Shown piece by piece: positions 1 through 64,000 of a DNA stretch of 64,000 nucleotides. The stretch's first letter is position 1, and every line of letters begins with the position of its first letter. Both the position numbers and the translations under genes were made by a program. The notes beneath the pieces are model-generated. The model was not told the DNA's origin. It saw only the letters and a program-made list of their open reading frames with translations, and ran no database searches. Source of the stretch: a virus; the IMG/VR virus record IMGVR_UViG_3300045988_011398. The stretch is one strand, 5' to 3'.

Positions 1-1
1 C

Positions 2-1684
2 CTTATTGCAAAGGAAATGGCAGGCATTATAAGTGCCCATCAGACTTCTGATTACAGTAAGGTTGAGTTCTATAAGAAACAAGTTGCTGTAGGATTCCTA
101 TTTAAGAGAATAATGAGAACTGCTGATAGTCTTGGTCAGCTTGTACAAGCTACAAGGTCTGATACTCAAGGTGGTGCAGCAGGTCCAACTATTGCTGATA
201 CAAAGCTCAAAATCCAAAAGGTTCAAGACTTCTTGAAAGATATGGAGGAGAATGACAAGTTCCCACTTGTAGGGGCAGATGTAATCAGTGACAGTATTTC
301 TCTTAATGATGACATTGACAACATAAGAGAGCAATTGCTTGCAAGTAAATTGCCTTTTTTACAGGCATTCTACACACTTGGATTGAAGCAATCAGAGAGA
401 ATGCTAAGCAAGTATTTCCCTCAATTCACTGAGTCATTTGATGAAGTGGTTGATGTTCTTAGAAACATGACAAAGACAGGTAGATTAAATGTGAAGACTA
501 TGAATAGTATTTACAATGATTTGCTTGCTTACATAATGTCTAAGACAGATTTCTTTGGTGCAGAACCTGATTGGAGTTCAGTAGATGAGAATGGTAATCC
601 TACAAAGATGATTACATCTGCTGACAAGAGAAGGGACTTCATCAATAATTTCCCAACTTACTTCAAGAAAGTGGTTGCAGAGAATGAGGATATAGCTGAC
701 CTTGAGTTTATTAAGAGACTTAGAGTGATAAGGGCAAATGATACAAATCCTGTGGATACTGTAGTATTCAAGAATGTTGGTCAGTTAAGTCCTACTCTAA
801 GAGAAAGATATATGAGAGACTGGGCTTCTCTATTATATATGAGTAACCCAGAAGCTCAAAAACTTGCTCTTAATCTATTCAGATGCAGCTTCTACAGAAA
901 TGGCTTTGCATTTGGTCCTTCCACATTTATTCACTTGGCTCCTGTAGCTGTAAGAAATGCAGTTCCAGAGTACATTGAAACACTGAGAAGTCTCCTTACA
1001 TCTGAGGATGATTACAGTAACTTTGTTGAACAGTATATCTATAATCACCTTGATAATAGAAAGCTTGTTCCTGAAGTTCCTGATGATGCCTCAACATCAT
1101 TCATAGGTGAAGACAATGAAATAAAAGATGAAGTCACATTTGTAATAGATGAAAATGCCAACTTTGGTGATAAAAAGGTTGTCAAGAAGAGAATAGATAC
1201 ACCTGATGGTCCTGTATATGATTTCTTTGATTTCATTGCAAGAAGAAACAGAGGTAACTATGTTTATTACAGATTGACTACAGACAGAGTTGATGAGTCT
1301 AATGTGGCAGTCTATAGGAGAATTGAGCCACTTGGATTTAGAAACAGTTTCATTGAATATGAATATGGCAAGGAAGCAAGTGAGATGACTTCTGTAATTG
1401 AGAAGAATAGTAAGGACTATAATCCTAATCCTAATGTTGATTATGAGGCATTTGCTTCATTTGAAACTCCTCAAATGACAGAAGAAGACTTGGCTTATTC
1501 TGAGATATATAGAGAGGCATTCAGTGAGGATGCTTTAAGACAGGCTTATGGAGACATTTATGGTGCTCCCCTTGAAATGCCACAAGGTTCTGAAAATGAT
1601 GTGACATCTATTCAGCCTAATATGGATTACAAGGATGAGAATGGTGATAATATTTGTGGTGCAACAACTTTATATAGCTTATAA
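2..1684 (+). CDS. C-terminal part of a large hypothetical protein; the ORF is open to the left window edge
   Basis: Frame is open from nt 2 (LIAKEM...), so the ATG at 17 need not be the start. At least 555 aa without stops, TAA at 1682-1684, 3-nt gap to the next ORF. No motif recognised. Confidence 0.6.
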   Translation, partial: LIAKEMAGIISAHQTSDYSKVEFYKKQVAVGFLFKRIMRTADSLGQLVQATRSDTQGGAAGPTIADTKLKIQKVQDFLKDMEENDKFPLVGADVISDSISLNDDIDNIREQLLASKLPFLQAFYTLGLKQSERMLSKYFPQFTESFDEVVDVLRNMTKTGRLNVKTMNSIYNDLLAYIMSKTDFFGAEPDWSSVDENGNPTKMITSADKRRDFINNFPTYFKKVVAENEDIADLEFIKRLRVIRANDTNPVDTVVFKNVGQLSPTLRERYMRDWASLLYMSNPEAQKLALNLFRCSFYRNGFAFGPSTFIHLAPVAVRNAVPEYIETLRSLLTSEDDYSNFVEQYIYNHLDNRKLVPEVPDDASTSFIGEDNEIKDEVTFVIDENANFGDKKVVKKRIDTPDGPVYDFFDFIARRNRGNYVYYRLTTDRVDESNVAVYRRIEPLGFRNSFIEYEYGKEASEMTSVIEKNSKDYNPNPNVDYEAFASFETPQMTEEDLAYSEIYREAFSEDALRQAYGDIYGAPLEMPQGSENDVTSIQPNMDYKDENGDNICGATTLYSL

Positions 1685-1687
1685 GAT

Positions 1688-4600
1688 ATGGCAAGAAATT
1701 GTGCAATTATCCCTCAAGTAAGAAACAATAAAGGTCAGGTAGTAGACAGCAAGCTCTTTAAGGGCTTGCTTGCCTACACTGGCAATAATAGGTCAGAAGC
1801 TACCAGACTTTATTTGATTACTAAGAGTAGTGAGTTTATTAAGAATTGGAATCCAAGGCTAACTCTTGATGAAAACAATGAACCTACATTGAGAAGTCTT
1901 CTACAAAAGACCAATCTTAGTGATGTTATTCCTGAGTCAAAAGTACTTGAAAGACTCAATAGGGAAATAGGGTACTATAAGAGGGGAATGGATAGACCTG
2001 CTCTTTGGGTAAATAATGATGAGAACTATCAGAAGTTACTACAGAAGGCAATCTCATTCAATCAAACCTCAGATTTCAGGGATGACTATGTAGCTAAGAT
2101 TATTAAGATTCAGGACACTGAATCTCCAAGAATCTTCATAGGAGTAAAGGTTGAGAAGAGAAACAGGCTTAACTCAATTGATGCTGACAAAATGGCATAT
2201 AATGCCAATCTTAATAGTAGATTAAGAGACATTTTGGCAGCTAATGGCATTGCAATAGGTGCTCTTACAGACCTTGAGAAGAGAATGGGAATCAATGGTG
2301 TAACTGACTTTGATGTGGCAAGAACTGCTGCTAATGGAATGATTGAGATGATTAGATTGGCTAATGGTATTGAAGGAGAAAAAGCTCTTCCTGAAGAGTT
2401 TGCCCACTTTGCTATTGAGGCAATGGGAGAGTCCCCCCTTATCAATAGATTGATTAATAATCTCAGTTCAAGTGGTCTTATAGGTGAAATACTTGGTGAT
2501 GAGTATGAGACCTACAATACTCTCTACAAAGGTGATACTGCAAAGTTAGCTAAAGAAGCAGCAGGTAAATTACTTGCAAAGCACTTATTGAAGTCAGAGC
2601 CTATAGGACAGAAACCCTACAAGAATTTATTAGAGAGAGTAATCTCAGCTATTAAATCCTTCTTCAAGACAATGAATGCCAACCAGATACAAAAGGCTAT
2701 GTATGAAGTAGACAAAGACTTTGGCAGGCTGGCAAGAGATATTCTCAATGGTAGAATGGATGAAGAGATAAATGTGGGGAACATTAATTCCTCTGGCTTA
2801 TTCTATCAGACCAATGAAAGAGTTCAAAGGGATAGAAGGCTATTGCAGGACATCATGAATAATGAGTTGAAGAGGCTCAAGATTTATGAGAAGAGAAATC
2901 CTAATAGCCAATTCAGTGCCAACCAAAGACTTCTTATTGACAGGCTTGAGCTTGAATTAGCTGACAATAATGAAGTTGAGGGAATCTATGCTTTCCTTGA
3001 TAATGCTCTTGAAGAATTACAGAAGGTAAGCAGTAGGCTTGAGGTGCTAAGAAACACTCCAGCCACTAATGCAAATGAAAGGGCTTCTGTATTGAGAGAT
3101 GTGAGAAATTACATGTACTCATATAAGAATATCATTGAGGATATAAGAAAGGCATTGGTAGATGAGGAAAGATACACTGATAATAGATATGGTCAGAGAG
3201 TCAGAGTAGCATTGGATAATGCTTCTATTTTGATTGGAGACCTATTTGTTAAGTACAATGATGTTTCTATGCCTCTATTTGTGGACTTCATTAAGCCATT
3301 TGTAGGAGAAAATATCATGATACCTTTTGGTAAGTTCAAGGGTAAAGTGATTAAGGCTGAGGATTTAGTGAAGATGGCTGATGAGGATATTTCCTTCTTT
3401 GACAGATGGCTTGATAGTATGGCAGATTCTTCTGACTATATGTTGAAAGTAATGGACCAAGCTGTCAAGAAGAGTAAGGAACAGGCAAGATTGAGGACTA
3501 TTGATGTAATGAAACAATTACAGGCTGCCACTATTAAACTTGAAAAGGCTGGTATTAAGAATACTGACTGGATGTTTGAGAGGGACAGCAAGGGTAATTT
3601 AAGTGGTAATTACATCTCTGAAATCAATCAAGCCTTGTTCAAGGAGAAAGTAAGGGAAATGTTCAAATCTCTTAATGAGAAGTATGGAAAGAACCCTGTT
3701 GGTGAAAATGCTGAGAAGTATAAGAAAGAAAGACAGGCTTGGTTTGATGCCAATATGGAAATAGTCAATGGTAAGAAAGTACCTAAGATGTCAATCTATG
3801 GTAATAAGCAATACCAAAGACTGAATGCAGCTCAGAAAGAGTATTATGATACAGTGATGAACATTAAGTCCCAGTTGGATTCTTATTTGCCTGAGAAGTA
3901 CACTACACTTACTAATGCTGTCAAGATAAGAAAGGACTTGCTTGAGAGGGTCAAGTCATCTGATGGTGTGAGGTCAGGGGCAAAGCAGATATGGGAAAGT
4001 ATCAAGGATGAGTTTATTAGAAGGACTGATGATGTGGACTTTGGAGACAGAGCCACAGTGAAGGACTTTGAAGGCAATGAGGTACAGACTCTTCCTATAT
4101 ACTTTACTAAACTGAAAGAGGGAGAAAGTGCAAATGACCTGTCTACTGACATTGTAAGTACTCTCACAGCCTATGCTGCAATGGCTAATGACTTTGATGA
4201 AATGAACAAGGTTATTGATGTGCTTGAGTTAGGCAGAGACTTACTAAGAGAAAGGCAAGTAATTCAAACTCAAGGAGGTAAGCCACTTGTAGAGAAGTTT
4301 AAGGCAGTAGGTAGAAAGGTTGAGAGTAAATTAACAAAAGAAGGAGAAGCTACAAGATTTGTCCAAAGACTGAATGACTTCTTTGAAATGCAAGTATATG
4401 GAAGATACATGGCAGATGAAGGTACATTTGGTAAGACAAATATTGATAAGGGTAAAGTCGCTAACTTTGTAAATAGAGTTACTTCTATGAACAACTTAGC
4501 ACTCAATGTTCTTTCAGGTATTTCCAATATAGCTACTGGTAAAGTGATGATGAGAATTGAGTCATTTGCTGGTGAGTTCTTCAATGAGAAGAATACAATT

Positions 4601-5725
4601 ACTGCTGATAGGATATATGGTCAATCTCTTCCTGCATATCTTGCTGAAATAGGTAATAGAGTAAAGACAAGTAAACTTGCTCTATGGGATGAATTGTTCA
4701 ATGTGATGCAAGAGTATGAGCAGGATGTCAGAGAAGTGAACTTTGATAGGAAGACTTGGTTCAGTAGAATGTTTGGCGCATCTACATTATTCTTTATGAA
4801 CAATGCGGGTGAACATTGGATGCAGAACAGAACCTCTTTAGCCTTAGCTGATGCCTATAAGATGAAAGCACCTAATGGTAAGATTGTCAGTCTATGGGAT
4901 GCTATGGAAGTAGTTCCTATTGATAAGAATAATAAGAAAGCTGGTGCTAAACTTCAATTGAAGCAAGGTTATACAAAGGCTGATGGCTCTGCATTTACAC
5001 AGGATGACATTATCAAGTTCAGTAGAAGAAGTGCAGCAATCAATCAGAGAATGCACGGTATTTACAATAAGGCTGATAGGTCAGCAGTACAAAGATTGGC
5101 TATTGGTAGAATGGGTATGATGTTCAGAAAATGGATTAAACCATCTCTGAATAGAAGATTCAAGTCAGCTACTTATAACTATGATTTGGATGCTTGGACT
5201 GAAGGTTATTATAGAACAAGTGGTAGATTCCTGTTACAACTTGCAAGAGATTTGAGAGAAACTCAATTTAATCTTGCTGCAAGGTGGAAAGAGCTTACCC
5301 CTACTGAGAAGGCTAACATAAGAAGAGCATTGACTGAGACAGGTCACTTCTTGGCAGTAATGGCTATTATTGGTCTCATTGAGTGGTCTGATGATAAGGA
5401 TAGACCTTGGTTAGTGAGGATGGCTGAATATCAAGCAAGAAGATTGTACACTGAATTAGGTGCTATGATACCCGGCAAACCTATGATTTCAGAAGGTTTG
5501 AAGATTATCAAATCACCTGCTGCTGGTGTGAATACAATTGAGAATATGCTTGATTTAACTAAACTGCTTAATCCTTGGAACTACATGGATGAATTACAGT
5601 CTGGTAGATATGAAGGACACAGTACTGCATACAAGTCATTCTTTGAATCTCCTATAATTCCTATGAACAGGACTATTTATAGAGGATTGCATCCTGAGAC
5701 TGGTATTCCATTCTTCAAGCAATAA
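1688..5725 (+). CDS. Large hypothetical protein (1345 aa), coiled-coil rich with a C-terminal hydrophobic segment
   Basis: Uninterrupted 4 kb ORF tightly coupled to the upstream ORF. Hydrophobic stretch GHFLAVMAIIGLIEW near the C-terminus. No DxDGD or other catalytic motif seen. Ends at a convergent terminator. Confidence 0.65.
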   Translation: MARNCAIIPQVRNNKGQVVDSKLFKGLLAYTGNNRSEATRLYLITKSSEFIKNWNPRLTLDENNEPTLRSLLQKTNLSDVIPESKVLERLNREIGYYKRGMDRPALWVNNDENYQKLLQKAISFNQTSDFRDDYVAKIIKIQDTESPRIFIGVKVEKRNRLNSIDADKMAYNANLNSRLRDILAANGIAIGALTDLEKRMGINGVTDFDVARTAANGMIEMIRLANGIEGEKALPEEFAHFAIEAMGESPLINRLINNLSSSGLIGEILGDEYETYNTLYKGDTAKLAKEAAGKLLAKHLLKSEPIGQKPYKNLLERVISAIKSFFKTMNANQIQKAMYEVDKDFGRLARDILNGRMDEEINVGNINSSGLFYQTNERVQRDRRLLQDIMNNELKRLKIYEKRNPNSQFSANQRLLIDRLELELADNNEVEGIYAFLDNALEELQKVSSRLEVLRNTPATNANERASVLRDVRNYMYSYKNIIEDIRKALVDEERYTDNRYGQRVRVALDNASILIGDLFVKYNDVSMPLFVDFIKPFVGENIMIPFGKFKGKVIKAEDLVKMADEDISFFDRWLDSMADSSDYMLKVMDQAVKKSKEQARLRTIDVMKQLQAATIKLEKAGIKNTDWMFERDSKGNLSGNYISEINQALFKEKVREMFKSLNEKYGKNPVGENAEKYKKERQAWFDANMEIVNGKKVPKMSIYGNKQYQRLNAAQKEYYDTVMNIKSQLDSYLPEKYTTLTNAVKIRKDLLERVKSSDGVRSGAKQIWESIKDEFIRRTDDVDFGDRATVKDFEGNEVQTLPIYFTKLKEGESANDLSTDIVSTLTAYAAMANDFDEMNKVIDVLELGRDLLRERQVIQTQGGKPLVEKFKAVGRKVESKLTKEGEATRFVQRLNDFFEMQVYGRYMADEGTFGKTNIDKGKVANFVNRVTSMNNLALNVLSGISNIATGKVMMRIESFAGEFFNEKNTITADRIYGQSLPAYLAEIGNRVKTSKLALWDELFNVMQEYEQDVREVNFDRKTWFSRMFGASTLFFMNNAGEHWMQNRTSLALADAYKMKAPNGKIVSLWDAMEVVPIDKNNKKAGAKLQLKQGYTKADGSAFTQDDIIKFSRRSAAINQRMHGIYNKADRSAVQRLAIGRMGMMFRKWIKPSLNRRFKSATYNYDLDAWTEGYYRTSGRFLLQLARDLRETQFNLAARWKELTPTEKANIRRALTETGHFLAVMAIIGLIEWSDDKDRPWLVRMAEYQARRLYTELGAMIPGKPMISEGLKIIKSPAAGVNTIENMLDLTKLLNPWNYMDELQSGRYEGHSTAYKSFFESPIIPMNRTIYRGLHPETGIPFFKQ

Positions 5726-5740
5726 GATAAGGATAAAAAG

Positions 5741-5772
5741 AAAGGGAAGTAGATTAAGTTCTACTTCCCTTT
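5741..5772. terminator. Bidirectional intrinsic terminator between convergent gene blocks
   Basis: 12-bp stem AAAGGGAAGTAG / CTACTTCCCTTT with an 8-nt loop, A-run on the left and T-run on the right. Lies between the stop at 5725 (+) and the stop at 5808 (-). Confidence 0.8.
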
Positions 5773-5807
5773 TTCTTTCTCCTTTATAAAAAATTTCACC
5801 CTACTGA

Positions 5808-8800
5808 TTAAAGAGCTATACATTTAACTGCTTGGTCTCTCTCTTGTTGTGAGACTGCATCAAACTTCTCTTGTGTCCATCCCTTATTCAATAGGGATTC
5901 TTGTATCTCAGCATCTAATGACTCAAATGATGTAGTATCTTGCTTTTTTGATTCTCTCATTTGACTTAGTGAAGGTACTTTATAATTACTTGATGAGTAC
6001 TTTCCTTCATTGATATTTCTGTAATAATCAATCAAGTGGGGTCTCATGTTATTCCAATTAGTAACCTTAGCAAATAAGTCTTTGAAGAAATCAAGAATCT
6101 TTCTACCAATACCTCTATTCCCTCTGGTCATTACATACTCTCTGAATCCTTCTGCCATATCCTCTTCAAGAGAGGCATCATCTTTATTACCATACATTTC
6201 CTTAGCCTCAGCCAATAATGCTTGTCTCTCATTATTGTCAAGAAGAAGTTGAAATACTGCATGGAAGGCTTCATGGTAAGTAGTACCCTCAGCAGCTATA
6301 TCAGATAAAGTAATTATGCCATTATTGAATTGTCCCCAAGCCAATGCTCCTTGATTTCCAACTCTAATAAGACCCTTTATTACTCTTACCCTATCATTAT
6401 CAGATAATTGAGGAAGGACTTTCTTTATCCAAGCAAGTTCCTTTTCTTGATTCCAAGTACCTCTTGTCTCATCATCTACCCTTCTCAAACTACCCAAATC
6501 CAAGTCATCCTCAAATTCATCATCATTCTCATTTACTGCTTGTTCTGCTTGTGCAGCCTTAGCTGCCCCAGACTCAGTAGGAGTAGATAATATAGTGGCA
6601 GGAGTCTCAGTTTTAGGTGCTTCTACTACAGGAGCAGATGAAGGGTCAAATATGAGAGTCTTCTCATTTGACATATCTACCACTCTTTGAGGATTACCAT
6701 TAAGCATCTTCTTGATAGTATCCTTAGCCTGCTGCTCAGTCATGGTCATTGGGTCATTCTTGATAAGAGTAATTGAATTACCATTAGGGAATACTGCCAT
6801 GTATGAATTACTTGCAACATGGGCTTCTTCACCTTGTCTACCAAATCCCTTAGTTATAGTAGGTATCTTAGCCATATACACCTCAACACCATTCACTTTA
6901 CCAATAGGAGTTAGATAACTCTTGTGTAATTTACCATCTCTTACAAAATAACCTACCTTACTATCTTCAAGACTATATTCAGGAAGCACATCATTAACAG
7001 GGTCTTGTGTTTCAAGAGCACTATTAAAGACTGGTACTGTTGAGTTAGTAGGAGTAGGTTCACTTGCCTTTACAGCACCTACTAATGGTACATTAACAGC
7101 AGGATTATAGGTTATCATTATACCCTTCTCCTTTGTTACTCCATCAACAACATCCTTATTATAGTTAAGAACAAATGGTAGAACAGCAAGTGTAGTGATA
7201 GGAGTATGATATTGAGACTCAAACAGATTCTTATATGCAGACAATTGTAGAGTATAGTAATCCTTAGCACTCATTCTTTGAGTAGCTGAAGGGCTGGTGA
7301 AGTAATTCACTCTATGACCATATCTGTCTGTGAAATCATAGAAGCTATATCTGCTTGTCTTTACATCATATATCCTGAAGTTTCCATCTGCATCTACTGA
7401 AAGAATATCAACCTCACCTGCAACTCTTGTCCCATCAGCATACTTCTGGAATAGTACAATGTTATTGGTTAGGAATCTTTCACCTCTTGCCTCAATGTTA
7501 GACCTGATTTCTGTAAGTGAGGCAATCAAATCTGTGAAAGCTTTCTCACTCATATTATCAGGCTTTACAGGAGTATCATTTGATGTAAAGAAGTTTCTAA
7601 TCACACTATCCACAGCAGTACCAGCATTTAAGGCTCTTTGTGAGTTAGTGCCAGACATACTGTCTCTTATGATGTTTACAATAGTATCTCTACTTCTTGC
7701 ATCAATCTTACCACTGAATGCACTTAAATCAACCTTCCAATGATTACCTAAGTACTTCAAGTAGTTATTGTACTGAGTAACATTATCTGCCAATTGAGAC
7801 AATCTTACTCTTATATCTTTAAGAGCATCAGTTTGCTTCTTTGATTCAATCCAATTACTTCCTAATCTGCTGTGTACTCTTTCATACTTATGGTACTGAC
7901 CATCTTCCTCAAGTATATAATAGAACTCACCATCAGTTCTTGTCTTATCTACTTTCTTCTGATTCTCAGCTATCTGAGCTATGACTTTCTTACTGTCTCC
8001 TACAGTTCTTTCTCTACCAGCAATCTTATCCTTAACCTCTTGAGCTTCTTTACCTGTCAAGTATTTCTGAGTTCCTCTATCCAATACCTGACCACTTGGT
8101 AACAGGATTTTATTATTCCATATCAAAGAACCATTAGTAGCATCACCAAAGTTAGCACTTGCCCAAGCTAAATCACTGATTAACTGAGCATTCTTAGGAT
8201 ATACCCTTTGATTGTTACTACCATATATAACACCAGTAGTCAAATCTACTCCATAAGTAGCACCATCAACAACTACCTTAGTACCTGTAATAACACCCTC
8301 AGTCCCACCTACAGGAGTTTCTATCTTCCTTGTAGTATCTGGAGTTACAGATGCAGGGTTTATAGCCTGATGTAAATTACCTTCCACATCAAAGTAGTCA
8401 GTAGTAAACCAGCTACTTATCACTCTTGCATCAGAGATATTTGATGTAAGTACATTAGAATTGATAAGTACATTGTTATATCCACCTCTATTCAACATAC
8501 CAAGATTCACCTGAATAGGTAGATTGAAGTCAAGAAGGATTTCACTTATCTCCTTTGATACATCCTCAATACTCTTTGAGGCAGGCTCTGTTTGTACCTC
8601 TTCATTTCCTGTAATAGAGAATAGAGTGTTTTGGTCCCACTTCTCAGTTAAGAATACTGTCTTTACAGTCTCCTTTCTTATTCTCTTGCCATCTTTCTCC
8701 TCATATATCTCATTACCTTGAGCATCTCTTTGCACCTTAGTAAATCTAATACCATTACCTGAGTCAGATGTAAACCAGTCAATGTGCAAATCTCCAGTAT

Positions 8801-11800
8801 AAAGATTGGTTGCAAGAGACTTGACTGCATTATTCAAATCATCCTCACTCAATGAATTAGCAAGTGCATCAATGGACTCTTGTATATTCTTATATACCTG
8901 AGTACTTTGTACTTCAACATCCTCAGGATTAAACTCAGTTTTGTTGAAGTGCTTTACTCTTACAGCAGCAGGTGAATACTTACCAGCAGCATTAGGTATA
9001 AGAAGATACATTCTACCCTCCTTTTGAGCCATATCTACTGGCTTGATAATAAGACTATCATCCAATCTACCATTAGTAGCCAATGTACCATTCTTGATTA
9101 TACCAAAGATAGGTGCTCTGCCCTCTCCTGATACATTAGGTATATTAGCCAAGCTTCTTTCCTCTGTGCTATAAGGTATTCTACCTACCATTACTTGTGA
9201 CACTCTTGTAGTAGGAGTAGCAATAAATCTCTTACTCTTATCACTTCTCTGTGCAAACTCAGCTTTTATCTTCTCTTCAAGACCAGCCAGACCCTCATAT
9301 CTATCTACTGAATAGTCAGATTCATCAAGGCTACCTACAATCTGGTTATTTCTTCTATCTACAATAAAGATTGTATGGTCATTGAACTCAGGGTCAATCA
9401 TAAATCCAAGCTCATCACCTGCCTTCAGATTACCTTCATTCACATAAGTAAATGCACCATTATCTCTTAGATAGTTATATAACTCATCAAAGTTTACACC
9501 TTTCTCTCTTTCAGCAGCTACTACATTGAATGGTCTAAAATCTCCTTCCTTACTTGCCTGAATATGCAACTCAGGTATTGAAGGTCTGTAGTAGGGTCTT
9601 CTACTCTTTTGCTTGCTGTCAAGTGATTGTGGGGTTTCAACTCTATTATTAGTTTCCTTATTCTCATCCTTTACTTGAGTTGCAGTTACATTACCTACAG
9701 GAGGTTCATAAGTAACCACAGGAAGACCCTCAGTGCTAACTGGAGGAATAGTAGAAGTACCACTATCACCTGTAGTATCTTTTGTAGGAGCCTTGGGATT
9801 TGGCTTGCCCTTTTCTCTTAGTGTCCTATAATCTTGTGAGAATCTATCCTTAAATCTATTCTCATTGTTGATTTGATTCATTGCTCTAAGAAGTGCATAC
9901 TGAGCTTCTTGGAATTTAACAGCATTCTCCTCTGGTGTTAAATTATCATCATACAGAGCATCTGCATTATCAACATATATAGAGTTAGGATTTGCTATCT
10001 CATTTAGATTAGAGGAGTTCTCAAATTGGTCTTGAAGTAGTTTAAGAGCATCTGCCTTGACAGCAGGACTTTCATCAAGAGAATTAATTGCTCTTTGCAC
10101 ATCTGTGTTGTAGGCATTTACTTCCCTATAATTCTTAGCCATCTCATTACCTTCATCTTCAAGAGATTTAAGTGTCTCTTCTCTTGTAGCAGCATCCTCT
10201 TCCTCATTAAGAGCCTGTCTGAACTCAGATAAGTTAGTGGCTGAGAGTAGTCTGCTCTTCAGATTATCAGACTTTTTCTTAGCTTCTTCCTTAGCAATGT
10301 TCTCAGTAGATGAGACTATATCTTCTTGGAGCTTAGCAGGATTCTCAAGATATTCCTTTAGCTTAGTATTATATTTACCAGTAGCATCTACTAATTTCAC
10401 AATATCATCAATCTTCTCATTGAATGCTTGTGCATCATCAGCAGTTACTCCACTAAGAGGACTCTCTATTACTGACTTGATTCCCTCTACTAACTTGGGG
10501 TCACTTGACAAGAGATAAGCAAAAGTCTTATCATCAAGACCTCTTACAGTCTCAAGAATAGACATATTCTTCCTTATCTGTCTCTCATTCTTATCAGCAG
10601 AATTATACAAATCAGACAATCCTGCATGAGCCTTACCTTCCTCAGTCTTGATTGAATTGTACATATCAGCAAGCTGAGACATACTTCCAAGCACTGTACC
10701 AATAGTAGGCTTTACTTCACTTGAAAGTTGATTAGCCCTATCTTGCCAATTACCAATTTGAGACTTCAACCAAGTCAATTCCTCAAGTTGCTCATCACTT
10801 AATTGCTGACCAGTTCTTACATCAATATCATCCTTAATCTTAGTATAGTTAGTGATAGTATTAAGCATTTCATCTCTTGTCTGAGTCAGCTTATCTATCA
10901 TTTCCTGCTTTCCCTCAGGAGTACTGTACATAGGATTACCATTCTTATCAATGAATGGACCAACCTTAGCTTCCTTACCATTTTCATCAGTTATAGTAGA
11001 AGTAGTATTTTCTACTATTGATGCAAGGTTCTCATCAGAAGTGTCATAGGCAGAATTAATGAGAGTAGTTAAATCTTCAAGTTTACCTGCATTATCAAAC
11101 ATTGCAATGTCAGAAATCAACTGAGCATGTTCAGCATTCTTGAACTCAAACTCATCATTGTTTTCTACAGCTTGGTTCATATCATTCTGATACTTATTAT
11201 GTCTGATAAGACCTTGATAGTAATTTATGAACTCAGGAGATTGAACCCTCTCATTCATATAATTAGCTATCTCATTCTCTCTATTCATCTTGTCTCTATA
11301 CTCTCTGAACTCACCAATAGTTCCACCTTCAAGAGTAACAGGAGATTGTAATCTACCTTCACTACTTCTTATCCCTCTGAACCTTGGCATACCAAGAGCA
11401 CCAGTAAGAGTACCAATAAAGAACTCCTCCCATGATGAACCATCATTCACTGTCTCATTAATACCTTGAGCAAAGGATTTCATCCAACTCAGTGTCTCCT
11501 GCTCAGCCTGTGAGTCTATCTTGGCTTTGTAGAAGTTATTTACATCATCCTCATAGTAATTACCAAATATTCTACTTGCTGCACCTTGTGAAATTTCCTC
11601 AAGACCCTCAGAAAGAGGACTCAAAGTAGCTCTTGCAATTCCCTTACCTGTAGTTCTTCCTGTAGTATATTCTCCTGCCTTACCAACTATGTTGGTTGCT
11701 TTTCTTGCAGTCTTGAAGCCATTGGCATACATTCTACCAAACTGAATAAGGTTAGATGCAGTAAGAATAGGTATATTCATAAGCAGGTCTGCATTACCCA

Positions 11801-12722
11801 TCTTTAGTCTGTCTTCAGTTAATTTACCAAGAGTAGCTTCATAATTGGCATTCTCTTGTGCAATCATTCTATTGTGCATCTCAGGGCCCAAGTACATACC
11901 ATCAATAGCTTGAAGTCTTGCAGTATGCTGGTCATCAAGTTGAGTCTTATGTAGATTAAACCAGTCTGTAGAATTGTTCAATGCCTCTATTCTACCTTCA
12001 TTCACAGCAGAGACAGTAGCACCTACACTTGATGTTACAATAGCAGGTGCTCTGGAAGACTTAGCTATAGCACCTATAATCTGAGGCAACTTTGTAGCTT
12101 TTAGCCCTGCACCTACAACACCACCACCATAGAATGCACCAACAGTGAAACCTAAGTTCTTTATGAACTTGTCCCCTAAGAAATTGGCAGTGAATATGTT
12201 TTCATACCAAGGTTCATTTCTCTCAGCATCAGTATAATAGTTAGGAAGTGCTTCCTCAGACCACTCATTAATAGATTGCATTGCTTTGCTAAATGGGTTA
12301 TCCCATAGGGCAGAACCTCTACCCTCTGCAATAGCTTGTGCTCCACCAAGTACCAACCCTAATGTACCATCAAGGAATGTAGTACCTGCAAGAATTACAC
12401 CCTTAGCCAAACCTGCACCAATCTGTGCATACCAAGGCTGTAATTCTCTTCTTGTATTAGCCAAGTTATCAAGTTGTGTAGCTGAGGTAATATCTTCATC
12501 AAACATACTGTCATTGACCCCAACAAAGCCTATATCCTGTCTTGGAGTTGCAGTTCTGTTGATTTCCTGCATTGTACCTCTATAGTCTCTGGCAAGACCA
12601 AGAATAGAGGTATCAATATTGATACCCCTTTCTCTTAGTCTATTAATACCATCCAGACCTCTCAAACCTCCAGTCCCTTGTGTAGAAGGGTCTTGTATTT
12701 GTTGATTATCTGCTGCTGCCAT
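5808..12722 (-). CDS. Giant (2304 aa) multidomain virion/ejected-cargo-like protein with RecB-family PD-(D/E)XK nuclease motifs and a C-terminal HExxH metallopeptidase-like motif
   Basis: N-terminal Gly-rich hydrophobic segments (GAGLAKGVILAGTTFLDGTLGLVLGG; FTVGAFYGGGVVGAGL). Long coiled-coil middle. GEVDILSVDADGNFRIYDVKTS (D ... DxK) followed by TLQLSAY (QxxxY) at ~nt 7230-7425. TTYHEAFHAVFQ (HExxH) at ~nt 6261-6275. It is the last gene of the minus-strand structural operon. Confidence 0.7.
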   Translation of the reverse strand: MAAADNQQIQDPSTQGTGGLRGLDGINRLRERGINIDTSILGLARDYRGTMQEINRTATPRQDIGFVGVNDSMFDEDITSATQLDNLANTRRELQPWYAQIGAGLAKGVILAGTTFLDGTLGLVLGGAQAIAEGRGSALWDNPFSKAMQSINEWSEEALPNYYTDAERNEPWYENIFTANFLGDKFIKNLGFTVGAFYGGGVVGAGLKATKLPQIIGAIAKSSRAPAIVTSSVGATVSAVNEGRIEALNNSTDWFNLHKTQLDDQHTARLQAIDGMYLGPEMHNRMIAQENANYEATLGKLTEDRLKMGNADLLMNIPILTASNLIQFGRMYANGFKTARKATNIVGKAGEYTTGRTTGKGIARATLSPLSEGLEEISQGAASRIFGNYYEDDVNNFYKAKIDSQAEQETLSWMKSFAQGINETVNDGSSWEEFFIGTLTGALGMPRFRGIRSSEGRLQSPVTLEGGTIGEFREYRDKMNRENEIANYMNERVQSPEFINYYQGLIRHNKYQNDMNQAVENNDEFEFKNAEHAQLISDIAMFDNAGKLEDLTTLINSAYDTSDENLASIVENTTSTITDENGKEAKVGPFIDKNGNPMYSTPEGKQEMIDKLTQTRDEMLNTITNYTKIKDDIDVRTGQQLSDEQLEELTWLKSQIGNWQDRANQLSSEVKPTIGTVLGSMSQLADMYNSIKTEEGKAHAGLSDLYNSADKNERQIRKNMSILETVRGLDDKTFAYLLSSDPKLVEGIKSVIESPLSGVTADDAQAFNEKIDDIVKLVDATGKYNTKLKEYLENPAKLQEDIVSSTENIAKEEAKKKSDNLKSRLLSATNLSEFRQALNEEEDAATREETLKSLEDEGNEMAKNYREVNAYNTDVQRAINSLDESPAVKADALKLLQDQFENSSNLNEIANPNSIYVDNADALYDDNLTPEENAVKFQEAQYALLRAMNQINNENRFKDRFSQDYRTLREKGKPNPKAPTKDTTGDSGTSTIPPVSTEGLPVVTYEPPVGNVTATQVKDENKETNNRVETPQSLDSKQKSRRPYYRPSIPELHIQASKEGDFRPFNVVAAEREKGVNFDELYNYLRDNGAFTYVNEGNLKAGDELGFMIDPEFNDHTIFIVDRRNNQIVGSLDESDYSVDRYEGLAGLEEKIKAEFAQRSDKSKRFIATPTTRVSQVMVGRIPYSTEERSLANIPNVSGEGRAPIFGIIKNGTLATNGRLDDSLIIKPVDMAQKEGRMYLLIPNAAGKYSPAAVRVKHFNKTEFNPEDVEVQSTQVYKNIQESIDALANSLSEDDLNNAVKSLATNLYTGDLHIDWFTSDSGNGIRFTKVQRDAQGNEIYEEKDGKRIRKETVKTVFLTEKWDQNTLFSITGNEEVQTEPASKSIEDVSKEISEILLDFNLPIQVNLGMLNRGGYNNVLINSNVLTSNISDARVISSWFTTDYFDVEGNLHQAINPASVTPDTTRKIETPVGGTEGVITGTKVVVDGATYGVDLTTGVIYGSNNQRVYPKNAQLISDLAWASANFGDATNGSLIWNNKILLPSGQVLDRGTQKYLTGKEAQEVKDKIAGRERTVGDSKKVIAQIAENQKKVDKTRTDGEFYYILEEDGQYHKYERVHSRLGSNWIESKKQTDALKDIRVRLSQLADNVTQYNNYLKYLGNHWKVDLSAFSGKIDARSRDTIVNIIRDSMSGTNSQRALNAGTAVDSVIRNFFTSNDTPVKPDNMSEKAFTDLIASLTEIRSNIEARGERFLTNNIVLFQKYADGTRVAGEVDILSVDADGNFRIYDVKTSRYSFYDFTDRYGHRVNYFTSPSATQRMSAKDYYTLQLSAYKNLFESQYHTPITTLAVLPFVLNYNKDVVDGVTKEKGIMITYNPAVNVPLVGAVKASEPTPTNSTVPVFNSALETQDPVNDVLPEYSLEDSKVGYFVRDGKLHKSYLTPIGKVNGVEVYMAKIPTITKGFGRQGEEAHVASNSYMAVFPNGNSITLIKNDPMTMTEQQAKDTIKKMLNGNPQRVVDMSNEKTLIFDPSSAPVVEAPKTETPATILSTPTESGAAKAAQAEQAVNENDDEFEDDLDLGSLRRVDDETRGTWNQEKELAWIKKVLPQLSDNDRVRVIKGLIRVGNQGALAWGQFNNGIITLSDIAAEGTTYHEAFHAVFQLLLDNNERQALLAEAKEMYGNKDDASLEEDMAEGFREYVMTRGNRGIGRKILDFFKDLFAKVTNWNNMRPHLIDYYRNINEGKYSSSNYKVPSLSQMRESKKQDTTSFESLDAEIQESLLNKGWTQEKFDAVSQQERDQAVKCIAL

Positions 12723-12724
12723 AT

Positions 12725-14410
12725 TTATTCCTCTTTACTAAATGTATTACTTTGTCTCTTCTCAAGAGTATTGTACCTCTTATAGAATGCTTCCATAGTA
12801 GCATCAATAAGTGTGGTAGCCAACTCATCTTCTCCATTTTCCAAAGCTACTTTAATAGCCTGCTGTGCTCTACTGAATGTTCTGTTCTGGTCATCAAGCA
12901 ATTCAGTATCAAGTATTGCTGACCTTGTTTTACCTTTACTATCAGTAGAATTGATAATGAATCCCAAATCAGGGTCAAAATCTATATCAGCATCTGATGT
13001 GAAGTAATTATTCAAATCTTCAATATCTACCTCATCACCCTTCTTATTATCATCAAGTTCCCATAGACCAGTGCTATTAGACCTTCTATAATATGACCTT
13101 GTATTCTCTTTCAATACCTGAGTTATCAAGTCACTCTGAGTGATATTAGGCTTATAAGAAAAAGCTCTTACTGCACTACTTCTAATATCATTTTCAAGTT
13201 TTTGGGCAAGCTCTCCAAGATTACCTCCTGTCAATACACCGTCTGTTAGGGTATAACTTACATTTCCATATCTTTTTGATAACTCAGTTAATTTTTCTCT
13301 GTAAGGATAGTATGTTTCCTGCCTTGTAGGTCCTGTGCCAGTGTCTATCCAGAAATTAGTCATTGGGTCAGGATTTATCAAGTGAGGCTCTCTTACTGTC
13401 CTTGTAGATGCTTGGTCAAGTAAAGCTGGATTAGCCAGTACCTCTCTTAATACTTGCAGGTCAGTATTCATTTGAGTAGTCTTCTTGTCACCATCTACAG
13501 TAGTTTTAGGAACAGCTCTATAATAGAGTCTTGCTTTCTCTTCTGCCTCTTTTGCAGCTCTGGCTCTTGCCTCTTTATTTCTTGCAAGTTGGTCTTGCAT
13601 TGCATAGTCATAAGCCTTATTAGACTGTATCTGATATTGAGTCTCTCCTACTGCATTCCATAGTCCTTGTCTTGCATATTCATAAGCTCTATTAAGAGTG
13701 GCTTGGTCTCCCCAGCTTGATATATTTGAGCTACCTACTGCATCCTCAACAATACCTTTTAATACTGAAGAAGCATTAGGGTCATTCTGCAATACCTGAA
13801 TAATCTCTTCAGGTCTATATCCCTTCTGCATGATAGTTTCAAAGTACTGATTACCAAGAATAGTTCTCCACTTTCTTGGATTATCTCTCATTTCCTTAGC
13901 CAAGTTCTGAGCAGCAGTCCCTACTTGTTTTGCAAGAGTGGCACCTGAATATGATTGATATGTAAGTTGAGGATTCTTAATCAAATCATCAAGACTGAGC
14001 ATAGAGGCATTCCTATCAAACATAAGTGTGTTATCCTGTGCCAACAACTTTCTTTGCTCATCAATCAATTCCTGTCTTCTCTTATATGCCTGTTCTATAG
14101 GGACTATATCACTTGAGTATCTTTGCTTCATTCTCAGCATATTCTGTCTACTTGCAGGAGTAAGACCCTCTCTTGCTAATTGACCAGCCTGTTCCTCAAG
14201 GTCATTTGAATATGTCTTGTACATCTTGTAAGCATAAGGGTCAGTCTGCTCATTAGCCATTTCATCCCATACATTAGCCTTAGTTGCCAACTCAGCATAT
14301 TCATTCTCAACTTCCTGATGTGCCAATGTTGCCATTTGTACTGGCTGAAGCATCTCTGCATAAGAGAAAGGTTTGAATTTACTATTTACTACAATATAAT
14401 TTGCTGCCAT
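12725..14410 (-). CDS. Hypothetical virion-associated protein (561 aa)
   Basis: Long ORF abutting its neighbours (2-nt and 1-nt gaps) inside the structural operon. Charged, coiled-coil-like composition. No motif recognised. Confidence 0.6.
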   Translation of the reverse strand: MAANYIVVNSKFKPFSYAEMLQPVQMATLAHQEVENEYAELATKANVWDEMANEQTDPYAYKMYKTYSNDLEEQAGQLAREGLTPASRQNMLRMKQRYSSDIVPIEQAYKRRQELIDEQRKLLAQDNTLMFDRNASMLSLDDLIKNPQLTYQSYSGATLAKQVGTAAQNLAKEMRDNPRKWRTILGNQYFETIMQKGYRPEEIIQVLQNDPNASSVLKGIVEDAVGSSNISSWGDQATLNRAYEYARQGLWNAVGETQYQIQSNKAYDYAMQDQLARNKEARARAAKEAEEKARLYYRAVPKTTVDGDKKTTQMNTDLQVLREVLANPALLDQASTRTVREPHLINPDPMTNFWIDTGTGPTRQETYYPYREKLTELSKRYGNVSYTLTDGVLTGGNLGELAQKLENDIRSSAVRAFSYKPNITQSDLITQVLKENTRSYYRRSNSTGLWELDDNKKGDEVDIEDLNNYFTSDADIDFDPDLGFIINSTDSKGKTRSAILDTELLDDQNRTFSRAQQAIKVALENGEDELATTLIDATMEAFYKRYNTLEKRQSNTFSKEE

Positions 14411-14411
14411 A

Positions 14412-16916
14412 TTACTTACCTTTTCTTATAGTTAAATAACCTCCCTTAGCTTTCTTCTTTCCCTTAGCTTTATTAGCAGCATCTCTTACTACCTTCTTCT
14501 CAGCCTCACTCAAATCCTCATAACCATTCTTATAAGTTATTCTACCACTACTGTCAATAGAATAGTAGAGTGCAGGATTTGTTTGAATCATATTTCTGCT
14601 GAACTCTTCTCTACCTATCTCACCAAGTGAGTCAAACAGATTAGTAAGATTAGCTGCTCTACCAGCAGAAGACCTTGCATCAGCTTGGTCTCTTAATTGA
14701 GCCTGTGTGGTTCTTGCCTGCAATCTCAATTTATCATTTGCCTGATTAGCTATGCTTGCTTTAAGACCCATTTCAGAATTGAACTGATTAGTTCCTCTAT
14801 TGAATGTCTCAACCTCTTTTCTTTGATTGAAGTTGTATTCCTCAGCCTGTCTTGCAAGGTCTCCTAATACATTCTGAGCATTATAGTCTGCTGCCAATAA
14901 ACCTGCTAATGCAGTAGCTCTGTTACCACCTGATTGATTTACTATTGCTCTTCTTGTTGCACCTGCTTGTGCATTTAGCTTGTTTATATAATAGTTTCTA
15001 TCTAATGGTCTGTAAGTTAAATAATTACCAATAGGAGTAAATTCTACATTGGTTAAATTGTCCACTGCACTACCTACCAAGTCAGCATTACCATAGTCAG
15101 GACTATTAGTCCATTCCAGTGCATCAGTCAATACACCAAGACCTGCTCCTACTGCTGGGGCATATCTCAACCATGTAAGTCCCCTACCTTGTCTTGAAGA
15201 GTTAGTATTTGGGTCTTCTGTGTCAGTATCACTTCCTGCATCACCTGTAATGGCAGATGGATTGAATTGAATAGGCTTAATATTTTCATCCATCCATCTC
15301 TCAGCAGGAGTTCTTGTATCAACCAAAGAAGGAACTTCAAGATTGAAACTTGCTGTTCTTTCTTCAGGGGTCATCATACTGTAAGGCTTTTGGAAAGCAG
15401 GAAGTTCATAAGTAGGAACAACCCCTTGTCTCTGTAATGTTCTTAACCATCTTTCTTGTGGAGTATAGAACTGAAGAAGATTAGGTTCATCACCCTCACC
15501 ATCATACTTTCTGCCTATCTTACCACCATGTGCATACTTATTACCTCCTCTGTTCTCTTCCATTCTCACTTGTTCCTGAGCTTGTTGCAATCTTGTCATT
15601 GCACTCATCAATCCTCTTTTACTGATAGGGTCATTAGGTCTTTCAGAAGATTCTTTACTTAACCTCTCTGCTATATCAGCAAATGAGTGGTCTGCATAAG
15701 TGGTAGGAAGATTATGTGCTGCAAGTAATCCACCTGTAGCAAATAGTCTATTGCTGAATACATAGTTATTGAACTTAACCTCACCTTGCTCAACAAGATT
15801 AGGAGTACCATCAGGAGCTACACCCATAGGTACACCTTCCATAGGATTCTCTTCATGAGTACCACCATTACCTATGATAGTAACCCCATTAGAAAAGTCT
15901 CCACCATGCTGACCTATATTAGGAACTGAGGTATATAGATTACCTCCTTCATCATATAGATAACCACCAAAAGCATGATGCCACTTTCTTGCATTAGCAG
16001 CAAATGTGGCTCTCTTTCTTACAGCAGCACTCTTACTTCTCTTGCCTCTTGCAATACATTCAGATGTGACCTTTCCACCACAGTAGTCAGTGAACTTACC
16101 TCTATTAGCCTTCTTGATATGTATCTTACCTCCTTTAGCAAATACAGCAAGCTCTGGTGTCTCAAATGAGTTGGGCATTGAAGACATCTTATATTTACTC
16201 ATAGCACTTAATTGTTTGTTATATAAGTCCTCTTTGGCAAGCTCATAATCAATAGCCCCACTGCCAAAGATATTTATAGGACCTCCATAAGCAGAGAAGT
16301 TAGCAAGCATATTAAGGTCATTTTGTGTATCAATATTTCCAGCCTTATCTTCCAATGCAACCATATTCTTTTCATTAGCTGCATTTATCTGCTTATTGAA
16401 TTTCTTAGCTTTCTTCTTAGCTTTGCTATTACCACTAATCCAGCCTGCAATAGAACTACCCAGACCAACCACACCACCCACAATAGCACCAATAGGTCCA
16501 CCTACAGAAGCACCTGCTGCTGCACCTGAACCTGCTGCACCAATAGTATTGCCAATTCTCTGACCAGTGCTTCCTCCTCTAATATCCTTCCAAGATATAT
16601 TCTCCATTGGGGAAAACATTCCCCATTCACTCATCAGGTCATCATTATTATTGGCTTGTACTGTGTATGTCTGTGCTTGCTTTATTTCTCCTTCAAGGTC
16701 AGAGGTGTCAGCTATTTGGGCATTTTGAATGCCAGCATTTACTATTGTGCCTACTGCTGAACCTATTCCTCCAATGGTACTTCCTAAATTCTGACCACTG
16801 AAAGCACTTTGAGCTGAGGACTTAGCCTGCTGACCCCAAGTCTGCTTAGTGTCTCCACCATCTGCAAAGAGATTAAGAGTTCTATTAGACTTTCTTATAA
16901 TCTTTTTCTTAGCCAT
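14412..16916 (-). CDS. Large virion/cargo-like protein (834 aa) with a glycine-zipper-like N-terminal region
   Basis: GGIGSAVGTIVNAG and GAAGSGAAAGASVGGPIGAIVGGVVGLGSSIAGWISG segments followed by the basic KAKKKAKKFNK. Own promoter box upstream at 16935-16942. Confidence 0.6.
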   Translation of the reverse strand: MAKKKIIRKSNRTLNLFADGGDTKQTWGQQAKSSAQSAFSGQNLGSTIGGIGSAVGTIVNAGIQNAQIADTSDLEGEIKQAQTYTVQANNNDDLMSEWGMFSPMENISWKDIRGGSTGQRIGNTIGAAGSGAAAGASVGGPIGAIVGGVVGLGSSIAGWISGNSKAKKKAKKFNKQINAANEKNMVALEDKAGNIDTQNDLNMLANFSAYGGPINIFGSGAIDYELAKEDLYNKQLSAMSKYKMSSMPNSFETPELAVFAKGGKIHIKKANRGKFTDYCGGKVTSECIARGKRSKSAAVRKRATFAANARKWHHAFGGYLYDEGGNLYTSVPNIGQHGGDFSNGVTIIGNGGTHEENPMEGVPMGVAPDGTPNLVEQGEVKFNNYVFSNRLFATGGLLAAHNLPTTYADHSFADIAERLSKESSERPNDPISKRGLMSAMTRLQQAQEQVRMEENRGGNKYAHGGKIGRKYDGEGDEPNLLQFYTPQERWLRTLQRQGVVPTYELPAFQKPYSMMTPEERTASFNLEVPSLVDTRTPAERWMDENIKPIQFNPSAITGDAGSDTDTEDPNTNSSRQGRGLTWLRYAPAVGAGLGVLTDALEWTNSPDYGNADLVGSAVDNLTNVEFTPIGNYLTYRPLDRNYYINKLNAQAGATRRAIVNQSGGNRATALAGLLAADYNAQNVLGDLARQAEEYNFNQRKEVETFNRGTNQFNSEMGLKASIANQANDKLRLQARTTQAQLRDQADARSSAGRAANLTNLFDSLGEIGREEFSRNMIQTNPALYYSIDSSGRITYKNGYEDLSEAEKKVVRDAANKAKGKKKAKGGYLTIRKGK

Positions 16917-16934
16917 ATCACATTAATTTGATTA

Positions 16935-16965
16935 CAAAGGTAAGTAATTATATTGAGATTACCAA
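16935..16965 (-). promoter_or_regulatory. Bacteroidetes-type promoter (-7 TACCTTTG)
   Basis: Gene-sense sequence TTACTTACCTTTGTAAT, with the -7 box 19 nt upstream of the ATG at 16916. Member of the repeated TTTTACTTAyCTTTGCA family. The -33 element is weak. Confidence 0.55.
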
Positions 16966-16983
16966 CCCTTTATGTAAAAAAGT

Positions 16984-17017
16984 AAGGGTGAGCAAATGAA
17001 ATTATTTACTCACCCTT
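16984..17017 (-). terminator. Intrinsic terminator after the 1582-aa gene
   Basis: Stem AAGGGTGAG...CTCACCCTT extended by AAAT/ATTT, followed by a T-run in the minus sense (plus aaaaagt at 16976-16982). Confidence 0.65.
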
Positions 17018-17024
17018 AAATATA

Positions 17025-20000
17025 CTATTCAAAATAGTGTACTATCATATCATGAAGCACAGTCTTATTTGTATTCTCACCTTCCATTGACAACTTAATA
17101 TATAGCCAAGGGTTCCTCATTCTATCCCTACCATTAGTGCTGGCTCTTGGTATATTAGCTCTCCATATTCTGAACTTCTTCTTTAACTCAGAAGGTCTTC
17201 CAAGTATGTTATTGAGAGTTGCAGTACCAGTTTGGTACTCATTCCAAGTAGTCAAAGTATCAAATGTAGTATTAAGTAAAGTACTTCCATTCCATGAATC
17301 TGCCCTAAATTCAATATTATTGAATATCTTGTCCTCTGGCATATCAGGGTTAGCTATCACAGTAGTATAAAATGGTTGGTACTTATTGAAGAACATATTG
17401 TAATTGCCTTCATTATGCAACCATGCTTTATATATTGTACCCCCCTTAGCAGTGTTAAGAGCTATTCCTCTATCTTCAAGATTGATAAAATATGGCATGT
17501 GCTCATAACTATAGAATGAGGTAAACTGAGCAACAGGCTCAGAAAATGCAAGACACTCATCTTTTGATATAAAGAACACATCTCCATTTACCTTATCATA
17601 GTAAGTTACAAACCCATTGAAATCTACAGGGTTCCAAATATTAATACCAGTAGATTTAGCATTTATCCATGAGTGGAATCCTAATCTATCAGATAGATTA
17701 TCTAATTTACCATTAAATAGGAATATACCCTTAGTAGTATCATCTATAAAGTAAATGCCATTAGAGGTTTCACACATTGACCATTTATTAGCACATCCTA
17801 TCTTATCTGATAAATATCTCTTACCATTGACTTTACCACTGTTAGCTATCTCAATAGGAACTCCTTCAGTTGAAGTAATCTGCATATTTTCATTGTACAG
17901 AATCTGACTTATGCCTCTATCTTGAAAAGCAATGAGAGTATTATTAAATCTTCTTATTGCTCTCACATCTCCCTTGTCTCCATCAAGGTCAAGAGTAGAT
18001 GCTAATGTGATATTAGTCCATGTGTCAATTAATTCTCCAGCAGTCTTGGTCTTAGTCCATGTGATTGAGTTGTGGAAATTATCCAGATTCAATTTATTTG
18101 GATTGACTGTTCTGTAATTGAAGAAATTATTCTGTTGGCTATATACATCATTCATCAAGTTGAAGTTAGTAGGAGTTACAGCAAAGTTATTTGTCTGTCC
18201 TCTATTCCTATCATATCTTCCATCAATGTTTACTCTTGTTTCACACATGAATGATACAATATCAGTAATGGCATTCTGGTCTTCAAGAGTAAATGGATAG
18301 GTCTTCAGGTGGTCATATCTCTGATAATATGTGTCTCCCTCAGTCCATGTTATAGCAACACTACTCTTAACACCATTAGTGTCATTTATTAATGACACAG
18401 GGTCTCCACATGGAAGCCATTGATTATTTTCAAATGCTTCCTCAGTCTGACCTCCGAACCTGTTAGTAACCTCTGGATTGTATATCTCACCTAACCACAA
18501 CCACCCATATTCAATAGAATATCCATTGAATGAGCCATTTAGATTAGATAGTGGAATATCAAGAATACTCTGATAAGTACCTGCACATACCTTATTCTTA
18601 TCCCAAAAGGCATGTTGTCCAGATGATATGCTTCCAGCAACATTTACATTCCATAATTCTGTAGTAGAAGGGTATGATATGTCACCATCTTTAATGGTTG
18701 GTAAAATACATTGGTAGTGGTTCTCAGTAAAATTCAAAGCAATGACAGCATGAGGAGTTGATTTGTACTTCATTCTAACAGGGTCTACACCAGTAACTTG
18801 GTCTGTAAATCTACCATCAATCTGTATATAATTACCACTGAATAAGGAGTGTGCATTAGTGTCAGCATTCTGTACTCCAGTAGTCATTATAGGGTATCCT
18901 TCTTTCTTATCTCCTATTCTTGATATATTGATAATTTTATCTACATTACCATAGTAGTTTATATCCCCTAATCCAGAGTTCTTTTGGGCAGGCAGTCTTA
19001 CAAGTGAGACTTCATCAGAATCAAACACTACAATACCTGACACACCTGTCTTATATCCACTTCCCTCTCTATAGAAATTATATACACTTCCTGAGTCCAA
19101 GAAATAAGTATTGTAAGAAAATCTCATATTTGAAATCTTCTTTTTATCAAGCATAGCAGGTCTGTATCCATCTGTAGCCCATTTCTTATTATTCAAAGAA
19201 CCATTTCTGTGGAATGGATATACAACAAATCCTGTTGTATAGTGGTTTGAGTTTCCTGTATCTTTCTTGTAATCAGATAATTCATCAAACCAGAATCCAC
19301 CAGACATCAATCCTCTCCATCCAAATCTTGATATATTCTCAGAACTTACAGGCTCTTTGTAGAATCCCGGAGCTACCTCACTACTATCATAGTAGTTGTT
19401 AGCTGGTGTGGAGGTTTGAATATCAATATCTCCAATGAATGCTGTAAGTGGAACCATTCCTACAATCCTTAATTGCAGTCCTGAGGTATCTATACTTCTT
19501 ACATTATTATCAAACTCTATATCTGGAGAGTGTAATGTAACAATAGATTGGTCTATATAGAAATTCTCAGCATTTTGAGATACCCAAGCATTTACATCTG
19601 CTTCAGATGCAGTATCTGATACACTTGGCTTGCTTGGTGGATTCCATATACATTGTATTTCAGCATTTCTTTCACTATTTGAAGGTATTGGGTGTAGGTG
19701 TCTGAACTCAGCCCAAGCTCCTTTATTTGGCAATTCCATTATAAATGGAGTGCCATCATAATTCACATTGGTTCTGCTATTACTCATTACTCCTGCTCTT
19801 GAATTAGGAGTAGGGTCATGTAGTGGACCATTTTCTCTATCCCACCAGTCACCACCCCATTTTCCTGAAGAGTCCTGAGTATAGTGGTGAGCCTTATATT
19901 CATCAAATGGAGCATTTGCCCTTATAAACCAAGATGATTGGGCAAATGGGGAATTACCTTGTCTATCCCCTACATTAAATACAGTAGGACATAGAATACC

Positions 20001-21773
20001 CTGACATATACACTCTCTATCAGTTAGAGAGGGATATACTACTACAGGTCTTACTCTTATGTATCCCTGATTGACCAATCTATTTATTATAGATTTATCA
20101 CTCAGTGTATAAGATGCAACAGGCAGATACACACTTGAACCACTTATATAACTACATTGAACATGTTGTGTATTCCTTACATCATTAATCCATATTGGTT
20201 CTGACCACTTTCCACTTACATGCTGGAACTGAACACCAAACCTATATGTCTCCAAATATTTGAAAGTCTTAATCTTGTATGAGTTAAGCTTTAATTGGTT
20301 ATCATAAGGATAATATCCCAATGGCTGTGGTGGGGTTAGATATTTTGTTGGGTAGCCTACACTTGTAAATGTAACTGTCTTACCTCTGAAGAAGTTTCTT
20401 ACTGTACTGTCTATCAACTTTCTCTTCAAAGTTATGTCACCTAAGAACAATGTATTATCTTTTTGAGCCATTGTTCCAAATACCACTTCTTCTCCTCCAA
20501 CATACAGTAATTCCGTAGGGTCTATAGTATCTCCTGATGTTCCATTGTCTGTATAAGATACTTTGCCCTTTGTATATAGATAAGTAGTCATCTCTGTTCT
20601 ATCTGTGTAATATATAATCGCAGTACCTCTACTTGTTACACTTATATACGCAGTTTTACTTCCATTTATATACATATAATCTCTATCTGGAAATCTAATG
20701 TATCTATAAGCAGAGCCTGCAAGATTCCAAGAATTTACAGAAGGGGAAGTTGAGTCTGGTGTTATTGATGATAGTGGAACATATGCACCTTGTGATATGT
20801 TATATACTTCAATATTATCAGCAATAGCATACTTATTCCATTCTGTCATAGAATATGTAGTAGCTCCAGCAGGAGGAGCCAAATCTACCACTCTTTTAAC
20901 TGTAGGCACAGCATCTATTGAAGTCCTGTATATTGAGTATATCCTTATATAGTCAAAACTTTTATCAACATTATCTATTACAATACTGAAGCTATTTCCA
21001 ACTTTATCTTCTGGACTTGCCCCTCTATTATTGTAAGATATATAGTATAATGGGGATGTATAAAATATATTACTCTCCTGTCCATATTTATCAAAATATG
21101 TAAAAGCATATTGTATAACTCCCGGACTGAATGTACCATTTGCCACAATATTTCTATCTATTGTAATAGTCTCTTGCAGCTTTAGTTTTCTTGTAAAGTT
21201 AAATGAGTTATCATTCCATTTACTAATCACATCTGAAGCTGCTGCAACATTAATAACTCTTGGTTGATTAAGCCCATCTGTCCAATATATCTTTTTTATT
21301 TCTTGGTTTTCATAGAAGGATATAGTCTCAATAGGGTATCTGTAATCAAAGTCAAGCTGACCTCTATATATTCTTGTGCCAGATAAAGTAGTGCCATTGA
21401 ACCATAGCTTATATATTCTGTCATCTATGTCACTATCTATATCAATAGTAAACTCCTCACTTGTAATATTATCAACTGTATCAACAGTTGGAGTAATATC
21501 TTCTACTGTCCTTGCAGTGTCATCCCCAGCAGTGAATATGATAAGCTCATCATCTATTAGGGCTTGTCCAATAGGTATTCCCTTCAAAGAACTGCCAATA
21601 CCACTTATATTTGCAAGTTTATTACCCTTTTCATTTACTATACTAAGCAGAGTACTCTCATCAGTAGGCATAATTCTGACATTCTTATTCTCATAAGCAT
21701 ACTCAGGATTAAATGCTGAGGCACTCAAGTCTCTCTGCATTCCTTTCACTTTGAATTGAATTTGCTTCTGCAT
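17025..21773 (-). CDS. Large tail structural protein (1582 aa), possibly the tail hub/muzzle-type protein of crAss-like phages
   Basis: Size, and position between connector-like genes and cargo-like genes. Beta-rich, Trp/Tyr/Asn-rich composition typical of tail proteins. Assignment is by synteny recollection only. Confidence 0.5.
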   Translation of the reverse strand: MQKQIQFKVKGMQRDLSASAFNPEYAYENKNVRIMPTDESTLLSIVNEKGNKLANISGIGSSLKGIPIGQALIDDELIIFTAGDDTARTVEDITPTVDTVDNITSEEFTIDIDSDIDDRIYKLWFNGTTLSGTRIYRGQLDFDYRYPIETISFYENQEIKKIYWTDGLNQPRVINVAAASDVISKWNDNSFNFTRKLKLQETITIDRNIVANGTFSPGVIQYAFTYFDKYGQESNIFYTSPLYYISYNNRGASPEDKVGNSFSIVIDNVDKSFDYIRIYSIYRTSIDAVPTVKRVVDLAPPAGATTYSMTEWNKYAIADNIEVYNISQGAYVPLSSITPDSTSPSVNSWNLAGSAYRYIRFPDRDYMYINGSKTAYISVTSRGTAIIYYTDRTEMTTYLYTKGKVSYTDNGTSGDTIDPTELLYVGGEEVVFGTMAQKDNTLFLGDITLKRKLIDSTVRNFFRGKTVTFTSVGYPTKYLTPPQPLGYYPYDNQLKLNSYKIKTFKYLETYRFGVQFQHVSGKWSEPIWINDVRNTQHVQCSYISGSSVYLPVASYTLSDKSIINRLVNQGYIRVRPVVVYPSLTDRECICQGILCPTVFNVGDRQGNSPFAQSSWFIRANAPFDEYKAHHYTQDSSGKWGGDWWDRENGPLHDPTPNSRAGVMSNSRTNVNYDGTPFIMELPNKGAWAEFRHLHPIPSNSERNAEIQCIWNPPSKPSVSDTASEADVNAWVSQNAENFYIDQSIVTLHSPDIEFDNNVRSIDTSGLQLRIVGMVPLTAFIGDIDIQTSTPANNYYDSSEVAPGFYKEPVSSENISRFGWRGLMSGGFWFDELSDYKKDTGNSNHYTTGFVVYPFHRNGSLNNKKWATDGYRPAMLDKKKISNMRFSYNTYFLDSGSVYNFYREGSGYKTGVSGIVVFDSDEVSLVRLPAQKNSGLGDINYYGNVDKIINISRIGDKKEGYPIMTTGVQNADTNAHSLFSGNYIQIDGRFTDQVTGVDPVRMKYKSTPHAVIALNFTENHYQCILPTIKDGDISYPSTTELWNVNVAGSISSGQHAFWDKNKVCAGTYQSILDIPLSNLNGSFNGYSIEYGWLWLGEIYNPEVTNRFGGQTEEAFENNQWLPCGDPVSLINDTNGVKSSVAITWTEGDTYYQRYDHLKTYPFTLEDQNAITDIVSFMCETRVNIDGRYDRNRGQTNNFAVTPTNFNLMNDVYSQQNNFFNYRTVNPNKLNLDNFHNSITWTKTKTAGELIDTWTNITLASTLDLDGDKGDVRAIRRFNNTLIAFQDRGISQILYNENMQITSTEGVPIEIANSGKVNGKRYLSDKIGCANKWSMCETSNGIYFIDDTTKGIFLFNGKLDNLSDRLGFHSWINAKSTGINIWNPVDFNGFVTYYDKVNGDVFFISKDECLAFSEPVAQFTSFYSYEHMPYFINLEDRGIALNTAKGGTIYKAWLHNEGNYNMFFNKYQPFYTTVIANPDMPEDKIFNNIEFRADSWNGSTLLNTTFDTLTTWNEYQTGTATLNNILGRPSELKKKFRIWRANIPRASTNGRDRMRNPWLYIKLSMEGENTNKTVLHDMIVHYFE

Positions 21774-21776
21774 AGC

Positions 21777-22469
21777 TTATTGTAATTTTAATCTTTCCTT
21801 TGTACCATTGTTTCTGAACCCTGTTCTGTGTTCAGTATCTCTAAGTAATAGAGTCCTCCATGAATTATAGAATGACTCTGCCTTGTCAATAGACAATCTA
21901 TTAAATTCAGTCTGGCAATCACCAACTGCCCAAGCATACTCCTGTTGCACATTCTGTAACACAGCAGGATTTATCTTTCCTAAATCAAACAGTATTGTGA
22001 ACCACTGTTTCTTAATATACAGCTCCAATGCTCTTGTGAAACTACTATTGTCAGGAAGAAGAGGATAGCCTTCTGAGTCTGTAGCAATAGCTTCATAGGA
22101 CAGCTCAATCTCTCCCTTTTCAATAGAAGTGTATATCATATTGCCTTGAATCTTATATGTCAAATCAGCAAGTTCTCTGCCACAATTACCCTTACATTCA
22201 CTCATATGAAATGAGTCTGAAGAATATCTAAAGGCTGGTCCACCTGCTTTTCTGACTTGAATCATCTGATAGTAATCACAAGGAAGCATGGCTCTATACT
22301 TTTCAACTTCTACTATCTCTGTTTTCTCCATGAACATATTAGGAACACCTACTATTCTCATGAAATCTACAGTATAGTCAATAGCAGTCTCAAGAGATAT
22401 ATCCTGCATAAGAGGATGTCTCATTATCTTATCCAAGATAAGTCTTACATTTGTATATTGTTCTGCCAT
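21777..22469 (-). CDS. Hypothetical structural-module protein (230 aa)
   Basis: ORF packed 3 nt from the downstream gene. No motif recognised. Confidence 0.55.
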   Translation of the reverse strand: MAEQYTNVRLILDKIMRHPLMQDISLETAIDYTVDFMRIVGVPNMFMEKTEIVEVEKYRAMLPCDYYQMIQVRKAGGPAFRYSSDSFHMSECKGNCGRELADLTYKIQGNMIYTSIEKGEIELSYEAIATDSEGYPLLPDNSSFTRALELYIKKQWFTILFDLGKINPAVLQNVQQEYAWAVGDCQTEFNRLSIDKAESFYNSWRTLLLRDTEHRTGFRNNGTKERLKLQ

Positions 22470-22480
22470 ATTTGAATAGT

Positions 22481-23047
22481 TTATATTGTGAAAGCATCTA
22501 ACTTTCCTTCTTTAATATTCTGTTTTAATCTTCTCTTTAACTCTCTATTAACATCAAATTGATAGAAAGTCTTGTTAGTAAACTCTGCTACATTTCTATT
22601 GTAGTAGACTTTATATATCTCTTTCTCCTCGACTTTAATGAGTGTTTTATTCTTATAGGATTCCTCGTCTTCATACCAGAGCTTGAGAGTCCTATCCCAA
22701 TCAATGGGCAAATTAGTTCTGATTTTCTTACCATGTACAGTTATTCTTGCTTCATATTTTCTTATCTCAAGTCTACCCAGTCTATGTGGCAAAGTAATAT
22801 CTTCTCCATTTATTAATGCTTCACCAAGCAATTCATTTACTCTTCTAATAATAGAGAAGTATTGTGACTCAGTAAGTACATACTTATGCTCTTTAGGTCT
22901 ATTCTTTCTGTAGTACTTAAAACCATCATAGACTCCATAAGAGTTCTTCACTTTATGTGTTCTTGGTTCATTAACCCTCTTAATAGAATTAATGAACCCC
23001 AAGAACCCTTTATCTAACTCTTCCTGACAATGTTTTATCTCTCCCAT
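22481..23047 (-). CDS. Possible HU/IHF-fold DNA-binding protein (188 aa)
   Basis: Segment IIRRVNELLGEALINGEDITLPHRLGRLEIRKYEARITVHGKKI resembles the HU/IHF helix-helix-beta-arm pattern. crAss-like structural modules are known to carry an IHF-like gene. Weak by-eye call. Confidence 0.35.
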   Translation of the reverse strand: MGEIKHCQEELDKGFLGFINSIKRVNEPRTHKVKNSYGVYDGFKYYRKNRPKEHKYVLTESQYFSIIRRVNELLGEALINGEDITLPHRLGRLEIRKYEARITVHGKKIRTNLPIDWDRTLKLWYEDEESYKNKTLIKVEEKEIYKVYYNRNVAEFTNKTFYQFDVNRELKRRLKQNIKEGKLDAFTI

Positions 23048-23053
23048 ATTTCA

Positions 23054-23746
23054 TTATTTCCTTGTCAGCTTATTCACCAAATCATCTTTAGCATTATTTT
23101 CCTCATCATCAGGCTTATAAACTGGTCCAGCAAGCTCCTTTACTACAAGCTCAATTAATGGTGGAACCAGTGCATCCTCAATAGGGAATGTCCTGTCTAC
23201 AGGGTCACATATAGTCTCACCATTATCATCTGGGCATTGTAAATCAGATGCTTGCATAGAGTCCTGAAATATACCTGTAAACTTGGCTTTCTCAAGATAC
23301 AGATATTGGGGATTGAATGACTTGAAATACAGGTAATTATCAGGTCCTATTGAACAATATATTATATTCTGTAGGAACTTATTGTAACCTACATATCTCA
23401 TTCTATCTCTACTTACATAGGTAATTTCCCCTTGATAGTAGTCAAGAGGATATACTCTTGGAGTACCTATCTGCATTAAGAATGGAATCTTCTCCTTACT
23501 TCTTAGGTATGTACCCCCCTCACAAGGTTCTCCTGATATGGCAGGTACTTGTATAAGGTCAAGGCAAATAGTCTGATAATTACTCTCAGGTATCTGCTTC
23601 TTAATATCTGAGTACCTCTGCTTCAATAGGAAAGTTCTGTACTTATTTAGTAGAAACATTACATGGTCTTCAGTGAATTGTGCATCATCAGATGACAGTT
23701 TCAATTCATCAAGTACCATATAGGTTAATTCTTTATATGTGCTCAT
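23054..23746 (-). CDS. Hypothetical structural-module protein (230 aa)
   Basis: ORF with its own promoter box at 23783-23790. No motif recognised. Confidence 0.55.
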   Translation of the reverse strand: MSTYKELTYMVLDELKLSSDDAQFTEDHVMFLLNKYRTFLLKQRYSDIKKQIPESNYQTICLDLIQVPAISGEPCEGGTYLRSKEKIPFLMQIGTPRVYPLDYYQGEITYVSRDRMRYVGYNKFLQNIIYCSIGPDNYLYFKSFNPQYLYLEKAKFTGIFQDSMQASDLQCPDDNGETICDPVDRTFPIEDALVPPLIELVVKELAGPVYKPDDEENNAKDDLVNKLTRK

Positions 23747-23782
23747 ATCTTTACTATTAGTTATAACTAAAAATCCTCACTG

Positions 23783-23816
23783 CAAAGATAAGCAAAATAT
23801 ATCTAAGCAGCAAGGA
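23783..23816 (-). promoter_or_regulatory. Bacteroidetes-type promoter (-7 TATCTTTG)
   Basis: Gene-sense TTTGCTTATCTTTGCAGTG. TTGC at about -33 (plus gcagcaagg at 23808-23816). 37 nt upstream of the ATG at 23746. Confidence 0.6.
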
Positions 23817-23853
23817 TTTTACTATTTTTCTGTCAGTAGTATTAGTTTAATTG

Positions 23854-24129
23854 TTATACAGTTCTACCACTACAGGTTACAGAGGCATTTGATATATACT
23901 CTGGATAAGGTATTAAGCAAGTAGAACCATATAGACAATATAGTGACTTATGAATGGTCATATACTCCTCTTCAGTTATAAATGACTTGCAGTCACTATC
24001 CAATAGCTCTTGTATGAATATAAGCATTAGAAGTCTATCAACATCTGCATAACTCTTATATCCAAACTTTGACAAGGCATTGAAATACCTTTCAAGTGAT
24101 GTATTAACCAATTCCTCCATAACAACCAC
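23854..24129 (-). CDS. Hypothetical protein (91 aa)
   Basis: ORF overlapping the upstream gene end by 26 nt, inside the structural operon. Confidence 0.45.
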   Translation of the reverse strand: MVVMEELVNTSLERYFNALSKFGYKSYADVDRLLMLIFIQELLDSDCKSFITEEEYMTIHKSLYCLYGSTCLIPYPEYISNASVTCSGRTV

Positions 24130-24667
24130 ATTTACTTGTTACCACATCCTTTTTAAGACCTCTGAAGAACTTCTCCCAATACTTTATTGCTTGGGTATAA
24201 TGACCTGTTCTAACTGCAAGTTGAAGTGCTTTCAACTGTAATATGAAATTGATGAATCCTTTAGGAGTGGCACACTCTTTTTCCAATTCCTTGATATAAC
24301 CAAAGGCTTGTTGGTACAAAGGATATAGTGCTATCACAACCCCAAGGGTTAGTATATTATCTTCACCACAAGGTGTACTTATAGCAGGTGTACCCTTTGT
24401 TTTAACCCATACAAAGAACATGTTGTCAAGAAGAGATGGTAATAGGTCTCCTATCCCAAGTTCTAATCTTACAGTTTTATTATCTCCTGCAAGTGTGTTT
24501 GTGTATGCTACATTACTACTTGGACCACTATCAATAAAAGTATCTTGAGTGTCTATTGATATAGTATCAATGTACACATTTTCATAGTACACAGAGCCCT
24601 TTACAGATACATCAATTATAAGCTTAGTGCCTTCAGGATTGATTCTTAACTCATTAAATTGTACCAT
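24104..24667 (-). CDS. Hypothetical structural-module protein (187 aa)
   Basis: ORF following a terminator hairpin. No motif recognised. Confidence 0.55.
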   Translation of the reverse strand: MVQFNELRINPEGTKLIIDVSVKGSVYYENVYIDTISIDTQDTFIDSGPSSNVAYTNTLAGDNKTVRLELGIGDLLPSLLDNMFFVWVKTKGTPAISTPCGEDNILTLGVVIALYPLYQQAFGYIKELEKECATPKGFINFILQLKALQLAVRTGHYTQAIKYWEKFFRGLKKDVVTSKCGCYGGIG

Positions 24668-24688
24668 AGTATCTTATTTATAAAATAA

Positions 24689-24713
24689 AAGGGAGACTTT
24701 GTAGGTCTCCCTT
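24689..24713 (-). terminator. Intrinsic terminator after the 349-aa gene
   Basis: Stem AAGGGAGAC / GTCTCCCTT with a 6-nt loop and a T-run in the minus sense. Confidence 0.7.
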
Positions 24714-24727
24714 CATTGGTTTTATCT

Positions 24728-25777
24728 TTAGTCACCAGCAGAAGCATCCAATGCTTTAATTGATAGACCAGTAGCAGTGTTGATTGCTGAAATAATGTCA
24801 TTAGCCAGATTGTTGCTTGCTTGATTATTAGCACCAATCTTAGGAACTACAATAGTAATATCCTTCTCTGACTTCTGAACTGACTCATTAGGACCTACAT
24901 AGGCATAATGAATATCAATAACATTGTACTTGCTATCAGGATTAACAAGATACTTGGTTCTGATTACATTAGGGAATCCTACCATTCTGTAAACATCACC
25001 TCTTTCACCCATGCAGAAGTACTCAAGGTCTGCAATCTTGTGACCATCAGGAATGCTGCTTGTAGAAGCAACTTGCTTTACAGTACCCCAGATTCTCTCA
25101 TCACCATTAGCAGTGATTGTGTCAGGCTGTAGTGTAAAATTCACAGGAGTCTGTTCCATTACACCAAGAATCCACTCTTGAGGTGCTTCCTCAATTACAA
25201 TACCAGTATAAGTACCAGTCAAAGTACTTTCCTTAGTATCTTTAGTTACCTCTGTAGGTGTACCTGCTACAGTACCTGCATCTGTACCTCCTGTTTCAAG
25301 ATAGAACTTCAATAGACCTTCCTCTTCTCTGCTGAAGTTCTTTACTAAAGATAGAGCAAGAGTCTTGTAGAAATCTGAAGCAGTCATACCTGCAACTGCA
25401 TGAACCATACCATACTTGAAGTATTGGTCTTCCTCTGACAAGCCAATGTAGTTTCTGAAAGCAATTCTCAAGATGTAATCTTGACCTGCTACAGGAGCCC
25501 CACCATTGACACTTGCATCAAGAGTTAACTTGTACTTAGCTAAGTCATGTGCCAAGTCATCAGCATCAGTTGCCTTTGCATACAAGATGTTCTTGATGTC
25601 AATCAAATCACTTCTTGTCATGCCACCAGCACCCATATACTCAAAGTACAGATGAGTCTTAGCTGTATCAGCCTTTACTGCAATAGAGCCTGCTGCATCA
25701 GTTGTAATCACATTAGGAGTTTTTAATGCTTCTGCTACATAAAGCTGTCTTACTTGATTTGTACTAAATGTTGCCAT
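24728..25777 (-). CDS. Probable abundant virion protein (349 aa)
   Basis: ORF immediately followed by a strong terminator, as seen for the MCP. Ala/Gly/Thr-rich beta-type composition. Function not recognised. Confidence 0.5.
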   Translation of the reverse strand: MATFSTNQVRQLYVAEALKTPNVITTDAAGSIAVKADTAKTHLYFEYMGAGGMTRSDLIDIKNILYAKATDADDLAHDLAKYKLTLDASVNGGAPVAGQDYILRIAFRNYIGLSEEDQYFKYGMVHAVAGMTASDFYKTLALSLVKNFSREEEGLLKFYLETGGTDAGTVAGTPTEVTKDTKESTLTGTYTGIVIEEAPQEWILGVMEQTPVNFTLQPDTITANGDERIWGTVKQVASTSSIPDGHKIADLEYFCMGERGDVYRMVGFPNVIRTKYLVNPDSKYNVIDIHYAYVGPNESVQKSEKDITIVVPKIGANNQASNNLANDIISAINTATGLSIKALDASAGD

Positions 25778-25809
25778 TTTAATTTAATATTAAATTATAC
25801 AATTGTTTG

Positions 25810-26520
25810 TTACTTACCTGCACTTGGAGCTTTACTGAGGATAGCCAATTTGACTGCCTTTTCAAGTATTGCCCTGTGTATTACAGGATTCAATTTACAT
25901 TCTGTTTTCTCACTTATCTTATTGATAGATAAGTTATCAGGTAAATCAGTCAGTATAATAGGGTCAGGTCTTGCAATGTATCTCACAAGATACCTGTCTA
26001 TATTATACTCTGATACTATTTCTACTATCCCATTACCATTGTCCAATCTTAATGCTCTTCTCTTATTTGAGCCTCTAAAAGGATTACCAGATATTCTGAA
26101 ATAGTCATCTTGTGAAATAGGTATCACTGATATTTCCTCTCCATTCATACATCCTAATCTACTATCTTCAAGACCAGCAGATTCATAAGTGATGAACCAT
26201 AAGTCTTCAGGTAGTTCAAAGAATATAGAAGTCTTGGATAGTCCTACATAACCTGTTTTCTTTTCAGTAGTAGTATAAGTCTTAATCAAATCACTCAAGT
26301 ATCTTCTGACTTCCTCAGTCTTCTCAAATGAGTCTCCAAGTGGATTCTTACCACTATAAAGGTCAATGACTATTTCCTCCTGTGCCTTTGTCAAGAACAC
26401 TGACTTCTCATATTCATCAAGTTCAATAGTAGAGGGATTTTCTCCTTTGCCAAACTTATCAATTACTGAATAACTGTTCAGTAAAGTGTCAAACTCATTA
26501 GAAAATTCTTCAGTTGTCAT
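25810..26520 (-). CDS. Structural-module protein (236 aa), paralog of the upstream gene
   Basis: N-terminus MTTEEFSNEFDTLLNSY...LDEYEKSVFLTKAQEEIV matches MTTQEFSNEFDVLYNNI...LDEYEKSVFLTKAQSEIL of ORF 26520-27251. The C-terminal IARPDPIILTDL vs VRRPKPIILTNL segments are also shared. Confidence 0.6.
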   Translation of the reverse strand: MTTEEFSNEFDTLLNSYSVIDKFGKGENPSTIELDEYEKSVFLTKAQEEIVIDLYSGKNPLGDSFEKTEEVRRYLSDLIKTYTTTEKKTGYVGLSKTSIFFELPEDLWFITYESAGLEDSRLGCMNGEEISVIPISQDDYFRISGNPFRGSNKRRALRLDNGNGIVEIVSEYNIDRYLVRYIARPDPIILTDLPDNLSINKISEKTECKLNPVIHRAILEKAVKLAILSKAPSAGK

Positions 26521-27251
26521 TATTCACTTCTTTGACCAAGTTCTACTATGTTCTTTATATCACCAGTATATGCTGCCTTAGCAAGTTCCACTGCTCTCTG
26601 TAGTATCTCTGGATGAAGAATTGGGTCTAACTCACATTCTGTAACAGTAGTCAATCCTTCAATACTTACATTTGAATAAGTATCTGCAAGATTAGTCAAT
26701 ATAATTGGCTTAGGTCTCCTTACATATCTTACTTTATAATCAGTAAGAGTACTGCCTGTCTTGACAATTATCTCTGAAATAAAGTCTACACCACCAGTAG
26801 ATTGGAATAATCTCCAGCCTTGATTCTTCAAAGGCTGCTTATATGGTTTTGACATTATCCTTGAATACTCATCAAAGTTAATAGGAACTATATTTATTAA
26901 CCTGTTTACTCCATCAACAGTATTAAGAGCAGTCTCATTCAACACAAACAGAATATCACTTGGCATTTGAAATAACTGACTTCTGTCATCAAACTTAACA
27001 TAAGAGCTGCCTACATAAGTAGCTGGCTTCACTGCCTTAATGAGAGTAGAAAAGTCTATCTGTCTTTTCTCACTATCATCAAATCCTTCTTGGTATTTAT
27101 TGCCCTTTGGATTGAAGTAGTTCTTCAATATCTCACTTTGGGCTTTTGTAAGAAAGACTGACTTTTCATACTCATCAAGACCCGGAGCTTGATTGCTCAT
27201 TATATTATTGTACAGAACATCAAATTCATTTGAAAATTCCTGTGTTGTCAT
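26520..27251 (-). CDS. Structural-module protein (243 aa), paralog of the downstream gene
   Basis: See ORF 25810-26520. Tandem duplicate sharing one nt between stop and start. Confidence 0.6.
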   Translation of the reverse strand: MTTQEFSNEFDVLYNNIMSNQAPGLDEYEKSVFLTKAQSEILKNYFNPKGNKYQEGFDDSEKRQIDFSTLIKAVKPATYVGSSYVKFDDRSQLFQMPSDILFVLNETALNTVDGVNRLINIVPINFDEYSRIMSKPYKQPLKNQGWRLFQSTGGVDFISEIIVKTGSTLTDYKVRYVRRPKPIILTNLADTYSNVSIEGLTTVTECELDPILHPEILQRAVELAKAAYTGDIKNIVELGQRSE

Positions 27252-27257
27252 ATTCTC

Positions 27258-28286
27258 TTATTTTAGGTTAGCTTCCAAAGCAAACTTAATGTCTTGGTGT
27301 TTTGGAGCATTAAGGTACTTAGCAGCTATATTCAATGTTGGCTCTTCATTAGCCTCACATAGAGGAGAGTTATCACTTCTCAGATATAGGTAATTACCTC
27401 TATTTGAGATTAGACCAGATTCAATGCTCTTCTTGATAAGAACCTTAGTACTTAAAAGAGGGTCTGTAATTACTCTCAAGAATATCTTGCTGTCAGCTTG
27501 GATAAGGTTATTAATCTTTGTCTGCAAGAACTCAAGTTTAGCTGAAGGAGAAGTAGGTCTACCATCAATAGACTCAATTATTACTCTTAGAGTATCAATA
27601 TCATTCTCAATCTTACCAAACTCCTTATAGCATCTCATTGTGGTGCTCATATTATCCTTAGCTGTCTTGGTCTCTTCACCTTCTGATATGATGACAAATT
27701 GATAAGTAGCCTTAGGATTATCCTGTAATGCTTGCAGTGAAGGAGCAATAAAATCCTTATTTGCCAATAGTATCTTGTATCTGATGTAATCCTCTGGGTC
27801 AGCAAGGTTAAGATAATTGTCTTGCTTAGTCAATCTCACTCTTGAGATGCCATTCTCATTACTATCATCCCAGAAGTTATCAACCTTCTTATAAATGCTA
27901 AGAGCATTGTACTCTAAGCCCATCACTTCCTCAAGGAAAGCCTTCTCTTTATCTGTAAGAACATTGACAAACATACCTGAGGACAATCTTGGAACTACAA
28001 AAGTCCTTGTAGCATTCTCAGCCATGCCTCCAAATAGAATGTGCTTAGGATTAGTAACCATGCCACCTTCCTTTGGAATATGCCTTACAATCACTCTTTC
28101 ATTTCTCAAACAGCTTACAAGGGTATCATCTTCTACTGACACAGCCTTCTTAGCTGGCTTTGAGGGTCTTGTTTTTACTTCTTCTTTTGGTACTTCTTGT
28201 AGAGGCATCTCCTGCATTGGGGTTTCATCAATATCAAAGTCAGGAGCTGTGTAATCTACTTTCTCTTCCATTTTTTCTTTTGCCAT
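27258..28286 (-). CDS. Hypothetical head-module protein (342 aa)
   Basis: First ORF after the MCP terminator. Acidic/Pro-rich N-terminus. No motif recognised. Confidence 0.55.
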   Translation of the reverse strand: MAKEKMEEKVDYTAPDFDIDETPMQEMPLQEVPKEEVKTRPSKPAKKAVSVEDDTLVSCLRNERVIVRHIPKEGGMVTNPKHILFGGMAENATRTFVVPRLSSGMFVNVLTDKEKAFLEEVMGLEYNALSIYKKVDNFWDDSNENGISRVRLTKQDNYLNLADPEDYIRYKILLANKDFIAPSLQALQDNPKATYQFVIISEGEETKTAKDNMSTTMRCYKEFGKIENDIDTLRVIIESIDGRPTSPSAKLEFLQTKINNLIQADSKIFLRVITDPLLSTKVLIKKSIESGLISNRGNYLYLRSDNSPLCEANEEPTLNIAAKYLNAPKHQDIKFALEANLK

Positions 28287-28315
28287 ATCTTCTCCTTATT
28301 TGTTTTTATAAAAAT

Positions 28316-28344
28316 AAGGGAGTAGGAGCAATTCCTACTCCCTT
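28316..28344 (-). terminator. Strong intrinsic terminator after the MCP gene
   Basis: 12-bp stem AAGGGAGTAGGA / TCCTACTCCCTT with a 5-nt loop and a T-run in the minus sense. Confidence 0.75.
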
Positions 28345-28351
28345 TGTATCA

Positions 28352-29866
28352 TTAGCCCTGTAGTACAGCAGGGATTAGTGACATAGTTCTTGTTGGGTCA
28401 AGAACACAGATACCAAGTGTAGCCATTCTGTGAATAACTGCTGAGTCCTCATCAAATGACATATAAGGATTACCCTTTTGCCCTGTGAATGGGTTTCTCA
28501 GACCCCACTGATAACCTCTGTATTCAGTATCACCCTTAATCTTACACTTGAAGATATTAGGTTGGTCCATAGTACCAATGTACATAATATCATATCTGTA
28601 AGACATAGCCACACCACCAAGTGGGTGAAGGATTTTATTTCTTACTGGGTCATCATAGAATGGGTCTACATCAATCTTAACTCTTACACCATTAGGTGCT
28701 TTATACTCTACAAACTGGAATCCAGCAGATAGAGAGTTAGAGTGAAGTCTTGATTGTGTCTTCTCAATTACACCAATTGAACTGTTGTCAAGTACAAATT
28801 GAGTCCAACCTGATACTACATTCAGTACAGCCTTGTGGAACTGAATAGCACCTCTTTCACCTGTCTTGATTAAGAAGTATCTATCACCAAAGTCCAACTT
28901 AGCGGCAGATAGCTCATACAGTGCATCCTCAAGCAACTTCAGTGAGAATGTATTGTAATACATAGTGTTGGCTACTTCCATTTGCTCAAATAGACCAGCA
29001 CCAGTCTTGATTACATTACCTGACTTACCAAAGTTCATGTACTCACCATTAGCATTTCTGTTAGAAGTACCAAATGCAAGTGCATTATTCTTATATTCAG
29101 AGAATTGCTGCTCTACTTCCCAGTCTACATTGTGCATCCACATTGTAGCTACAGACTTAACAAGCTTGCCACTTTCAGTAGCCTTAGTAATAGGCACACC
29201 TACAGCCAACTTCTTATTAAGCATAGAACCCGGAACTTTATGTTGGATTCTAATTGTAGACCACTCATTTCTCATAGAAACAGGGCTTGTGAATCTTACA
29301 TCACCAACCTTTCTTGATAGTTCCTTCTCTACAGGAGCAAAGTCTACAGAGAATCTTTCACCTGCAAGTAACCTCTCAGCAGGGCAACCTGTAGTATTAC
29401 CACCCATCAGCTCTACCTTGTAGACAGCATTAGTTCCTTCCATTCTTGCATCACCAAGGATTCTGAAAGGATATACCTGATTCAAGTGACCTACAATTAC
29501 CTCACCATCAGCAAACCAATCTTCAGGGAATACAAGATAGAAAGGAGTAGTTCCTACACCAACATTACTACTACTTGCAGTAACAACAGTGCCATTTTCA
29601 TCTCTTGCCTCCACAAGAGGAATGTTTCTTCTTGAAGAGCCAATTACATCCCAGTAATACTCATTGTCATCCTCAAATTCTCTTGTAGGGAATTGATTCA
29701 GGAATGTATCAAGGGTCTTTCCTCTGTAATAGGCAAGCAATTGAACCATCAGGTTTGTAGCCTTCTGTGGAGCTAACTGAAAGATAGAACCCAAGTGATT
29801 CTCCTTAGTAAGTCCCTTCCAGTGTTGGAAGCCTACCATTTGAAATTTACCTAACTTTCCAGCCAT
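28352..29866 (-). CDS. Major capsid protein (crAss-like MCP)
   Basis: 504 aa. Preceded by a very acidic scaffold-like ORF and followed by the strongest terminator hairpin of the module. The size, the N-terminus MAGKLGKFQMVGFQHWKG and the position match my recollection of crAss-like MCPs. No search possible. Confidence 0.7.
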   Translation of the reverse strand: MAGKLGKFQMVGFQHWKGLTKENHLGSIFQLAPQKATNLMVQLLAYYRGKTLDTFLNQFPTREFEDDNEYYWDVIGSSRRNIPLVEARDENGTVVTASSSNVGVGTTPFYLVFPEDWFADGEVIVGHLNQVYPFRILGDARMEGTNAVYKVELMGGNTTGCPAERLLAGERFSVDFAPVEKELSRKVGDVRFTSPVSMRNEWSTIRIQHKVPGSMLNKKLAVGVPITKATESGKLVKSVATMWMHNVDWEVEQQFSEYKNNALAFGTSNRNANGEYMNFGKSGNVIKTGAGLFEQMEVANTMYYNTFSLKLLEDALYELSAAKLDFGDRYFLIKTGERGAIQFHKAVLNVVSGWTQFVLDNSSIGVIEKTQSRLHSNSLSAGFQFVEYKAPNGVRVKIDVDPFYDDPVRNKILHPLGGVAMSYRYDIMYIGTMDQPNIFKCKIKGDTEYRGYQWGLRNPFTGQKGNPYMSFDEDSAVIHRMATLGICVLDPTRTMSLIPAVLQG

Positions 29867-29900
29867 AAATCTTTAATTATTTATCAGTTATTTAATATGT

Positions 29901-31070
29901 TTAGACATCAAGGTCCCAACCTTTTCCAATGAAAGATTCTGGGTCATCCTCAACTCCACTTGCAAACTTCAAATTTCCATCTGAGGTTCTTGATGTATTG
30001 TTGAGGGTATGCTCTAATTCCCTAAGACCTTTCTTTACTTCTTTTCTTACCTTGCCTTTAACCAGACCATCAAGGTTCTTAAAGCCATCAGTCAGTGTGA
30101 AAAGCAAGCCTACATTCTTGAGGAACTCAGTTCTATTCTCCATCTCATACTTTTGTATGGCTGTGAATAATTCTCCTGTTTCAGGGTCTTTGTAAACAGG
30201 CTTACTGATATTATCAAATACTTTCTGTCTTGTGGCTTTGTCTACTTGAATATCTCCAAATACTTTGGTGTCCTCAAGGATAGATTTCTTTAATTTCTCT
30301 GCCTGCTCTTTTCTTTCCTGAGCTTCTCTTTTCTCCTCTTCTTGAGCTTCCTTAACAAGATTATCATACTCATTTTGGAAGAACTCCTTATTACTTGCTA
30401 AAGCCTCTTTAGCATCTTCTATATCAGTACCAGAGTTAAAGGACTTCTGCACTTCTCTTTGTGCTCTTTCCTTACTATAACCTCTGTTAATGAAATCTTG
30501 GAAAATGAGTTGCTGTCTCAATTTCTCACCCTTGTCAGTCTCATCAGAGATTGCACTGTCTTGAAGAGAGTTAAGATAGCTGAGTGTATTCTCATATCTT
30601 TTTATCTCAGAAGGCTCAATACCAGCATTCAATGCCTCATCAATCCTCTTCTGTCTCTCATCAAATCTTGCTTGAATCTGTTTCTCAACAGCCTCAGCAA
30701 AGTCCTCAGGTGCTTTAATCTTATCAGCAGTCTCTTCATCAAGGTCTGGGAAGATACCTTCTTCTTTCAAGGCTTTGGCAATGGAAGAGTAGAAGTTGTT
30801 TTTGGGAGAAGTACCTTTTTCCTTGTCAGATTCAGTACCTTCCTTTTCCTTATTATCCTCTTTTCCACTACCTACGCTCTCTGGTTCTTCAGTAAATAAA
30901 GTATCTACATCAACAACCTCAGTAGTTTCTTCTTTGTTCTTGTCTTTATCCTCTTTTTCAGAGGTCTCCTCATTGGCAGGTGGAGTCTCCTGTGTCTCTT
31001 CATCATCTACAAACAGATTCTCTATTTCATCTGCTCCTAAGATGTTATCTAAACTTAGTTCTTCTTCCAT
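29901..31070 (-). CDS. Acidic scaffold-like protein (389 aa)
   Basis: Extremely Glu/Asp/Lys-rich, predicted helical (EEKREAQERKEQAEKLKK). Directly upstream of the MCP, with its own promoter box. Confidence 0.5.
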   Translation of the reverse strand: MEEELSLDNILGADEIENLFVDDEETQETPPANEETSEKEDKDKNKEETTEVVDVDTLFTEEPESVGSGKEDNKEKEGTESDKEKGTSPKNNFYSSIAKALKEEGIFPDLDEETADKIKAPEDFAEAVEKQIQARFDERQKRIDEALNAGIEPSEIKRYENTLSYLNSLQDSAISDETDKGEKLRQQLIFQDFINRGYSKERAQREVQKSFNSGTDIEDAKEALASNKEFFQNEYDNLVKEAQEEEKREAQERKEQAEKLKKSILEDTKVFGDIQVDKATRQKVFDNISKPVYKDPETGELFTAIQKYEMENRTEFLKNVGLLFTLTDGFKNLDGLVKGKVRKEVKKGLRELEHTLNNTSRTSDGNLKFASGVEDDPESFIGKGWDLDV

Positions 31071-31100
31071 ATCTTCTACCTCTTGTTTTATTAAAACAAT

Positions 31101-31133
31101 GCAAAGATATGCACAATTTCAGACTTACGCAAG
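31101..31133 (-). promoter_or_regulatory. Bacteroidetes-type promoter (-7 TATCTTTG)
   Basis: Gene-sense GCATATCTTTGCATTG, TTGCG at about -33, 31 nt upstream of the ATG at 31070. Confidence 0.6.
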
Positions 31134-31224
31134 TACATAAAGAATGCTCTTATAATAGTATAAGAAAAACATTTATCTTATACATAAAAAGAAAGGGCAA
31201 GATATTAATCCTGCCCCAACTTAA

Positions 31225-31896
31225 TTAGTCTTCCTTGAAGTAATTCCATAGCTTGAAGCCATCCTTGTAATCATCATCCTTGAACCAGAATATAACAGCA
31301 GATTCAATTATCTTTTGTTCTACTCCATCACCAAACCATGACTTAAACAGCTCACAGTAATCATGATACTGTGCATTGATAGCTACATATACATCAGCAT
31401 GAGTTACAGTCTGTGGTATGATACCTCTATATCTCTCACATACTTCTTTGGCTTTAGTCATGTCAAATTTCTCTCCAACATACTTTCTGCCATTCTCAAA
31501 GTGATACATATTAGATACTAAGTATCTTGCATAAGAGTCATTGAAGTGCTCATTACCAGTAGTGCTCTTACCCTTCATAGCTCTCATCATTTCATACATA
31601 TCCTCCTCACTCATGCCTTCTGACATTCTATTGAATCTATCAAAGAATCTGTGCTGACCTCTACTACCTGAGTTGAACATTTCATTGAACTCTTCAGGAT
31701 AGTTATGTCTTCTCATATAAAAGTCATCATACATTCTATCAGGCATTGGATAATCTCCATCACCATGATGTCTCATATAATGGCTTCTACTACCCTTAGA
31801 CATAAATTCCTTGAACTTATTCATGAACTCTTGTTCACTCATATTCTTGCCTATACCTTTATCTCTAAGGTATTCCATTAACATAAGTTCATCCAT
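31225..31896 (-). CDS. Hypothetical protein (223 aa)
   Basis: ORF in an operon context. Met/Tyr/His-rich. No motif recognised. Confidence 0.5.
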   Translation of the reverse strand: MDELMLMEYLRDKGIGKNMSEQEFMNKFKEFMSKGSRSHYMRHHGDGDYPMPDRMYDDFYMRRHNYPEEFNEMFNSGSRGQHRFFDRFNRMSEGMSEEDMYEMMRAMKGKSTTGNEHFNDSYARYLVSNMYHFENGRKYVGEKFDMTKAKEVCERYRGIIPQTVTHADVYVAINAQYHDYCELFKSWFGDGVEQKIIESAVIFWFKDDDYKDGFKLWNYFKED

Positions 31897-31901
31897 ATTT
31901 C

Positions 31902-32282
31902 TTAGTCTTTAGTGATTAACATTTCTTTGAAATTCTCTAAGTCTGTCATGTCAAATACCAGTCTCTTATCTGTAAGAGGTATGTTAAGTTTAATACTTCC
32001 ACCACCTACTTCTATGTCACCAATAAATGAAGTCTTGAAGGTAAATGGTTGAGTAGTCATCAGGTTCTCCATCATTTCTGACAGTATTCCCTCTACATCT
32101 ACATTACCATTCTCATCAGCTATTAAATCCAAAGCCTTAGTAACTTTACTGAAATTCTTATCCAAAGCCCTTGTAATAAGGGGTTTCATAAAGCCTACCA
32201 TAGGAGTAGTCTTGGACATTGAATCAAGTTGTGTTGCTATATAAGACTTCAGCTTGTCAGTCAATTGTATCACAGCCACCAT
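31902..32282 (-). CDS. Hypothetical protein (126 aa)
   Basis: ORF tightly packed with its neighbours. Confidence 0.5.
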   Translation of the reverse strand: MVAVIQLTDKLKSYIATQLDSMSKTTPMVGFMKPLITRALDKNFSKVTKALDLIADENGNVDVEGILSEMMENLMTTQPFTFKTSFIGDIEVGGGSIKLNIPLTDKRLVFDMTDLENFKEMLITKD

Positions 32283-32284
32283 AA

Positions 32285-32794
32285 TTACATATTTGCTTTA
32301 ATAAATTCATCATAGGTTACTCCGGGATGTTGTTTACTATACTCCCTGAACCTTCTAAACATTTCCATTTCCCTATTAGTTTCATCAATTATTTTACCCT
32401 TCAATCTTTTGACTGTTTTCAATTGATGAGATAATAGCTCTTTACCCTCTGGAGTGCTTTCAATTCTGCCTTTTACAAGATTAAGAATCTCAGCATTCAC
32501 CATATTTTGGATTTTAGTGTAAGTCTCAACATAATCCTCATCCTGAAGAAGTCTGCTCTTCTGCTCATCAGTCATTGGTTCTACCTCAGCATCAATATCA
32601 TCCCATATTAATTTCTGAGGAGGAATTGGCTGTTGTGGCATAGGTTGCTGGACTTGTTGCTTCATTTGCTTTGCAGCTTCAAGGTTCTGTTTGTATCTCT
32701 CAAGCAATTGAAGTTGCTCATCAAGACTATTTCCTATTACACTGCCTCCTAATAGAGGGTCTCCTCCTAATATAACTTGATTTACTGGAATCAT
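32285..32794 (-). CDS. Hypothetical protein (169 aa) with a Gln/Pro-rich linker
   Basis: ORF containing QQVQQPMPQQPIPPQ. Packed with its neighbours. Confidence 0.5.
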   Translation of the reverse strand: MIPVNQVILGGDPLLGGSVIGNSLDEQLQLLERYKQNLEAAKQMKQQVQQPMPQQPIPPQKLIWDDIDAEVEPMTDEQKSRLLQDEDYVETYTKIQNMVNAEILNLVKGRIESTPEGKELLSHQLKTVKRLKGKIIDETNREMEMFRRFREYSKQHPGVTYDEFIKANM

Positions 32795-32822
32795 ATCTCA
32801 CAATTTTGAAATTAGTATTTGA

Positions 32823-32848
32823 AATAAGGGGTATTTCTACCCCTTATT
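32823..32848 (-). terminator. Intrinsic terminator
   Basis: 11-bp stem AATAAGGGGTA / TACCCCTTATT with a 4-nt loop, directly after the stop at 32852. Confidence 0.7.
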
Positions 32849-32851
32849 ATC

Positions 32852-33652
32852 TTAGGCATTTGCAGGAGCAGCAGCAGTAGCAGCATTAGAGCAGCAGCAA
32901 TAGCTACCAAAACCTGTTACAGTAGGAGTATTAGGTAATACTACCTGACCTTCAATCATCTTGCAAGTCTTTCTATCTGTGTAGTTGATACCAGCAGTGA
33001 ATGCCTTGTCAATCTCACATTGGATAAGCTTGTCCTGATATGGTCTTATAGCAGCATTAATAGCTACTTGTGCCTTCAGGTCAGACAATTCTTGTCTGAT
33101 AGAATCATCAGCATCTCTTTGTGATTTGTATAGATTGAAAGCATCAGCATTTTGCTTAGCACTCAATACATCAAATCCATCTCTTGTGCTCTTGTATAGA
33201 CCAAAGTCTGCATCAATCTGGCTCTTCCAAACACTGAACAACTCAGCATTCAGAGTTTGTCTGTCAGCAAATCTTTGTGATTGCTGTGTTAGTGCCCAGT
33301 CATAAAGACCCTTCTGTAGAGCAAGAGTGTCCTCACAGCTCTTTTCCCATGCTTGGAATGCAGTAGGAGCAGCATATCCATAACCACTTCCAACTCCACC
33401 ACAAGAAGCAATAGCTATGTTAGCATCACTTCCTGAAGTTCCAGTACCAGAGTTACCAAATAGGCTGAAACCATTTCTTCTACCAAGCAATGCAGCACCA
33501 CCAAGTACAGTACCTATAATACCAAGAGTCAGGCCTGCATTAGCCTTGCCATTGACATTTCTACCATAGCCATAGCCTCCATAGCCACAGTTTTCCCAGT
33601 AACCATAAGGAACTTCCTTTGTCTTTTCTACTTGCTTTTCAATAATTTCCAT
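32852..33652 (-). CDS. Gly/Tyr-rich membrane-associated hypothetical protein (266 aa)
   Basis: GYGGYGYG repeats, a hydrophobic GLTLGIIGTVLGGAALLG segment and a C-terminal CCCS cluster. Flanked by a promoter box and a terminator. Confidence 0.5.
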   Translation of the reverse strand: MEIIEKQVEKTKEVPYGYWENCGYGGYGYGRNVNGKANAGLTLGIIGTVLGGAALLGRRNGFSLFGNSGTGTSGSDANIAIASCGGVGSGYGYAAPTAFQAWEKSCEDTLALQKGLYDWALTQQSQRFADRQTLNAELFSVWKSQIDADFGLYKSTRDGFDVLSAKQNADAFNLYKSQRDADDSIRQELSDLKAQVAINAAIRPYQDKLIQCEIDKAFTAGINYTDRKTCKMIEGQVVLPNTPTVTGFGSYCCCSNAATAAAPANA

Positions 33653-33709
33653 AATAGCAATTTTTGAAATTAGTTAATAAATCATTTCTCTTCTGTAAGC
33701 TTACAAGTG

Positions 33710-33717
33710 CAAAGGTA
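33710..33717 (-). promoter_or_regulatory. Bacteroidetes-type -7 box (TACCTTTG)
   Basis: Gene-sense TTTGACTTACCTTTGCACTTG, 58 nt upstream of the ATG at 33652. Confidence 0.5.
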
Positions 33718-33828
33718 AGTCAAATATCTCAGGATGCCTATCATTGCTAAAAAGCCCCATAACTTATTAAGTTACAGGGCTTTAATTTAGCATTATGTTA
33801 CTAATAATGATAAAAAGAAAGGTAGCTG

Positions 33829-34161
33829 TTATTTAGCTACCTTATCATGCTTGTAGAATACATCTACAATCTTGTTATATATGTAGGTAATCAAGTAGGC
33901 ATCTACCTCATCATTGTCTCTTTGAGGTCTATATCCAATGAAGTCCCATATATTATTCTTTATATGCTCAGCTTCATGAACAATACTACTTCCTCTCTTA
34001 GAGTTCACAGCTACTAATGATGCTCCATACTGAGATTTTGTTATGGCTCTTGGCTCTGGACCACCATCAAATAAGTGTTCTACTTCTTCCCACTTATCAA
34101 ATATGACTATAGTTAATTTATAGTCAAAGATGGGTATATTTATCTTCTTTTGTGTTACCAT
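33829..34161 (-). CDS. Small HExxH-motif protein (110 aa), putative zinc metallopeptidase-like
   Basis: SIVHEAEHIKNNIW contains HEAEH. Otherwise unrecognised. Confidence 0.4.
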   Translation of the reverse strand: MVTQKKINIPIFDYKLTIVIFDKWEEVEHLFDGGPEPRAITKSQYGASLVAVNSKRGSSIVHEAEHIKNNIWDFIGYRPQRDNDEVDAYLITYIYNKIVDVFYKHDKVAK

Positions 34162-34209
34162 GACTTTTTCTCCTCTTAGTCATTTCAACAAACTCTATTA
34201 TGGACATTA

Positions 34210-34551
34210 TTAAGCAAGCTGCGATTTTGGCTTGCTCCGCAAGCTGCGATTATCTCTACTCTTCCTGACAAATTCATCCAAGTCTTTCTTAGACCAACTT
34301 AATTCTTTGAAACCAATTTCATGCTTGCCTTTAGGCAATTTGCCTTCTCTCACATAATTATCAAAGGTTGCTCTACTTACATTCAAGTATTCACAAGCAG
34401 CATATTTACTTAGTCTCTTCTCTTTGTCAGTCAATTCCTTTAGTGTATCAATCAACTTGGTGGCTTCATCTTCAGTTATATTTGAATTACCTGCATCTAT
34501 GTCATCCACTATCTTCACCAACAGGCTTCTTATGATTCTTAACATACACAT
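34210..34551 (-). CDS. Helix-turn-helix DNA-binding protein (excisionase/MerR-like HTH)
   Basis: KYAACEYLNVSRATFDNYVREGKLPKG has the typical HTH_17-like pattern. 113 aa, start uncertain (overlaps the upstream ORF by 50 nt). Confidence 0.5.
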   Translation of the reverse strand: MCMLRIIRSLLVKIVDDIDAGNSNITEDEATKLIDTLKELTDKEKRLSKYAACEYLNVSRATFDNYVREGKLPKGKHEIGFKELSWSKKDLDEFVRKSRDNRSLRSKPKSQLA

Positions 34552-34909
34552 ACAATATTATAAATAGTGAAACACCTGTTATTACACTATGCAGCATTAA
34601 CAACTCAAAGTTTGTGATTGGTATGCCTACATAGTAATCAATTATGTTTATTATATCTGTTGCAAGTATATAATACAAGAACATTCTATGATATAAACAA
34701 AACCTGAATACTATAGCTGACAGGTACATAAATATCCAAGTAAGCAAAGACATCCCTGCAATATTACTTAGTACAGGGATGTCAATACCAATATAAGCTG
34801 TGGCAGTGTTAATTACATAGAATAATGCTATGAGCATAGGTATATACTTCAGCATTATCAGTAATAACTTATACAAAGACTTACTTTTTAAGTTTTCCTC
34901 CTTTGCCAT
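34502..34909 (-). CDS. Multi-pass membrane protein (135 aa), holin-like candidate
   Basis: Three to four hydrophobic helices (IPMLIALFYVINTATAYIGI, MSLLTWIFMYLSAIVF, GVSLFIILYVYV). Adjacent to a putative wall-hydrolase gene. Confidence 0.45.
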   Translation of the reverse strand: MAKEENLKSKSLYKLLLIMLKYIPMLIALFYVINTATAYIGIDIPVLSNIAGMSLLTWIFMYLSAIVFRFCLYHRMFLYYILATDIINIIDYYVGIPITNFELLMLHSVITGVSLFIILYVYVKNHKKPVGEDSG

Positions 34910-34973
34910 ATCTGCCTTTCTTAACTCCTGCTTTTGGAGACATTGGTTTAGGTCTCCCAGTTCTTCTTGCCAT
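34881..34973 (-). CDS. Tiny Lys/Gly/Arg-rich ORF (30 aa), speculative
   Basis: ATG at 34973. MARRTGRPKPMSPKAGVKKGRYGKGGKLKK-stop. Overlaps the start of ORF 34502-34909 in another frame. Below the ORF-track cutoff. Confidence 0.2.
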   Translation of the reverse strand: MARRTGRPKPMSPKAGVKKGRYGKGGKLKK

Positions 34974-34993
34974 AATGATTAAATTTTTAATTG

Positions 34994-35047
34994 TTACTTA
35001 CTCTTTTTACCTTTGCCTTTACCTTTGCAACCACATTTCTTTGCCAT
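34994..35047 (-). CDS. Tiny Lys/Gly-rich ORF (17 aa), speculative
   Basis: MAKKCGCKGKGKGKKSK-stop. Shares the ATGGCAAAG start context with the two ORFs downstream. Confidence 0.2.
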   Translation of the reverse strand: MAKKCGCKGKGKGKKSK

Positions 35048-35065
35048 AATAACAGTATTTAATGG

Positions 35066-35494
35066 TTAAACAATTTCTATAGTTATCTCTTCTCCTCTTG
35101 CAATAGCTTCCTTCATCATCTTAACTAACCTTTCCTCATAAGGGGTTGAATTAAGTACCTTTCCTACTGCCTTATTCTCCCCTACAAGTATGCAACCTGC
35201 TGAGTCTTTAGCAGTATTTCCTCTGTGAATCAGGATACCTTCAAATGAAGGTACATCAAGCAGTCTTGGTAGTTCCCTTTTGAACTTAGGAGACATATTT
35301 ACCACTATCTTATATGTGCCAAAAGGAATACAAGTCTCTCCATAAACCTTTGCTTCACCATTGTCAAACTTCCCATTCTTATTCACATCCCTATTCTTGT
35401 CTTCAAGAGTATTAGAAAAGAATGAGCCATCAACATAAAGATTGCCTATTGTATAGGTGTCCTTAAAATACTTTCTCTCAAGCTTTAGTTTCAT
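35066..35494 (-). CDS. Putative cell-wall hydrolase / endolysin candidate (DUF5675-like, His...Cys motif)
   Basis: GILIHRGNTAKDSAGCILVG resembles the H-x(n)-S-x-G-C catalytic signature of YkuD-like L,D-peptidases. 142 aa, flanked by membrane proteins. Confidence 0.4.
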   Translation of the reverse strand: MKLKLERKYFKDTYTIGNLYVDGSFFSNTLEDKNRDVNKNGKFDNGEAKVYGETCIPFGTYKIVVNMSPKFKRELPRLLDVPSFEGILIHRGNTAKDSAGCILVGENKAVGKVLNSTPYEERLVKMMKEAIARGEEITIEIV

Positions 35495-35861
35495 CTTTAT
35501 CCTCCTCTGTATGGGGAGCTACCTCCCCTAATATTTCTCTAATCTGCTCTTCTGTGTAGAACTTTCTCTTGATACAACCATTATCAAGACATGAGTTATT
35601 CAATAGTCTATGAATAACACCCTTCAATCTATAAACTTCTATCCTGTTATTTTCAGCCAAGTCAATATAGAATTGAAGTTTCTTGTTGTTGTCCTTTACA
35701 ATACTCTCATAAAACTCAAGTGACTTCTTCAGATTTTCAATTTCATTAGAATCCACCTCAGTATTGTACTTCTTTCTTGCGAAGAACCATGAAGTCCAGC
35801 CACTGACTACTGTAGTAACTAAACCTATCCCACCAGTAATTAGAATACCTACATCAATCAT
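35478..35861 (-). CDS. N-terminally anchored coiled-coil protein (127 aa), lysis-accessory (spanin/holin-like) candidate
   Basis: TM segment GILITGGIGLVTTVVSGWTSWFF followed by a helical charged domain. Confidence 0.35.
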   Translation of the reverse strand: MIDVGILITGGIGLVTTVVSGWTSWFFARKKYNTEVDSNEIENLKKSLEFYESIVKDNNKKLQFYIDLAENNRIEVYRLKGVIHRLLNNSCLDNGCIKRKFYTEEQIREILGEVAPHTEEDKDETKA

Positions 35862-35867
35862 AATACC

Positions 35868-36494
35868 TTACTTTACAATTTCAATGAATCTTTGTTGTTT
35901 GTTCTCAATATAAGGGTTCTTCTCAACAACTTCTACTTCCACTACCTTATGTTTCTTTTGAAACCATCTGGCTATAAAACACTTTTTAGGTGGGTCTATA
36001 GTCTCCTTCCTATAATCTACTATTACATATTTCTCACTAATGAATTTAGGCTCAGTTATAATTGTGCTTGGGTATCTAAGACCTAATTTCAATTGATACC
36101 ACTTGTCTCCCAACAATGTATCAACTCTTACCAAAGGGTCTCTAAATATAGTATCTCTAAATACAATAGTATCCTTCTTCTGAGCTTCTGACAGGAGATA
36201 CTGCATTTGCTTCAAATCCTTGTCCTTTATTCTCAGTTCCTTCCTGACCTCATTCATCTTTGTAATCAATGAGTCATTAAAGTATTCAAGCTGTTCTACT
36301 GTAAACTGAAATGCTCTATTTTGGTCTTTCAATCCACTATTCTCTATAGCAAATGCTTTTTCATTAGACTTAGATATATCTAATTGAGACTCTAATGATT
36401 TGTTATTCTGATATAATATATAAGTTGATATGGATAATATACCAACAATAACCAATACCAGTATCTTTATATATTTAGATAATCTCTCTATCAT
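35868..36494 (-). CDS. N-terminally anchored protein (208 aa), lysis-accessory candidate
   Basis: TM segment ILVLVIVGILSISTYILY followed by a coiled-coil. Own -7 box at 36515-36522. Confidence 0.35.
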   Translation of the reverse strand: MIERLSKYIKILVLVIVGILSISTYILYQNNKSLESQLDISKSNEKAFAIENSGLKDQNRAFQFTVEQLEYFNDSLITKMNEVRKELRIKDKDLKQMQYLLSEAQKKDTIVFRDTIFRDPLVRVDTLLGDKWYQLKLGLRYPSTIITEPKFISEKYVIVDYRKETIDPPKKCFIARWFQKKHKVVEVEVVEKNPYIENKQQRFIEIVK

Positions 36495-36514
36495 AGCCCA
36501 TTACTTTAATAATA

Positions 36515-36522
36515 CAAAATTA
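36515..36522 (-). promoter_or_regulatory. Bacteroidetes-type -7 box (TAATTTTG)
   Basis: Plus-strand CAAAATTA, 21 nt upstream of the ATG at 36494, just downstream of tandem terminator hairpins. Confidence 0.45.
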
Positions 36523-36546
36523 TAAATTATAATTGGATTATACAAT

Positions 36547-36598
36547 AGCATAAATAAAATATTTATGCTAAGAACAGTGTCTGAAAAGACACTGTTCT
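36547..36598 (-). terminator. Tandem terminator hairpins after the tail-fibre gene
   Basis: AGCATAAATA aaa TATTTATGCT (36547-36569) followed by AGAACAGTGTC tgaaaa GACACTGTTCT (36571-36598). Confidence 0.7.
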
Positions 36599-36605
36599 TT
36601 CTTCT

Positions 36606-39600
36606 TTATTTAACTGTCTCTATAAGAGCCTTTCCTAAACAAGCTTGTATATAATTACCATCATTTGGGTGTGCATAATCACCTGACCATTGATTATATG
36701 CTAGCTTAATTGCTACAGGAGTATCTACTGATGGTATGTTCTTCTTCCATCTTAATGTCATAGTAGTTCTCTTATCATAAGGCTTCAAGTAATTATCACT
36801 ACCTTGCCAATTAAGGTCTGAACCACTACTCTCTGGATTCACTGTATATAGCCATCCTGTCTCAACATAACAATCTGTGCCATACACATTCTTATCTCCT
36901 ATCCAGACTTCAATACCCTCCCAATGACCTAAACTACTAGGGCTATTAAATGTTAATGAGCTTGACCCATTTGCTGTAGTATTTATTACTCTTGAATGAG
37001 AACTTGTTTCTACATAATCTCTTGAATATTTCCAAGCATCAATATACTTAACAGAGTCATCAAAGTTAGAAGCAATCCATTTTTGTATATAAGTATATTC
37101 AGCAACATTTCTGTTCCACATATCTACATAGTACACATTAAATAGATATACTTTGCACTTAGGATTAATCTTCTTGATATTAGTTATAAGAGCTTTCATT
37201 TGGTCCATATAATTAGATATACTTCTTATAGAAACATCCTGACCCACTAAATCCTCTATACTATCAATACAGATAAATTCCTCCAGATGTAAAGGCTCAT
37301 CCCATTTAACCTCTCCTTGAGATATATCAACCTCAGAGACTCTTCTTGTCTGAACTTGCCTCAAATCACCTGTGTATGTTCCAATCCTAATAAAGTCTCC
37401 TACTGATACATCAGTATTTTTAATGTCCTCAGACCTTAAAGACCTTAGAGTAATACTAGAAATGACTCCAGCATTTTTAACAACTGTGTATGTATCACTA
37501 TCACTATTATAAGTTATACCTCCTAACTCAAGAGAGGGCATTTTCTGTAGCTCCTCAAGAGTAACTCCAGTAATAGTATGCTTTACTTTTCTAGGATAGT
37601 TTCTCCAATCATCATTACCAGTTAATCCTATAGTTACTATTTCAGGAGTGAAGTAATTAGCAATATCATACCATGTTCTATTAGGATAATCTTCACTATT
37701 AAACATTTCAGCAGTCCACCCTCCAATGCCAGCATTCATAACATTATGATATTCAGATGATGCAAAATTAAATCCAAAATAAGGATTAGAGCTTCCTCTT
37801 TCTATCTTCAAAGTTATAGTTCTTTCATTATCATTATCAAAATGATAATGGTAGAATGACTTATTATTAACAAGTCTATAATCTAATCCCGAACCAATAG
37901 TTGCTGGATTTATTGGGTCATAGGACACAGTACCATCTCCATAAGGACTCTCATTAGTATTATTCTCATCTTCACCAACTGTTGATTTTACAAAGCATAT
38001 AGTCTCCCCATATTTGTATGACACTTGTATGCTAGCTCCTGAAGAAGGAGCATCCTTAAACCATATAGAGTGGATTACTTTGCCGGCAGAATTAAGACTT
38101 CTTATCACTAAAGCATCTGTGCCTTCAGGGAATGAAGCACCATATCCTTGAGTATTTAACTTAATTGTCTTTGGAGTACCATCTACAGTTAGTGAGTGAT
38201 TATAAGTAAAACATCTATCTAACTCAAATTTAGTACTTTCACCATCTCCTGTAAATGATTTTGAATCACTTCCTATAGTATTATTATGATTAGTAAACTC
38301 AGCTACTTTTGTATTACCATCATATAAACCAATTACTGAATATTCAGAAGTTCTTTCTATAACTTGGCATATATGAAGTTCAGTACCCTTATGAGTAAAT
38401 GATATTGATGAGCCAACTCCCTTTATCTTGATAGCCTCCTCATCTAGGAATTTCTTACTATTGTATATTTTTTCACTTTCTCCACTTACAGTTACCTTTG
38501 AAGGTGGGTTAAATGAGGCTTTATTCTTAAATAGGAAGTCTATAGGAGATTTTAGATATGAGTAGAACAAAAATCCATCTCCCCAAACATTAGATGACCC
38601 CATAAAAACTAAGTTCTTATTTGGTTTATATTCTACAGATGAATCCCCACTTTTTAACTCTTCAATTGCTTTTTCATTTTTATTTAATCTCTCCTGAATT
38701 GTACCTTGGCTCCAAGTCTTATTTAGATTAAAAGAAATCTTATTTGCAGTATTTGTACCATAATTAAAAGGTGCATAATCTGTGAATACAGAAAAGTCTA
38801 CTTCTAATCTAATTCTCATGCCCTTCATCTCTCCAGATTGAACTGTAACATCAAAGGACTGAACATCAAAGTTACAAGGTTTTTTAGAAGATACTAATAT
38901 AGAAGCCCCTGTATTCCAGTTCTGCTCCTCTTCATATATTCTTCTATTAGCAAAGTATATCTGCTGACCATATTTACCTCCAGTAGTCTCAGATGCTGCT
39001 GAAAATGACCTGATGAATATATCATCATCTTTTATTGACTCTGGTACATTTTCAAATCCAATATTCTTTATTGAAGATATTATCAGCTCTTCATTGCTAG
39101 TATATTTATCATAGGGATTCTTCAAGAAATTAATGCTTGAATTATCCAACACATTACTTTGTAAGACCTCTATATCTGAAGTATTTTTACTTAGTTGTGT
39201 CTTTACTTCTTCACCATTATTCAATGGGATATATGGCAGATAAAGCTTAGACAATTTCACTACTGAGGTTGTGCTCCTTGATACATATATCTTATTTTCA
39301 GGCAGGCTATTATTTTTTATAATAGTGATTTTACAATCTTGCCCATCAATTGTATAAGGTATAGGAGAATCAAAGTCTACACTAGATAATTGCTTTCCAG
39401 TAGTTCTTTGTCCATCTTTTGTCCATGCTATACCAAATCTATTTCCATAAGTATCATGTTTATAAATAAAAGAATATATATCTAAATCAGCATCTCCAGT
39501 ATATCCATCTATGGCTACCTGTTGAATATACATTAGAAGAGTTTTCTCTTCATTATTTAGCAATCCTACATTAGGGTTATTCTTACCATCAAACCATTCA

Positions 39601-40397
39601 GGATATTGAGCAGAATTTTTTATTTTATCCTCTACCTCCTCTGGACTAGAATAATTAGTAAAATTCTTTCTATCAATTAATACTTTGGGGTTTGCACCTG
39701 ATATAAGTACTCCATCTGGTAAATCCTCTGCATATATTTCCATGCAGATAGTTCTTTCCTGCCCATCTGCAAATTGAAATTTCTTTTCAGTATATCCATT
39801 AAATAGTGTATCTGATTTGATTTCAGATATTGCAGCCCAATTGCCATTATATTTCCACTTGAATACAATTCTTGAGCCATAATCTCCGTAATTCTTTGTA
39901 ACAGAATTAAATCCTATCTCAATATATGAACCCCCCTTAATTTCTATTGACCTAATTCTTTTATAGAGTTCTATTTCTTTCTCAGTAACACTACTACCTT
40001 CTACAATACTAAGACCATTAGCAAGAAGAATTGCAGATGACATATCTTTATTATTTGCTAAGATATTCCAATTATCTTGGTTAGTCCAGTCACTAATATC
40101 CTCTTTTAAGTACTGTATTACCTTCCATCCGTCACTTGATAGATAAGTACCTACATACCCACTTACTCTCTCATCTACAGGAACTTTACTGATTGCTTGA
40201 GATAGTGTATATGTTTTGACAGTACCATCTGTGCTATACCTAGTTGATATATTATTAGATATACCAGCCTTTAATAGAGTATCCAGCCTAATATTTTTAT
40301 TATCATATACAGCTTTTGTAGAAGTTACTGGGTAAATTTCAGTACTTTGTGAGCCTCCTACTAACTCTGATTCTATAAGTTTCTTTACCTTTCCCAT
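36606..40397 (-). CDS. Tail fibre/spike protein (1263 aa) with a C-terminal SGNH/GDSL-type esterase domain
   Basis: SGNH blocks: LVFMGSSNVWGDG (block I, ~nt 38590), IVTIGLTGNDDW (GxND, ~nt 37610) and GDYAHPNDG (DxxH, ~nt 36670). Beta-rich N-terminal two thirds. Follows the portal-proximal fibre genes. Confidence 0.65.
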   Translation of the reverse strand: MGKVKKLIESELVGGSQSTEIYPVTSTKAVYDNKNIRLDTLLKAGISNNISTRYSTDGTVKTYTLSQAISKVPVDERVSGYVGTYLSSDGWKVIQYLKEDISDWTNQDNWNILANNKDMSSAILLANGLSIVEGSSVTEKEIELYKRIRSIEIKGGSYIEIGFNSVTKNYGDYGSRIVFKWKYNGNWAAISEIKSDTLFNGYTEKKFQFADGQERTICMEIYAEDLPDGVLISGANPKVLIDRKNFTNYSSPEEVEDKIKNSAQYPEWFDGKNNPNVGLLNNEEKTLLMYIQQVAIDGYTGDADLDIYSFIYKHDTYGNRFGIAWTKDGQRTTGKQLSSVDFDSPIPYTIDGQDCKITIIKNNSLPENKIYVSRSTTSVVKLSKLYLPYIPLNNGEEVKTQLSKNTSDIEVLQSNVLDNSSINFLKNPYDKYTSNEELIISSIKNIGFENVPESIKDDDIFIRSFSAASETTGGKYGQQIYFANRRIYEEEQNWNTGASILVSSKKPCNFDVQSFDVTVQSGEMKGMRIRLEVDFSVFTDYAPFNYGTNTANKISFNLNKTWSQGTIQERLNKNEKAIEELKSGDSSVEYKPNKNLVFMGSSNVWGDGFLFYSYLKSPIDFLFKNKASFNPPSKVTVSGESEKIYNSKKFLDEEAIKIKGVGSSISFTHKGTELHICQVIERTSEYSVIGLYDGNTKVAEFTNHNNTIGSDSKSFTGDGESTKFELDRCFTYNHSLTVDGTPKTIKLNTQGYGASFPEGTDALVIRSLNSAGKVIHSIWFKDAPSSGASIQVSYKYGETICFVKSTVGEDENNTNESPYGDGTVSYDPINPATIGSGLDYRLVNNKSFYHYHFDNDNERTITLKIERGSSNPYFGFNFASSEYHNVMNAGIGGWTAEMFNSEDYPNRTWYDIANYFTPEIVTIGLTGNDDWRNYPRKVKHTITGVTLEELQKMPSLELGGITYNSDSDTYTVVKNAGVISSITLRSLRSEDIKNTDVSVGDFIRIGTYTGDLRQVQTRRVSEVDISQGEVKWDEPLHLEEFICIDSIEDLVGQDVSIRSISNYMDQMKALITNIKKINPKCKVYLFNVYYVDMWNRNVAEYTYIQKWIASNFDDSVKYIDAWKYSRDYVETSSHSRVINTTANGSSSLTFNSPSSLGHWEGIEVWIGDKNVYGTDCYVETGWLYTVNPESSGSDLNWQGSDNYLKPYDKRTTMTLRWKKNIPSVDTPVAIKLAYNQWSGDYAHPNDGNYIQACLGKALIETVK

Positions 40398-40405
40398 CTC
40401 TTTTT

Positions 40406-40603
40406 CTATTTAGTTACTATATCAGGAACATCTTGAATATACTCAAAACTAAGACCACCTGTATCATCAGATGATAAAGATGTCCACCCATTATCACCAT
40501 ATATAAACAATTTATAGGTGCCTTTAGCTTGAGGCTGTAGCCAAGCTACATTATTAACAGGAGGCTCAGTATTACTGATAATAATATCTTTAATATATTT
40601 CAT
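40406..40603 (-). CDS. Small fibre-module protein (65 aa), paralog of the N-terminus of the collagen-like protein
   Basis: MKYIKDIIISNTEPPVNNVAWLQPQAKGTYKLFIYGDNGW aligns with MIIIKNIVISEVAPDLKEVGWLLPLQDGTFKLRFFSSNGW of the upstream ORF. Confidence 0.5.
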   Translation of the reverse strand: MKYIKDIIISNTEPPVNNVAWLQPQAKGTYKLFIYGDNGWTSLSSDDTGGLSFEYIQDVPDIVTK

Positions 40604-40604
40604 A

Positions 40605-40979
40605 TTATCCTTGAGTTACTGTTATTTGTATTACAGATTCATCACTTAAAGTAGCTGTACCTCCAGTTACAGCCCCCTCTGCATTAGTGGTTAATGCTAT
40701 GGCAGTTATTGACTTACCATCTGCACCAGCAGGACCAACTTCACCTTTGTCTCCCTTATCCCCTTTAGGTCCTGTTGCTCCTGTATCTCCTTTCTCTCCC
40801 TGAGGTCCTTGTGGACCAGCATCTCCTTTAGGTCCCTGTACTCCAGATGCAGCATCTACCCAACCATTAGAACTAAAGAATCTAAGCTTAAAGGTACCAT
40901 CTTGTAGTGGTAGTAGCCACCCAACCTCTTTAAGGTCAGGTGCTACTTCGGATATAACAATATTCTTAATTATAATCAT
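40605..40979 (-). CDS. Collagen-like repeat fibre protein (124 aa)
   Basis: About 15 uninterrupted Gly-X-Y triplets (GPKGDAGPQGPQGEKGDTGATGPKGDKGDKGEVGPAGADG). Immediately downstream of the portal. Confidence 0.7.
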   Translation of the reverse strand: MIIIKNIVISEVAPDLKEVGWLLPLQDGTFKLRFFSSNGWVDAASGVQGPKGDAGPQGPQGEKGDTGATGPKGDKGDKGEVGPAGADGKSITAIALTTNAEGAVTGGTATLSDESVIQITVTQG

Positions 40980-40980
40980 A

Positions 40981-43386
40981 TTACTTAGTATTTACTGTTT
41001 TCTTTCTTAATGCTTGTCTTTTTACAGATATTTCATCCTCATGCTTTTTCTTATCATGATTTAGCCTATCTCTATCAAGTTTTAATCTTTCATTGAACTC
41101 TCTCATTTTCTCCATTAGATTTGCCTTGGCTTCCTCAGAAAATTCTTGCTCTACAATACCATCATCATCTTTATTGTTAGCTTGTATTTGAGCTATCATG
41201 AGTTTAGTCTCATTATCTCTGATATTAGCCTGTTCTTTCTGTTGAAGTTCAGCTTGTCTCTGCTCAGCCTCTATTTGTGCAATCTGCTGTTGAGACTCCA
41301 ATTGCTGTTGCTGTGCTTGAGCATTTCTTTCTTGTATAGCTTGTTCATCTTTCTCTACAAGTCTCTGTTTTTCTGCAAGAGAGCTTGAACTGTATAACTT
41401 CATAATAGTTGAGAATGACAGAGTCTGGTTTTGAAGTGCTGCTTGTGCTAATACATCAAGTTTCTGAGATAACTCTTGAACACCTTGACTATTATCCACT
41501 ATCAATCCATAATCAGCTTCAGCAAATTCATCACCATCTATATCCATAATCTTTATGGAATTATCAGATAGTATATACTGGAACTTCTTACTTCTTCCTT
41601 TAAGGGCTATTTTGGCAGTCTCAAGGAAACATTCTAAGACTCTTCTCTTTACATCATCATGCTGTACAAACAACCATTCTGTAATATGTGAAGACTGTAA
41701 TGTAGCTCTTTCAACTCCACCTACTGTCTCTCTATTACTTACCTGACCTTCTCTCTGTCTTGTAATACCTGCTACTTCTGACATCTCCATCTTGATAAAT
41801 TCAAGGAGATTGATTTGTTGCTGAATTGAATTTCCAAACTCAGCATCAATTACTCCAGAAGAGGCATTATTAAGAGCACCAGCAAGTTTACCAGTAGAAG
41901 CACCTATATTACCTTCCTTAAAGCTGTCTTCAACTGCAAGACCATTAGCCTTTGCATAATACATCCACTTTTCAACATCCCATCCTTTAGGTATCTTTGC
42001 TAAATCAAGCTTCAGTATCTTTCCCCAGTTCTTAGCCATCATCTTATTCAGTCTATCATGAATAGCATCATACAAGTAATTATACTGCTTCATCATATCT
42101 ACAAGAGAGAATGGTCTACTGTCATTGAGGTTGTATATAGAACCTATAATACCAAAGTGACATCTTGATGGGTTTGACAGCCTATTGTATTGTACAACTC
42201 TTGGTCTCATATTCACATAAATATCAGTACCAATCTTTGTACCTTCCCAAGCCTCATTTATATAGAAAATCTGTTCCTCTTCTCCAGCATCTTTATCAAT
42301 GATGTAAGTCTCAGGATAGAAGTTATATACTTCTTCTCCTGTCTCTGGGTCATAAGATTTAACCTTCTTGATTCTTCTTCTTGACTTCCAATATACTCTA
42401 AGTACTCTAAGGTTGCCAGCTAAGTCATAAGGAAGAAGGGAATTTGAGATGGAGTCTGAGAATAAATTGAATGGGTCAAAATAGAATCCATCAGTACTTA
42501 TCTCTTCTCCTACCATGTGATTATTCACATACCCAAATCTCTCATCAATGTTATCCATAGAATCTACAGAGGCTTGACCAACATGGTCAGGCAGTTTTTC
42601 TATATATTCCATGTCTTTCTTACTTAATACATCATAGTAAGTATCTATTACTCTTCCCGGACTCCAATAGTCCTCTATAATAATCATGTCTGCATCTTCT
42701 ATCCTATTAGAATACCCAGACTTGAAGATTCTCACCTTCAATGGATTAAGTCTCTCAATAACAGGCTCTCCACCTACTATATCACATTGATATATCTCCT
42801 CCCCCACAGCCATAGCATCCATAAAGCCATTATTGAACAGCAGAGGAATATTATACTCTTTTACATAATGATTAAGAAGGGCATTTGCCCTAATCTCTCT
42901 CATGTCTTGCCACTCATAGGTATAATAATCATTTAGTTTCTCAAGCTCTTGGTTAAACTCCTCTTCTGACTGTGATGTATCAGCTATAAGCTGCTGGAGT
43001 CTTTGAAGCAATTCTCCTTTCTTGTTGTTCTCAATCTCAGAGATGGCATTAGGGTTAGTAACCACTACTCTATAGTCAAATACTCTCTTTGATTCTTCGC
43101 CTCTAAGAACATTTAGTTTACTATTCATGATAGGATAGTGTTGTATTCTATCAGGTACAAAACCAGCTTTTATGTTCTCAGGGTTCAGAACAAGCTCCAA
43201 GTCTGTCATATGAAGCTTGCCATTCAACAAGTCATAGTTAATCTTCTTATGAATCACAGATTTTCTCACAAGACTATAATTAAAGAAAGTCTTGCTGTCT
43301 GCCCAATCCAAGTGCCTCTTTCTCCAAGCCTTGTTCTTCTTACTAAAAGGCAGTTGTTGTGGTGGTAAATTTATTAATTCAGACAT
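40981..43386 (-). CDS. Portal protein
   Basis: 801 aa ORF directly downstream of the terminase-like gene. C-terminal Gln/Glu-rich coiled coil (QERNAQAQQQQLESQQQIAQIEAEQRQAELQQKEQ). Size and synteny as in crAss-like phages. Not search-verified. Confidence 0.65.
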   Translation of the reverse strand: MSELINLPPQQLPFSKKNKAWRKRHLDWADSKTFFNYSLVRKSVIHKKINYDLLNGKLHMTDLELVLNPENIKAGFVPDRIQHYPIMNSKLNVLRGEESKRVFDYRVVVTNPNAISEIENNKKGELLQRLQQLIADTSQSEEEFNQELEKLNDYYTYEWQDMREIRANALLNHYVKEYNIPLLFNNGFMDAMAVGEEIYQCDIVGGEPVIERLNPLKVRIFKSGYSNRIEDADMIIIEDYWSPGRVIDTYYDVLSKKDMEYIEKLPDHVGQASVDSMDNIDERFGYVNNHMVGEEISTDGFYFDPFNLFSDSISNSLLPYDLAGNLRVLRVYWKSRRRIKKVKSYDPETGEEVYNFYPETYIIDKDAGEEEQIFYINEAWEGTKIGTDIYVNMRPRVVQYNRLSNPSRCHFGIIGSIYNLNDSRPFSLVDMMKQYNYLYDAIHDRLNKMMAKNWGKILKLDLAKIPKGWDVEKWMYYAKANGLAVEDSFKEGNIGASTGKLAGALNNASSGVIDAEFGNSIQQQINLLEFIKMEMSEVAGITRQREGQVSNRETVGGVERATLQSSHITEWLFVQHDDVKRRVLECFLETAKIALKGRSKKFQYILSDNSIKIMDIDGDEFAEADYGLIVDNSQGVQELSQKLDVLAQAALQNQTLSFSTIMKLYSSSSLAEKQRLVEKDEQAIQERNAQAQQQQLESQQQIAQIEAEQRQAELQQKEQANIRDNETKLMIAQIQANNKDDDGIVEQEFSEEAKANLMEKMREFNERLKLDRDRLNHDKKKHEDEISVKRQALRKKTVNTK

Positions 43387-43407
43387 ATTGATTCATTTTA
43401 TTTCCTG

Positions 43408-43440
43408 CAAAAGTAAGTAAAAATCTTCACTTGTGCAAGG
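43408..43440 (-). promoter_or_regulatory. Bacteroidetes-type promoter (-7 TACTTTTG, -33 TTGC)
   Basis: Gene-sense CCTTGCACAAGTGAAGATTTTTACTTACTTTTGCAGGA, with the -7 box 22 nt upstream of the portal ATG. Confidence 0.6.
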
Positions 43441-43483
43441 ATATAAGTGATTTATTAAGTATCCACATCTATTTTTGCTAAAT

Positions 43484-45748
43484 TTACTGTTTGAATCTTG
43501 CATCATAGTTGGTCTTAAAGAAAGGGTCATTGCCTAAGTATGAAGCAGAGGCATCCTCCTCCTTACTCTTGCTTACCTCACCCTTATAGAGAATCATCTT
43601 ATCTTCCCTAAGCAACATAAGCATACCCATAGATGAGATTCTATCAAAGTTACCTTCTGAATTGTACAGTATAAGCTCTTTTATCAATGCTCTTGACCTC
43701 AAAGTATATAGATTGGGAATCATTACTTCTTGGTCTTCACCATCAATTGTTTGTATTACAGGAACTGGTCTTAATAGCCAAGACCTTAATAGGTTTCTTG
43801 CATAAGCATTTATAGCTGCTGTAGCATTAGTACCTTTAGCCTTATTTCCATAGGAGCTACCCTTGACCATATCTTTGTCTTTCAAGAAGTCAAGTACATC
43901 AGTAAGCAGATACAGGCAATTCATTTTTGAGAAGTATGCAAATAATCCCTTCTTGTTATTTTCATAATTCATTCTGCCATTGTAGAATAGACACATCTTT
44001 CTGCAAATCTCATAGAAGTCATCTGCAAATAATGGTCTACCTGTGTACTCAGCTACTACCTTGTCAGTCCATAAATCAAGCACATATACAGAACCAAGAG
44101 ACATAGTATTTGACTCATCATCATCATAGGGGTCACACCCTAATATGTATCTATTATCAAATACTCTGCCTGACCTATCTTTCTCAGGCAGCTTATATAT
44201 CTCAATAGCACCCTCTATCTTATTATCCTTATGTGGAAATTCTCTTATAGGCTGGTCTGAAGTAGGCTTAAATTCCACCTCCTTACTACCATTAATAGCT
44301 AAATCACCTACATATACATCATCATACTCTCTTGGGTTAGAATCCAATTGACCTAATCTTTCAGTAAGGTCAGTTACTGGGAACATATTAACACCAGTCT
44401 TTACAATAGCTTCAGCAGGAGTAATAGGAACCTCAGCAATAGTCTTGATTACAGTATTGGGGTCAGTAGAATTATACTTAACCCTATATCTATTCATCAA
44501 TATCTCAATCAGTGCCTGTACTACATCAGATACACCATCTCTATTATAGCATCCTTTTCTATTGATATATCCCGGAAAGAAGAATACAAAGTATCTTTTA
44601 CCTTGGTTGTTTTTATCATACACATTAGGCAAAGCATACATATTATAACCCCTTGGGTTATACATAATCTCCTGAGCACCAGCAAAGTCTGATTCATTAT
44701 CACCAGCAGTACCTTGTAGGTACATAAGACCAAACACATAATCACCATCCTGTACAGAAGGAAGCATTACATTGTACAAATCAATCAATCTTGGAAATGT
44801 ACCAAACTCTTCAATACCAATAAATGCAGCTCTCTTACCTCTTAATTTGGACTCATCATCTTTTGATGATACTCCCAATACTGAGTTTTGTGTACCCTTC
44901 TCAATATCAAGCTCCAAATCCTTATATCCCATTTTCCAAACCATGTCTTGAAGAGATGATTTAAGCCTCTTTCTTGGGAACTGGGTATGTTCAGCACAGA
45001 AATTAGCCATTGAGACAAATTTATTAAGTACACCATCCTTTGTCAAGTACTCTTTCTGATAGGCTGTAGCAATAGATACAATCTCTTCACAGGCTGTACT
45101 ATTCTCACCTAATACAAAGTTATGAGTAAGAATTGAAGCCATTGAATAGGACTTTGATTTACCTCTGGAGGCTAACTCTGCACCATGATTACCACCTAAG
45201 AAGTCATTATATAGACCACCACTTCTGGCTTGTTCCATATAATGAAATCTCCAATAAATACCTTCCCACATTTCAGGGAAGTCCACAATTCTATCTGCCT
45301 GCTTAGTACCTTTCCTAATCTTTGATTGTATAATAGGACAGTAATTCATATAGAAGTAAAGAGGTCCTGTAACCCACTCACCATCAGACTCTCTTACATA
45401 TCCATTCCAACATCTATCTCTCTCCTGTCTAATCCATTTACCATACTCACTATTAGGATTGGCATTAGGTCTTAGACTTGTAAAACACCCATACTTCTTA
45501 TAGTGAAGTGCAGTAGGTCTGAAGTAATCCATATCCTCAAGAATATGAGGATTAACTAAGTCCACTATTATTCTACCTTGTGAGTCTCTTGGTCTGTCTT
45601 TGGCATACTGTCTTGCAGGAGAAATCAATCTCTTAACAAACTCTACATTATTGATTATGTCTAATAACTGGTCTTGTACTTCTTGTGGCAATCCACTAAG
45701 TAACTCATCAGTTATTTGAGTTTGATACTTATTCATCAATATATCCAT
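43484..45748 (-). CDS. terL: Terminase large subunit
   Basis: 754 aa. Walker-A-like ELASRGKSKS and Walker-B-like AAFIGIEEFG. Located immediately upstream of the portal gene. Confidence 0.7.
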   Translation of the reverse strand: MDILMNKYQTQITDELLSGLPQEVQDQLLDIINNVEFVKRLISPARQYAKDRPRDSQGRIIVDLVNPHILEDMDYFRPTALHYKKYGCFTSLRPNANPNSEYGKWIRQERDRCWNGYVRESDGEWVTGPLYFYMNYCPIIQSKIRKGTKQADRIVDFPEMWEGIYWRFHYMEQARSGGLYNDFLGGNHGAELASRGKSKSYSMASILTHNFVLGENSTACEEIVSIATAYQKEYLTKDGVLNKFVSMANFCAEHTQFPRKRLKSSLQDMVWKMGYKDLELDIEKGTQNSVLGVSSKDDESKLRGKRAAFIGIEEFGTFPRLIDLYNVMLPSVQDGDYVFGLMYLQGTAGDNESDFAGAQEIMYNPRGYNMYALPNVYDKNNQGKRYFVFFFPGYINRKGCYNRDGVSDVVQALIEILMNRYRVKYNSTDPNTVIKTIAEVPITPAEAIVKTGVNMFPVTDLTERLGQLDSNPREYDDVYVGDLAINGSKEVEFKPTSDQPIREFPHKDNKIEGAIEIYKLPEKDRSGRVFDNRYILGCDPYDDDESNTMSLGSVYVLDLWTDKVVAEYTGRPLFADDFYEICRKMCLFYNGRMNYENNKKGLFAYFSKMNCLYLLTDVLDFLKDKDMVKGSSYGNKAKGTNATAAINAYARNLLRSWLLRPVPVIQTIDGEDQEVMIPNLYTLRSRALIKELILYNSEGNFDRISSMGMLMLLREDKMILYKGEVSKSKEEDASASYLGNDPFFKTNYDARFKQ

Positions 45749-46073
45749 TGTACTCTCCCTTTACAACCTGTTCATAGAAATTAGAGCCTATCCAATTGAA
45801 TATCAGCCTACTAAGTTCTACATTCATCCTTCTTATCATAGTCTCCTCCTGACCATCAAGGACTTTTGCAGTCTCCTTTACTGTTATTACTCTATACTTC
45901 TTGCCACCTTTTACAAACCATATCACAGACTCATATTCCTTATATGCTTTGAATGTTTGATGTGGCTTTACAGTCCTCTGAAGTACAAGATGTCCAGTAG
46001 TCTTTATCTTGAGTGCATCTCTCTTATCTTCAATAGACCTGTTAAGTCCTTCTATAATATCTTCTGCTTTCAT
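45729..46073 (-). CDS. Hypothetical protein (114 aa)
   Basis: ORF overlapping the TerL start by 20 nt. A small-terminase position is possible but not supported by any motif. Confidence 0.45.
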   Translation of the reverse strand: MKAEDIIEGLNRSIEDKRDALKIKTTGHLVLQRTVKPHQTFKAYKEYESVIWFVKGGKKYRVITVKETAKVLDGQEETMIRRMNVELSRLIFNWIGSNFYEQVVKGEYNGYIDE

Positions 46074-46076
46074 ACC

Positions 46077-46676
46077 TTAAATGTTTAGTCCATCTTCCAT
46101 TATTGTCTTCTCTCCTTGACCTCTCATCTTACCAGCTACCATAGACTCCTTGGCTATAGCTTTTTCAGCATCATCCAAATCCTTCACAAGTGATGGAACT
46201 TGTTTGATAGTAGCTGTAATTGTATTCAGTGTATATATAGGCTTACCCTTGTCATCTGTTTGTGTAAGGTCTATGTCTCTCAACAGTTTCCTTAATTTAT
46301 CAACTGCATATCTTGTGTCTTCAAGAAGAAGAGCAGAAGTAGGCTTGAAGCTGTTATAAAATTCCATAGCAGCCAATACTACTTTATCAGGTTCCCATTT
46401 CTCAGGTAATCCCTCACCTTCCTTAATAGCTTGCTTTCTCTGTTCCTCATCAGTAAGATACTGATAATCACTTCTTGGGTCACAGAAGAAATAAATAAAG
46501 CCTAATTCCATCATAGCCTTATCCTTATTCTGAGACCTATCTCTTTGCCATATCTGTTTGAAGGGCTTCAATAGTAGAGCCTCAGGCTCAATTACCATTT
46601 TATAACCCTCATATTTGAACAATCTTATCATAACTAAAATAAAAGAAAAAGAGCCTGTCAGGTTTAATTTTCCCAA
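46077..46676 (-). CDS. Hypothetical protein; the true start is probably internal (Met at ~46631 or ~46598)
   Basis: The first ~15 codons overlap the terminator hairpin at 46651-46683, so a shorter product (MVIEPEALL...) is more plausible. Confidence 0.5.
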   Translation of the reverse strand: MGKLNLTGSFSFILVMIRLFKYEGYKMVIEPEALLLKPFKQIWQRDRSQNKDKAMMELGFIYFFCDPRSDYQYLTDEEQRKQAIKEGEGLPEKWEPDKVVLAAMEFYNSFKPTSALLLEDTRYAVDKLRKLLRDIDLTQTDDKGKPIYTLNTITATIKQVPSLVKDLDDAEKAIAKESMVAGKMRGQGEKTIMEDGLNI

Positions 46677-46683
46677 CAGGCTC
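46651..46683 (-). terminator. Intrinsic terminator-like hairpin
   Basis: 8-bp stem GAGCCTGT / ACAGGCTC with a 17-nt loop and a T-run in the minus sense (plus aaaagaaaaa). Confidence 0.5.
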
Positions 46684-46691
46684 TCCTATAA

Positions 46692-47117
46692 TTATACAAT
46701 CAGCTTCTTCTCTTCTGGCTTAATCAAGGTTGAAGGAGTTGGGTCTGGAACCTCTTCATATTCCTCAATTATGAAATCAATATCTCTATCCTGAAGTAGA
46801 AGACATTGCTTACCATCCATCTCAATCACATCAAAGTTATACTTTACTACAGGATTGTCAGTAACTACACCATCTTTAAGTGTGCCTGCCTGATGTTGCT
46901 TGACAGCAAATCTTGTAGGGTTTACACAAACCAAATCTCCAACTTTAATATCTCTTACTGAACTACCAATTGCAAGTACAGTCTGATATTCCTTTAGTCC
47001 ACCTTGTTGCTTAGTTACATCAAGCAATCCTCCAGATGTTCTTACATCCTCCTCATACTTATCCATTGTAGTGATAAGTGCAGTGAACATGGGTTTTATC
47101 TTTTTAACTTTCAGCAT
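46692..47117 (-). CDS. GroES-like co-chaperonin (gp31-type) candidate
   Basis: 141 aa. Pattern SGGLLDV...VLAIGSSVRDIKVGDLVCV...LLLQDRDIDFIIEE parallels GroES (SAGGIVL...VLAVG...VKVGDIV...DILAIVE). Confidence 0.45.
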   Translation of the reverse strand: MLKVKKIKPMFTALITTMDKYEEDVRTSGGLLDVTKQQGGLKEYQTVLAIGSSVRDIKVGDLVCVNPTRFAVKQHQAGTLKDGVVTDNPVVKYNFDVIEMDGKQCLLLQDRDIDFIIEEYEEVPDPTPSTLIKPEEKKLIV

Positions 47118-47379
47118 TTTCTCTTAATCTCTTAATATATTTGAATCTTTTCTTAACACCCATCATCCTGTCAAATGTACAAGTTAATTTGCCTAATGAT
47201 GGAATATTGAAATTTGTTCTTAGTTTAGCAAATTCCTCTTCACTAATATCATCCTTTAATGGTAAGGACTGTATAGTTTGTTTTATGAACTTCCAATAAG
47301 ATTTGTAGGCTGTGTCTACCACTTCAAGTGGTATATCCATCTCTTGTGAGACCTTACCAATTATATCAGGATAATTCAT
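47104..47379 (-). CDS. Hypothetical protein (91 aa), weak HU-like pattern
   Basis: IIGKVSQEMDIP...NFNIPSLGKLTCTFDR is reminiscent of the HU helix/beta-arm. Weak. Confidence 0.3.
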   Translation of the reverse strand: MNYPDIIGKVSQEMDIPLEVVDTAYKSYWKFIKQTIQSLPLKDDISEEEFAKLRTNFNIPSLGKLTCTFDRMMGVKKRFKYIKRLRENAES

Positions 47380-47759
47380 TTCAATTCAAAAAGTAACAAT
47401 AGTTGGAAAGTACCAGTCTCTTCATCAATGTTTGGGATAAATCTTGGGTTTATCTTACCATCAACTATGACTTTATTCTTTCTCAGTTTTCCCATAATCA
47501 CTTGGAAGTGAGGAAGAGTGATATTGCACTCTTCCCTTACCTTCCTTTTAGTATCTTCACTCATTGTAACCTTATCAAGAATGTCATTATCCTTAATAAC
47601 TTTACTGAGTTCATATCTTTGCTTTACGAAGCTTGTGATTACATCAATCTCTCTATCAGTTAATTTATGAAAAGGCTCTAAGAACTCAAACCAATATCTA
47701 AAGAACTTACCATTTAATGAAGTAGGAATCCTAACTATATTGTTAGCCTTCTTATTCAT
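47376..47759 (-). CDS. Hypothetical protein (127 aa), possible winged-helix DNA-binding protein
   Basis: LTDREIDVITSFV and ITLPHFQVIMGKLRKNKVI are HTH-like. Weak. Confidence 0.3.
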   Translation of the reverse strand: MNKKANNIVRIPTSLNGKFFRYWFEFLEPFHKLTDREIDVITSFVKQRYELSKVIKDNDILDKVTMSEDTKRKVREECNITLPHFQVIMGKLRKNKVIVDGKINPRFIPNIDEETGTFQLLLLFELK

Positions 47760-47770
47760 AATAGTTCAGT

Positions 47771-48079
47771 TTACTCTTCAGGTTTATCTTCTGTCTCCTC
47801 CTCAGTCTCAGGAACTGTCATCAGGTCTTCAATCTCAGCCACACACTTAGCCACAAACTCCTCACTAAAGGCATGTGCATTCTCCACTACCTTGAACAGG
47901 TAATCAAGTCTCTTGAACATATTAACCATGTTGGCTTCCTGCAATTTTGCATACAGTTGCTTTGCTTGGTTGCTCAACTGATGAGCAATGTTTTCAAGTT
48001 GCTCATAAGACATCTTTTCAGGTCTTGCAGCCTCAGGAGTAGGCTTCATTTCTACTTTTGCTTCTTTCTTCTCTTCCAT
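47771..48079 (-). CDS. Acidic hypothetical protein (102 aa)
   Basis: ORF in an operon context with a Glu-rich C-terminus. Confidence 0.45.
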   Translation of the reverse strand: MEEKKEAKVEMKPTPEAARPEKMSYEQLENIAHQLSNQAKQLYAKLQEANMVNMFKRLDYLFKVVENAHAFSEEFVAKCVAEIEDLMTVPETEEETEDKPEE

Positions 48080-48090
48080 TTTATTATTTA

Positions 48091-48303
48091 TTAAAAAGGT
48101 TTACCATACTTCTTTTTATACATCTCCCTCCAAGACTCTATATCTGTAGAGTCTGTATCAGTACATCCACATTCATCACAGTAGTCTACCTTATCATTAA
48201 GGACCATGACTTTTAATGAGAGACAATTCTTACAATAGACCACTGGAACTGCATCATAGTATTCCTTAGGATGCTCTTCTTTGGTATTGTTTAAGTTGTC
48301 CAT
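48091..48303 (-). CDS. Zinc-ribbon protein (70 aa)
   Basis: CKNC...x17...CDECGC (CxxC...CxxC). Confidence 0.45.
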   Translation of the reverse strand: MDNLNNTKEEHPKEYYDAVPVVYCKNCLSLKVMVLNDKVDYCDECGCTDTDSTDIESWREMYKKKYGKPF

Positions 48304-48565
48304 AAATCTTCTTCTTTAACTCATTAGTACTTCTACTGTGTACCCCTTTCCTTTTGCTTGTATTAGCTCTATTATTGAAAGGTCTTCTTGGCATTACAAT
48401 ACCCTCAGCAGTCACATGTCCTCTTCTCATAGCTCTTCTAACTGACTTAAATCTATGAACTCCATCATAGGTAATCAAGTGTAGAACTATGATACCTTTT
48501 GAGATATAATCCTCAAACTCTTCTTGACTCATCAGGTCTCTTTCAATTTTCTTCTGCTCTTCCAT
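48266..48565 (-). CDS. Basic hypothetical protein (99 aa)
   Basis: ORF with an Arg/Lys-rich C-terminal half. Confidence 0.45.
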   Translation of the reverse strand: MEEQKKIERDLMSQEEFEDYISKGIIVLHLITYDGVHRFKSVRRAMRRGHVTAEGIVMPRRPFNNRANTSKRKGVHSRSTNELKKKIYGQLKQYQRRAS

Positions 48566-48584
48566 ATTTCACAATGTTATGTTA

Positions 48585-48785
48585 TTACTTGTAGTACACT
48601 AACACAAATTGACCATTTTCCTTCAGAAGGGAAACAATGTCTTCTCTTTTTACCCCTTCCTCATTAGCAGTTTTTACAATCTCCCTAATTGTATTAGCTG
48701 CCATTGCAGTCATAATTTGGTGAACCACATTGGTTTCAGAAACCTTCTTAGTTCTTACCATTTTGCTCTTCTCAATTTCTTCCAT
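48585..48785 (-). CDS. Hypothetical protein (66 aa)
   Basis: First ORF downstream (minus sense) of the tRNA array. Confidence 0.4.
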   Translation of the reverse strand: MEEIEKSKMVRTKKVSETNVVHQIMTAMAANTIREIVKTANEEGVKREDIVSLLKENGQFVLVYYK

Positions 48786-48802
48786 AGCTTAACTAAAATT
48801 AG

Positions 48803-48872
48803 TTGCGGAGGTAGGAATTGAACCTACGGAGTCCAGCTTATGAGACTGGATTGAATACCAATTCTCCCCGCG
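48803..48872 (-). tRNA. tRNA-Met(CAT), irregular acceptor/D junction
   Basis: Anticodon arm CCAGT CTCATAA GCTGG and T arm GTAGG TTCAATT CCTAC. The acceptor is either 6 bp, or CGCGGGG/CTCCGCA with a C1xA72 mismatch. Confidence 0.6.
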
Positions 48873-48880
48873 ATGTTTAG

Positions 48881-48952
48881 TGCAGATAGACAGACTCGAA
48901 CTGTCACATTGACATTGGAAGTGTCACATACTGACCTTTATACTATACCTGC
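48881..48952 (-). tRNA. tRNA-Gly(TCC)
   Basis: Acceptor GCAGGTA/TATCTGC, anticodon arm TGACA CTTCCAA TGTCA, T arm GACAG TTCGAGT CTGTC. Confidence 0.8.
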
Positions 48953-48957
48953 ATTTG

Positions 48958-49030
48958 AGTAGATAACTGGATTTGAACCAGCCCCTTGACATTGGCAATG
49001 TCATATGCTAACCACTAACACCATACCTAC
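48958..49030 (-). tRNA. tRNA-Gly(GCC)
   Basis: Acceptor GTAGGTA/TATCTAC, anticodon loop TTGCCAA, T loop TTCAAAT, discriminator U. Confidence 0.8.
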
Positions 49031-49209
49031 ATAAAGCCAAAGATTTGCATCTGGTACTTTGGCATTGCAAGGTTTCACCTTAACTTGCACCCTCCTTCAC
49101 ATTCCACCCATATCCAGCTTGTTATAGTGTCAGCTCACTTTGGGGTTTCCATTGGACTAAGGAGTGTTAGCCTCTCACTGAATGGAATACAGCTTTTACT
49201 AACTTGTTG
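49031..49209 (-). other. 179-nt structured spacer inside the tRNA array (unassigned, possible ncRNA)
   Basis: No T-arm consensus, but several stable hairpins: GCCAAAG...CTTTGGC, AAGGT ttc ACCTT nested in GCAAG...CTTGC, and TTCCATT...AATGGAA. Confidence 0.3.
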
Positions 49210-49281
49210 AGGCTTCTGTCAGAATCGAACTGACATTACTGGGTTACAAAGCCAGTTTCCTAACCATTGAAAGAAGAAGCC
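49210..49281 (-). tRNA. tRNA-Thr(TGT)
   Basis: Acceptor GGCTTCT/AGAAGCC, T arm GTCAG TTCGATT CTGAC, anticodon loop TTTGTAA (31:39 C-C mismatch). Confidence 0.75.
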
Positions 49282-49285
49282 ATTG

Positions 49286-49369
49286 TAGCTCAAGAGGGAT
49301 TTGAACCCTCAATCCCTAAAGGGCGAGGGATTTTAAGTCCCTTGTGTATGCCAGTTCCACCATTGAGCC
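49286..49369 (-). tRNA. tRNA-Leu(TAA), type II
   Basis: Long variable arm, anticodon arm AGGGA CTTAAAA TCCCT, T arm GAGGG TTCAAAT CCCTC, G1:U72. Confidence 0.8.
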
Positions 49370-49377
49370 ATTATATA

Positions 49378-49830
49378 TTAATAAGGTCTAATATCACAAA
49401 GTTCAAATAGATACTTATACTTATTAATATTCTGAATGAATGTCTCACACTCTGAAGTAATACCTTTATATACAGTCTCCTGTGGTATCTTATCATAGAA
49501 TACTACAGTAGCACCTCTTACTTCATTTATGAAGTCTATAGCATTAAGAGTATCACTTGGAGTACCTTTTATAACATTAGGTTGCATCTTACCAAGTATT
49601 CCCATGTATCCTTCTGCAAGACTGTCTTGATAGTCTGAAAGTATGCTCAGAAATTCATCAAGATATACATGTATATTCTTCTTAGGTGCTGCCCAATGCA
49701 AGTTTTTACACTTTGTTTTCCACCCTTCAAGTCTATTCAAGAAGCTAATAAAGAACTCGGAAGGATTCATATTAGGGTCTTCTTGTTTCATTGTTTCAAG
49801 TGGTGTCAATAACATATCATCACCATACAT
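49378..49830 (-). CDS. Dps/ferritin-like four-helix protein (150 aa) embedded in the tRNA array
   Basis: KNLHWAAPKKNIHVYLDEF...DYQDSLAEGYMGILGK parallels the Dps signature (HW...H...D-x3-E ferroxidase ligands). Own promoter box at 49856-49863. Confidence 0.45.
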   Translation of the reverse strand: MYGDDMLLTPLETMKQEDPNMNPSEFFISFLNRLEGWKTKCKNLHWAAPKKNIHVYLDEFLSILSDYQDSLAEGYMGILGKMQPNVIKGTPSDTLNAIDFINEVRGATVVFYDKIPQETVYKGITSECETFIQNINKYKYLFELCDIRPY

Positions 49831-49855
49831 AAGCTTTATTGTTTATTTGATAATG

Positions 49856-49889
49856 CAAAGGTAAGTATTTTATTTGGAATATGCAAATA
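49856..49889 (-). promoter_or_regulatory. Bacteroidetes-type promoter (-7 TACCTTTG, -33 TTTGC)
   Basis: Gene-sense ATTTGCATATTCCAAATAAAATACTTACCTTTGCATTA, with the -7 box 26 nt upstream of the ATG at 49830. Confidence 0.65.
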
Positions 49890-49916
49890 AAATGCTAATT
49901 ATTTTTCAATTATTTG

Positions 49917-50005
49917 TACCCTCTGTGAGACTCGAACTCACACACTACTATTACTTCATCCCAGTTTCTAAGACTGGTGTGTCTACCAAATTCCACCAAG
50001 AGGGC
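49917..50005 (-). tRNA. tRNA-Leu(TAG), type II
   Basis: Anticodon arm CCAGT CTTAGAA ACTGG, T arm GTGAG TTCGAGT CTCAC, long variable region, G1:U72. Confidence 0.75.
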
Positions 50006-50011
50006 ATATTG

Positions 50012-50097
50012 TGCTCCTGAAGAGAGTCGAACTCTTAATCTCTATTTCAAGCCCTGACTTTTGAGGTCAGTGTGTATTCCAATTCCACCACAGGAGC
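50012..50097 (-). tRNA. tRNA-Leu(CAA), type II
   Basis: Acceptor GCTCCTG perfectly paired, anticodon arm CTGAC CTCAAAA GTCAG, T arm AAGAG TTCGACT CTCTT. Confidence 0.8.
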
Positions 50098-50103
50098 ATT
50101 ATG

Positions 50104-50179
50104 TGGGGACTCTGGGAATTGAACCACAAGCCTACAGTTTTTCAGACTGCCGTGCAATAACCACCTACACCAAGTCTCC
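50104..50179 (-). tRNA. tRNA-Phe(GAA)-like with a defective T stem
   Basis: Anticodon arm GCAGT CTGAAAA ACTGT is good. The T loop TTCAATT is flanked by only 2 clear base pairs. A3:C70 mismatch in the acceptor. Confidence 0.5.
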
Positions 50180-50247
50180 ATATTGACTTATTTGCATCTC
50201 TACCTGCATCACCTTCCATAAGTCAAGGACAAAAATTTCTATTGAAG

Positions 50248-50333
50248 TGGGAGTGGTAGGATTCGGACCTACTGAGTTTCTAATGTGCTGGTTTTACAGA
50301 CCAGTGCCCATCCACCATCTGAGCAGCACCCCC
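50248..50333 (-). tRNA. tRNA-Tyr(GTA), type II
   Basis: Acceptor GGGGGTG (one G:U), anticodon arm CTGGT CTGTAAA ACCAG, T arm GTAGG TCCGAAT CCTAC, long variable arm. Confidence 0.8.
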
Positions 50334-50341
50334 ATAATAAG

Positions 50342-50414
50342 TTCCCTCATAAGGAATCGAACCTTACTCTCAGGATTAAAAGTCCAGAGCATCCACCAAC
50401 AATGCTTTGAGGGA
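50342..50414 (-). tRNA. tRNA-Lys(TTT)
   Basis: Acceptor TCCCTCA/TGAGGGA, anticodon loop CTTTTAA, T arm TAAGG TTCGATT CCTTA. Confidence 0.75.
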
Positions 50415-50419
50415 ATATG

Positions 50420-50493
50420 TGCTCCCACAAGGACTCGAACCTTGAGTCCCCTGTTTAAGAGACAGGTGCTTTAACCAATTCAGCTATAGGAGC
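50420..50493 (-). tRNA. tRNA-Lys(CTT)
   Basis: Anticodon arm CCTGT CTCTTAA ACAGG, T arm CAAGG TTCGAGT CCTTG. Confidence 0.8.
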
Positions 50494-50500
50494 TTATAAG

Positions 50501-50575
50501 ACTTGGAGGTGGGATTTGAACCCACGAATCATCAGATTTGCAGTCTGTGCCCTTAGACCACTCAGGTACTCCAAG
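50501..50575 (-). tRNA. tRNA-Cys(GCA)
   Basis: Acceptor CTTGGAG/CTCCAAG, anticodon loop CTGCAAA, T arm GTGGG TTCAAAT CCCAC, discriminator U. Confidence 0.75.
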
Positions 50576-50579
50576 ATAG

Positions 50580-50651
50580 TACTGGTATAAGGACTTGAAC
50601 CTTCATCTTGAGTGTATAAGACTCCTGCACTAACCATTATGCTATACCAGT
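50580..50651 (-). tRNA. tRNA-Ile(TAT)
   Basis: Acceptor ACTGGTA/TACCAGT, anticodon loop CTTATAC (UAU anticodon, reads AUA), T loop TTCAAGT. Confidence 0.7.
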
Positions 50652-50658
50652 ATATTGG

Positions 50659-50730
50659 GGTGTCTGATGGGACTTGAACCCACACAATTTGGAGCCACAA
50701 TCCAAAGCTCTACCATTAAGCTACAGACAC
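50659..50730 (-). tRNA. tRNA-His(GTG)
   Basis: Acceptor GTGTCTG/CAGACAC, anticodon arm TTGGA TTGTGGC TCCAA, discriminator C. No G-1 is encoded. Confidence 0.75.
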
Positions 50731-50732
50731 AG

Positions 50733-50804
50733 TTCTGATGGATAGACTCGAACTATCAACTACTGCCTTATGAGAGCAGCTTTCTACCATTGAAATACAT
50801 CAGA
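50733..50804 (-). tRNA. tRNA-Met or Ile2 (CAT)
   Basis: Acceptor TCTGATG/CATCAGA, anticodon arm CTGCT CTCATAA GGCAG, T arm GATAG TTCGAGT CTATC. Confidence 0.75.
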
Positions 50805-50811
50805 ATATAAG

Positions 50812-50884
50812 TGGGCAAGTAAGGACTCGAACCTTCATTACTTGAATATCAGTCAAGCTTCCTGACCAATTAGAAGACATGCCC
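50812..50884 (-). tRNA. tRNA-Ile(GAT)
   Basis: Anticodon arm CTTGA CTGATAT TCAAG, T loop TTCGAGT, one U:U mismatch at 6:67. Confidence 0.7.
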
Positions 50885-50891
50885 ATTTTAG

Positions 50892-50964
50892 CTAAGGTGG
50901 CAGGACTTGAACCCACAACTGCTGGTTTTGGAGACCAGTGTTCTACCAATTGAACTACACCCTA
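50892..50964 (-). tRNA. tRNA-Trp(CCA)
   Basis: Anticodon arm CTGGT CTCCAAA ACCAG, T loop TTCAAGT, discriminator G. Confidence 0.8.
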
Positions 50965-50970
50965 ATTTAG

Positions 50971-51043
50971 TTGCAGGTAGTGGATTTGCACCACTGTTCC
51001 CCCCATTATGAGTGGGGCAAGATAACTACTTCTCCAACCTGCG
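50971..51043 (-). tRNA. tRNA-fMet-like (CAT) with a C1xA72 mismatch
   Basis: Acceptor CGCAGGT/ACCTGCA (C1 opposite A72, the bacterial initiator hallmark). Anticodon arm CCCCA CTCATAA TGGGG. Unusual T loop TGCAAAT. Confidence 0.7.
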
Positions 51044-51156
51044 GAAGAAACATCAAATCATGTGATTATGTCTCCTTATTGCACTCAGAGACTTTTCAGA
51101 AATGATGGCATCAAGTATTGCAAGCTACTTGACTGAACTTCTTGCAAAAGTTCTTG

Positions 51157-51228
51157 CGGGAAGTGTAGGACTCGAACCTACAGCCTGAGGATTAACAGTC
51201 CCCTGCTCTACCATTGAGCTAACAACCC
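51157..51228 (-). tRNA. tRNA-Asn(GTT) with two U:U mismatches in the acceptor stem
   Basis: Canonical D arm AGCTCAATGGTAGAGCA, anticodon loop CTGTTAA, T arm GTAGG TTCGAGT CCTAC. Acceptor GGGTTGT vs ACTTCCC. Confidence 0.6.
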
Positions 51229-51236
51229 ATTATTAG

Positions 51237-51310
51237 TTGCTCCTATTAGAATCGAACTAATGACCTTCTGTGTGTAAAACAGACATTCTGAACCACTGAA
51301 CTAAGGAGCA
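51237..51310 (-). tRNA. tRNA-Val(TAC)
   Basis: Acceptor TGCTCCT/AGGAGCA, anticodon arm TCTGT TTTACAC ACAGA, T arm ATTAG TTCGATT CTAAT. Confidence 0.8.
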
Positions 51311-51396
51311 ATGAAGGCAGTTTCTTTAATCTCTAACTGCCCAAAAGAGTGTCCAAAGCAAAAGCTCTAACATTATGAAAACATGAAAACAATGAG

Positions 51397-51469
51397 TGGA
51401 GAATGAGGGACTTGAACCCTAAACTCTTCTTTGCAAAAGAAGTGTGTTAGCCAATTACACCACAAACCC
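51397..51469 (-). tRNA. tRNA-Ala(TGC)-like with a poorly paired acceptor stem
   Basis: Anticodon arm CTTCT TTTGCAA AGAAG and D arm GTGT/ACAC are good, and G3:U70 is possible. Positions 4-7 of the acceptor are mismatched against ATTCTCC. Confidence 0.5.
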
Positions 51470-51475
51470 CATTAG

Positions 51476-51551
51476 TAGAGTAGACAAGACTCGAACTTGC
51501 AATATCACTGCATCCCAAATGCAGGGGGCTAACCAATTACCCTACTACTCT
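51476..51551 (-). tRNA. tRNA-Pro(TGG)
   Basis: Acceptor AGAGTAG/CTACTCT, anticodon arm CTGCA TTTGGGA TGCAG, T loop TTCGAGT. Confidence 0.75.
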
Positions 51552-51558
51552 ATATTTG

Positions 51559-51643
51559 CGGAGAGCATTGTACTCGAAACAAATGCCTTTTACAGCACAC
51601 ATTACTTAGCAGGTAAGTCCACTGCCTCAGTGGTTTACTCTCC
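51559..51643 (-). tRNA. tRNA-Ser(GCT), type II
   Basis: Anticodon loop CTGCTAA, long variable arm, T arm ATTGT TTCGAGT ACAAT, discriminator G. Confidence 0.75.
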
Positions 51644-51668
51644 ATTAATCAGCCTTTCAAAGAACATG

Positions 51669-51753
51669 CGGAGGAATGAGGTCCCGACCCCCAAGCATTT
51701 TACTGCTCAATCTGTTTTCAAGACAGTTCCCAGTCCCACTGAGTTACCCCTCC
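51669..51753 (-). tRNA. tRNA-Ser(TGA), type II, atypical T loop
   Basis: Anticodon loop CTTGAAA, variable arm AGCA...TGCT, discriminator G. T loop GTCGGGA deviates from the TTCRANY consensus. Confidence 0.6.
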
Positions 51754-51759
51754 ATTGGC

Positions 51760-51830
51760 AGGATGTGGGGGAATTGAACCCCAATCTCCTGATTGACAGT
51801 CAGGCACATTAACCACTATGCTACACACCC
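51760..51830 (-). tRNA. tRNA-Asp(GTC) with a 4-bp T stem
   Basis: Acceptor GGGTGTG/CACATCC (G3:U70), anticodon arm CCTGA CTGTCAA TCAGG, T arm GGGG TTCAATT CCCC. Confidence 0.65.
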
Positions 51831-51839
51831 TATAATATG

Positions 51840-51912
51840 TAGTGTCACTGAGAATTGAACTCAGATTTCCAGTTTGAGAGACTGGTTGCCTCACCATTTA
51901 GCAGATGACACC
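51840..51912 (-). tRNA. tRNA-Glu(CTC)
   Basis: Anticodon arm CCAGT CTCTCAA ACTGG, T arm CTGAG TTCAATT CTCAG. Confidence 0.8.
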
Positions 51913-51918
51913 ATTTAG

Positions 51919-51991
51919 TATTGGGTAGGAGACTTGAACTCCTCTCTTCAGATTGAAAGTCTGATGAACTGACCACCTATTCTAACCCAAC
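51919..51991 (-). tRNA. tRNA-Glu(TTC)
   Basis: Anticodon arm TCAGA CTTTCAA TCTGA, T arm AGGAG TTCAAGT CTCCT. Confidence 0.8.
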
Positions 51992-51998
51992 ATTTATG

Positions 51999-52070
51999 TA
52001 CCCCCTGAGGGAATCGAACCCCCATTAAAGGCTTAGAAGACCCTTGCATTATCCATTATACTAAGAGGGC
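51999..52070 (-). tRNA. tRNA-Arg(TCT)
   Basis: Anticodon loop CTTCTAA, T loop TTCGATT, acceptor GCCCTCT with two G:U pairs. Confidence 0.7.
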
Positions 52071-52078
52071 ATTTATTG

Positions 52079-52150
52079 TTGCTGTTAGAGGACTCGAACC
52101 TCTACTATAAGAGCCAAAATCTTATGTGACTACCATTACACCAAACAGCA
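52079..52150 (-). tRNA. tRNA-Gln(TTG)
   Basis: Acceptor TGCTGTT/AACAGCA, anticodon arm TAAGA TTTTGGC TCTTA, T arm AGAGG TTCGAGT CCTCT. First gene of the array. Confidence 0.8.
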
Positions 52151-52299
52151 ATATAAAAAGAAAAAGGAATACTACTTAACACAATGGTTCAAGTGGTATT
52201 CCTTCTAACACTAAATTACCAACCAAAACCAATCTTTATGTACCTTCAATTAGTTGCCCATTATTGTTTTGCATATCCTTTTTATCCTTAATTGCACTG

Positions 52300-52334
52300 C
52301 AAAGATAAGTAAAATTTTTGAGATATGCAAATCT
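52300..52334 (-). promoter_or_regulatory. Bacteroidetes-type promoter driving the tRNA array (-7 TATCTTTG, -33 TTTGC)
   Basis: Gene-sense GATTTGCATATCTCAAAAATTTTACTTATCTTTGCAGTG, ~150 nt upstream of the first tRNA (52150). Confidence 0.65.
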
Positions 52335-52448
52335 TTAAGGAATTATTTTATCAACTATTTTATAACTCTCTCATTATCAGTGTTTACTGCATTGTCAGGA
52401 AGAGTAGTATTAAGATTGATTTTGAGTGCTGTTTATCAAAACAAGCTA

Positions 52449-52841
52449 TTAATCACTATTACCCATTAACCAATGCTCAGTATAAAATTTGTAATAATCC
52501 CAATTGAGACCTAATTTACTACATACAGCATGTACAATGTTATGTATTACTGAAGGTATTCCAATGACTATCAGATACAATGGTCCAAGTATATCAGATT
52601 GTCTACTATGACCATATTCATGCTCTATACTTTCCTTAGTAGCATCAGTAGGCATGAATAGATAATCACCTAATGACATAGGTGAAGGCAATACATCACA
52701 CCATATTATCTGATTGCCATCTTCTTTAACACCTCTTGTAGCTGCATTACACAATATACCTTCAAGACATACAGCTAACATGTTCTGTGGAAATTGCCAT
52801 ATCCACTTCAAAGATTCTTTAATTGTCTTCTTAATATCCAT
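52449..52841 (-). CDS. Small HExxH-motif protein (130 aa), putative metallopeptidase-like
   Basis: KESIEHEYGHSRQSD contains HEYGH. Hydrophobic LYLIVIGIPSVIHNIV segment. Preceded by a ~300-nt leader from the promoter at 53152. Confidence 0.45.
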   Translation of the reverse strand: MDIKKTIKESLKWIWQFPQNMLAVCLEGILCNAATRGVKEDGNQIIWCDVLPSPMSLGDYLFMPTDATKESIEHEYGHSRQSDILGPLYLIVIGIPSVIHNIVHAVCSKLGLNWDYYKFYTEHWLMGNSD

Positions 52842-53151
52842 CTCTATTATCTTTAAGATATAATAAGTCCCTTAGAGCTACCATAACTCTTCAAGACCAC
52901 AATTGCTTGTACCCCTCTTTAACTACTTATTTCATTAGACCCGTTCCTTACCCCCTAAAGTGTGATTCCCTGTGCCTTTTCTCAGATATGCTTGCTCACA
53001 CAATCTAACTTATAAAGTAGCAGTTTTTGTAGTATTGGGGACAACTTATCCTCTATATAAAGTGAGGACTACAACCCAACTTCTGTTCCATGTAACTTAG
53101 CCTTAATAAGTGTAATGGAAGTCATATAGGCATATCTCTATATCTACGGTG

Positions 53152-53182
53152 CAAAGATAAGTAAAATAAATGACATGTGCAA
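53152..53182 (-). promoter_or_regulatory. Bacteroidetes-type promoter (-7 TATCTTTG, -33 TTGC)
   Basis: Gene-sense CTTGCACATGTCATTTATTTTACTTATCTTTGCACCG. Points leftward into a 300-nt C-rich (plus-strand) leader. Confidence 0.6.
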
Positions 53183-53394
53183 GACCCTAAATAGAATATT
53201 TTTTTTTTCTGATTTTTTTTTGAAGTCCACTTATTTCTATAAGTGGTTTTCCATATATAAAACACCCCCTATACCTTTTTCTATTATACTTCTATGAGTG
53301 GTGGATACTCCAACCTCACCTCCCCCATCACTTAGCCAGTGGGGTCCTTACCCCCAGCATAAACATATTTATTAACATTCAAATTTTTATCATT

Positions 53395-53655
53395 ATGGAA
53401 AGAAATCTGATTTTCAATGAGACCCTGACTGTTGAACAGTTCAAAGCAACAATGAATGTTTCACGCATTGATGTGAAGCAGAATCCCAAGACCAACAAGC
53501 TCTTCTTCACTTATGGTGCCAAGACTGGTGCTGTGGCAGTGAAGGGCATTCCTCAGCATCCTATGTTGAGCAATGTCACTGGCTCTGATGGTCAGTCATT
53601 CTGGCTTCTGCATGAGGAAGGTCAGGGTGGTGCACCTGTGCTGGCATCCTTCTAA
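53395..53655 (+). CDS. Hypothetical protein (86 aa)
   Basis: First + strand ORF of the right arm, followed by a terminator 4 nt after the stop. Confidence 0.55.
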   Translation: MERNLIFNETLTVEQFKATMNVSRIDVKQNPKTNKLFFTYGAKTGAVAVKGIPQHPMLSNVTGSDGQSFWLLHEEGQGGAPVLASF

Positions 53656-53658
53656 GGG

Positions 53659-53679
53659 AAGGGTGCTATGCACCCTTTT
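53659..53679 (+). terminator. Intrinsic terminator
   Basis: AAGGGTGC tat GCACCCTT followed by TT(C)ATT. Confidence 0.65.
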
Positions 53680-53687
53680 CATTCCTC

Positions 53688-53866
53688 TGAGCATTAATAG
53701 TATTAAACCTCTGAGCATTAATAGGTTTGTGCTACAAAAGTTCAGTGTGGAATGAGAATGTTCAGTAGATTATATTACTGCACAAGAGTAATTAGGGGAT
53801 AGAGTGTGGAATGCACTTTATCCTCTTTTTATTTCTTTGAGCATTAATAGTCTTGAGCATTGATAG
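53688..53866 (+). repeat. Four copies of TGAGCATT(A/G)ATAG arranged as two pairs, each pair just downstream of a terminator hairpin
   Basis: Copies at 53688-53700, 53712-53724, 53838-53850 and 53854-53866. Flanks are also similar (TTC[CT]T[CT]TGAGCATTAATAGT ... TTGTG(T)GC). Confidence 0.8.
53795..53830 (+). terminator. Second terminator-like hairpin with a T-run
   Basis: GGATAGAGTG tggaatg CACTTTATCC (one G:U) followed by TCTTTTT. Confidence 0.55.
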
Positions 53867-54701
53867 ATTGTGTGCAATGTTTTATGATTCAATTAATTAA
53901 GTCTGTGAACTGAATGAAACTGGTTCACCTTATAAATTGAACTTATGCAGTGCTGTAGTCAGGTGAAGGTAGTAATGCAAAACCCCTCACTACTTTGCCA
54001 ATTTGAATCATCAACAAATCACCATCAATCTGTAATGTATAGCTAAATTTACTGAGTGCAACACAAAATCAAACTATTGATAACCTGATTAAATATCACC
54101 CCAATGCACAATATTGCCCAGTTTATTTGTGAATAATAGTAGCAAAAGACACCAAACACAGGGCTAAATGTGTGAGAGAACAAACTAATAATCCTATAAT
54201 CACTGATTAGTCATACATTATTTCTTATTTAGACTACTGAGGAGCATGACTTAATGAAAGTTAGCTGGGAAGTAAAGATACATACACCTCCAAGGACTGT
54301 GTGAGATTAAAAGGGTGATTTCATCACTCAGAATACATCAATAGCTTAGTGAGTGGAAAGGAATAGACTCAACTTAGAACCCAGAAACAAGTAATGAGTA
54401 AGATTGTGAACTGTGTATCCAATATTGTGTAGTAAAATAAAATATGATGTAGTAAAGTGGCACAGGTTTATGTTCAGTGCATTAAATAGGTAATGGAGAC
54501 TAAAGAGACATACATTATATAATAATATTGTCTTGGATAAAGTCTGACCTTCTATCTTTACAGGATTAATCAAGAGAACTACAAAGCACATTAGTTTAAT
54601 GGAAAACATTATTGAGGTATAGTACTTAATAATATGATGGTTCAAATCCATCATGTGCTTCAATTAACAAACAACAATCAATCAATCAAACTTTCAAACA
54701 A

Positions 54702-54914
54702 ATGTCCAAGAAACATACATTTCACCGAGAGAATTGCAACACTTGCATAAGAATGTCCATAGTGGATATGCTCGGCAGAACAATTGTTCTATCAGGTACT
54801 CATGCCTTTGAATGGCAGGTAACTATAGTTGGTGAAAACAGTTTAACTGTCATCAAATTTGTCAACAGAGTAAAAGCAACAAAGGAGTTCAATAAATACA
54901 GGAGGAAGAGATGA
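54702..54914 (+). CDS. Hypothetical protein (70 aa)
   Basis: ORF with a basic C-terminus. Its stop overlaps the ATG of the next small ORF (ATGA). Confidence 0.45.
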   Translation: MSKKHTFHRENCNTCIRMSIVDMLGRTIVLSGTHAFEWQVTIVGENSLTVIKFVNRVKATKEFNKYRRKR

Positions 54915-54997
54915 TAAGTACAGAAGATATTATAACAATCATACTAATCATTGCTTTCTTTGTATATTTGGCATCAAAAGACAAGAAGAGTAAATGA
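54911..54997 (+). CDS. Small single-pass membrane peptide (28 aa), speculative
   Basis: MISTEDIITIILIIAFFVYLASKDKKSK. ATGA overlaps at both ends suggest translational coupling. Below the ORF-track cutoff. Confidence 0.3.
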   Translation: MISTEDIITIILIIAFFVYLASKDKKSK

Positions 54998-55299
54998 GAA
55001 GAACAGCAATTTACACACTACTCATCACATTAGTGGTGAGTAGTTGTGGTCCAATAGAACCTACTGAGTCAGAACCAGTGACCAGTCAGGACTCAAGTTA
55101 TGTATTTACAAAAAGCAAAAGCAGAGTAATCATGGAAGAAGAAAAGGAAATATTGGAACTTGAAGGAGACATTAAAATGGATGAGTCTTCTGTATTTGTT
55201 CCAGAAGTAACATATGCACCACAATATACATGTCCTAATTGTGGAGAATTGTTTGATGGACATGAGTGTGAAAATTGTCATTATACAGAAAACAGATAA
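54994..55299 (+). CDS. Putative lipoprotein with a C-terminal zinc ribbon (101 aa)
   Basis: Signal peptide plus lipobox (LITLVVSSC). C-terminal CPNC...x8...CENC. Confidence 0.5.
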   Translation: MRRTAIYTLLITLVVSSCGPIEPTESEPVTSQDSSYVFTKSKSRVIMEEEKEILELEGDIKMDESSVFVPEVTYAPQYTCPNCGELFDGHECENCHYTENR

Positions 55300-55300
55300 A

Positions 55301-55543
55301 ATGAAAACAACCATTGAATTGGTGGGTATGATAATTACCTTGCCTTTCCTTGCTTTAGAAGCAATGATAAAAGGAGTAATGTATATTCTTTACTTCCCTC
55401 TCATATTGTGTATTGCCATCATCTATCCTTTCATCAAGAGGGCAGACCTCAGCTGGACTGAGAAATGGTGGAAATATGCCAACACTTGGAAGAAGGGATT
55501 TTACTCTGGTTACATTTATAGACTGTGGAAAGTAGAAGATTAA
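55301..55543 (+). CDS. Small membrane protein (80 aa)
   Basis: Internal Met (MKTTIELVG...) of track ORF 55214-55543, chosen because the upstream part overlaps the lipoprotein gene. Two hydrophobic helices. Confidence 0.45.
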   Translation: MKTTIELVGMIITLPFLALEAMIKGVMYILYFPLILCIAIIYPFIKRADLSWTEKWWKYANTWKKGFYSGYIYRLWKVED

Positions 55544-55550
55544 CAACCAT

Positions 55551-56321
55551 GTGGGAGTAGGAAACTGCTCCCACTTAAATAAACAAATAATCATGGTACG
55601 AACAATTTATGTAGTATTTGTAGAAGACAAAGTGTCAAACACTTCTCACTTGAAGGAATACATGTTCCTGTGTCCTTTTGACTATATCAGGGTTGGAGAT
55701 ATTATCAAAGACCCAAGATATGTACCTTACATGCAGGTGACAAAGATTACTCCTTGCTCTGCAAGAGTACAGGAAGGCTTTACCTTGAAGGATATTCAGA
55801 TTGAGAGTCTGAATAAGAGAAAGGTAGTAGCAACTCAAGGTAGTGATTTTGACATTGACAAGCGGAGAAACAACATGGAAACAAGAAACATCAGTATCAC
55901 TCTTGAACAGGCAATGGAGTGGTACAACAGTGGAAATGCCACACTGAGAACATTGGCATTGAATGCTTATACAAAGGATGAGTTGGAACTCAACTATGGC
56001 TTGATTGAATCCAAAGTAGACCAAGCCTGTGGGTGTTTCAATACTCCTATGTGTGAGCAGAAGAAGTTCCAAGTACTTGCAAAGCTGGCTATCATTGCCA
56101 AGCACTATAACAAGAATTGGAAGAAGACTACCTGCAACACAGGATATTTCCTTGGTAATTACAACAATGGAAATGGTCCTGTAGTTGAGTGCTGCAAGGG
56201 TGTTGGTGTATATCAGCACAATACAGTACAGTATGCAGGGGTTGTGTACTTCAAGAACCAAGAGGATGCTATCAAAGCAGTCAAGATTCTTGGTGATGAA
56301 GTCAAAGAACTGTTCAAATAG
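55551..56321 (+). CDS. Hypothetical protein (256 aa; alternative start at 55593)
   Basis: Balanced composition, unlike the Leu/Ile/Cys-rich antisense ORF 55635-56261. Followed by a terminator. Confidence 0.55.
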   Translation: MGVGNCSHLNKQIIMVRTIYVVFVEDKVSNTSHLKEYMFLCPFDYIRVGDIIKDPRYVPYMQVTKITPCSARVQEGFTLKDIQIESLNKRKVVATQGSDFDIDKRRNNMETRNISITLEQAMEWYNSGNATLRTLALNAYTKDELELNYGLIESKVDQACGCFNTPMCEQKKFQVLAKLAIIAKHYNKNWKKTTCNTGYFLGNYNNGNGPVVECCKGVGVYQHNTVQYAGVVYFKNQEDAIKAVKILGDEVKELFK

Positions 56322-56346
56322 GTTTTAGTTCGGGTAATAAGCCAAT

Positions 56347-56380
56347 GGCAAGCTGGTCTTCACAGATGAGCTTGCCTTTT
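56347..56380 (+). terminator. Intrinsic terminator
   Basis: GGCAAGCT ...13-nt loop... AGCTTGCC followed by TTTT. Confidence 0.7.
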
Positions 56381-56383
56381 CAT

Positions 56384-56457
56384 GCTGCCATAGCTCAATT
56401 GGATAGAGCAACAGACTTCTAATCTGTAGGTTCTGAGTTCGAGTCTCAGTGGTAGTA
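56384..56457 (+). tRNA. tRNA-Arg(TCT), second copy, + strand
   Basis: Acceptor GCTGCCA/TGGTAGT (two G:U), D arm GCTC AATTGGATA GAGC, anticodon arm ACAGA CTTCTAA TCTGT, T arm CTGAG TTCGAGT CTCAG. Confidence 0.8.
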
Positions 56458-56494
56458 CAACAATAAACAATTAAACAATTAAACATTTAATCTT

Positions 56495-56719
56495 ATGATG
56501 GTGATATTAAATTCCTCTGCTATATTAGAGGGAGTCAAAGATTTACAAGCAAATTCTATTAAAGAAGGGTTATTACTCTGTGCTGAGAATACTAAAAAGG
56601 CTAATGAATTTGAAGAAATATTGAAGAAATTCAATATCAAATATCAAAGATTTGGTCAAGGTACTCAATTTGAAATAAATTGTTGGTCTGTTAGTGCCTA
56701 TGATAATATAAATAGATAA
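56495..56719 (+). CDS. Hypothetical protein (74 aa)
   Basis: ORF at the start of a visibly more AT-rich stretch (~56470-58060). Confidence 0.45.
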   Translation: MMVILNSSAILEGVKDLQANSIKEGLLLCAENTKKANEFEEILKKFNIKYQRFGQGTQFEINCWSVSAYDNINR

Positions 56720-56721
56720 AT

Positions 56722-57183
56722 ATGGGACAGAAATGGCAATATTACGGTTTATTTCTTAATAAAGAGGCAAAAATACAATTATTTACAATGGTAGTAGCGA
56801 ATTTTTTGAATAATATTAAGAACCCCAACAAAGTATGTTTGGACCATTGTACTTTATTGCATAAATCTCAATTAGACAATGATAATACCATATTCCTTAA
56901 TAGATGTATAAAATCCAGACTTGATTATCTATTGGAGAATAATATAATCAGAGCTAAATTGATGATTACCTCAGTAGGTATATCTGAAAAAGCTATGGCT
57001 TTCAAAGTTATAATTCTTAATAATAATGAGGGAATATATGACTATGAAATCTGTGCTAACGAGATACCACATATTACTATTTGCACATTTAATGGTGGTA
57101 AGCCAGTAGATAGTAATAATATTGTTAAGTGGCATGATTTAGATGAGCCTATAGAGATTGAAACAACACTAAAAAGAGTATAA
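56722..57183 (+). CDS. 2H phosphoesterase superfamily protein (two HxT motifs), Acb1-like or LigT-like
   Basis: 153 aa. LDHCTLLH (H42-x-T44) and IPHITICT (H117-x-T119). Size and motif spacing are those of small 2H cyclic-nucleotide/2',3'-cyclic phosphodiesterases. Confidence 0.6.
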   Translation: MGQKWQYYGLFLNKEAKIQLFTMVVANFLNNIKNPNKVCLDHCTLLHKSQLDNDNTIFLNRCIKSRLDYLLENNIIRAKLMITSVGISEKAMAFKVIILNNNEGIYDYEICANEIPHITICTFNGGKPVDSNNIVKWHDLDEPIEIETTLKRV

Positions 57184-57184
57184 A

Positions 57185-57511
57185 ATGAAAATAACTTCAC
57201 TACAACAATTAAAAGACTGGAATAATCAATATGCTGTTGGTTCAACTTTTAGAAAAGAACATGATGAAGCTAAATTTCCTATCTTATTAGAATGGTTTCT
57301 TGATTGGTTCTTTGAAGAAGCTTTATTAGATATAGAAGTAGCAAGAGAGGCTTTTAATGAATATGTAAATTTTGCCTATATATGTACAGAGCTTCCACCA
57401 GAAGCTTCTCTTGGAAGGTGCTTACATAACCTTAATTATTGGTATGATAGAGCATCCTATTATAATTCAAGAGCAAAACAATTTAAGAAATTTAAGGCAG
57501 AGTGTTTATAA
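57185..57511 (+). CDS. Hypothetical protein (108 aa)
   Basis: ORF 1 nt after the upstream stop. Trp/Phe/Glu-rich. Confidence 0.45.
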   Translation: MKITSLQQLKDWNNQYAVGSTFRKEHDEAKFPILLEWFLDWFFEEALLDIEVAREAFNEYVNFAYICTELPPEASLGRCLHNLNYWYDRASYYNSRAKQFKKFKAECL

Positions 57512-57531
57512 ATTAATAATTTGATATACAA

Positions 57532-58065
57532 ATGAACAAGAAACTAAGATTGCTTGTTACGACAGATTGTCCTAACAAGTGCCCTATGTGCTGCAATAAT
57601 CAGTTTGATTTCAGCAAACTGCCTGTAGTAGATAGGTGGAATTATGATGAAATCATGATTACTGGAGGTGAACCTTTGTTGTTTACAGATACTTTAGTAG
57701 AGGTATTAATTTCCATAAAAGAATTAAGTTCTCTCACTGGAAACCATCCTAAACTATTTATTTATACTGCTGATTGCACTAACAAGATTATTAAAGTCTT
57801 ACCCCATGTTGATGGTATAGTACTTACTCCACACAAGCAATCAGATATTGTACACTTTATTGAACTAAATAAGTTCATACTTGTACATAAGACCCAATTT
57901 TATATCCGAGATACATCACTTAGATTAAATCTTTTTCCTGACATGAAAGCCCTCTTACCTAAAGATATTGATTTATCATTATGGGAAGTAAAAGATATGG
58001 AGTGGATAGAAAACTGTCCAGTTCCAGAGGGTGAGGACTTCAGGAGAATAGCTAATTTATGGTAA
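57532..58065 (+). CDS. Small radical-SAM enzyme (177 aa), NrdG/QueE-sized
   Basis: CPNKCPMC (CxxxCxxC) at residues 13-20 and IMITGGEPLLF (GGE SAM-binding motif). Confidence 0.6.
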   Translation: MNKKLRLLVTTDCPNKCPMCCNNQFDFSKLPVVDRWNYDEIMITGGEPLLFTDTLVEVLISIKELSSLTGNHPKLFIYTADCTNKIIKVLPHVDGIVLTPHKQSDIVHFIELNKFILVHKTQFYIRDTSLRLNLFPDMKALLPKDIDLSLWEVKDMEWIENCPVPEGEDFRRIANLW

Positions 58066-58391
58066 TAATTCAAAACAGAAATACAATGAGAAAATGGACA
58101 GAAGAGGATAAGAATATCCTCCTTGAGGAAATCTCAAATGACCCAAGTAACTTACAGAATGTCTTCAGAAGAACTGCTGAAAGAATAGGCAGGACTAAAG
58201 CCGCAGTTGCAACATACTGGTATCAGGTACTTGCTCCTAAGAACAGAAATAACAGGAGTAATACTGCATTCATGTCCTACAGTAAAGGCAGCATAAACAG
58301 CAATAGGAAAATATCCAGAGAGAATACTCAACAGCCTGTTGCAGTAAGAAGGAGCAAATGGAGAAGAATACTTGATATAATCTTTGAATAA
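58059..58391 (+). CDS. Myb/SANT-like DNA-binding protein (110 aa; possible start at the MRKW Met, 58086)
   Basis: RKWTEEDKNILLEEI...IGRTKAAVATYWYQVL has the W-x(18-20)-W Myb-repeat pattern. Basic C-terminus. Overlaps the upstream stop (ATGGTAA). Confidence 0.45.
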   Translation: MVIIQNRNTMRKWTEEDKNILLEEISNDPSNLQNVFRRTAERIGRTKAAVATYWYQVLAPKNRNNRSNTAFMSYSKGSINSNRKISRENTQQPVAVRRSKWRRILDIIFE

Positions 58392-58400
58392 GATTGGATT

Positions 58401-58725
58401 GGGGCATGATTTGGTTTTGATTGCTGATTATCAGGTAAGAGAACATGCAGAGACTGATGGAGAGACATCAAACAATTAACTGGCAATACTTCTTATAGAG
58501 TTGCTGCCTAAACATAGGCTGAGCAGCACTTGCTTGGAAACAGAAAGGTGCAATAGTGGTGGATTTTCCTTATTTATCTGACCCTGACAAGTTAAATAAG
58601 GTGGTGGAATGGTATGTCAATCCGGGCAACCCCAGTAGATAACCAACTGCACATCAAATAGGTAAGCATGTGAAATTCTTTTACAGGAGATTAGTAAGAC
58701 AGGGGTTCGAGTCCCCTATGCTCCA
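58401..58725 (+). ncRNA. ssrA: tmRNA (ssrA-like) with tag ORF GNTSYRVAA-stop
   Basis: 5' GGGGCATGATTTGGTTTTGATTGC matches the tmRNA 5' consensus. 3' GACAGGGGTTCGAGTCCCCTATGCTCCA gives a T arm plus acceptor. Acceptor GGGGCAT/ATGCTCC has G3:U70 (Ala identity). Internal frame GGC AAT ACT TCT TAT AGA GTT GCT GCC TAA lies at 58482-58511. CCA is not encoded. Confidence 0.85.
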
Positions 58726-58752
58726 CATTAAACTTAATTAATTCTTAAAACA

Positions 58753-58938
58753 ATGGGAGAAATTTCAGAGATGATTCTTGATGGCACATTAGATGCTGTC
58801 ACAGGAGAGTACATTGGTGAGCCTTGTGGTTATCCTCGAACCTATGTGAAGGATAGTGCCTATGCTTATGTGAGAAAGAGTAAGAGAGCAAGGCAAAGCA
58901 ACAAGCCTAAAGTAAAGAAAATGAGAAACAAATATTAA
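58753..58938 (+). CDS. Hypothetical protein (61 aa), basic C-terminus
   Basis: ORF 27 nt after the tmRNA 3' end. Confidence 0.45.
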   Translation: MGEISEMILDGTLDAVTGEYIGEPCGYPRTYVKDSAYAYVRKSKRARQSNKPKVKKMRNKY

Positions 58939-58970
58939 GTTGAACAGTCCTTTTGGACAAAAAAAAAGTT

Positions 58971-59339
58971 ATGTATCTTGAGTTTATGATTATTGGTCTC
59001 ATTGGAGGCTTGTTGGGCATTTTCTATAGAAATTGTCTCAAAGTAGAGGACATGATTTTCAATCCTCTGTACAAGAAGGTATTAAAACCTTGGGCATTGG
59101 GCAGTAATAGATTCTTATCTTTTATTGCTTATCCTCTTGGATTCTGTATCTATTGCAGTACCACTTGGATTACATTCTTCCTTTGCTTACTCTTCCTGAC
59201 ATCATGGGAAGTGTTACCTAAATGGCAGGATATAGTAATAGGAGTAATTGCAGCAAGTGGTGTACAACATCTTGTAGTGTGTGCAGTTTGTAGATGGCTG
59301 ATACACAAGCATCCAGACTTAGACAATAGTTATAATTAA
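58971..59339 (+). CDS. Multi-pass membrane protein (122 aa)
   Basis: The track ORF starts at a TTG (58953); the first ATG is at 58971. Three to four hydrophobic helices, CIYC motif. Followed by a terminator. Confidence 0.5.
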   Translation: MYLEFMIIGLIGGLLGIFYRNCLKVEDMIFNPLYKKVLKPWALGSNRFLSFIAYPLGFCIYCSTTWITFFLCLLFLTSWEVLPKWQDIVIGVIAASGVQHLVVCAVCRWLIHKHPDLDNSYN

Positions 59340-59354
59340 TAGGTGAGAAAAAAA

Positions 59355-59389
59355 AAGTTCCCAATTTTCTTGTGTAATTGGGAACTTTT
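59355..59389 (+). terminator. Intrinsic terminator
   Basis: 12-bp stem AAGTTCCCAATT / AATTGGGAACTT with a 9-nt loop, followed by TT. The 3' arm abuts the next promoter. Confidence 0.7.
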
Positions 59390-59400
59390 ACTTACCTTTG
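59368..59400 (+). promoter_or_regulatory. Bacteroidetes-type promoter for the Ro60/Y-RNA unit (-7 TACCTTTG, -33 CTTG)
   Basis: CTTGTGTAATTGGGAACTTTTACTTACCTTTGCAGTG, with the -7 box 30 nt upstream of the ATG at 59430. Same extended consensus as the minus-strand promoters. Confidence 0.65.
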
Positions 59401-59429
59401 CAGTGTCAAACAATTAAAAAGACAAAGAA

Positions 59430-60839
59430 ATGAGTAAAGTAAATCCGTCATTGAAGAAAACCTCAAAGTTTGAGGAAGAAAGATTGGCTGGTGGTTCAGG
59501 TGCATTAGCAGCTAAACAGAGTAATGTTGCATTGTTGAGGAGAGCAGTATTAGCTAATCTTCTTTGGGAAGATGTAGCATACATGGATGGAATGAAGGTT
59601 GCTGAAGAAATTCAGAGATTGATTCCTTTGTGTCCTGCTGAAGATGTATATCACATTGCTCTTGAAGCAAGGACAATGCAGAAGTTAAGACATACTCCTT
59701 TATTCCTTGCAGTGGAAATGTGCAAGTATCCTGAGCATAAGAAGTTTGTGCAAGAATTGCTGCCTCAGATTATCACAAGAGCAGACATGCTTACTGATTT
59801 CTTGGCTATTTATTGGAGGGATGGTAAGAAACCTATTGCTAATCAAGCAAAGAAAGGTTTGGCAAAGGCATTCCATAATTTCAATGAATACAAGTTTGCT
59901 AAATATGATAGAGATGCAGCTATTAAGCTGAGAGATGTCATGTTCTTATGCAGACCTAAGCCTGAGAATCAGTATGAGCAGACTTTGTTCAAGAAGGTAG
60001 CAGATAGAACTCTTGCAACACCTGAGACATGGGAAGTGCTACTGTCTACTGGAAAGGATAAGAAAGAGTCTTGGGCTAAACTTATCACTGAAGGTAAGAT
60101 TGGTGGTCTGGCTATGTTGAGAAATATAGCCAACATGAGAAGAGCAAGTGTGGACAAGAAGGTGATTGAAGAAGGTCTTGAGAAGTTGAAATCTTCAATG
60201 CTCATGCCTTTGGACTTCTTGAAAGCAAATAAAATGAACCCTGAGTTCAGCAGACAGATAGAGGATGCTATGATAAGTAGCTATGCTAATTTGCCTGAGT
60301 TGAAAGGTAAGACTCTTTTCATTGTGGATGTGTCAGGTTCTATGCAAGCTCCAATGTCTGCAAAATCTGATTTCAGCAGATATGATGCAGCATGTGCTAT
60401 GGCTATGTTAGCAGCCAATCAGTGTGAGGACTATGAAATAGTTTGTACTGCTGGTAATGACTACTCTCATACAGGAGCACATGAGCATATTCCTTATCCT
60501 CAGAAAGGTTTTGGAATCTTTGAACAAATCCATAGCACTAATAGGAGAATTGGAGGTGGAGGTATATTCACCAGACAATGCCTTGAATGGTGTAATGACA
60601 AGTTCAAGGGTCAGAAGTTTGATAGAATCATTGTATTCTCAGACTCTCAAGACTGTGACTTGCCTGCAAGGAGAGTTCCTAAACCTTTTGGTACTTACAA
60701 CTATATTTGTGATGTGTCAGCACACACAAAAGGTGTAAACTACAGAGGTGCATGGACTGCTGAGATAAGTGGCTTCTCGGAGCATTTCATCACATTCATT
60801 GCAGCAATGGAAGGTATTCAGAATACCTTTGAAGAATAA
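59430..60839 (+). CDS. rsr: Ro60-like protein (TROVE domain + vWA domain with a MIDAS motif), Rsr ortholog candidate
   Basis: 469 aa. N-terminal RLAGGSGALAAKQSNVALLRRAVLANLLWEDVAY and VYHIALEARTMQKLRHTPLFLAVEM resemble TROVE signatures. C-terminal LFIVDVSGSMQAPMS (DxSxS MIDAS) and IIVFSDSQD indicate a vWA fold. A Y-RNA-like element starts 4 nt after the stop. Confidence 0.7.
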   Translation: MSKVNPSLKKTSKFEEERLAGGSGALAAKQSNVALLRRAVLANLLWEDVAYMDGMKVAEEIQRLIPLCPAEDVYHIALEARTMQKLRHTPLFLAVEMCKYPEHKKFVQELLPQIITRADMLTDFLAIYWRDGKKPIANQAKKGLAKAFHNFNEYKFAKYDRDAAIKLRDVMFLCRPKPENQYEQTLFKKVADRTLATPETWEVLLSTGKDKKESWAKLITEGKIGGLAMLRNIANMRRASVDKKVIEEGLEKLKSSMLMPLDFLKANKMNPEFSRQIEDAMISSYANLPELKGKTLFIVDVSGSMQAPMSAKSDFSRYDAACAMAMLAANQCEDYEIVCTAGNDYSHTGAHEHIPYPQKGFGIFEQIHSTNRRIGGGGIFTRQCLEWCNDKFKGQKFDRIIVFSDSQDCDLPARRVPKPFGTYNYICDVSAHTKGVNYRGAWTAEISGFSEHFITFIAAMEGIQNTFEE

Positions 60840-60842
60840 AAC

Positions 60843-60986
60843 AAAGAGTACTGTGTAGTGTTTTGTCAGACTTACTTCATTAACTAAGTGGTATAGTGCA
60901 AAACTTTTAATTTTGATGTCACAGGTTCGAGTCCTGTATGAGATTGGGGAAACCTAAGTCTGACATCTGTTCTCACAGTACTCTTT
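60843..60986 (+). ncRNA. YrlA-like Y RNA: a long terminal helix carrying an embedded tRNA-like cloverleaf
   Basis: Terminal 13-bp helix AAAGAGTACTGTG/CACAGTACTCTTT, an internal loop, then 10-bp GTCAGACTTA/TAAGTCTGAC. Inside: acceptor-like TTCAT/ATGAG, D arm ACTA AGTGGTA TAGT, anticodon-like arm CAAAA CTTTTAA TTTTG, T arm ACAGG TTCGAGT CCTGT. Confidence 0.65.
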
Positions 60987-60993
60987 TCAATAT

Positions 60994-61125
60994 GGAGGAG
61001 TTAGCTCAGTTGGTAGAGCACTTAAATGTTACTCTGTCAAATGTTCCATAGTAATATTGGTGGCAGATAGAGTTACTTCGGTATGTGGAACCAGTGGTCA
61101 TAGGTTCGAGTCCTATACTCCTCCC
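60994..61125 (+). ncRNA. tRNA-like RNA 1: canonical acceptor, D and T arms, with ~74 nt in place of the anticodon arm
   Basis: GGAGGAGT...ACTCCTCC (8 bp possible), D arm GCTC AGTTGGTA GAGC, T arm ATAGG TTCGAGT CCTAT. The insert contains stem ACTCTGTC/GATAGAGT, a GTAA-capped hairpin and the motif AGAGTTACTTCGGT. Confidence 0.55.
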
Positions 61126-61126
61126 T

Positions 61127-61235
61127 AAATGCAGTATAGTGTACATTAGACTTTCATCAATTTGAATTTGATAATAGTTGCGGATATGCTTTTGCAAAGT
61201 GTATATATTGTCTGATGGCTTTTCTTACTGCATTT
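61127..61235 (+). ncRNA. Stem-closed structured RNA (unassigned)
   Basis: 10-bp terminal helix AAATGCAGTA/TACTGCATTT enclosing ~90 nt with internal hairpins (ATCAA...TTGAT; TTGC...GCAA). No ORF. Confidence 0.4.
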
Positions 61236-61243
61236 CACAATAT

Positions 61244-61375
61244 GGGGATGTAGCTAAATAAATTCATACTCTTATGCCTTTTCTCTGGTAAAGCAGTAGT
61301 GTTTGTAAGAGTTACTTCGGTTATAGCATTTGTCTTGTAAACAAAAGTATATTGGTTCGAGTCCAATCATCCCCG
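61244..61375 (+). ncRNA. tRNA-like RNA 2, paralog of tRNA-like RNA 1
   Basis: Acceptor GGGGATG/CATCCCC, T arm ATTGG TTCGAGT CCAAT, degenerate D region. The insert has a covarying stem ACTCTTA/TAAGAGT followed by the same AGAGTTACTTCGGT motif. Same 5' flank CAATATGG as RNA 1. Confidence 0.55.
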
Positions 61376-61381
61376 CAAAAT

Positions 61382-61518
61382 AGAGGTTGGTGTATGTAGT
61401 GGTTACTTCATATTATACATGACTATATTTGAATTTAACCCCCACAGATGTAAACAGACTGATTCTGTGGTTTCAATACATACAAAAACAACATGCCATT
61501 ACAGGATGTTCCACCTCT
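61382..61518 (+). ncRNA. Stem-closed structured RNA (unassigned)
   Basis: Terminal helix AGAGGT(T)GG/CCACCTCT. Inner pairings GTATGTA/TACATAC and hairpin CCACAGA...TCTGTGG. Contains GGTTACTTC, related to the motif in the tRNA-like RNAs. Confidence 0.4.
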
Positions 61519-61521
61519 TTA

Positions 61522-61553
61522 GGGCTACAGTAGAAATATTGTAGCCCTTTTTT
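61522..61553 (+). terminator. Intrinsic terminator closing the Ro60/ncRNA transcription unit
   Basis: GGGCTACA ...10-nt loop... TGTAGCCC followed by TTTTTT. Confidence 0.8.
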
Positions 61554-61554
61554 A

Positions 61555-61582
61555 TTTGAGTATGTTACCAAACATATATTTG
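61555..61582 (+). promoter_or_regulatory. Bacteroidetes-type promoter (-33 TTTG, -7 TATATTTG)
   Basis: TTTG at 61555-61558 and TATATTTG at 61575-61582, 27 nt upstream of the ATG at 61609. Confidence 0.55.
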
Positions 61583-61608
61583 ATTTATTAACTTTCTAAA
61601 AAAAAAAG

Positions 61609-61971
61609 ATGGAGAATCAAGAAAAGACTACTCTTGACAGAGTATTGAAAGAACAGCACTTTAAGAATGCTGAGGAAGCCATTAAAGGTGGTGAGAAAAC
61701 TGGAAGCCTGAAGAATCCTGAATTAGTCAAAGAGCTTATTGAAGGATACAAAGGCAAGACTGTTCAAGCACCTATTGAGGTGATTATAACAAGTGCCATC
61801 TTCCTTGATGCAAAGGAGCTGATTGGCACTATTGAAGCCTTGAAGCACACTGTACAGATGAAGATAGTAGAGGAGCTGAAGGCTAAGGCAGACAAAGGTG
61901 AAGCAACAGCAGAAGATGCAATGCTTGCACTTATGATTGCCATGAGCAACAAAATGGGTAAGAAGGAATAA
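61609..61971 (+). CDS. Hypothetical protein (120 aa)
   Basis: ORF preceded by an A10 tract. Helical Lys/Glu/Ala-rich composition. Confidence 0.5.
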   Translation: MENQEKTTLDRVLKEQHFKNAEEAIKGGEKTGSLKNPELVKELIEGYKGKTVQAPIEVIITSAIFLDAKELIGTIEALKHTVQMKIVEELKAKADKGEATAEDAMLALMIAMSNKMGKKE

Positions 61972-61988
61972 ACCATCACAGACAAAGG

Positions 61989-62369
61989 ATGAATAATACA
62001 ACTAAAATCTCCCTGACCATTGAATTGGAGGGGAGTACTCTTGTACACAAGAGTGAGCCTGAGACTATTAAATACTCAGTAACCAAGAGAGACCTTGAGC
62101 CTAACAAGAAGTGGAGAGGCAAAGATGGTCTGGAAGTAGTGAGAAAGGGTACTTTCAAGCATTATCCTCTCATTGCAAAGCCAGCCAGTCAGCACATCAA
62201 CATGAGTGCAGAGGCATATGAATATATGACCTCAAATGAATGTCCCTTCTGGGCTAAGCCTAAGGTATGGGCAATCATGAGTGAAACTCAAAGGCTCGAA
62301 GCACATTTGCAGAGAACTTGTGAGCATGTAGGAGGTAAGTCTTTCACTTATGAAGTGTTAGGAGATTAA
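61989..62369 (+). CDS. Hypothetical protein (126 aa)
   Basis: ORF followed by a hairpin plus a T9 tract. Confidence 0.5.
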   Translation: MNNTTKISLTIELEGSTLVHKSEPETIKYSVTKRDLEPNKKWRGKDGLEVVRKGTFKHYPLIAKPASQHINMSAEAYEYMTSNECPFWAKPKVWAIMSETQRLEAHLQRTCEHVGGKSFTYEVLGD

Positions 62370-62385
62370 TTATCTCAGTGCAAAG

Positions 62386-62429
62386 AGAAAGGAGTATGCT
62401 GAATAAGCCTGCCCCTTTCTTTTTTTTTA
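62386..62429 (+). terminator. Probable terminator (weak stem, T9 tract)
   Basis: AGAAAGG ...21 nt... CCTTTCT followed by TTTTTTTT. Confidence 0.45.
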
Positions 62430-62513
62430 GTGTAAACTGATTAAATAATAAGGTTATTATGACTAAAAAAAAAAGTATAATATAGTCTTAATGCCAAGAT
62501 AAATGATGGAGAT

Positions 62514-63056
62514 ATGGCAGAATTTGTATATTTCAAGAATGCTTGTAGGATGTGGTATCCTGTAGGACAGTATTTCTCTTCAGATAACTTTGATTATATA
62601 AGAGAAGCTGCATCTTCCATTAATAAAGTATTCCCAACAGGTAAACTTATCTTGGTAGTAAGAGGACACTCAGGCTCCATACTTGCAGGTGGTATAGCAT
62701 ATATACTGAAAAGAAAAGACAGGGATGTATTAATATCTGTGTCAAGGAAAGCAGAATCTACTCATGGTGATAATCTTGAAGGTATATCATCATATACTGT
62801 ATCAGGTGACACACACATAATAGTTGTTGATGACTTTGTTCAAACAGGTGAAACTATTGAGGCTATACTCAAAGATTTGACTGAAAGAATAGAGGATATG
62901 AAAGTATTTGACATGTTATGTGTTGCTAATCACTGGGATGAGGATGATTTGACTGAGGAAGGAGGAAAGAGAGGAACTAACAGATATTGGGAGGCAAACA
63001 AAAGGATTGCTTCTCATTTTGAGTATATATTGTGTAACAGACCAGATGAGGAATGA
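62514..63056 (+). CDS. Type I phosphoribosyltransferase-fold protein (180 aa)
   Basis: PRPP-binding signature HIIVVDDFVQTGETI, upstream LILVVRGHSGSILAG loop. Confidence 0.55.
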   Translation: MAEFVYFKNACRMWYPVGQYFSSDNFDYIREAASSINKVFPTGKLILVVRGHSGSILAGGIAYILKRKDRDVLISVSRKAESTHGDNLEGISSYTVSGDTHIIVVDDFVQTGETIEAILKDLTERIEDMKVFDMLCVANHWDEDDLTEEGGKRGTNRYWEANKRIASHFEYILCNRPDEE

Positions 63057-63226
63057 AAGTATTGGTAGTATTACTGTTCCTATTCTACTTAGTGTGGGCA
63101 TACATCAGGTATGACCCTAAGTTGGATTGGATAGAGAAAGAAGGTGAGACCCTGCACATCATACTGTGGTATAACAAGTATTATTGGAGTGGGGAAGTAA
63201 AAAGAGTTTATGTAAAACTATTTTGA
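63053..63226 (+). CDS. Small membrane protein (57 aa), speculative
   Basis: The ATG overlaps the stop of the PRTase gene (ATGA). MKVLVVLLFLFYLVWAYIRY N-terminal helix. Below the ORF-track cutoff. Confidence 0.35.
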   Translation: MKVLVVLLFLFYLVWAYIRYDPKLDWIEKEGETLHIILWYNKYYWSGEVKRVYVKLF

Positions 63227-63229
63227 GAC

Positions 63230-63982
63230 ATGATAGAATTTGGAACTAAAAGGTCAGGTGGGGGTAAGAAATCAAGACTTCATAAGAAGTTTCCAAGAAA
63301 GAAGATAGACAAGGTAGGTGAGAAAGTTGCTGGATGGTTTAGAAGCAATTGGGATGATGATAGTTATCCTTATTTCAGTGGAAACCTTCGTAAATTTCTC
63401 TTATCTAATGTAGGCAGACCTGTTGATAAAGTATTCTCTGAGTTCTTGGGTAGATGTAGGACATCAGCGAAGAGGTACAATCTTAGGCATGAGTTCTATA
63501 GCATGTTTGAGGAAAAAGAGGATATTGGCTATTGGGGAGGATTCTATCTTACTAATGGTATTATCAACTATAAGAAGAAAAGAAAGTCTACTTGCAGAAA
63601 ATCTCCTGTGTCTATATCAGACCTCAATAGAAAGCTTATCCCTGAGAATCTCAATGAGATATGCAAAAGATGTGAGGAAACACACAAGAAGCAGTATTTA
63701 GGGAAGTTTTGGGTGGACTACAAAACTTTTCAAGAGATATATATCATAGAGAGAAAGGTATGGGATGATTGGATTTATAACTATAATACATCAAAACTCA
63801 TACAGAACTACAAGAGATGTTATCTTTATGGAGTAGGCTCAGGCATATATAAGCTGTCTTGGACTGTGCAAAATAAGTTATATCCAAGAGTTACTTATGG
63901 AATAACTGATTCCTTTGATATTATAAGAGATAAATCTGATATAATATTCATTACCAAAATAAATCCTGATAAGCAAATGTAA
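63230..63982 (+). CDS. Hypothetical protein (250 aa), basic N-terminus
   Basis: Long ORF. Lys/Arg-rich N-terminus, Trp/Tyr-rich body. No motif recognised. Confidence 0.5.
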   Translation: MIEFGTKRSGGGKKSRLHKKFPRKKIDKVGEKVAGWFRSNWDDDSYPYFSGNLRKFLLSNVGRPVDKVFSEFLGRCRTSAKRYNLRHEFYSMFEEKEDIGYWGGFYLTNGIINYKKKRKSTCRKSPVSISDLNRKLIPENLNEICKRCEETHKKQYLGKFWVDYKTFQEIYIIERKVWDDWIYNYNTSKLIQNYKRCYLYGVGSGIYKLSWTVQNKLYPRVTYGITDSFDIIRDKSDIIFITKINPDKQM

Positions 63983-64000
63983 GTTTAACAAAAAAAAAAG

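Follow-up and report, generated by a model that had tools for sequence, protein, structure and literature searches.

A 29-gene tRNA array of the crAss001 type with an embedded Dps-like gene and a conserved structured RNA in a crAss-like Bacteroides phage

The published tRNA array of phage crAss001 comprises 25 tRNAs for 17 amino acids (PMC6235969), and 1–34 tRNAs have been reported in Steigviridae and Zeta crAss-like phages (PMC10136315). The window analysed here, a stretch of 64,000 nt from IMG/VR record IMGVR_UViG_3300045988_011398, derives, judging by its sequence, from a crAss-like Bacteroides phage of the gut (Steigviridae/Asinivirinae), and its major capsid protein shares 86% identity with the crAss001 counterpart. 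The order of the genes in its tRNA array, including the embedded DpsA gene, is the same as in crAss001, cr85_1, tikkala and cr126_1, a kinship that an earlier sequence-only reading of this DNA had missed. IMG/VR holds a second copy of the array (99.1% identical), and close relatives with the same Dps anchor carry 1–29 tRNAs.

With default settings, ARAGORN found 27 tRNA genes at 48802-52150 on the minus strand, and Rfam RF00005 matched all 27 at or above the gathering score (31.7–71.3 bits). The serine genes GCT and TGA were detected neither by default ARAGORN nor by Rfam, even at E ≤ 10; both were recovered by ARAGORN at the relaxed threshold -ps90. Their homologues in 3–5 related phages fold into cloverleaves with a long variable arm, and compensatory changes occur at 9 of 30 pairs for GCT (three phages) and 12 of 30 for TGA (five phages). 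The array thus totals 29 genes with 27 distinct anticodons for 20 amino acids, which bears out the gene number and every anticodon of the sequence-only reading, and 21 of its 28 spacers measure 1–7 nt in ARAGORN coordinates. The proposed lack of a suppressor anticodon was also borne out: ARAGORN found no CTA, TCA or TTA anticodon in the window, and the long ORFs are intact when read in code 11. The locus is a tRNA array as described but not a purely tRNA one, since it also houses a DpsA-like ORF, three conserved spacer elements and a structured RNA of 178 nt (Table 1).

Table 1. Features of the array and its surroundings; tRNA genes of the array are given in transcription order
Feature	Coordinates	Strand	Evidence
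tRNA-Gln (TTG)	52078..52150	-	ARAGORN, Rfam
tRNA-Arg (TCT)	51998..52070	-	ARAGORN, Rfam
tRNA-Glu (TTC)	51918..51991	-	ARAGORN, Rfam
tRNA-Glu (CTC)	51839..51912	-	ARAGORN, Rfam
tRNA-Asp (GTC), G73 + encoded CCA	51756..51831	-	ARAGORN, Rfam, 3'-end reading
tRNA-Ser (TGA), long variable arm, odd T-loop GTCGGGA invariant in relatives	51668..51753	-	ARAGORN -ps90, covariation
tRNA-Ser (GCT), long variable arm	51558..51643	-	ARAGORN -ps90, covariation
tRNA-Pro (TGG)	51475..51551	-	ARAGORN, Rfam
tRNA-Ala (TGC)	51396..51470	-	ARAGORN, Rfam
tRNA-Val (TAC)	51236..51310	-	ARAGORN, Rfam
tRNA-Asn (GTT)	51156..51228	-	ARAGORN, Rfam
tRNA (CAT) no. 3	50970..51043	-	ARAGORN, Rfam, direct reading
tRNA-Trp (CCA)	50891..50964	-	ARAGORN, Rfam
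tRNA-Ile (GAT)	50811..50884	-	ARAGORN, Rfam
tRNA (CAT) no. 2	50732..50804	-	ARAGORN, Rfam
tRNA-His (GTG), C73 + encoded CCA, no G-1 evident	50656..50730	-	ARAGORN, Rfam, 3'-end reading
tRNA-Ile (TAT)	50579..50651	-	ARAGORN, Rfam
tRNA-Cys (GCA)	50500..50575	-	ARAGORN, Rfam
tRNA-Lys (CTT)	50419..50493	-	ARAGORN, Rfam
tRNA-Lys (TTT)	50341..50414	-	ARAGORN, Rfam
tRNA-Tyr (GTA)	50247..50333	-	ARAGORN, Rfam
tRNA-Phe (GAA)	50103..50179	-	ARAGORN, Rfam
tRNA-Leu (CAA)	50011..50097	-	ARAGORN, Rfam
tRNA-Leu (TAG)	49916..50005	-	ARAGORN, Rfam
tRNA-Leu (TAA)	49285..49369	-	ARAGORN, Rfam
tRNA-Thr (TGT)	49209..49281	-	ARAGORN, Rfam
tRNA-Gly (GCC)	48957..49030	-	ARAGORN, Rfam
tRNA-Gly (TCC)	48880..48952	-	ARAGORN, Rfam
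tRNA (CAT) no. 1, last array gene	48802..48872	-	ARAGORN, Rfam 31.7 bits
Second tRNA-Arg (TCT), early-gene block	56384..56458	+	ARAGORN, Rfam
Bacteroidetes-type promoter-like element TTTGCATATCTCAAAAATTTTACTTATCTTTGCA, conserved AAAATAATT upstream	52298..52331	-	Pattern match, conservation
Leader, ~147 nt, promoter to tRNA-Gln	52151..52297	-	Fold
Ala-to-Val spacer, 85 nt, covarying hairpin GGGCAGUU...AACUGCCC	51311..51395	-	Alignment + alifold
Asn-to-Met spacer, 112 nt, several hairpins	51044..51155	-	Alignment
Tyr-to-Phe spacer, 67 nt, covarying nested hairpin, loop GGUAGAGA	50180..50246	-	Alignment
Second promoter-like element TTTGCATATTCCAAATAAAATACTTACCTTTG, 26 nt upstream of Dps-like ORF	49856..49887	-	Pattern match, direct reading
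DpsA-like ORF, 150 aa, inside array	49378..49830	-	DUF5856 + phrog_858 matches
Structured RNA, 178 nt, between tRNA-Thr and tRNA-Gly	49031..49208	-	Covariation, covariance model

The low scores of CAT tRNA no. 1 (31.7 bits) and tRNA-Tyr (38.1 bits), the two Ser genes without an Rfam match, and the frequent losses among relatives would fit a decaying cargo, in which many genes are non-functional relics of a once-acquired tRNA island and the 20-amino-acid kit is incidental. We regard this as highly improbable, because compensatory substitutions preserve the cloverleaves, those of the atypical Ser tRNAs included, and because the order and tight spacing of the genes are kept across genera. Furthermore, the discriminator is followed by C74 in 29/29 genes of the window, as it is in 98.8% of 1,424 tRNAs in the arrays of relatives, and all 29 anticodon loops are intact, with the canonical 7-nt form Y-U-NNN-R-N.

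Contrary to the earlier statement that none of the genes encodes CCA, those for Asp and His do so, in register after the discriminator. Likewise, the C1xA72 mismatch, previously noted as the initiator hallmark of one CAT tRNA, is present in two. CAT no. 1, which also has the 5' sequence CGCGGGG and a shortened D-arm, is initiator-like, and its homologue in tikkala is annotated as tRNA-fMet; the next ORF (48585-48785) follows 17 nt after the gene. CAT no. 3, with A11:U24 and G55 in the T-loop, is also initiator-like despite the absence of a GGG:CCC anticodon stem, and CAT no. 2 (U1-A72) is of the elongator type, either Met or Ile2. Ile(UAU), which had been called rare, is not so within the clade, being present in crAss001, cr85_1 and tikkala. 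The second Arg(TCT) on the plus strand, found as predicted, is only ~64% identical to the array copy and shares the decoding function of the array. Among relatives, Arg(TCT) is the gene that persists most, being retained by those that lost the array.

A dedicated Bacteroidetes-type promoter had been proposed for the array. In its favour, the upstream element shows the layout of this type (-33 TTTG, 20-nt spacer, -7 TAtcTTTG), and crAss001, tikkala, cr85_1 and bajarodcaudo virus keep almost every base of its 34-nt core ahead of their tRNA-Gln. On the other side, the generic motif occurs 4 times in the window against 3.1 expected, which is no enrichment, and a terminator-like hairpin, strong in the predicted fold (52163-52205) and followed by a U-run (52153-52162), occupies the 3' end of the leader before the first tRNA. 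An analogous hairpin and U-run of different sequence are found in the leader of cr85_1, whereas crAss001, tikkala and bajarodcaudo virus have no such leader. Simple constitutive read-in is therefore doubtful for the window and cr85_1. Beyond the array, the minus strand showed no terminator-like site, so that the precursor would probably read through into the late genes. The crAss001 RNA-seq paper makes no mention of tRNAs.

The embedded DpsA-like ORF lies at the same position as in crAss001 (gp7), cr85_1 and cr126_1. The 178-nt RNA, predicted from covariation to form seven helices and a pseudoknot, occupies the Thr-to-Gly slot in 27 other loci; 95.6% of the cells are paired and 18 of 44 pairs are compensatory, a level reached by 0/500 shuffles, with slid controls at 32–54%. 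Its covariance model matched once per genome in 24 of the 80 IMG/VR loci anchored on Dps (25 matches with the window), and no Rfam family matched it at E ≤ 10. These comparisons indicate a conserved and undescribed pseudoknotted RNA. Spacer lengths are also maintained: 81–101 nt in 44 related loci for Ala-to-Val (26 distinct sequences aligned and folded with alifold), 102–112 nt in 21 for Asn-to-Met, and 66–71 nt in 42 for Tyr-to-Phe.

Analysis of codon usage revealed that CpG is nearly missing from the genome (o/e 0.04); consequently, CGN makes up 0.7% of Arg codons, with AGG at 17% and AGA at 82%, in agreement with the earlier view of AGA as the dominant Arg codon. As CGN is barely used, the codons beyond reach of the tRNA set are essentially unused: CGN codons are the sole unreadable ones (6 of 17,920), provided that U34 tRNAs read whole four-codon boxes. 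Standard wobble gives a coverage of 83.3%; this rises to 97.8% when U34 is allowed to read A/G/U and to 99.97% under superwobble, so the notion of a nearly self-sufficient decoding kit holds only if U34 reads all four codons of a box. The suggested match of U34 to A-ending codons was half right, since in the Ala, Thr, Pro, Gly and Leu(CUN) boxes the most frequent codon ends in T. Counted over six four-codon boxes, such commonest codons ending in T make up 14.5% of all codons, and reading them requires extended U34 wobble or host tRNAs.

Pure codon-usage compensation would have the tRNAs top up scarce isoacceptors in a host of ~42–43% GC for a CpG-free phage of 36% GC. AGA, ATA (42% of Ile codons) and TTA are heavily used and have matching tRNAs in the array, the most persistent tRNA, Arg(TCT), is duplicated, and the GC content of crAss001 lies well under that of its host (PMC6235969). 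However, the set includes tRNAs abundant in any host (Met, Trp, Asp, Phe and others), and the commonest codons GCT, ACT, CCT and CTT have no Watson-Crick phage tRNA. Moreover, cr128_1, in which the array is absent save two Arg(TCT) genes, has nearly equal codon usage (RSCU r = 0.955), so the full array is not required by codon bias. This pattern argues that codon compensation by itself does not explain the array, and we consider it unlikely as the whole account.

The same codon usage in an array-less relative would also agree with counter-defence, in which the array mainly replaces or out-competes host tRNAs hit by tRNA-targeting immunity, such as PrrC/RloC-type anticodon nucleases, retron effectors, PARIS AriB or Schlafen-like nucleases, and the phage copies resist through sequence divergence. 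The principle has been demonstrated in other phages (PMC10264068, PMC11555353, PMC11464382), Shkoporov et al. found no host tRNA match to crAss001 (PMC6235969), and the range of 1–29 tRNAs among Dps-anchored close relatives is an accessory pattern typical of arms races. Several array tRNAs have atypical T-loops or D-arms. In addition, the early region encodes a Ro60/TROVE protein accompanied by two tRNA-like RNAs, as well as a tmRNA and a 2H phosphoesterase that bears two HxT motifs, all of them functions of the RNA quality-control/repair type, and a polynucleotide kinase/phosphatase is annotated in relatives. Nevertheless, the anticodon loops are canonical throughout, the present data give no known tRNA-targeting nuclease for these hosts, and a set for 20 amino acids is broader than needed against a nuclease aimed at one or a few isoacceptors. 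Counter-defence is thus a tentative and somewhat unlikely explanation.

Taking together the observed genes, their synteny, the conservation of the promoter and the fit of the tRNA set to codon usage, we infer, with a probability of about 0.6, that the locus is a tRNA operon that keeps the late genes of the phage translated. Host RNA polymerase would start at the conserved Bacteroidetes-type promoter, with the leader terminator as a possible control point, and make one long precursor containing the 29 tRNAs, the Dps-like mRNA (with its own promoter), the 178-nt structured RNA and several spacer hairpins, probably extending into the late genes. Host RNase P and 3'-end nucleases would free the tRNAs, and the host CCA-adding enzyme would finish the 27 that are templated only to C74. 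In this minimal set, each four-codon box is served by a single U34 tRNA, NNY boxes by G34 tRNAs and arginine by Arg(UCU) only, which suits a genome that nearly eliminated CpG and hence makes no use of CGN. In crAss001 infection, host transcription is inhibited genome-wide at 10–30 min and late genes follow from 30–60 min (PMC8375218). The most likely role of the operon would be to keep AT-rich, AGA/AUA-heavy late genes translated through a long infection with host transcription shut down, Arg(UCU) presumably being the indispensable core and the other tRNAs an accessory boost.

tRNA clusters in the crAss group were already known. Judged by sequence comparison, the window carries the most complete version, among those compared, of the known crAss001 kind of array, and represents a fuller example that adds an undescribed structured RNA.

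ARAGORN with default settings called 27 tRNA genes on the minus strand between 48802 and 52150, and the same 27 genes were matched by the Rfam tRNA model at or above its gathering score (31.7-71.3 bits). All anticodons proposed by the sequence-only reading agreed with the ARAGORN calls. The two serine genes of that proposal lie in a 204-nt gap between tRNA-Pro and tRNA-Asp, for which default ARAGORN gave no call and the Rfam tRNA model no match even at E ≤ 10; both were recovered by ARAGORN at the 90% threshold (-ps90). Homologues could be aligned from five related phages for Ser(TGA) and from three for Ser(GCT), and each consensus was a cloverleaf, with two-sided changes at 12 of 30 and 9 of 30 pairs, respectively. 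These conserved cloverleaves and compensatory changes ruled out chance folds as a reading of the pair. The missing Rfam match of Ser(TGA) is explained by its odd T-loop, GTCGGGA, which is invariant in the relatives. Since the pair is supported by both the -ps90 calls and covariation, the count of 29 genes stands. The proposed totals of 27 distinct anticodons and 20 amino acids are likewise upheld, the latter requiring both atypical serine genes and isotypes being read from the anticodons alone. Spacers of 1-7 nt separate the genes at 21 of the 28 junctions, and the anticodon loops are canonical in all 29 tRNAs. As had been claimed, CTA, TCA and TTA anticodons were not found by ARAGORN with either the default or the -ps90 setting, and the late ORFs, intact under code 11, gave no sign of stop-codon recoding. 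A suppressor-tRNA or recoding crAss-like phage was ruled out on these two grounds.

The earlier description of the array was thus almost correct, and a few of its details have to be revised. Contrary to the statement that none of the genes encodes CCA, tRNA-Asp (G73) and tRNA-His (C73) carry a full in-register CCA. Furthermore, C follows the discriminator base in all 29 array genes and in 98.8% of the 1,424 array tRNAs from 80 related loci, where full CCA is mostly limited to His, Leu(TAA) and Asp. Templated C74 is, as judged from sequence comparison, a clade-wide feature. The C1xA72 mismatch, thought to mark a single initiator-like CAT tRNA, occurs in two (48802-48872 and 50970-51043). Direct reading of the sequence showed A11:U24 in both and the GGG:CCC anticodon stem of canonical initiators in neither, and the anticodon does not separate Met, fMet and Ile2 among the three CAT tRNAs. 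The second Arg(TCT) gene, on the plus strand, is real, but at about 64% identity to the array copy it is not a recent duplicate.

The major capsid protein is 86-93% identical to those of crAss001, cr85_1 and cr128_1 (86% to crAss001 and 93% to cr128_1), and the window contains giant ORFs of 2304, 1582 and 1345 aa; on these sequences the window is assigned to a crAss-like phage of the Steigviridae. In crAss001 (Kehishuvirus primarius), cr85_1, cr126_1 and Kehishuvirus 'tikkala', the array occupies the same genomic position, between a gp4-like gene and the small regulators plus terminase that head the late strand. The order of the genes (Gln-Arg-Glu-Asp-Ser-Pro-Ala-Val-Asn-...-Trp-Ile-Met-His-Ile(TAT)-Lys-Lys-Phe-Leu-[DpsA]-Leu-Thr-Gly-Gly-Met) is shared with crAss001 and other Asinivirinae, as are Ile(TAT), the promoter core and a DpsA-like ORF between two leucine tRNAs. 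Whereas the window carries 29 genes for 20 amino acids, crAss001 has 23 in its array and 25 in its genome, for 17 amino acids (PMC6235969). The window genes beyond the default ARAGORN call of crAss001 are Glu(CTC), Ser(TGA), Leu(CAA), Tyr, Cys and the third CAT; an unannotated Ser(TGA) homologue nevertheless exists in crAss001. Two further elements of the window, a 178-nt structured RNA and a leader with a terminator-like hairpin, are missing from crAss001, whose HNH and Cys-rich ORF insertions are in turn absent from the window. In crAss001 and tikkala, a Cys-rich insertion annotated as a 'putative ferredoxin-thioredoxin reductase' CDS lies between the two serine tRNAs (crAss001 gp5, 4616-4813 of its stretch L002; tikkala, 4969-5283 of its stretch L005). 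The conserved Ser(TGA) beside it is unannotated in both records.

According to a review, Steigviridae and Zeta crAss-like phages encode 1-34 tRNAs (PMC10136315). A scan of IMG/VR anchored on Dps gave 80 related loci, one of which, IMGVR_UViG_3300045988_001597, shares 99.1% identity with the window over the array. The number of same-strand tRNAs ranged from 1 to 29 per locus in the 49 loci with full flanks, 8 of which cover all 20 amino acids. In cr128_1, the closest relative by capsid, the array has been lost and two Arg(TCT) genes alone are kept. The array of the window is thus the fullest seen among about 80 relatives of a highly variable accessory module of a kind already known.

Analysis of the base composition and codon usage suggested why an arginine tRNA should outlast the rest. 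Over the whole window (1-64000), 91 CG dinucleotides were counted against 2,113 expected (o/e 0.04), 37 of them within RNA genes; GpC was normal (0.97), CA and TG were raised to about 1.2, and CpG o/e in the relatives was 0.05-0.29. Restriction/defence avoidance and methylation-driven decay are possible causes, and a literature search on CpG depletion in crAss-like phages found nothing relevant among the papers covered. This extreme avoidance leaves CGN and NCG codons scarce: in 51 ORFs with 17,920 codons, the four CGN codons together made up 0.7% of Arg (6 codons) and NCG codons were nearly absent. AGA contributed 82% of Arg, in line with its proposed dominance, and AGG 17%; ATA contributed 42% of Ile. 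The sole gap in the tRNA set, the absence of a CGN reader, therefore coincides with codons that the phage leaves unused, and total dependence on AGR accounts for Arg(TCT) being present twice and surviving in array-less relatives. The proposed match between U34 anticodons and A-ending codons was only partly right, since the codon used most in the Ala, Thr, Pro, Gly and CUN-Leu boxes ends in T. The codon coverage of the 29 tRNAs varies with the wobble rule assumed for U34, from 53.6% with Watson-Crick pairing only, through 83.3% with standard wobble and 97.8% if U34 reads A, G and U, to 99.97% under superwobble, in which U34 reads all four bases. Codon compensation, by which the array would serve the codon bias of the phage, is backed for Arg, Ile and Leu. 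However, codon usage in cr128_1 is nearly the same (RSCU r = 0.955, AGA 75%, ATA 46%) with only Arg(TCT) kept, and the set includes tRNAs that every host would have, so compensation cannot be the whole explanation.

The sequence-only reading had also assigned a dedicated Bacteroidetes-type promoter to the array. A -33 TTTG/-7 TAnnTTTG pair with a 20-nt spacer (about 19-21 nt expected) is indeed present upstream of tRNA-Gln, with a conserved core, but the generic motif is not significant by itself: the loose pattern TTTG-N17-23-TAnnTTTG was not enriched in the window (4 found vs 3.1 expected). Of the four, two that hardly differ in sequence are intergenic and on the correct strand; one precedes tRNA-Gln and the other the Dps ORF, the latter by 26 nt. 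At tRNA-Gln, a 34-nt core together with the upstream AAAATAATT is nearly unchanged in crAss001, tikkala, cr85_1 and bajarodcaudo virus despite diverged flanks. Since the motif is not enriched, it is this conservation that argues for a promoter; comparative support for the function is good, and the start site is predicted.

The distance between promoter and tRNA-Gln is about 25 nt in crAss001. It is extended in the window and cr85_1 by an insert of some 100-120 nt, at the end of which a long hairpin and then a U-run directly precede the tRNA; the hairpins of the two phages differ in sequence and share the same design. This leader with its hairpin is missing from crAss001, tikkala and bajarodcaudo virus. 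The hairpin and U-run look like an intrinsic terminator or attenuator, which implied that entry into the array may be regulated. Attenuation through a leader peptide was considered for a 12-aa leader ORF (MQNNNGQLIEGT) and dropped because the ORF is not conserved in cr85_1. At the other end, the next ORF begins 17 nt past the last array tRNA, and no minus-strand terminator was called beyond the array by a sigma-70 promoter/terminator scan, which is uninformative for Bacteroidetes and overlooks the leader hairpin because it allows loops of 3-8 nt only. The short gap without a terminator-like site makes read-through into the late genes plausible.

Between tRNA-Thr and tRNA-Gly(GCC), the array contains a 178-nt element which is more conserved than many of the array tRNAs. 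A pattern scan placed it at this position in 25 IMG/VR contigs, to which cr85_1 and cr126_1 can be added, with lengths of 161-203 nt. The derived structure consists of seven helices and a pseudoknot, in which the second hairpin's loop pairs with a segment further downstream. In the alignment, 95.6% of cells were paired and 18 of the 44 pairs showed compensatory change; none of 500 shuffles reached this level, and slid controls gave 32-54%. With a covariance model, 24 of the 80 Dps-anchored IMG/VR loci (25 matches with the window, or about 30% of related arrays) each yielded exactly one copy per genome; crAss001, tikkala, bajarodcaudo virus and cr128_1 yielded none, and the covariation persisted on the wider alignment made with this model. 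As the MFE z-score is unremarkable (-0.69), the case for the structure is made by covariation and not by stability. A crude pattern scan of bacterial genome contigs gave chance matches alone (best covariance-model E = 0.34, no nearby tRNAs), and no Rfam 15 family matched the element or the spacers at E ≤ 10 (48700-52400). RNase P RNA, 6S RNA, T-box and known ribozymes were excluded by the absence of an Rfam match and by unfitting size and architecture, and a peptide gene by the lack of a start codon on the transcribed strand, indels that are not always multiples of three and the strong compensatory changes. By its position, the RNA would be released from the tRNA precursor. In addition, three shorter spacers have kept their lengths and covarying hairpins over 21-44 related loci, with UAGAG in the loops of two; they could be processing signals or small RNAs.

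Predicted and annotated features of the array and the early block
Feature	Coordinates	Strand	Basis or characteristics
178-nt structured RNA	49031-49208	-	between tRNA-Thr and tRNA-Gly(GCC)
Tyr-Phe spacer, 67 nt	50180-50246	-	conserved length, covarying hairpin
Asn-Met spacer, 112 nt	51044-51155	-	conserved length, covarying hairpin
Ala-Val spacer, 85 nt	51311-51395	-	conserved length, covarying hairpin
Ser(GCT)	51558-51643	-	ARAGORN -ps90; long variable arm
Ser(TGA)	51668-51753	-	ARAGORN -ps90; long variable arm
Leader	52151-52297 (window); 7079-7205 (cr85_1 stretch L001)	-	hairpin and U-run at end
Promoter-like element, TTTG-N20-TATCTTTG	52300-52331	-	pattern match and conservation upstream of tRNA-Gln
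Odd tRNA-like gene	54585-54661	+	9-bp anticodon stem, 8-nt loop; Rfam 47 bits, fold z-score -4.3
Arg(TCT)	56384	+	early block
2H phosphoesterase, 153 aa	56722-57183	+	two HxT motifs; match to tRNA-ligase CPD domain
tmRNA	58401-58728	+	Rfam 66.4 bits; tag GNTSYRVAA
Ro60/TROVE (TROVE/vWA) protein	59430-60839	+	77% identity to crAss001 gp96
Lys(TTT) tRNA	60874-60945	+	directly after Ro60 gene; mismatched acceptor pair
tRNA-like RNA, element A	60995-61125	+	acceptor, T-arm, D-arm
Second tRNA-like RNA	61244-61376	+	tRNA acceptor and T arms

Further RNA genes were found in the early block on the opposite strand. The odd tRNA-like gene has a 91-nt homologue in crAss001 annotated as tRNA-OTHER (1112-1202 of the crAss001 stretch L006); it is probably not a decoder, as the loop differs in sequence between the two phages. 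The same difference, together with the absence of recoding, ruled out a suppressor or frameshift tRNA. Homologues of the tmRNA were identified in cr106_1 (annotated SsrA), tikkala (under 'hypothetical protein' calls) and cr128_1, and none was found in the early region of crAss001. The Lys(TTT) gene following Ro60 shares only about 61% identity with the array copy, and crAss001 lacks a counterpart at that position. Searches of PDB sequences with the 153-aa protein and a 256-aa early protein returned nothing useful. A polynucleotide kinase/phosphatase is annotated in relatives. Taken together, the 2H phosphoesterase, Ro60, tmRNA and the kinase/phosphatase of the relatives suggest a theme of RNA repair or quality control.

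The two tRNA-like RNAs downstream of Ro60 have a hairpin of about 40-50 nt that replaces or extends the anticodon arm, and have the invariant motif AGAGUUACUUC in common; TTACTTCR occurs four times within 60872-61410. Both are kept, unannotated, downstream of crAss001 gp96 (L006 6085-6228 and 6339-6478). Their Ro60 adjacency and tRNA mimicry recall the bacterial YrlA Y RNAs (PMC4201824): each adjoins the Ro60/TROVE gene and contains a tRNA-like domain. In YrlA, however, the 5′ and 3′ ends make the Ro-binding stem, whereas in the phage RNAs the ends make the acceptor stem, and the YrlA model RF02553 did not match either RNA at E ≤ 1. They are therefore put forward as candidate Y-RNA analogues with a non-YrlA topology.

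Codon compensation, translation during host shut-off and counter-defence were weighed as explanations of the array. We rank first the combination of host shut-off and codon support, in which the array would sustain phage translation while the host is shut off, with Arg(UCU) as its core. In crAss001 infection, transcription of the host is inhibited across its genome at 10-30 min and that of the late genes starts at 30-60 min (PMC8375218); sustained translation during shut-off fits both these data and the position of the array at the head of the late strand. The transcriptome paper on crAss001 makes no mention of tRNAs. Counter-defence, by which the phage tRNAs would offset tRNA-targeting nucleases as the sequence-only reading had suggested, is ranked second: it has precedents (PMC10264068, PMC11555353, PMC11464382) and would agree with both the patchy distribution of the array and its RNA-centred neighbours among the early genes, but the anticodon loops of the phage tRNAs are canonical. 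Beyond the preferred combination of shut-off and codon support, we tentatively propose, at a probability of roughly one in four, that the array works as a composite RNA operon and makes up a closed decoding system. A minimal set of 29 tRNAs would be exactly fitted to a CpG-purged genome, in which readers of CGN are never needed, entry would be governed by the leader terminator or attenuator, and the hitherto undescribed pseudoknotted RNA of 160-200 nt from the same precursor would act on tRNA metabolism, translation or host defence. Along with the early-expressed Ro60 and its tRNA-like RNAs, the 2H phosphoesterase and tmRNA, such an operon might let phage translation proceed independently of the host tRNA pool when the latter is shut off or under attack.

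In the human gut, crAss-like phages rank among the most abundant viruses, and the reason why some of them carry tens of tRNAs is unsettled. By tying extreme CpG avoidance to exclusive AGR use for arginine and to the persistence of tRNA-Arg(UCU), the window explains which tRNA is indispensable, and the array-less relative with the same codon usage makes it clear that codon bias alone is insufficient. The leader hairpin and the unclassified structured RNA complete what is added here; the latter is new, well supported and addressable in cultured relatives. The general picture of phage tRNA clusters is unchanged by the window. Like the array, the tRNA cluster of phage T4 is polycistronic and tightly spaced, with most genes lacking an encoded CCA, and needs host RNase P and the CCA-adding enzyme. 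It also holds small stable non-tRNA RNAs (species 1 and 2, rnaC/rnaD), function unassigned, which are released from the tRNA precursor and thus offer a parallel for the 178-nt RNA. On the other hand, T4 has 8 tRNAs against 29, there is no sequence relationship, and the embedded RNA of the window is pseudoknotted and unrelated to those of T4. Near-complete isoacceptor sets as in the window are carried by other lytic phages, including T5, KVP40-like phages, Shigella phage Sf14 (26 tRNAs for 19 amino acids) and huge phages. For such large sets, codon compensation, host shut-off and anti-defence are all debated (PMC10264068, PMC12482277). The phage of the window differs from these in its Bacteroidota host phylum, promoter type, genome size (about 100 kb) and near-total CpG avoidance. 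Mollicutes and organelles resemble it in having one U34 tRNA per four-codon box, tRNA-Ile(UAU) for AUA and a tolerated loss of unused codons. Their set, however, is the whole one, whereas that of the window supplements a full host set.

What the first reader, a model, noticed from the sequence alone, without database searches (positions are those of the whole stretch)
56384..63056. Accessory island concentrating RNA-centred functions: a candidate translation/RNA-surveillance takeover module
Within 6.7 kb on one strand lie tRNA-Arg(TCT), a 2H phosphoesterase, a radical-SAM enzyme, a Myb-like DNA binder and a tmRNA. They are followed by a membrane protein, Ro60/TROVE-vWA, a YrlA-like RNA, two tRNA mimics, two further structured RNAs and a PRTase-fold protein. 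In bacteria, rsr-yrlA loci are linked to RNA repair operons (rtcBA). Here the partners are different (2H enzyme, radical SAM, tmRNA), and the whole set is carried by a virulent-type gut phage next to a 29-tRNA array. As an ensemble it looks like a system for keeping translation running, or for repairing and decoying RNA damage, during infection. I am not aware of this combination being described.
Basis: inference. Interest (0 to 1): 0.8.

Follow-up and report, generated by a model that had tools for sequence, protein, structure and literature searches.

The report
Phage Ro60 with five Y RNAs
This stretch of a crAss-like gut phage holds a conserved Ro60 protein gene followed by five tandem Y-type RNAs (three shaped like tRNAs), next to a cargo slot where a tmRNA, an RNA-end phosphodiesterase and other genes come and go independently, so it is not one fixed "RNA takeover" system.

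Summary
All listed features are present. The window is a crAss-like phage of subfamily Asinivirinae, a relative of crAss001. The tRNA-Arg, tmRNA, 2H phosphodiesterase, radical-SAM protein, membrane protein, Ro60/TROVE-vWA and PRTase all verify. Only the Myb call is weak.

The ensemble reading fails. Across 57 fetched related loci (56 distinct), plus a same-species contig fetched later, only Ro60 and the RNAs after it are near-constant. The stretch between tRNA-Arg and Ro60 is a hypervariable slot. tmRNA and the 2H gene each occur in about a third of relatives and are uncorrelated (odds ratio 1.17, p = 1). A relative with 99%-identical Ro60 lacks the 2H/radical-SAM/Myb block. The radical-SAM gene is a copy of crAss001 gp56, a replication-module gene.

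The solid result is 60843-61518: five tandem RNAs share one module, and a terminator follows them. The module is a distal helix, a bulged U, a covarying R:Y pair and a G:C pair, a UG/UGUU loop, a proximal helix, then UUACUUC. A bacterial YrlA next to a TROVE gene has the same module. RNA B is a circular permutation of YrlA in tRNA order, and RNA C carries the module inside its D loop. Rfam does not detect them. Phage Ro60-Y RNA pairs are already known, so this is a new variant of a known kind.

The parts
56384..56458 (+). tRNA-Arg(UCU). It marks the left edge of the variable cargo slot. Most relatives have Arg(CCU) here.
   Evidence: ARAGORN; Rfam 70.1 bits; positional equivalents in relatives.
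56495..56719 (+). 74-aa ORF of unknown function. It travels with the 2H gene in some relatives.
   Evidence: ORF list; tblastn hits next to 2H in L003, L013, L023 and L039; no family hit.
56722..57183 (+). 2H phosphoesterase of the Trl1-CPD/CNPase branch, a predicted 2',3'-cyclic phosphodiesterase. Accessory cassette.
   Evidence: Pfam PF08302 36.3 bits; two invariant HxT motifs; model pLDDT 91.7; fold matches 6U05 and CNPase, no Acb1 in the top 50; present in about a third of relatives.
57185..57511 (+). 108-aa ORF of unknown function. No full-length match in any locus fetched.
   Evidence: The only hit is a 20-residue fragment in L184/L185.
57532..58065 (+). Small radical-SAM protein, a paralog or translocated copy of crAss001 gp56 from the replication module.
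   Evidence: CX3CX2C and GGE motifs invariant; 60% identity to gp56; PHROG 31524 at 3.6e-19; model pLDDT 92; weak radical-SAM fold matches; contexts.
58059..58391 (+). 110-aa ORF with weak Myb/SANT-like similarity. Accessory.
   Evidence: Pfam 19.5 bits, below the 24.4 cut-off; homologs only in L009, L011, L014 and L036.
58401..58728 (+). tmRNA with tag GNTSYRVAA*. Accessory, present in about a third of relatives.
   Evidence: ARAGORN; Rfam RF00023 66.4 bits against 47; G3.U pair read from the alignment; complete copies and stumps in relatives.
58753..58938 (+). 61-aa ORF of unknown function.
   Evidence: found only in the closest relatives.
58953..59339 (+). Small membrane protein, homolog of crAss001 gp97 (annotated DUF1360). 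It usually sits just upstream of Ro60.
   Evidence: Three hydrophobic segments; 64% identity to the crAss001 copy; present in 32 of 45 loci.
59430..60839 (+). Ro60-like protein (TROVE plus vWA with MIDAS). This is the conserved core gene.
   Evidence: Pfam TROVE 9e-14; PHROG 850 at 1.4e-35; PDB 9l5y phiRo60 at E 9e-16 over residues 24-461; present in all related loci; an early gene in crAss001 (PMC8375218).
60843..60986 (+). Y RNA A. Terminal helix, then UAGUG/UGUUCU motif, proximal helix and UUACUUC. It encloses a complete tRNA-Lys(UUU)-like cloverleaf at 60874-60945.
   Evidence: Sequence; fold z -3.7; ARAGORN/Rfam tRNA 59 bits; module scan; compensatory changes in L008.
60995..61124 (+). 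Y RNA B. It has tRNA order (acceptor, D arm, capped Ro60-type module, UUACUUC, short hairpin, T arm, acceptor) and is a circular permutation of YrlA.
   Evidence: Rfam tRNA 46 bits with a 70-nt insert; covariation 93.6% paired with 19 double-change pairs; the permuted sequence aligns to the L140 YrlA, score 96 against shuffles 59 +/- 5.
61127..61235 (+). Y RNA D. Terminal helix, UAGUG/UUUUCU motif, proximal helix. No tRNA-like part.
   Evidence: Fold z -2.5; module scan with a 10-bp terminal helix; conserved in the closest relatives.
61244..61375 (+). Y RNA C. A tRNA-like RNA with the capped module inside its D loop. It keeps a 5-bp anticodon stem with a highly variable loop.
   Evidence: Rfam partial tRNA 34 bits; covariation 96.8% paired with 17 double-change pairs; 12 distinct loops in 25 sequences.
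61382..61518 (+). Y RNA E in canonical Y order (terminal helix, UGGUG, helix P, UUACUUC, non-tRNA effector, helix P', UGUUCC, terminal helix).
   Evidence: Fold z -4.5 including the terminator; RNAalifold finds compensatory changes in 7 of 15 pairs across clades.
61521..61556 (+). Intrinsic terminator that closes the Ro60-Y RNA unit.
   Evidence: 12-bp stem followed by a T run (sequence).
61989..62369 (+). 126-aa ORF of unknown function, conserved downstream of the RNA array in 50 loci.
   Evidence: Clustering (cluster 1); tblastn; no family hit.
62514..63056 (+). PRTase-fold protein. Accessory, found only in the closest relatives, and unrelated to crAss001 gp59.
   Evidence: Pfam PF00156 26.4 bits against 26.3; PRPP loop in the sequence; distribution; no similarity to gp59.

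Best explanation
The 6.7-kb stretch has two parts with different evolutionary behaviour. Both lie in the plus-strand gene arm, whose counterpart in crAss001 is transcribed early.

**(1) Conserved core.**
- It consists of a Ro60-like gene, usually preceded by a small membrane protein, and five Y-RNA genes packed directly behind it, closed by a terminator.
- All five RNAs share one module. In order it is: a distal helix, a bulged U, an R:Y pair and a G:C pair, a UG/UGUU internal loop, a proximal helix, then UUACUUC.
- This module matches the Ro60-binding end of a bacterial YrlA.
- In A, D and E the distal helix is formed by the RNA's two ends. In B and C it is capped by a hairpin and the module sits inside an ordinary-order tRNA-like body.
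- Inferred: Ro60 and the RNAs are made as one transcript. RNase P and tRNA 3'-end processing at B and C would release all five RNAs, which then load onto Ro60 early in infection.
- Inferred by analogy with bacterial Rsr-YrlA-PNPase and with Thermus phage phiRo60: the particles engage host PNPase and tRNA-recognising enzymes and so alter host RNA decay and quality control.

**(2) Cargo slot.**
- The stretch between tRNA-Arg and the membrane-protein/Ro60 genes is a recombination hot spot.
- Unrelated cassettes are gained and lost there independently: the tmRNA, the 2H cyclic phosphodiesterase, a copy of the replication-module radical-SAM gene, the Myb-like ORF, and HNH endonucleases in relatives.
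- The PRTase lies downstream of the RNAs and is likewise sporadic.
- The RNA theme is real for Ro60, the Y RNAs, the tmRNA, the tRNAs and the 2H enzyme. These are neighbours, not parts of one machine.
For: Shown:
- Identity of the phage and synteny with crAss001, cr106_1 and cr112_1.
- Ro60 homology to the solved phage phiRo60.
- Five modules fall within 660 nt. The other 128 kb (both strands) gives 3 weak hits, and shuffled sequence gives 1.6 per window.
- Across 56 related loci the module density is 2.7 per kb downstream of TROVE and 0.043 per kb elsewhere.
- Covariation supports B, C and E.
- R:Y covariation within the motif: 85 A..U, 15 G..C, 2 A..C, 0 G..U.
- The same URGUG...AGAG-UUACUUC string heads a YrlA (Rfam 42 bits) beside a TROVE gene in a Bacteroidetes MAG.
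- Permuted B aligns collinearly with that YrlA at about 7 sd above shuffles.
- The motif followed by a T arm occurs in at least 120 viral stretches. A TROVE homolog lies in the same short locus for 81 of 141 matches.
- A terminator follows E.
- Slot variability and independence.
- The radical-SAM protein is 60% identical to gp56 of the replication module.

From papers:
- crAss001 TROVE is an early gene (PMC8375218).
- phiRo60 binds phage Y-like RNAs and host PNPase and attenuates PNPase (PMC12135203).
- YrlA mimics tRNA and lies beside Ro60 in bacteria and 22 phages (PMC4201824).
Against: - No binding, expression or processing data exist for these RNAs.
- Rfam's YrlA model scores only 20.8 bits here, and that hit is an artefact spanning two genes.
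- The Ro60 protein fails NCBIfam's Rsr equivalog threshold (16 bits against 900), so it is a distant relative.
- Covariation counts come from related sequences and are not corrected for phylogeny.
- Evidence for RNAs A and D rests mainly on close relatives.
- tmRNA and the 2H gene turn up repeatedly in this one slot in several lineages. That leaves room for a loose functional affinity that presence/absence counts cannot exclude.
Confidence: 0.75

Rival explanations
1. The whole set (tRNA-Arg, 2H, radical SAM, Myb, tmRNA, membrane protein, Ro60, RNAs, PRTase) is one integrated system that keeps translation running or repairs and decoys damaged RNA during infection.
For: - All parts lie on one strand, and the simple scan finds no terminator between 53826 and 61521.
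- The arm is early in crAss001.
- Several parts act on RNA.
- tmRNA and 2H recur in the same slot in different lineages.
- crAss001 also encodes two polynucleotide kinase genes that could partner a CPDase.
Against: - tmRNA and 2H are uncorrelated (odds ratio 1.17, p = 1).
- The radical-SAM gene and the 108-aa ORF are absent from the 57 loci first fetched.
- Strains with near-identical Ro60 carry none, or only one, of the cargo genes.
- The usual context of the radical-SAM gene is DNA replication and nucleotide metabolism.
- 2H occurs without TROVE in other phages.
- Other slot families in relatives are not RNA-related.
- No RNA ligase was seen.
Confidence: 0.12
2. An anti-defence toolkit made of independent parts.
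- The tRNA-shaped Y RNAs, with fast-changing anticodon-like loops, act on Ro60 as decoys or adapters against host tRNA-targeting nucleases.
- The tmRNA rescues ribosomes stalled by such attacks.
- The CPDase trims 2',3'-cyclic phosphate ends or cyclic-nucleotide signals.
- Each part is useful alone, which would explain the lack of co-inheritance.
For: - The anticodon-like loop of C is its most variable part: 12 loops in 25 sequences, at 1.07 bit per column against 0.18 in the T loop. The stem meanwhile covaries.
- A switches between Lys(UUU) and Arg(UCU) in near-identical relatives.
- The short hairpin in B often reads like an anticodon loop, for example CUUUUAA.
- The 2H fold belongs to the RNA-end CPD/CNPase branch.
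- Phage TROVE/Y-RNA loci are usually embedded among tRNA genes (88 of 119 loci).
Against: - The tRNA-like parts resemble no particular phage tRNA (60-73% identity, which is generic).
- High loop variability equally fits a lack of constraint.
- No defence system or target is identified.
- Nothing here tests cleavage or decoying.
Confidence: 0.25
3. The tRNA-like elements are ordinary phage tRNA genes carrying introns, or decaying tRNA pseudogenes. On this view they are unrelated to Ro60.
For: ARAGORN and Rfam call them tRNAs or tRNA fragments. The phage has a large tRNA array nearby.
Against: - The inserts are 45-70 nt. They are conserved with compensatory changes and share one motif with non-tRNA neighbours D and E.
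- The motif is the Ro60-binding end of YrlA.
- The elements always follow TROVE.
- In B the canonical 5-bp anticodon arm is absent, with the module and a 3-bp hairpin in its place. In C the insert splits the D loop.
Confidence: 0.03

Closest known systems
phiRo60 with Yrl1/Yrl2 of Thermus phage phiLo (PDB 9l5y/9kop; PMC12135203)
   Same: - It is a phage-encoded Ro60 of about 470-500 aa with a HEAT ring plus vWA.
- It is the best PDB sequence match (E 9e-16, residues 24-461, MIDAS motif kept).
- Its Y-like RNAs are encoded beside the gene.
- The proposed action is on host PNPase.
   Different: - The phiLo RNAs lie upstream, number two, and were defined by a CGAA motif and a stem-bulge-stem shape. 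They have no tRNA-like body.
- Here five RNAs lie downstream, three of them tRNA-shaped, with a URGUG/UGUUCY motif.
- No biochemistry exists for the crAss version.
Bacterial Rsr-YrlA (Rfam RF02553) and the Ro60-Y RNA-PNPase machine; the rsr-yrlA-rtcBA operon (PMC4201824, PMC7790460)
   Same: - The RNAs lie on the same strand as, and close to, a TROVE gene.
- The Ro60-binding strand is followed by YUAY (UUAC).
- The D arm UAGCUCAGUUGGUAGAGC and the T arm are nearly invariant.
- The module string is identical to that of a Bacteroidetes-MAG YrlA.
   Different: - Canonical YrlA is ordered Ro-strand, V, T, closed acceptor stem, D, Ro-strand. B and C have open acceptor stems and a capped Ro module, which is a circular permutation.
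- In C the module is placed in the D loop.
- A carries a whole cloverleaf.
- The Rfam model does not reach threshold.
- No rtcBA genes are present.
Ro60 and YrlA-like RNAs in mycobacteriophages (Chen et al. 2014, PMC4201824). From my own memory: cluster C1 phages such as Bxz1/ET08 also carry large tRNA sets and a tmRNA.
   Same: A lytic phage carries Ro60, Y RNA, many tRNAs and, as I recall it, a tmRNA in one genome.
   Different: - The host phylum and phage order differ.
- Those RNAs fit the canonical YrlA model.
- I did not verify co-localisation of the tmRNA and Ro60 in those phages here.
crAss001 gp96 'TROVE domain-containing protein' (MH675552; PMC8375218, PMC10136315)
   Same: It is an ortholog (77% amino-acid identity) in the same position and an early gene. 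The same B and C RNAs, plus two short open-form Y RNAs, lie in its unannotated 900-nt downstream gap.
   Different: - crAss001 has no tmRNA, 2H gene or PRTase in this arm. Its slot holds an HNH endonuclease and gp98.
- The library papers I read that mention the crAss TROVE gene (PMC8375218, PMC10136315) describe no RNAs after it.
- Other library searches returned no relevant paper.
Healing enzymes of RNA repair: the Trl1 CPD domain, CNPase, and T4 Pnkp/Rnl1 acting against the PrrC anticodon nuclease
   Same: The 2H protein has both HxT motifs. Its best structural matches are Trl1 kinase-CPD and CNPase.
   Different: It is a stand-alone 153-aa protein. No ligase or kinase lies in the island. 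In crAss001 the kinase genes sit in the replication module. The substrate is unknown.

Membership tests
Ro60 / TROVE-vWA proteins | TROVE (HEAT-repeat) domain | tested here: met
   Pfam PF05731 51.9 bits against a cut-off of 23. Full-length alignment to phiRo60 (9l5y) at E 9e-16. PHROG 850 at 1.4e-35.
Ro60 / TROVE-vWA proteins | C-terminal vWA domain with MIDAS motif DxSxS | tested here: met
   D300-V-S-G-S304 aligns with the same motif in phiRo60. Pfam vWA_Ro60 scores 23.8 bits, just below its 27.7 cut-off, and VWA_2 gives 1e-4.
Ro60 / TROVE-vWA proteins | Closed ring-shaped tertiary structure | not tested
Ro60 / TROVE-vWA proteins | Orthology to bacterial Rsr (NCBIfam NF041674 equivalog) | tested here: not met
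   16.1 bits against a cut-off of 900. It is a distant, phage-type member, not an Rsr equivalog.
Ro60 / TROVE-vWA proteins | Binds Y RNA and misfolded RNA; cooperates with PNPase | not testable with these tools
   Needs RIP or EMSA. Published only for other members (PMC12135203).
YrlA-type bacterial Y RNA (Rfam RF02553) | Reaches the Rfam gathering score (69 bits) | tested here: not met
   The only hit scores 20.8 bits and spans the T arm of A and the D arm of B, which is an artefact.
YrlA-type bacterial Y RNA (Rfam RF02553) | Ro60-binding strand followed by conserved YUAY, with a helix formed with a distant partner strand | tested here: met
   URGUG-n-AGAG-UUACUUC is identical to the 5' part of a YrlA (Rfam 42 bits) beside TROVE in L140. 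The helices covary.
YrlA-type bacterial Y RNA (Rfam RF02553) | tRNA-like D and T arms with near-invariant sequence | tested here: met
   The B D arm UAGCUCAGUUGGUAGAGC is nearly invariant (the stem fully so) in 28 sequences, and the window copy is identical to the L140 D arm. The T arm covaries. This holds for A, B and C, not for D and E.
YrlA-type bacterial Y RNA (Rfam RF02553) | Canonical order: Ro strand, V, T, closed acceptor stem-loop, D, Ro strand | tested here: not met
   B and C are in tRNA order with open acceptor stems and a capped module. Only a circular permutation of B aligns with YrlA (score 96-103 against 64-73 unpermuted).
YrlA-type bacterial Y RNA (Rfam RF02553) | Encoded within about 4 kb of, and on the same strand as, a TROVE gene | tested here: met
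   The array starts 3 nt after the Ro60 stop codon. The same holds in relatives and in diverse viral contigs.
tmRNA (RF00023) | Covariance-model score above gathering; tRNA-like ends with a G3.U pair; tag reading frame ending in a stop | tested here: met
   66.4 bits against 47. The G3.U pair was read from the alignment. The tag is GNTSYRVAA* and is conserved in relatives.
2H phosphoesterase, Trl1-CPD/CNPase branch | Two HxT/S motifs and the 2H fold | tested here: met
   H42-C-T44 and H117-I-T119 are invariant in 36 homologs. Pfam PF08302 is above its cut-off. Foldseek matches 6U05 at E 9.5e-6 with TM 0.67, followed by CNPase entries.
Acb1-type anti-CBASS 2H nucleases (considered) | Closest structural and sequence relatives are Acb1 proteins | tested here: not met
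   No Acb1 entry appears among the top 50 PDB fold matches. The profile search of PDB sequences found nothing. Activity on cyclic nucleotides was not tested.
Radical SAM superfamily | CX3CX2C cluster motif, GGE SAM-binding motif and a partial TIM barrel | tested here: inconclusive
   The motifs are present and invariant. Pfam PF04055 scores 18.1 bits, below its 29.5 cut-off. The best fold matches are radical-SAM enzymes (viperin-like 9dfn at E 1e-3, TM 0.52) but are weak.
Myb/SANT DNA-binding domain | Pfam gathering score | tested here: not met
   19.5 bits against 24.4. The other Myb models are also below their cut-offs.
Type I phosphoribosyltransferase fold | Pfam PF00156 and a PRPP-binding loop | tested here: met
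   26.4 bits against 26.3, which is borderline. The loop VVDDFVQTGET is in the sequence. No specific NCBIfam family reaches its cut-off.
   tmRNA against 2H gives odds ratio 1.17, p = 1 in 45 loci. The radical-SAM gene occurs in none of the 57 loci first fetched. Same-species strains differ in cargo.

The most novel reading that the evidence does not exclude
crAss-like phages, the most abundant phage group of the human gut, load an early-expressed Ro60 with a battery of up to five Y RNAs. Three of these are tRNA-shaped, and their anticodon-like loops diversify quickly. The particles would work as programmable tRNA decoys or adapters: they would divert host tRNA-targeting defence nucleases, or steer host PNPase. 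The adjacent hot spot would collect further counter-measures to translation shut-off, such as the tmRNA and the cyclic phosphodiesterase.
Probability: 0.15. Interest if true: 0.8.

Novelty: new variant of a known kind. Interest (0 to 1): 0.55.

Why it matters
Ro60 and Y RNAs are conserved from bacteria to humans, and Ro60 is a lupus autoantigen, yet their role in phages is barely explored. crAss001 and its relatives can be grown on Bacteroides intestinalis, so an array of Y RNAs in these phages offers a tractable system for three questions:
- what a viral Ro60 particle does early in infection;
- why Y RNAs mimic tRNA;
- whether tRNA order versus permuted order matters for processing by RNase P and the CCA-adding enzyme.

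The work also has practical consequences.
- Current tools mislabel these RNAs as tRNAs or miss them. Rfam's YrlA model fails on the tRNA-order forms.
- A short signature (AGAGUUACUUC followed by a T arm) finds many unannotated Ro60-linked RNAs in viral metagenomes.
- Thematic clustering of genes in a phage hot spot is not evidence of a system.

Tried and rejected
- **Loose genome scan.** The pattern GAAGTAACTSTN{2,11}CACYA against genome contigs was far too unspecific. It was rescued only because two of the loci carried TROVE.
- **Acb1 idea for the 2H protein.** I rejected this because the fold search gives Trl1-CPD and CNPase, with no Acb1. The sequence and profile searches of the PDB were empty.
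- **Four-wobble-pair register for UGUUC/URGUG.** This was my first reading. I replaced it with the bulged-U, R:Y, G:C register after finding the R:Y covariation.
- **Decoys of specific phage tRNAs.** A, B and C resemble no particular phage tRNA more than generically.
- **Sigma-70 promoter scan.** It is uninformative: 39 sites found against 42.5 expected. I regard the sigma-70 consensus as a poor model for Bacteroides and crAss early promoters, from my own knowledge.
- **Extra module-like hits** at 52153-52213(-), 52309-52458(-) and 49801-49873(+) are at chance level.
- **Pfam scan of 20 slot families from relatives.** It found no further RNA-repair genes.
- **TROVE homolog list.** It was saturated by close relatives and gave no distant context.
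- **CcrColossus as a precedent.** Its TROVE locus has a tRNA-like call upstream but no tmRNA nearby.
- **PRTase against crAss001 gp59.** The two are unrelated.

Full report
**What the window is.** The queried stretch matches crAss-like phages of the family Steigviridae, subfamily Asinivirinae. The Ro60 gene is about 75% identical in DNA to crAss001 gp96, cr106_1 and cr112_1. The gene order is shared:
- a large tRNA array on the minus strand;
- a divergent plus-strand arm of small genes;
- a tRNA-Arg, then a short variable stretch;
- a small membrane protein, then the TROVE gene;
- a 0.5-0.9 kb unannotated gap, then further small genes.

In crAss001 this arm is transcribed within 10 min of infection, and the TROVE protein is named among the early products (PMC8375218; PMC10136315).

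**Checking the observation.**
- ARAGORN and Rfam agree on tRNA-Arg(UCU) at 56384-56458 and on a tmRNA at 58401-58728 (66.4 bits against a gathering score of 47; tag GNTSYRVAA).
- The 153-aa protein at 56722-57183 passes Pfam's tRNA-ligase CPD model. Two HxT motifs are invariant in 36 homologs. Its confident model (pLDDT 91.7) best matches the Trl1 kinase-CPD structure 6U05 and then CNPase. It is therefore a 2',3'-cyclic phosphodiesterase-type 2H enzyme and not, for example, an Acb1-type nuclease.
- The 177-aa protein at 57532-58065 has invariant CX3CX2C and GGE motifs. Its model (pLDDT 92) weakly matches radical-SAM enzymes. Pfam is below threshold.
- The Myb call is weak.
- The 128-aa protein has three hydrophobic segments.
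- The 469-aa protein has a TROVE domain. It aligns over nearly its full length to the solved Ro60 of Thermus phage phiLo, with the MIDAS motif kept.
- The PRTase passes Pfam narrowly and has a PRPP loop.
- The minus-strand array has 27 tRNA calls rather than 29.

**Is it one system?** I fetched 54 related loci from IMG/VR and three annotated genomes, 57 loci in all. I then mapped every window protein and RNA onto them.
- Only Ro60, the RNAs after it, the 126-aa ORF at 61989 and, in most loci, the membrane protein are widely conserved.
- The radical-SAM gene and the 108-aa ORF beside it occur in none of the 57 loci.
- The 2H gene occurs in about 16 loci, at 37-50% identity.
- A complete tmRNA occurs upstream of TROVE in 13 of these loci (14 of 45 once the window is counted). 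Other loci hold 5' or 3' stumps.
- The Myb-like ORF occurs in four loci and the PRTase in three.
- In the 45 loci with at least 3 kb upstream of Ro60, tmRNA and 2H are independent. The counts are 5 with both, 9 with tmRNA only, 10 with 2H only and 21 with neither (odds ratio 1.17, p = 1).
- L004, whose Ro60 is 99% identical, has no 2H, radical-SAM or Myb gene and only the last 95 nt of the tmRNA.
- A same-species contig (L181; flanks 94-100% identical, mostly 97-100%) has only tRNA-Arg, a 73%-identical radical-SAM allele and the tmRNA.
- The radical-SAM protein is 60% identical to crAss001 gp56. That gene sits in the replication module beside ThyX, a HicA-like gene, a PRTase and two polynucleotide kinase genes.
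- The most abundant homolog cluster has the same replication context.
- 2H homologs also occur in 175-187-kb phage contigs with no TROVE within 6-7 kb.
- Twenty other gene families that occupy the slot in relatives are mostly unknown. The rest are AAA ATPases, glucosaminidases and SPFH proteins, not RNA enzymes.

The stretch between tRNA-Arg and Ro60 is therefore a recombination hot spot with independent cassettes.

**The RNA array.** The Ro60 stop codon is at 60837-60839. A strong terminator lies at 61521-61548. Between them lie five closely packed structured RNAs. Read 5' to 3', all five carry the same elements:
- URGUG;
- one strand of a helix P;
- UUACUUC;
- elsewhere in the RNA, the other strand of P followed by UGUUCY.

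A second, distal helix joins UGUUCY back to URGUG.
- In A (60843-60986), D (61127-61235) and E (61382-61518) the distal helix is made by the two ends of the RNA.
- In B (60995-61124) and C (61244-61375) it is a short capped hairpin, often closed by GUAA or GAAG.

A purpose-built scan finds these five modules within 660 nt. The remaining 128 kb of both strands gives three weak hits, and shuffled sequence gives 1.6 per window. Across the 56 related loci scanned, module density is 2.7 per kb in the 1.3 kb after TROVE and 0.043 per kb elsewhere on the same strand. Most phages have three to five modules. crAss001 has two RNAs of about 70 nt in the open form, plus B and C, in its unannotated gap.

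**Structure support.**
- For B (28 sequences), 93.6% of cells pair, against 35-48% when partners are slid. Nineteen pairs show changes on both sides, spread over the acceptor stem, T stem, helix P and the capped helix.
- For C (25 sequences), 96.8% of cells pair and 17 pairs show double changes. These include the D stem that encloses the module and a 5-bp anticodon stem.
- For E-type RNAs from several clades, RNAalifold recovers the terminal helix and helix P, with compensatory changes in 7 of 15 pairs.
- That fold also pairs the R of URGUG with the Y of UGUUCY. Among 102 distinct module sequences the combinations are A..U 85, G..C 15, A..C 2 and G..U 0.

The motif is therefore a helix, a bulged U, an R:Y pair and a G:C pair, and then a UG/UGUU internal loop. 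These counts are not corrected for shared ancestry. The pattern nevertheless holds across paralogs and in both topologies.

**What the RNAs are.** Rfam calls parts of A, B and C tRNA, and gives YrlA only 20.8 bits on an artefactual span. A badly chosen genome-wide pattern scan still returned two loci with a TROVE homolog.

One of them, L140, a Bacteroidetes MAG, has a YrlA (Rfam 42 bits) that reads as follows:
- CCUAG-UGGUG-CCGUA-GAAAAGAG-UUACUUC;
- V region, T arm, closed acceptor stem, then D arm UAGCUCAGUUGGUAGAGC;
- CUUUUUUC-GCC-UUUUGCC-CAUUAGG.

This is the same module and the same D arm as in B, but in the published YrlA order (PMC4201824). If B is cut at URGUG and rejoined, it aligns collinearly with this YrlA. 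The score is 96 for the window copy and 103.5 for crAss001, against 59-62 +/- 5-6 for shuffles and 64-73 unpermuted.

So the five RNAs can be classed as follows:
- B is a YrlA in tRNA order.
- C is a tRNA-like RNA with the module in its D loop.
- A is a Y RNA whose effector is a complete tRNA-Lys-like cloverleaf.
- D and E are Y RNAs without tRNA parts.

The signature AGAGUUACUUC followed within 15-45 nt by a T arm occurs in at least 120 IMG/VR stretches, where about one is expected by chance. For 81 of 141 matches a TROVE homolog (24-98% identical to one of three queries) lies in the same short locus, on the same strand, usually 200-900 nt away. Both the canonical order and the tRNA order occur outside crAss phages. 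The tRNA-order form is therefore not unique to this phage. It is simply not captured by Rfam.

**How it most likely works.** The shown steps are the gene content, the RNA structures, their homology to YrlA, and their linkage to Ro60.

The inferred steps are these.
- The array starts 3 nt after the Ro60 stop, and the only predicted terminator follows E. Ro60 and the RNAs are therefore probably one early transcript.
- B and C have 7-bp acceptor stems and sit between A, D and E with spacers of 2-9 nt. RNase P and tRNA 3'-end processing at B and C would release all five RNAs.
- M. smegmatis YrlA is cut by RNase P and receives CCA (PMC4201824).
- The RNAs would bind Ro60 through the shared module.
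- By analogy with bacterial Rsr-YrlA-PNPase, and with phiRo60, which binds its own Y-like RNAs and host PNPase and dampens PNPase (PMC12135203), the particles would act on host RNA decay or quality control. The tRNA-like domains might engage tRNA-recognising proteins.

The anticodon-like loop of C is the most variable part of the RNA (12 loops in 25 sequences). A switches between Lys(UUU) and Arg(UCU) in near-identical phages. That is compatible with a decoy role or with a lack of constraint. The tRNA-like parts do not copy any particular phage tRNA.

**Comparison with what is known, and novelty.**
- Ro60 with YrlA-like RNAs was reported in 22 phages in 2014 (PMC4201824). A phage Ro60 has been solved and studied (PMC12135203).
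- TROVE proteins are annotated in many cultured phages, including crAss001.
- Phage tmRNAs and tRNA arrays are routine, and cr106_1 already carries an annotated tmRNA next to its TROVE gene.
- I found no description of Y RNAs in crAss-like phages in the searchable library, and Rfam does not detect them.

The new elements are the five-member array, the tRNA-order and D-loop-insertion topologies, and the R:Y-defined motif. I rate this a new variant of a known kind. The "takeover module" as an ensemble is not supported.

**Limits.**
- No expression or binding data exist for these RNAs.
- Covariation is not phylogeny-corrected.
- The Ro60 ring was not modelled.
- Co-occurrence was measured within one subfamily.
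- The replication module of this particular phage lies outside the window.

Noticed in passing
window 54585-54661 (+): A tRNA-like gene with an 8-nt anticodon loop (ARAGORN 'atag'; Rfam tRNA 47 bits). The gene at the equivalent position in relatives carries many different loops (taat, ccaa, agag, caat, Ile aat/gat, Tyr ata, His atg, Gly tcc, Leu caa, Thr agt). This is a second tRNA-shaped RNA in this arm with an unusually variable anticodon.
   Followed up: partly
L004 9204-9298; L013, L023, L036 and L049 (5' ~150 nt); L027: Truncated tmRNA remnants sit in the same slot in relatives: either the 3' 95 nt only or the 5' half only. This indicates repeated loss or disruption of the tmRNA at this hot spot.
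   Followed up: partly
window 57532-58065; crAss001 MH675552 67864-68406 (gp56): The radical-SAM gene in the early arm is 60% identical to crAss001 gp56. In crAss001 gp56 lies in the replication module beside HicA-like gp55, ThyX gp54, PRTase gp59 and two polynucleotide kinase genes, gp60 and gp61. Whether this phage also keeps a copy there cannot be seen, because that region lies outside the window.
   Followed up: partly
IMG/VR loci L187-L305: The signature AGAGTTACTTC-N15-45-GGTTCRARTCC marks Ro60-linked Y RNAs in very diverse viral contigs (5-435 kb). Both canonical and tRNA-order forms occur. ARAGORN makes at least one tRNA call in 88 of the 119 loci (684 calls in 984 kb). Phage Ro60/Y-RNA loci therefore tend to sit among tRNA genes.
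   Followed up: partly
L041, L043, L044 (TROVE 71% identical): In this clade a 484-aa AAA ATPase follows TROVE directly. RNAs B and C are displaced 2.6-6 kb downstream. A second AAA ATPase lies upstream in L043.
   Followed up: no
L003 (cr112_1) 9463-9975 and similar loci L026, L029, L031, L042: An HNH endonuclease gene is inserted between the TROVE stop codon and the Y-RNA array. It shifts the array by about 500 nt.
   Followed up: no
L069 4189-4211 (-), Acidobacteriota MAG: UGGUG-AAAGAGC-AGAGUUACUUC lies 1.9 kb upstream of a TROVE gene (38% identical). No recognisable T or D arm follows, and Rfam gives no YrlA hit. It may be a divergent Y RNA.
   Followed up: no
window 52153-52213 (-), 52309-52458 (-), 49801-49873 (+): Three weak module-like matches (6-8 bp helices) lie near or inside the tRNA array. 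Their number is what shuffled sequence gives, so they are probably chance.
   Followed up: partly
L306 (Caulobacter phage CcrColossus) 7672-9000: A 1.3-kb non-coding stretch upstream of the CcrColossus TROVE gene holds a 68-nt feature annotated 'tRNA-Gln'. It may be a Y-RNA tRNA-like domain rather than a tRNA.
   Followed up: no
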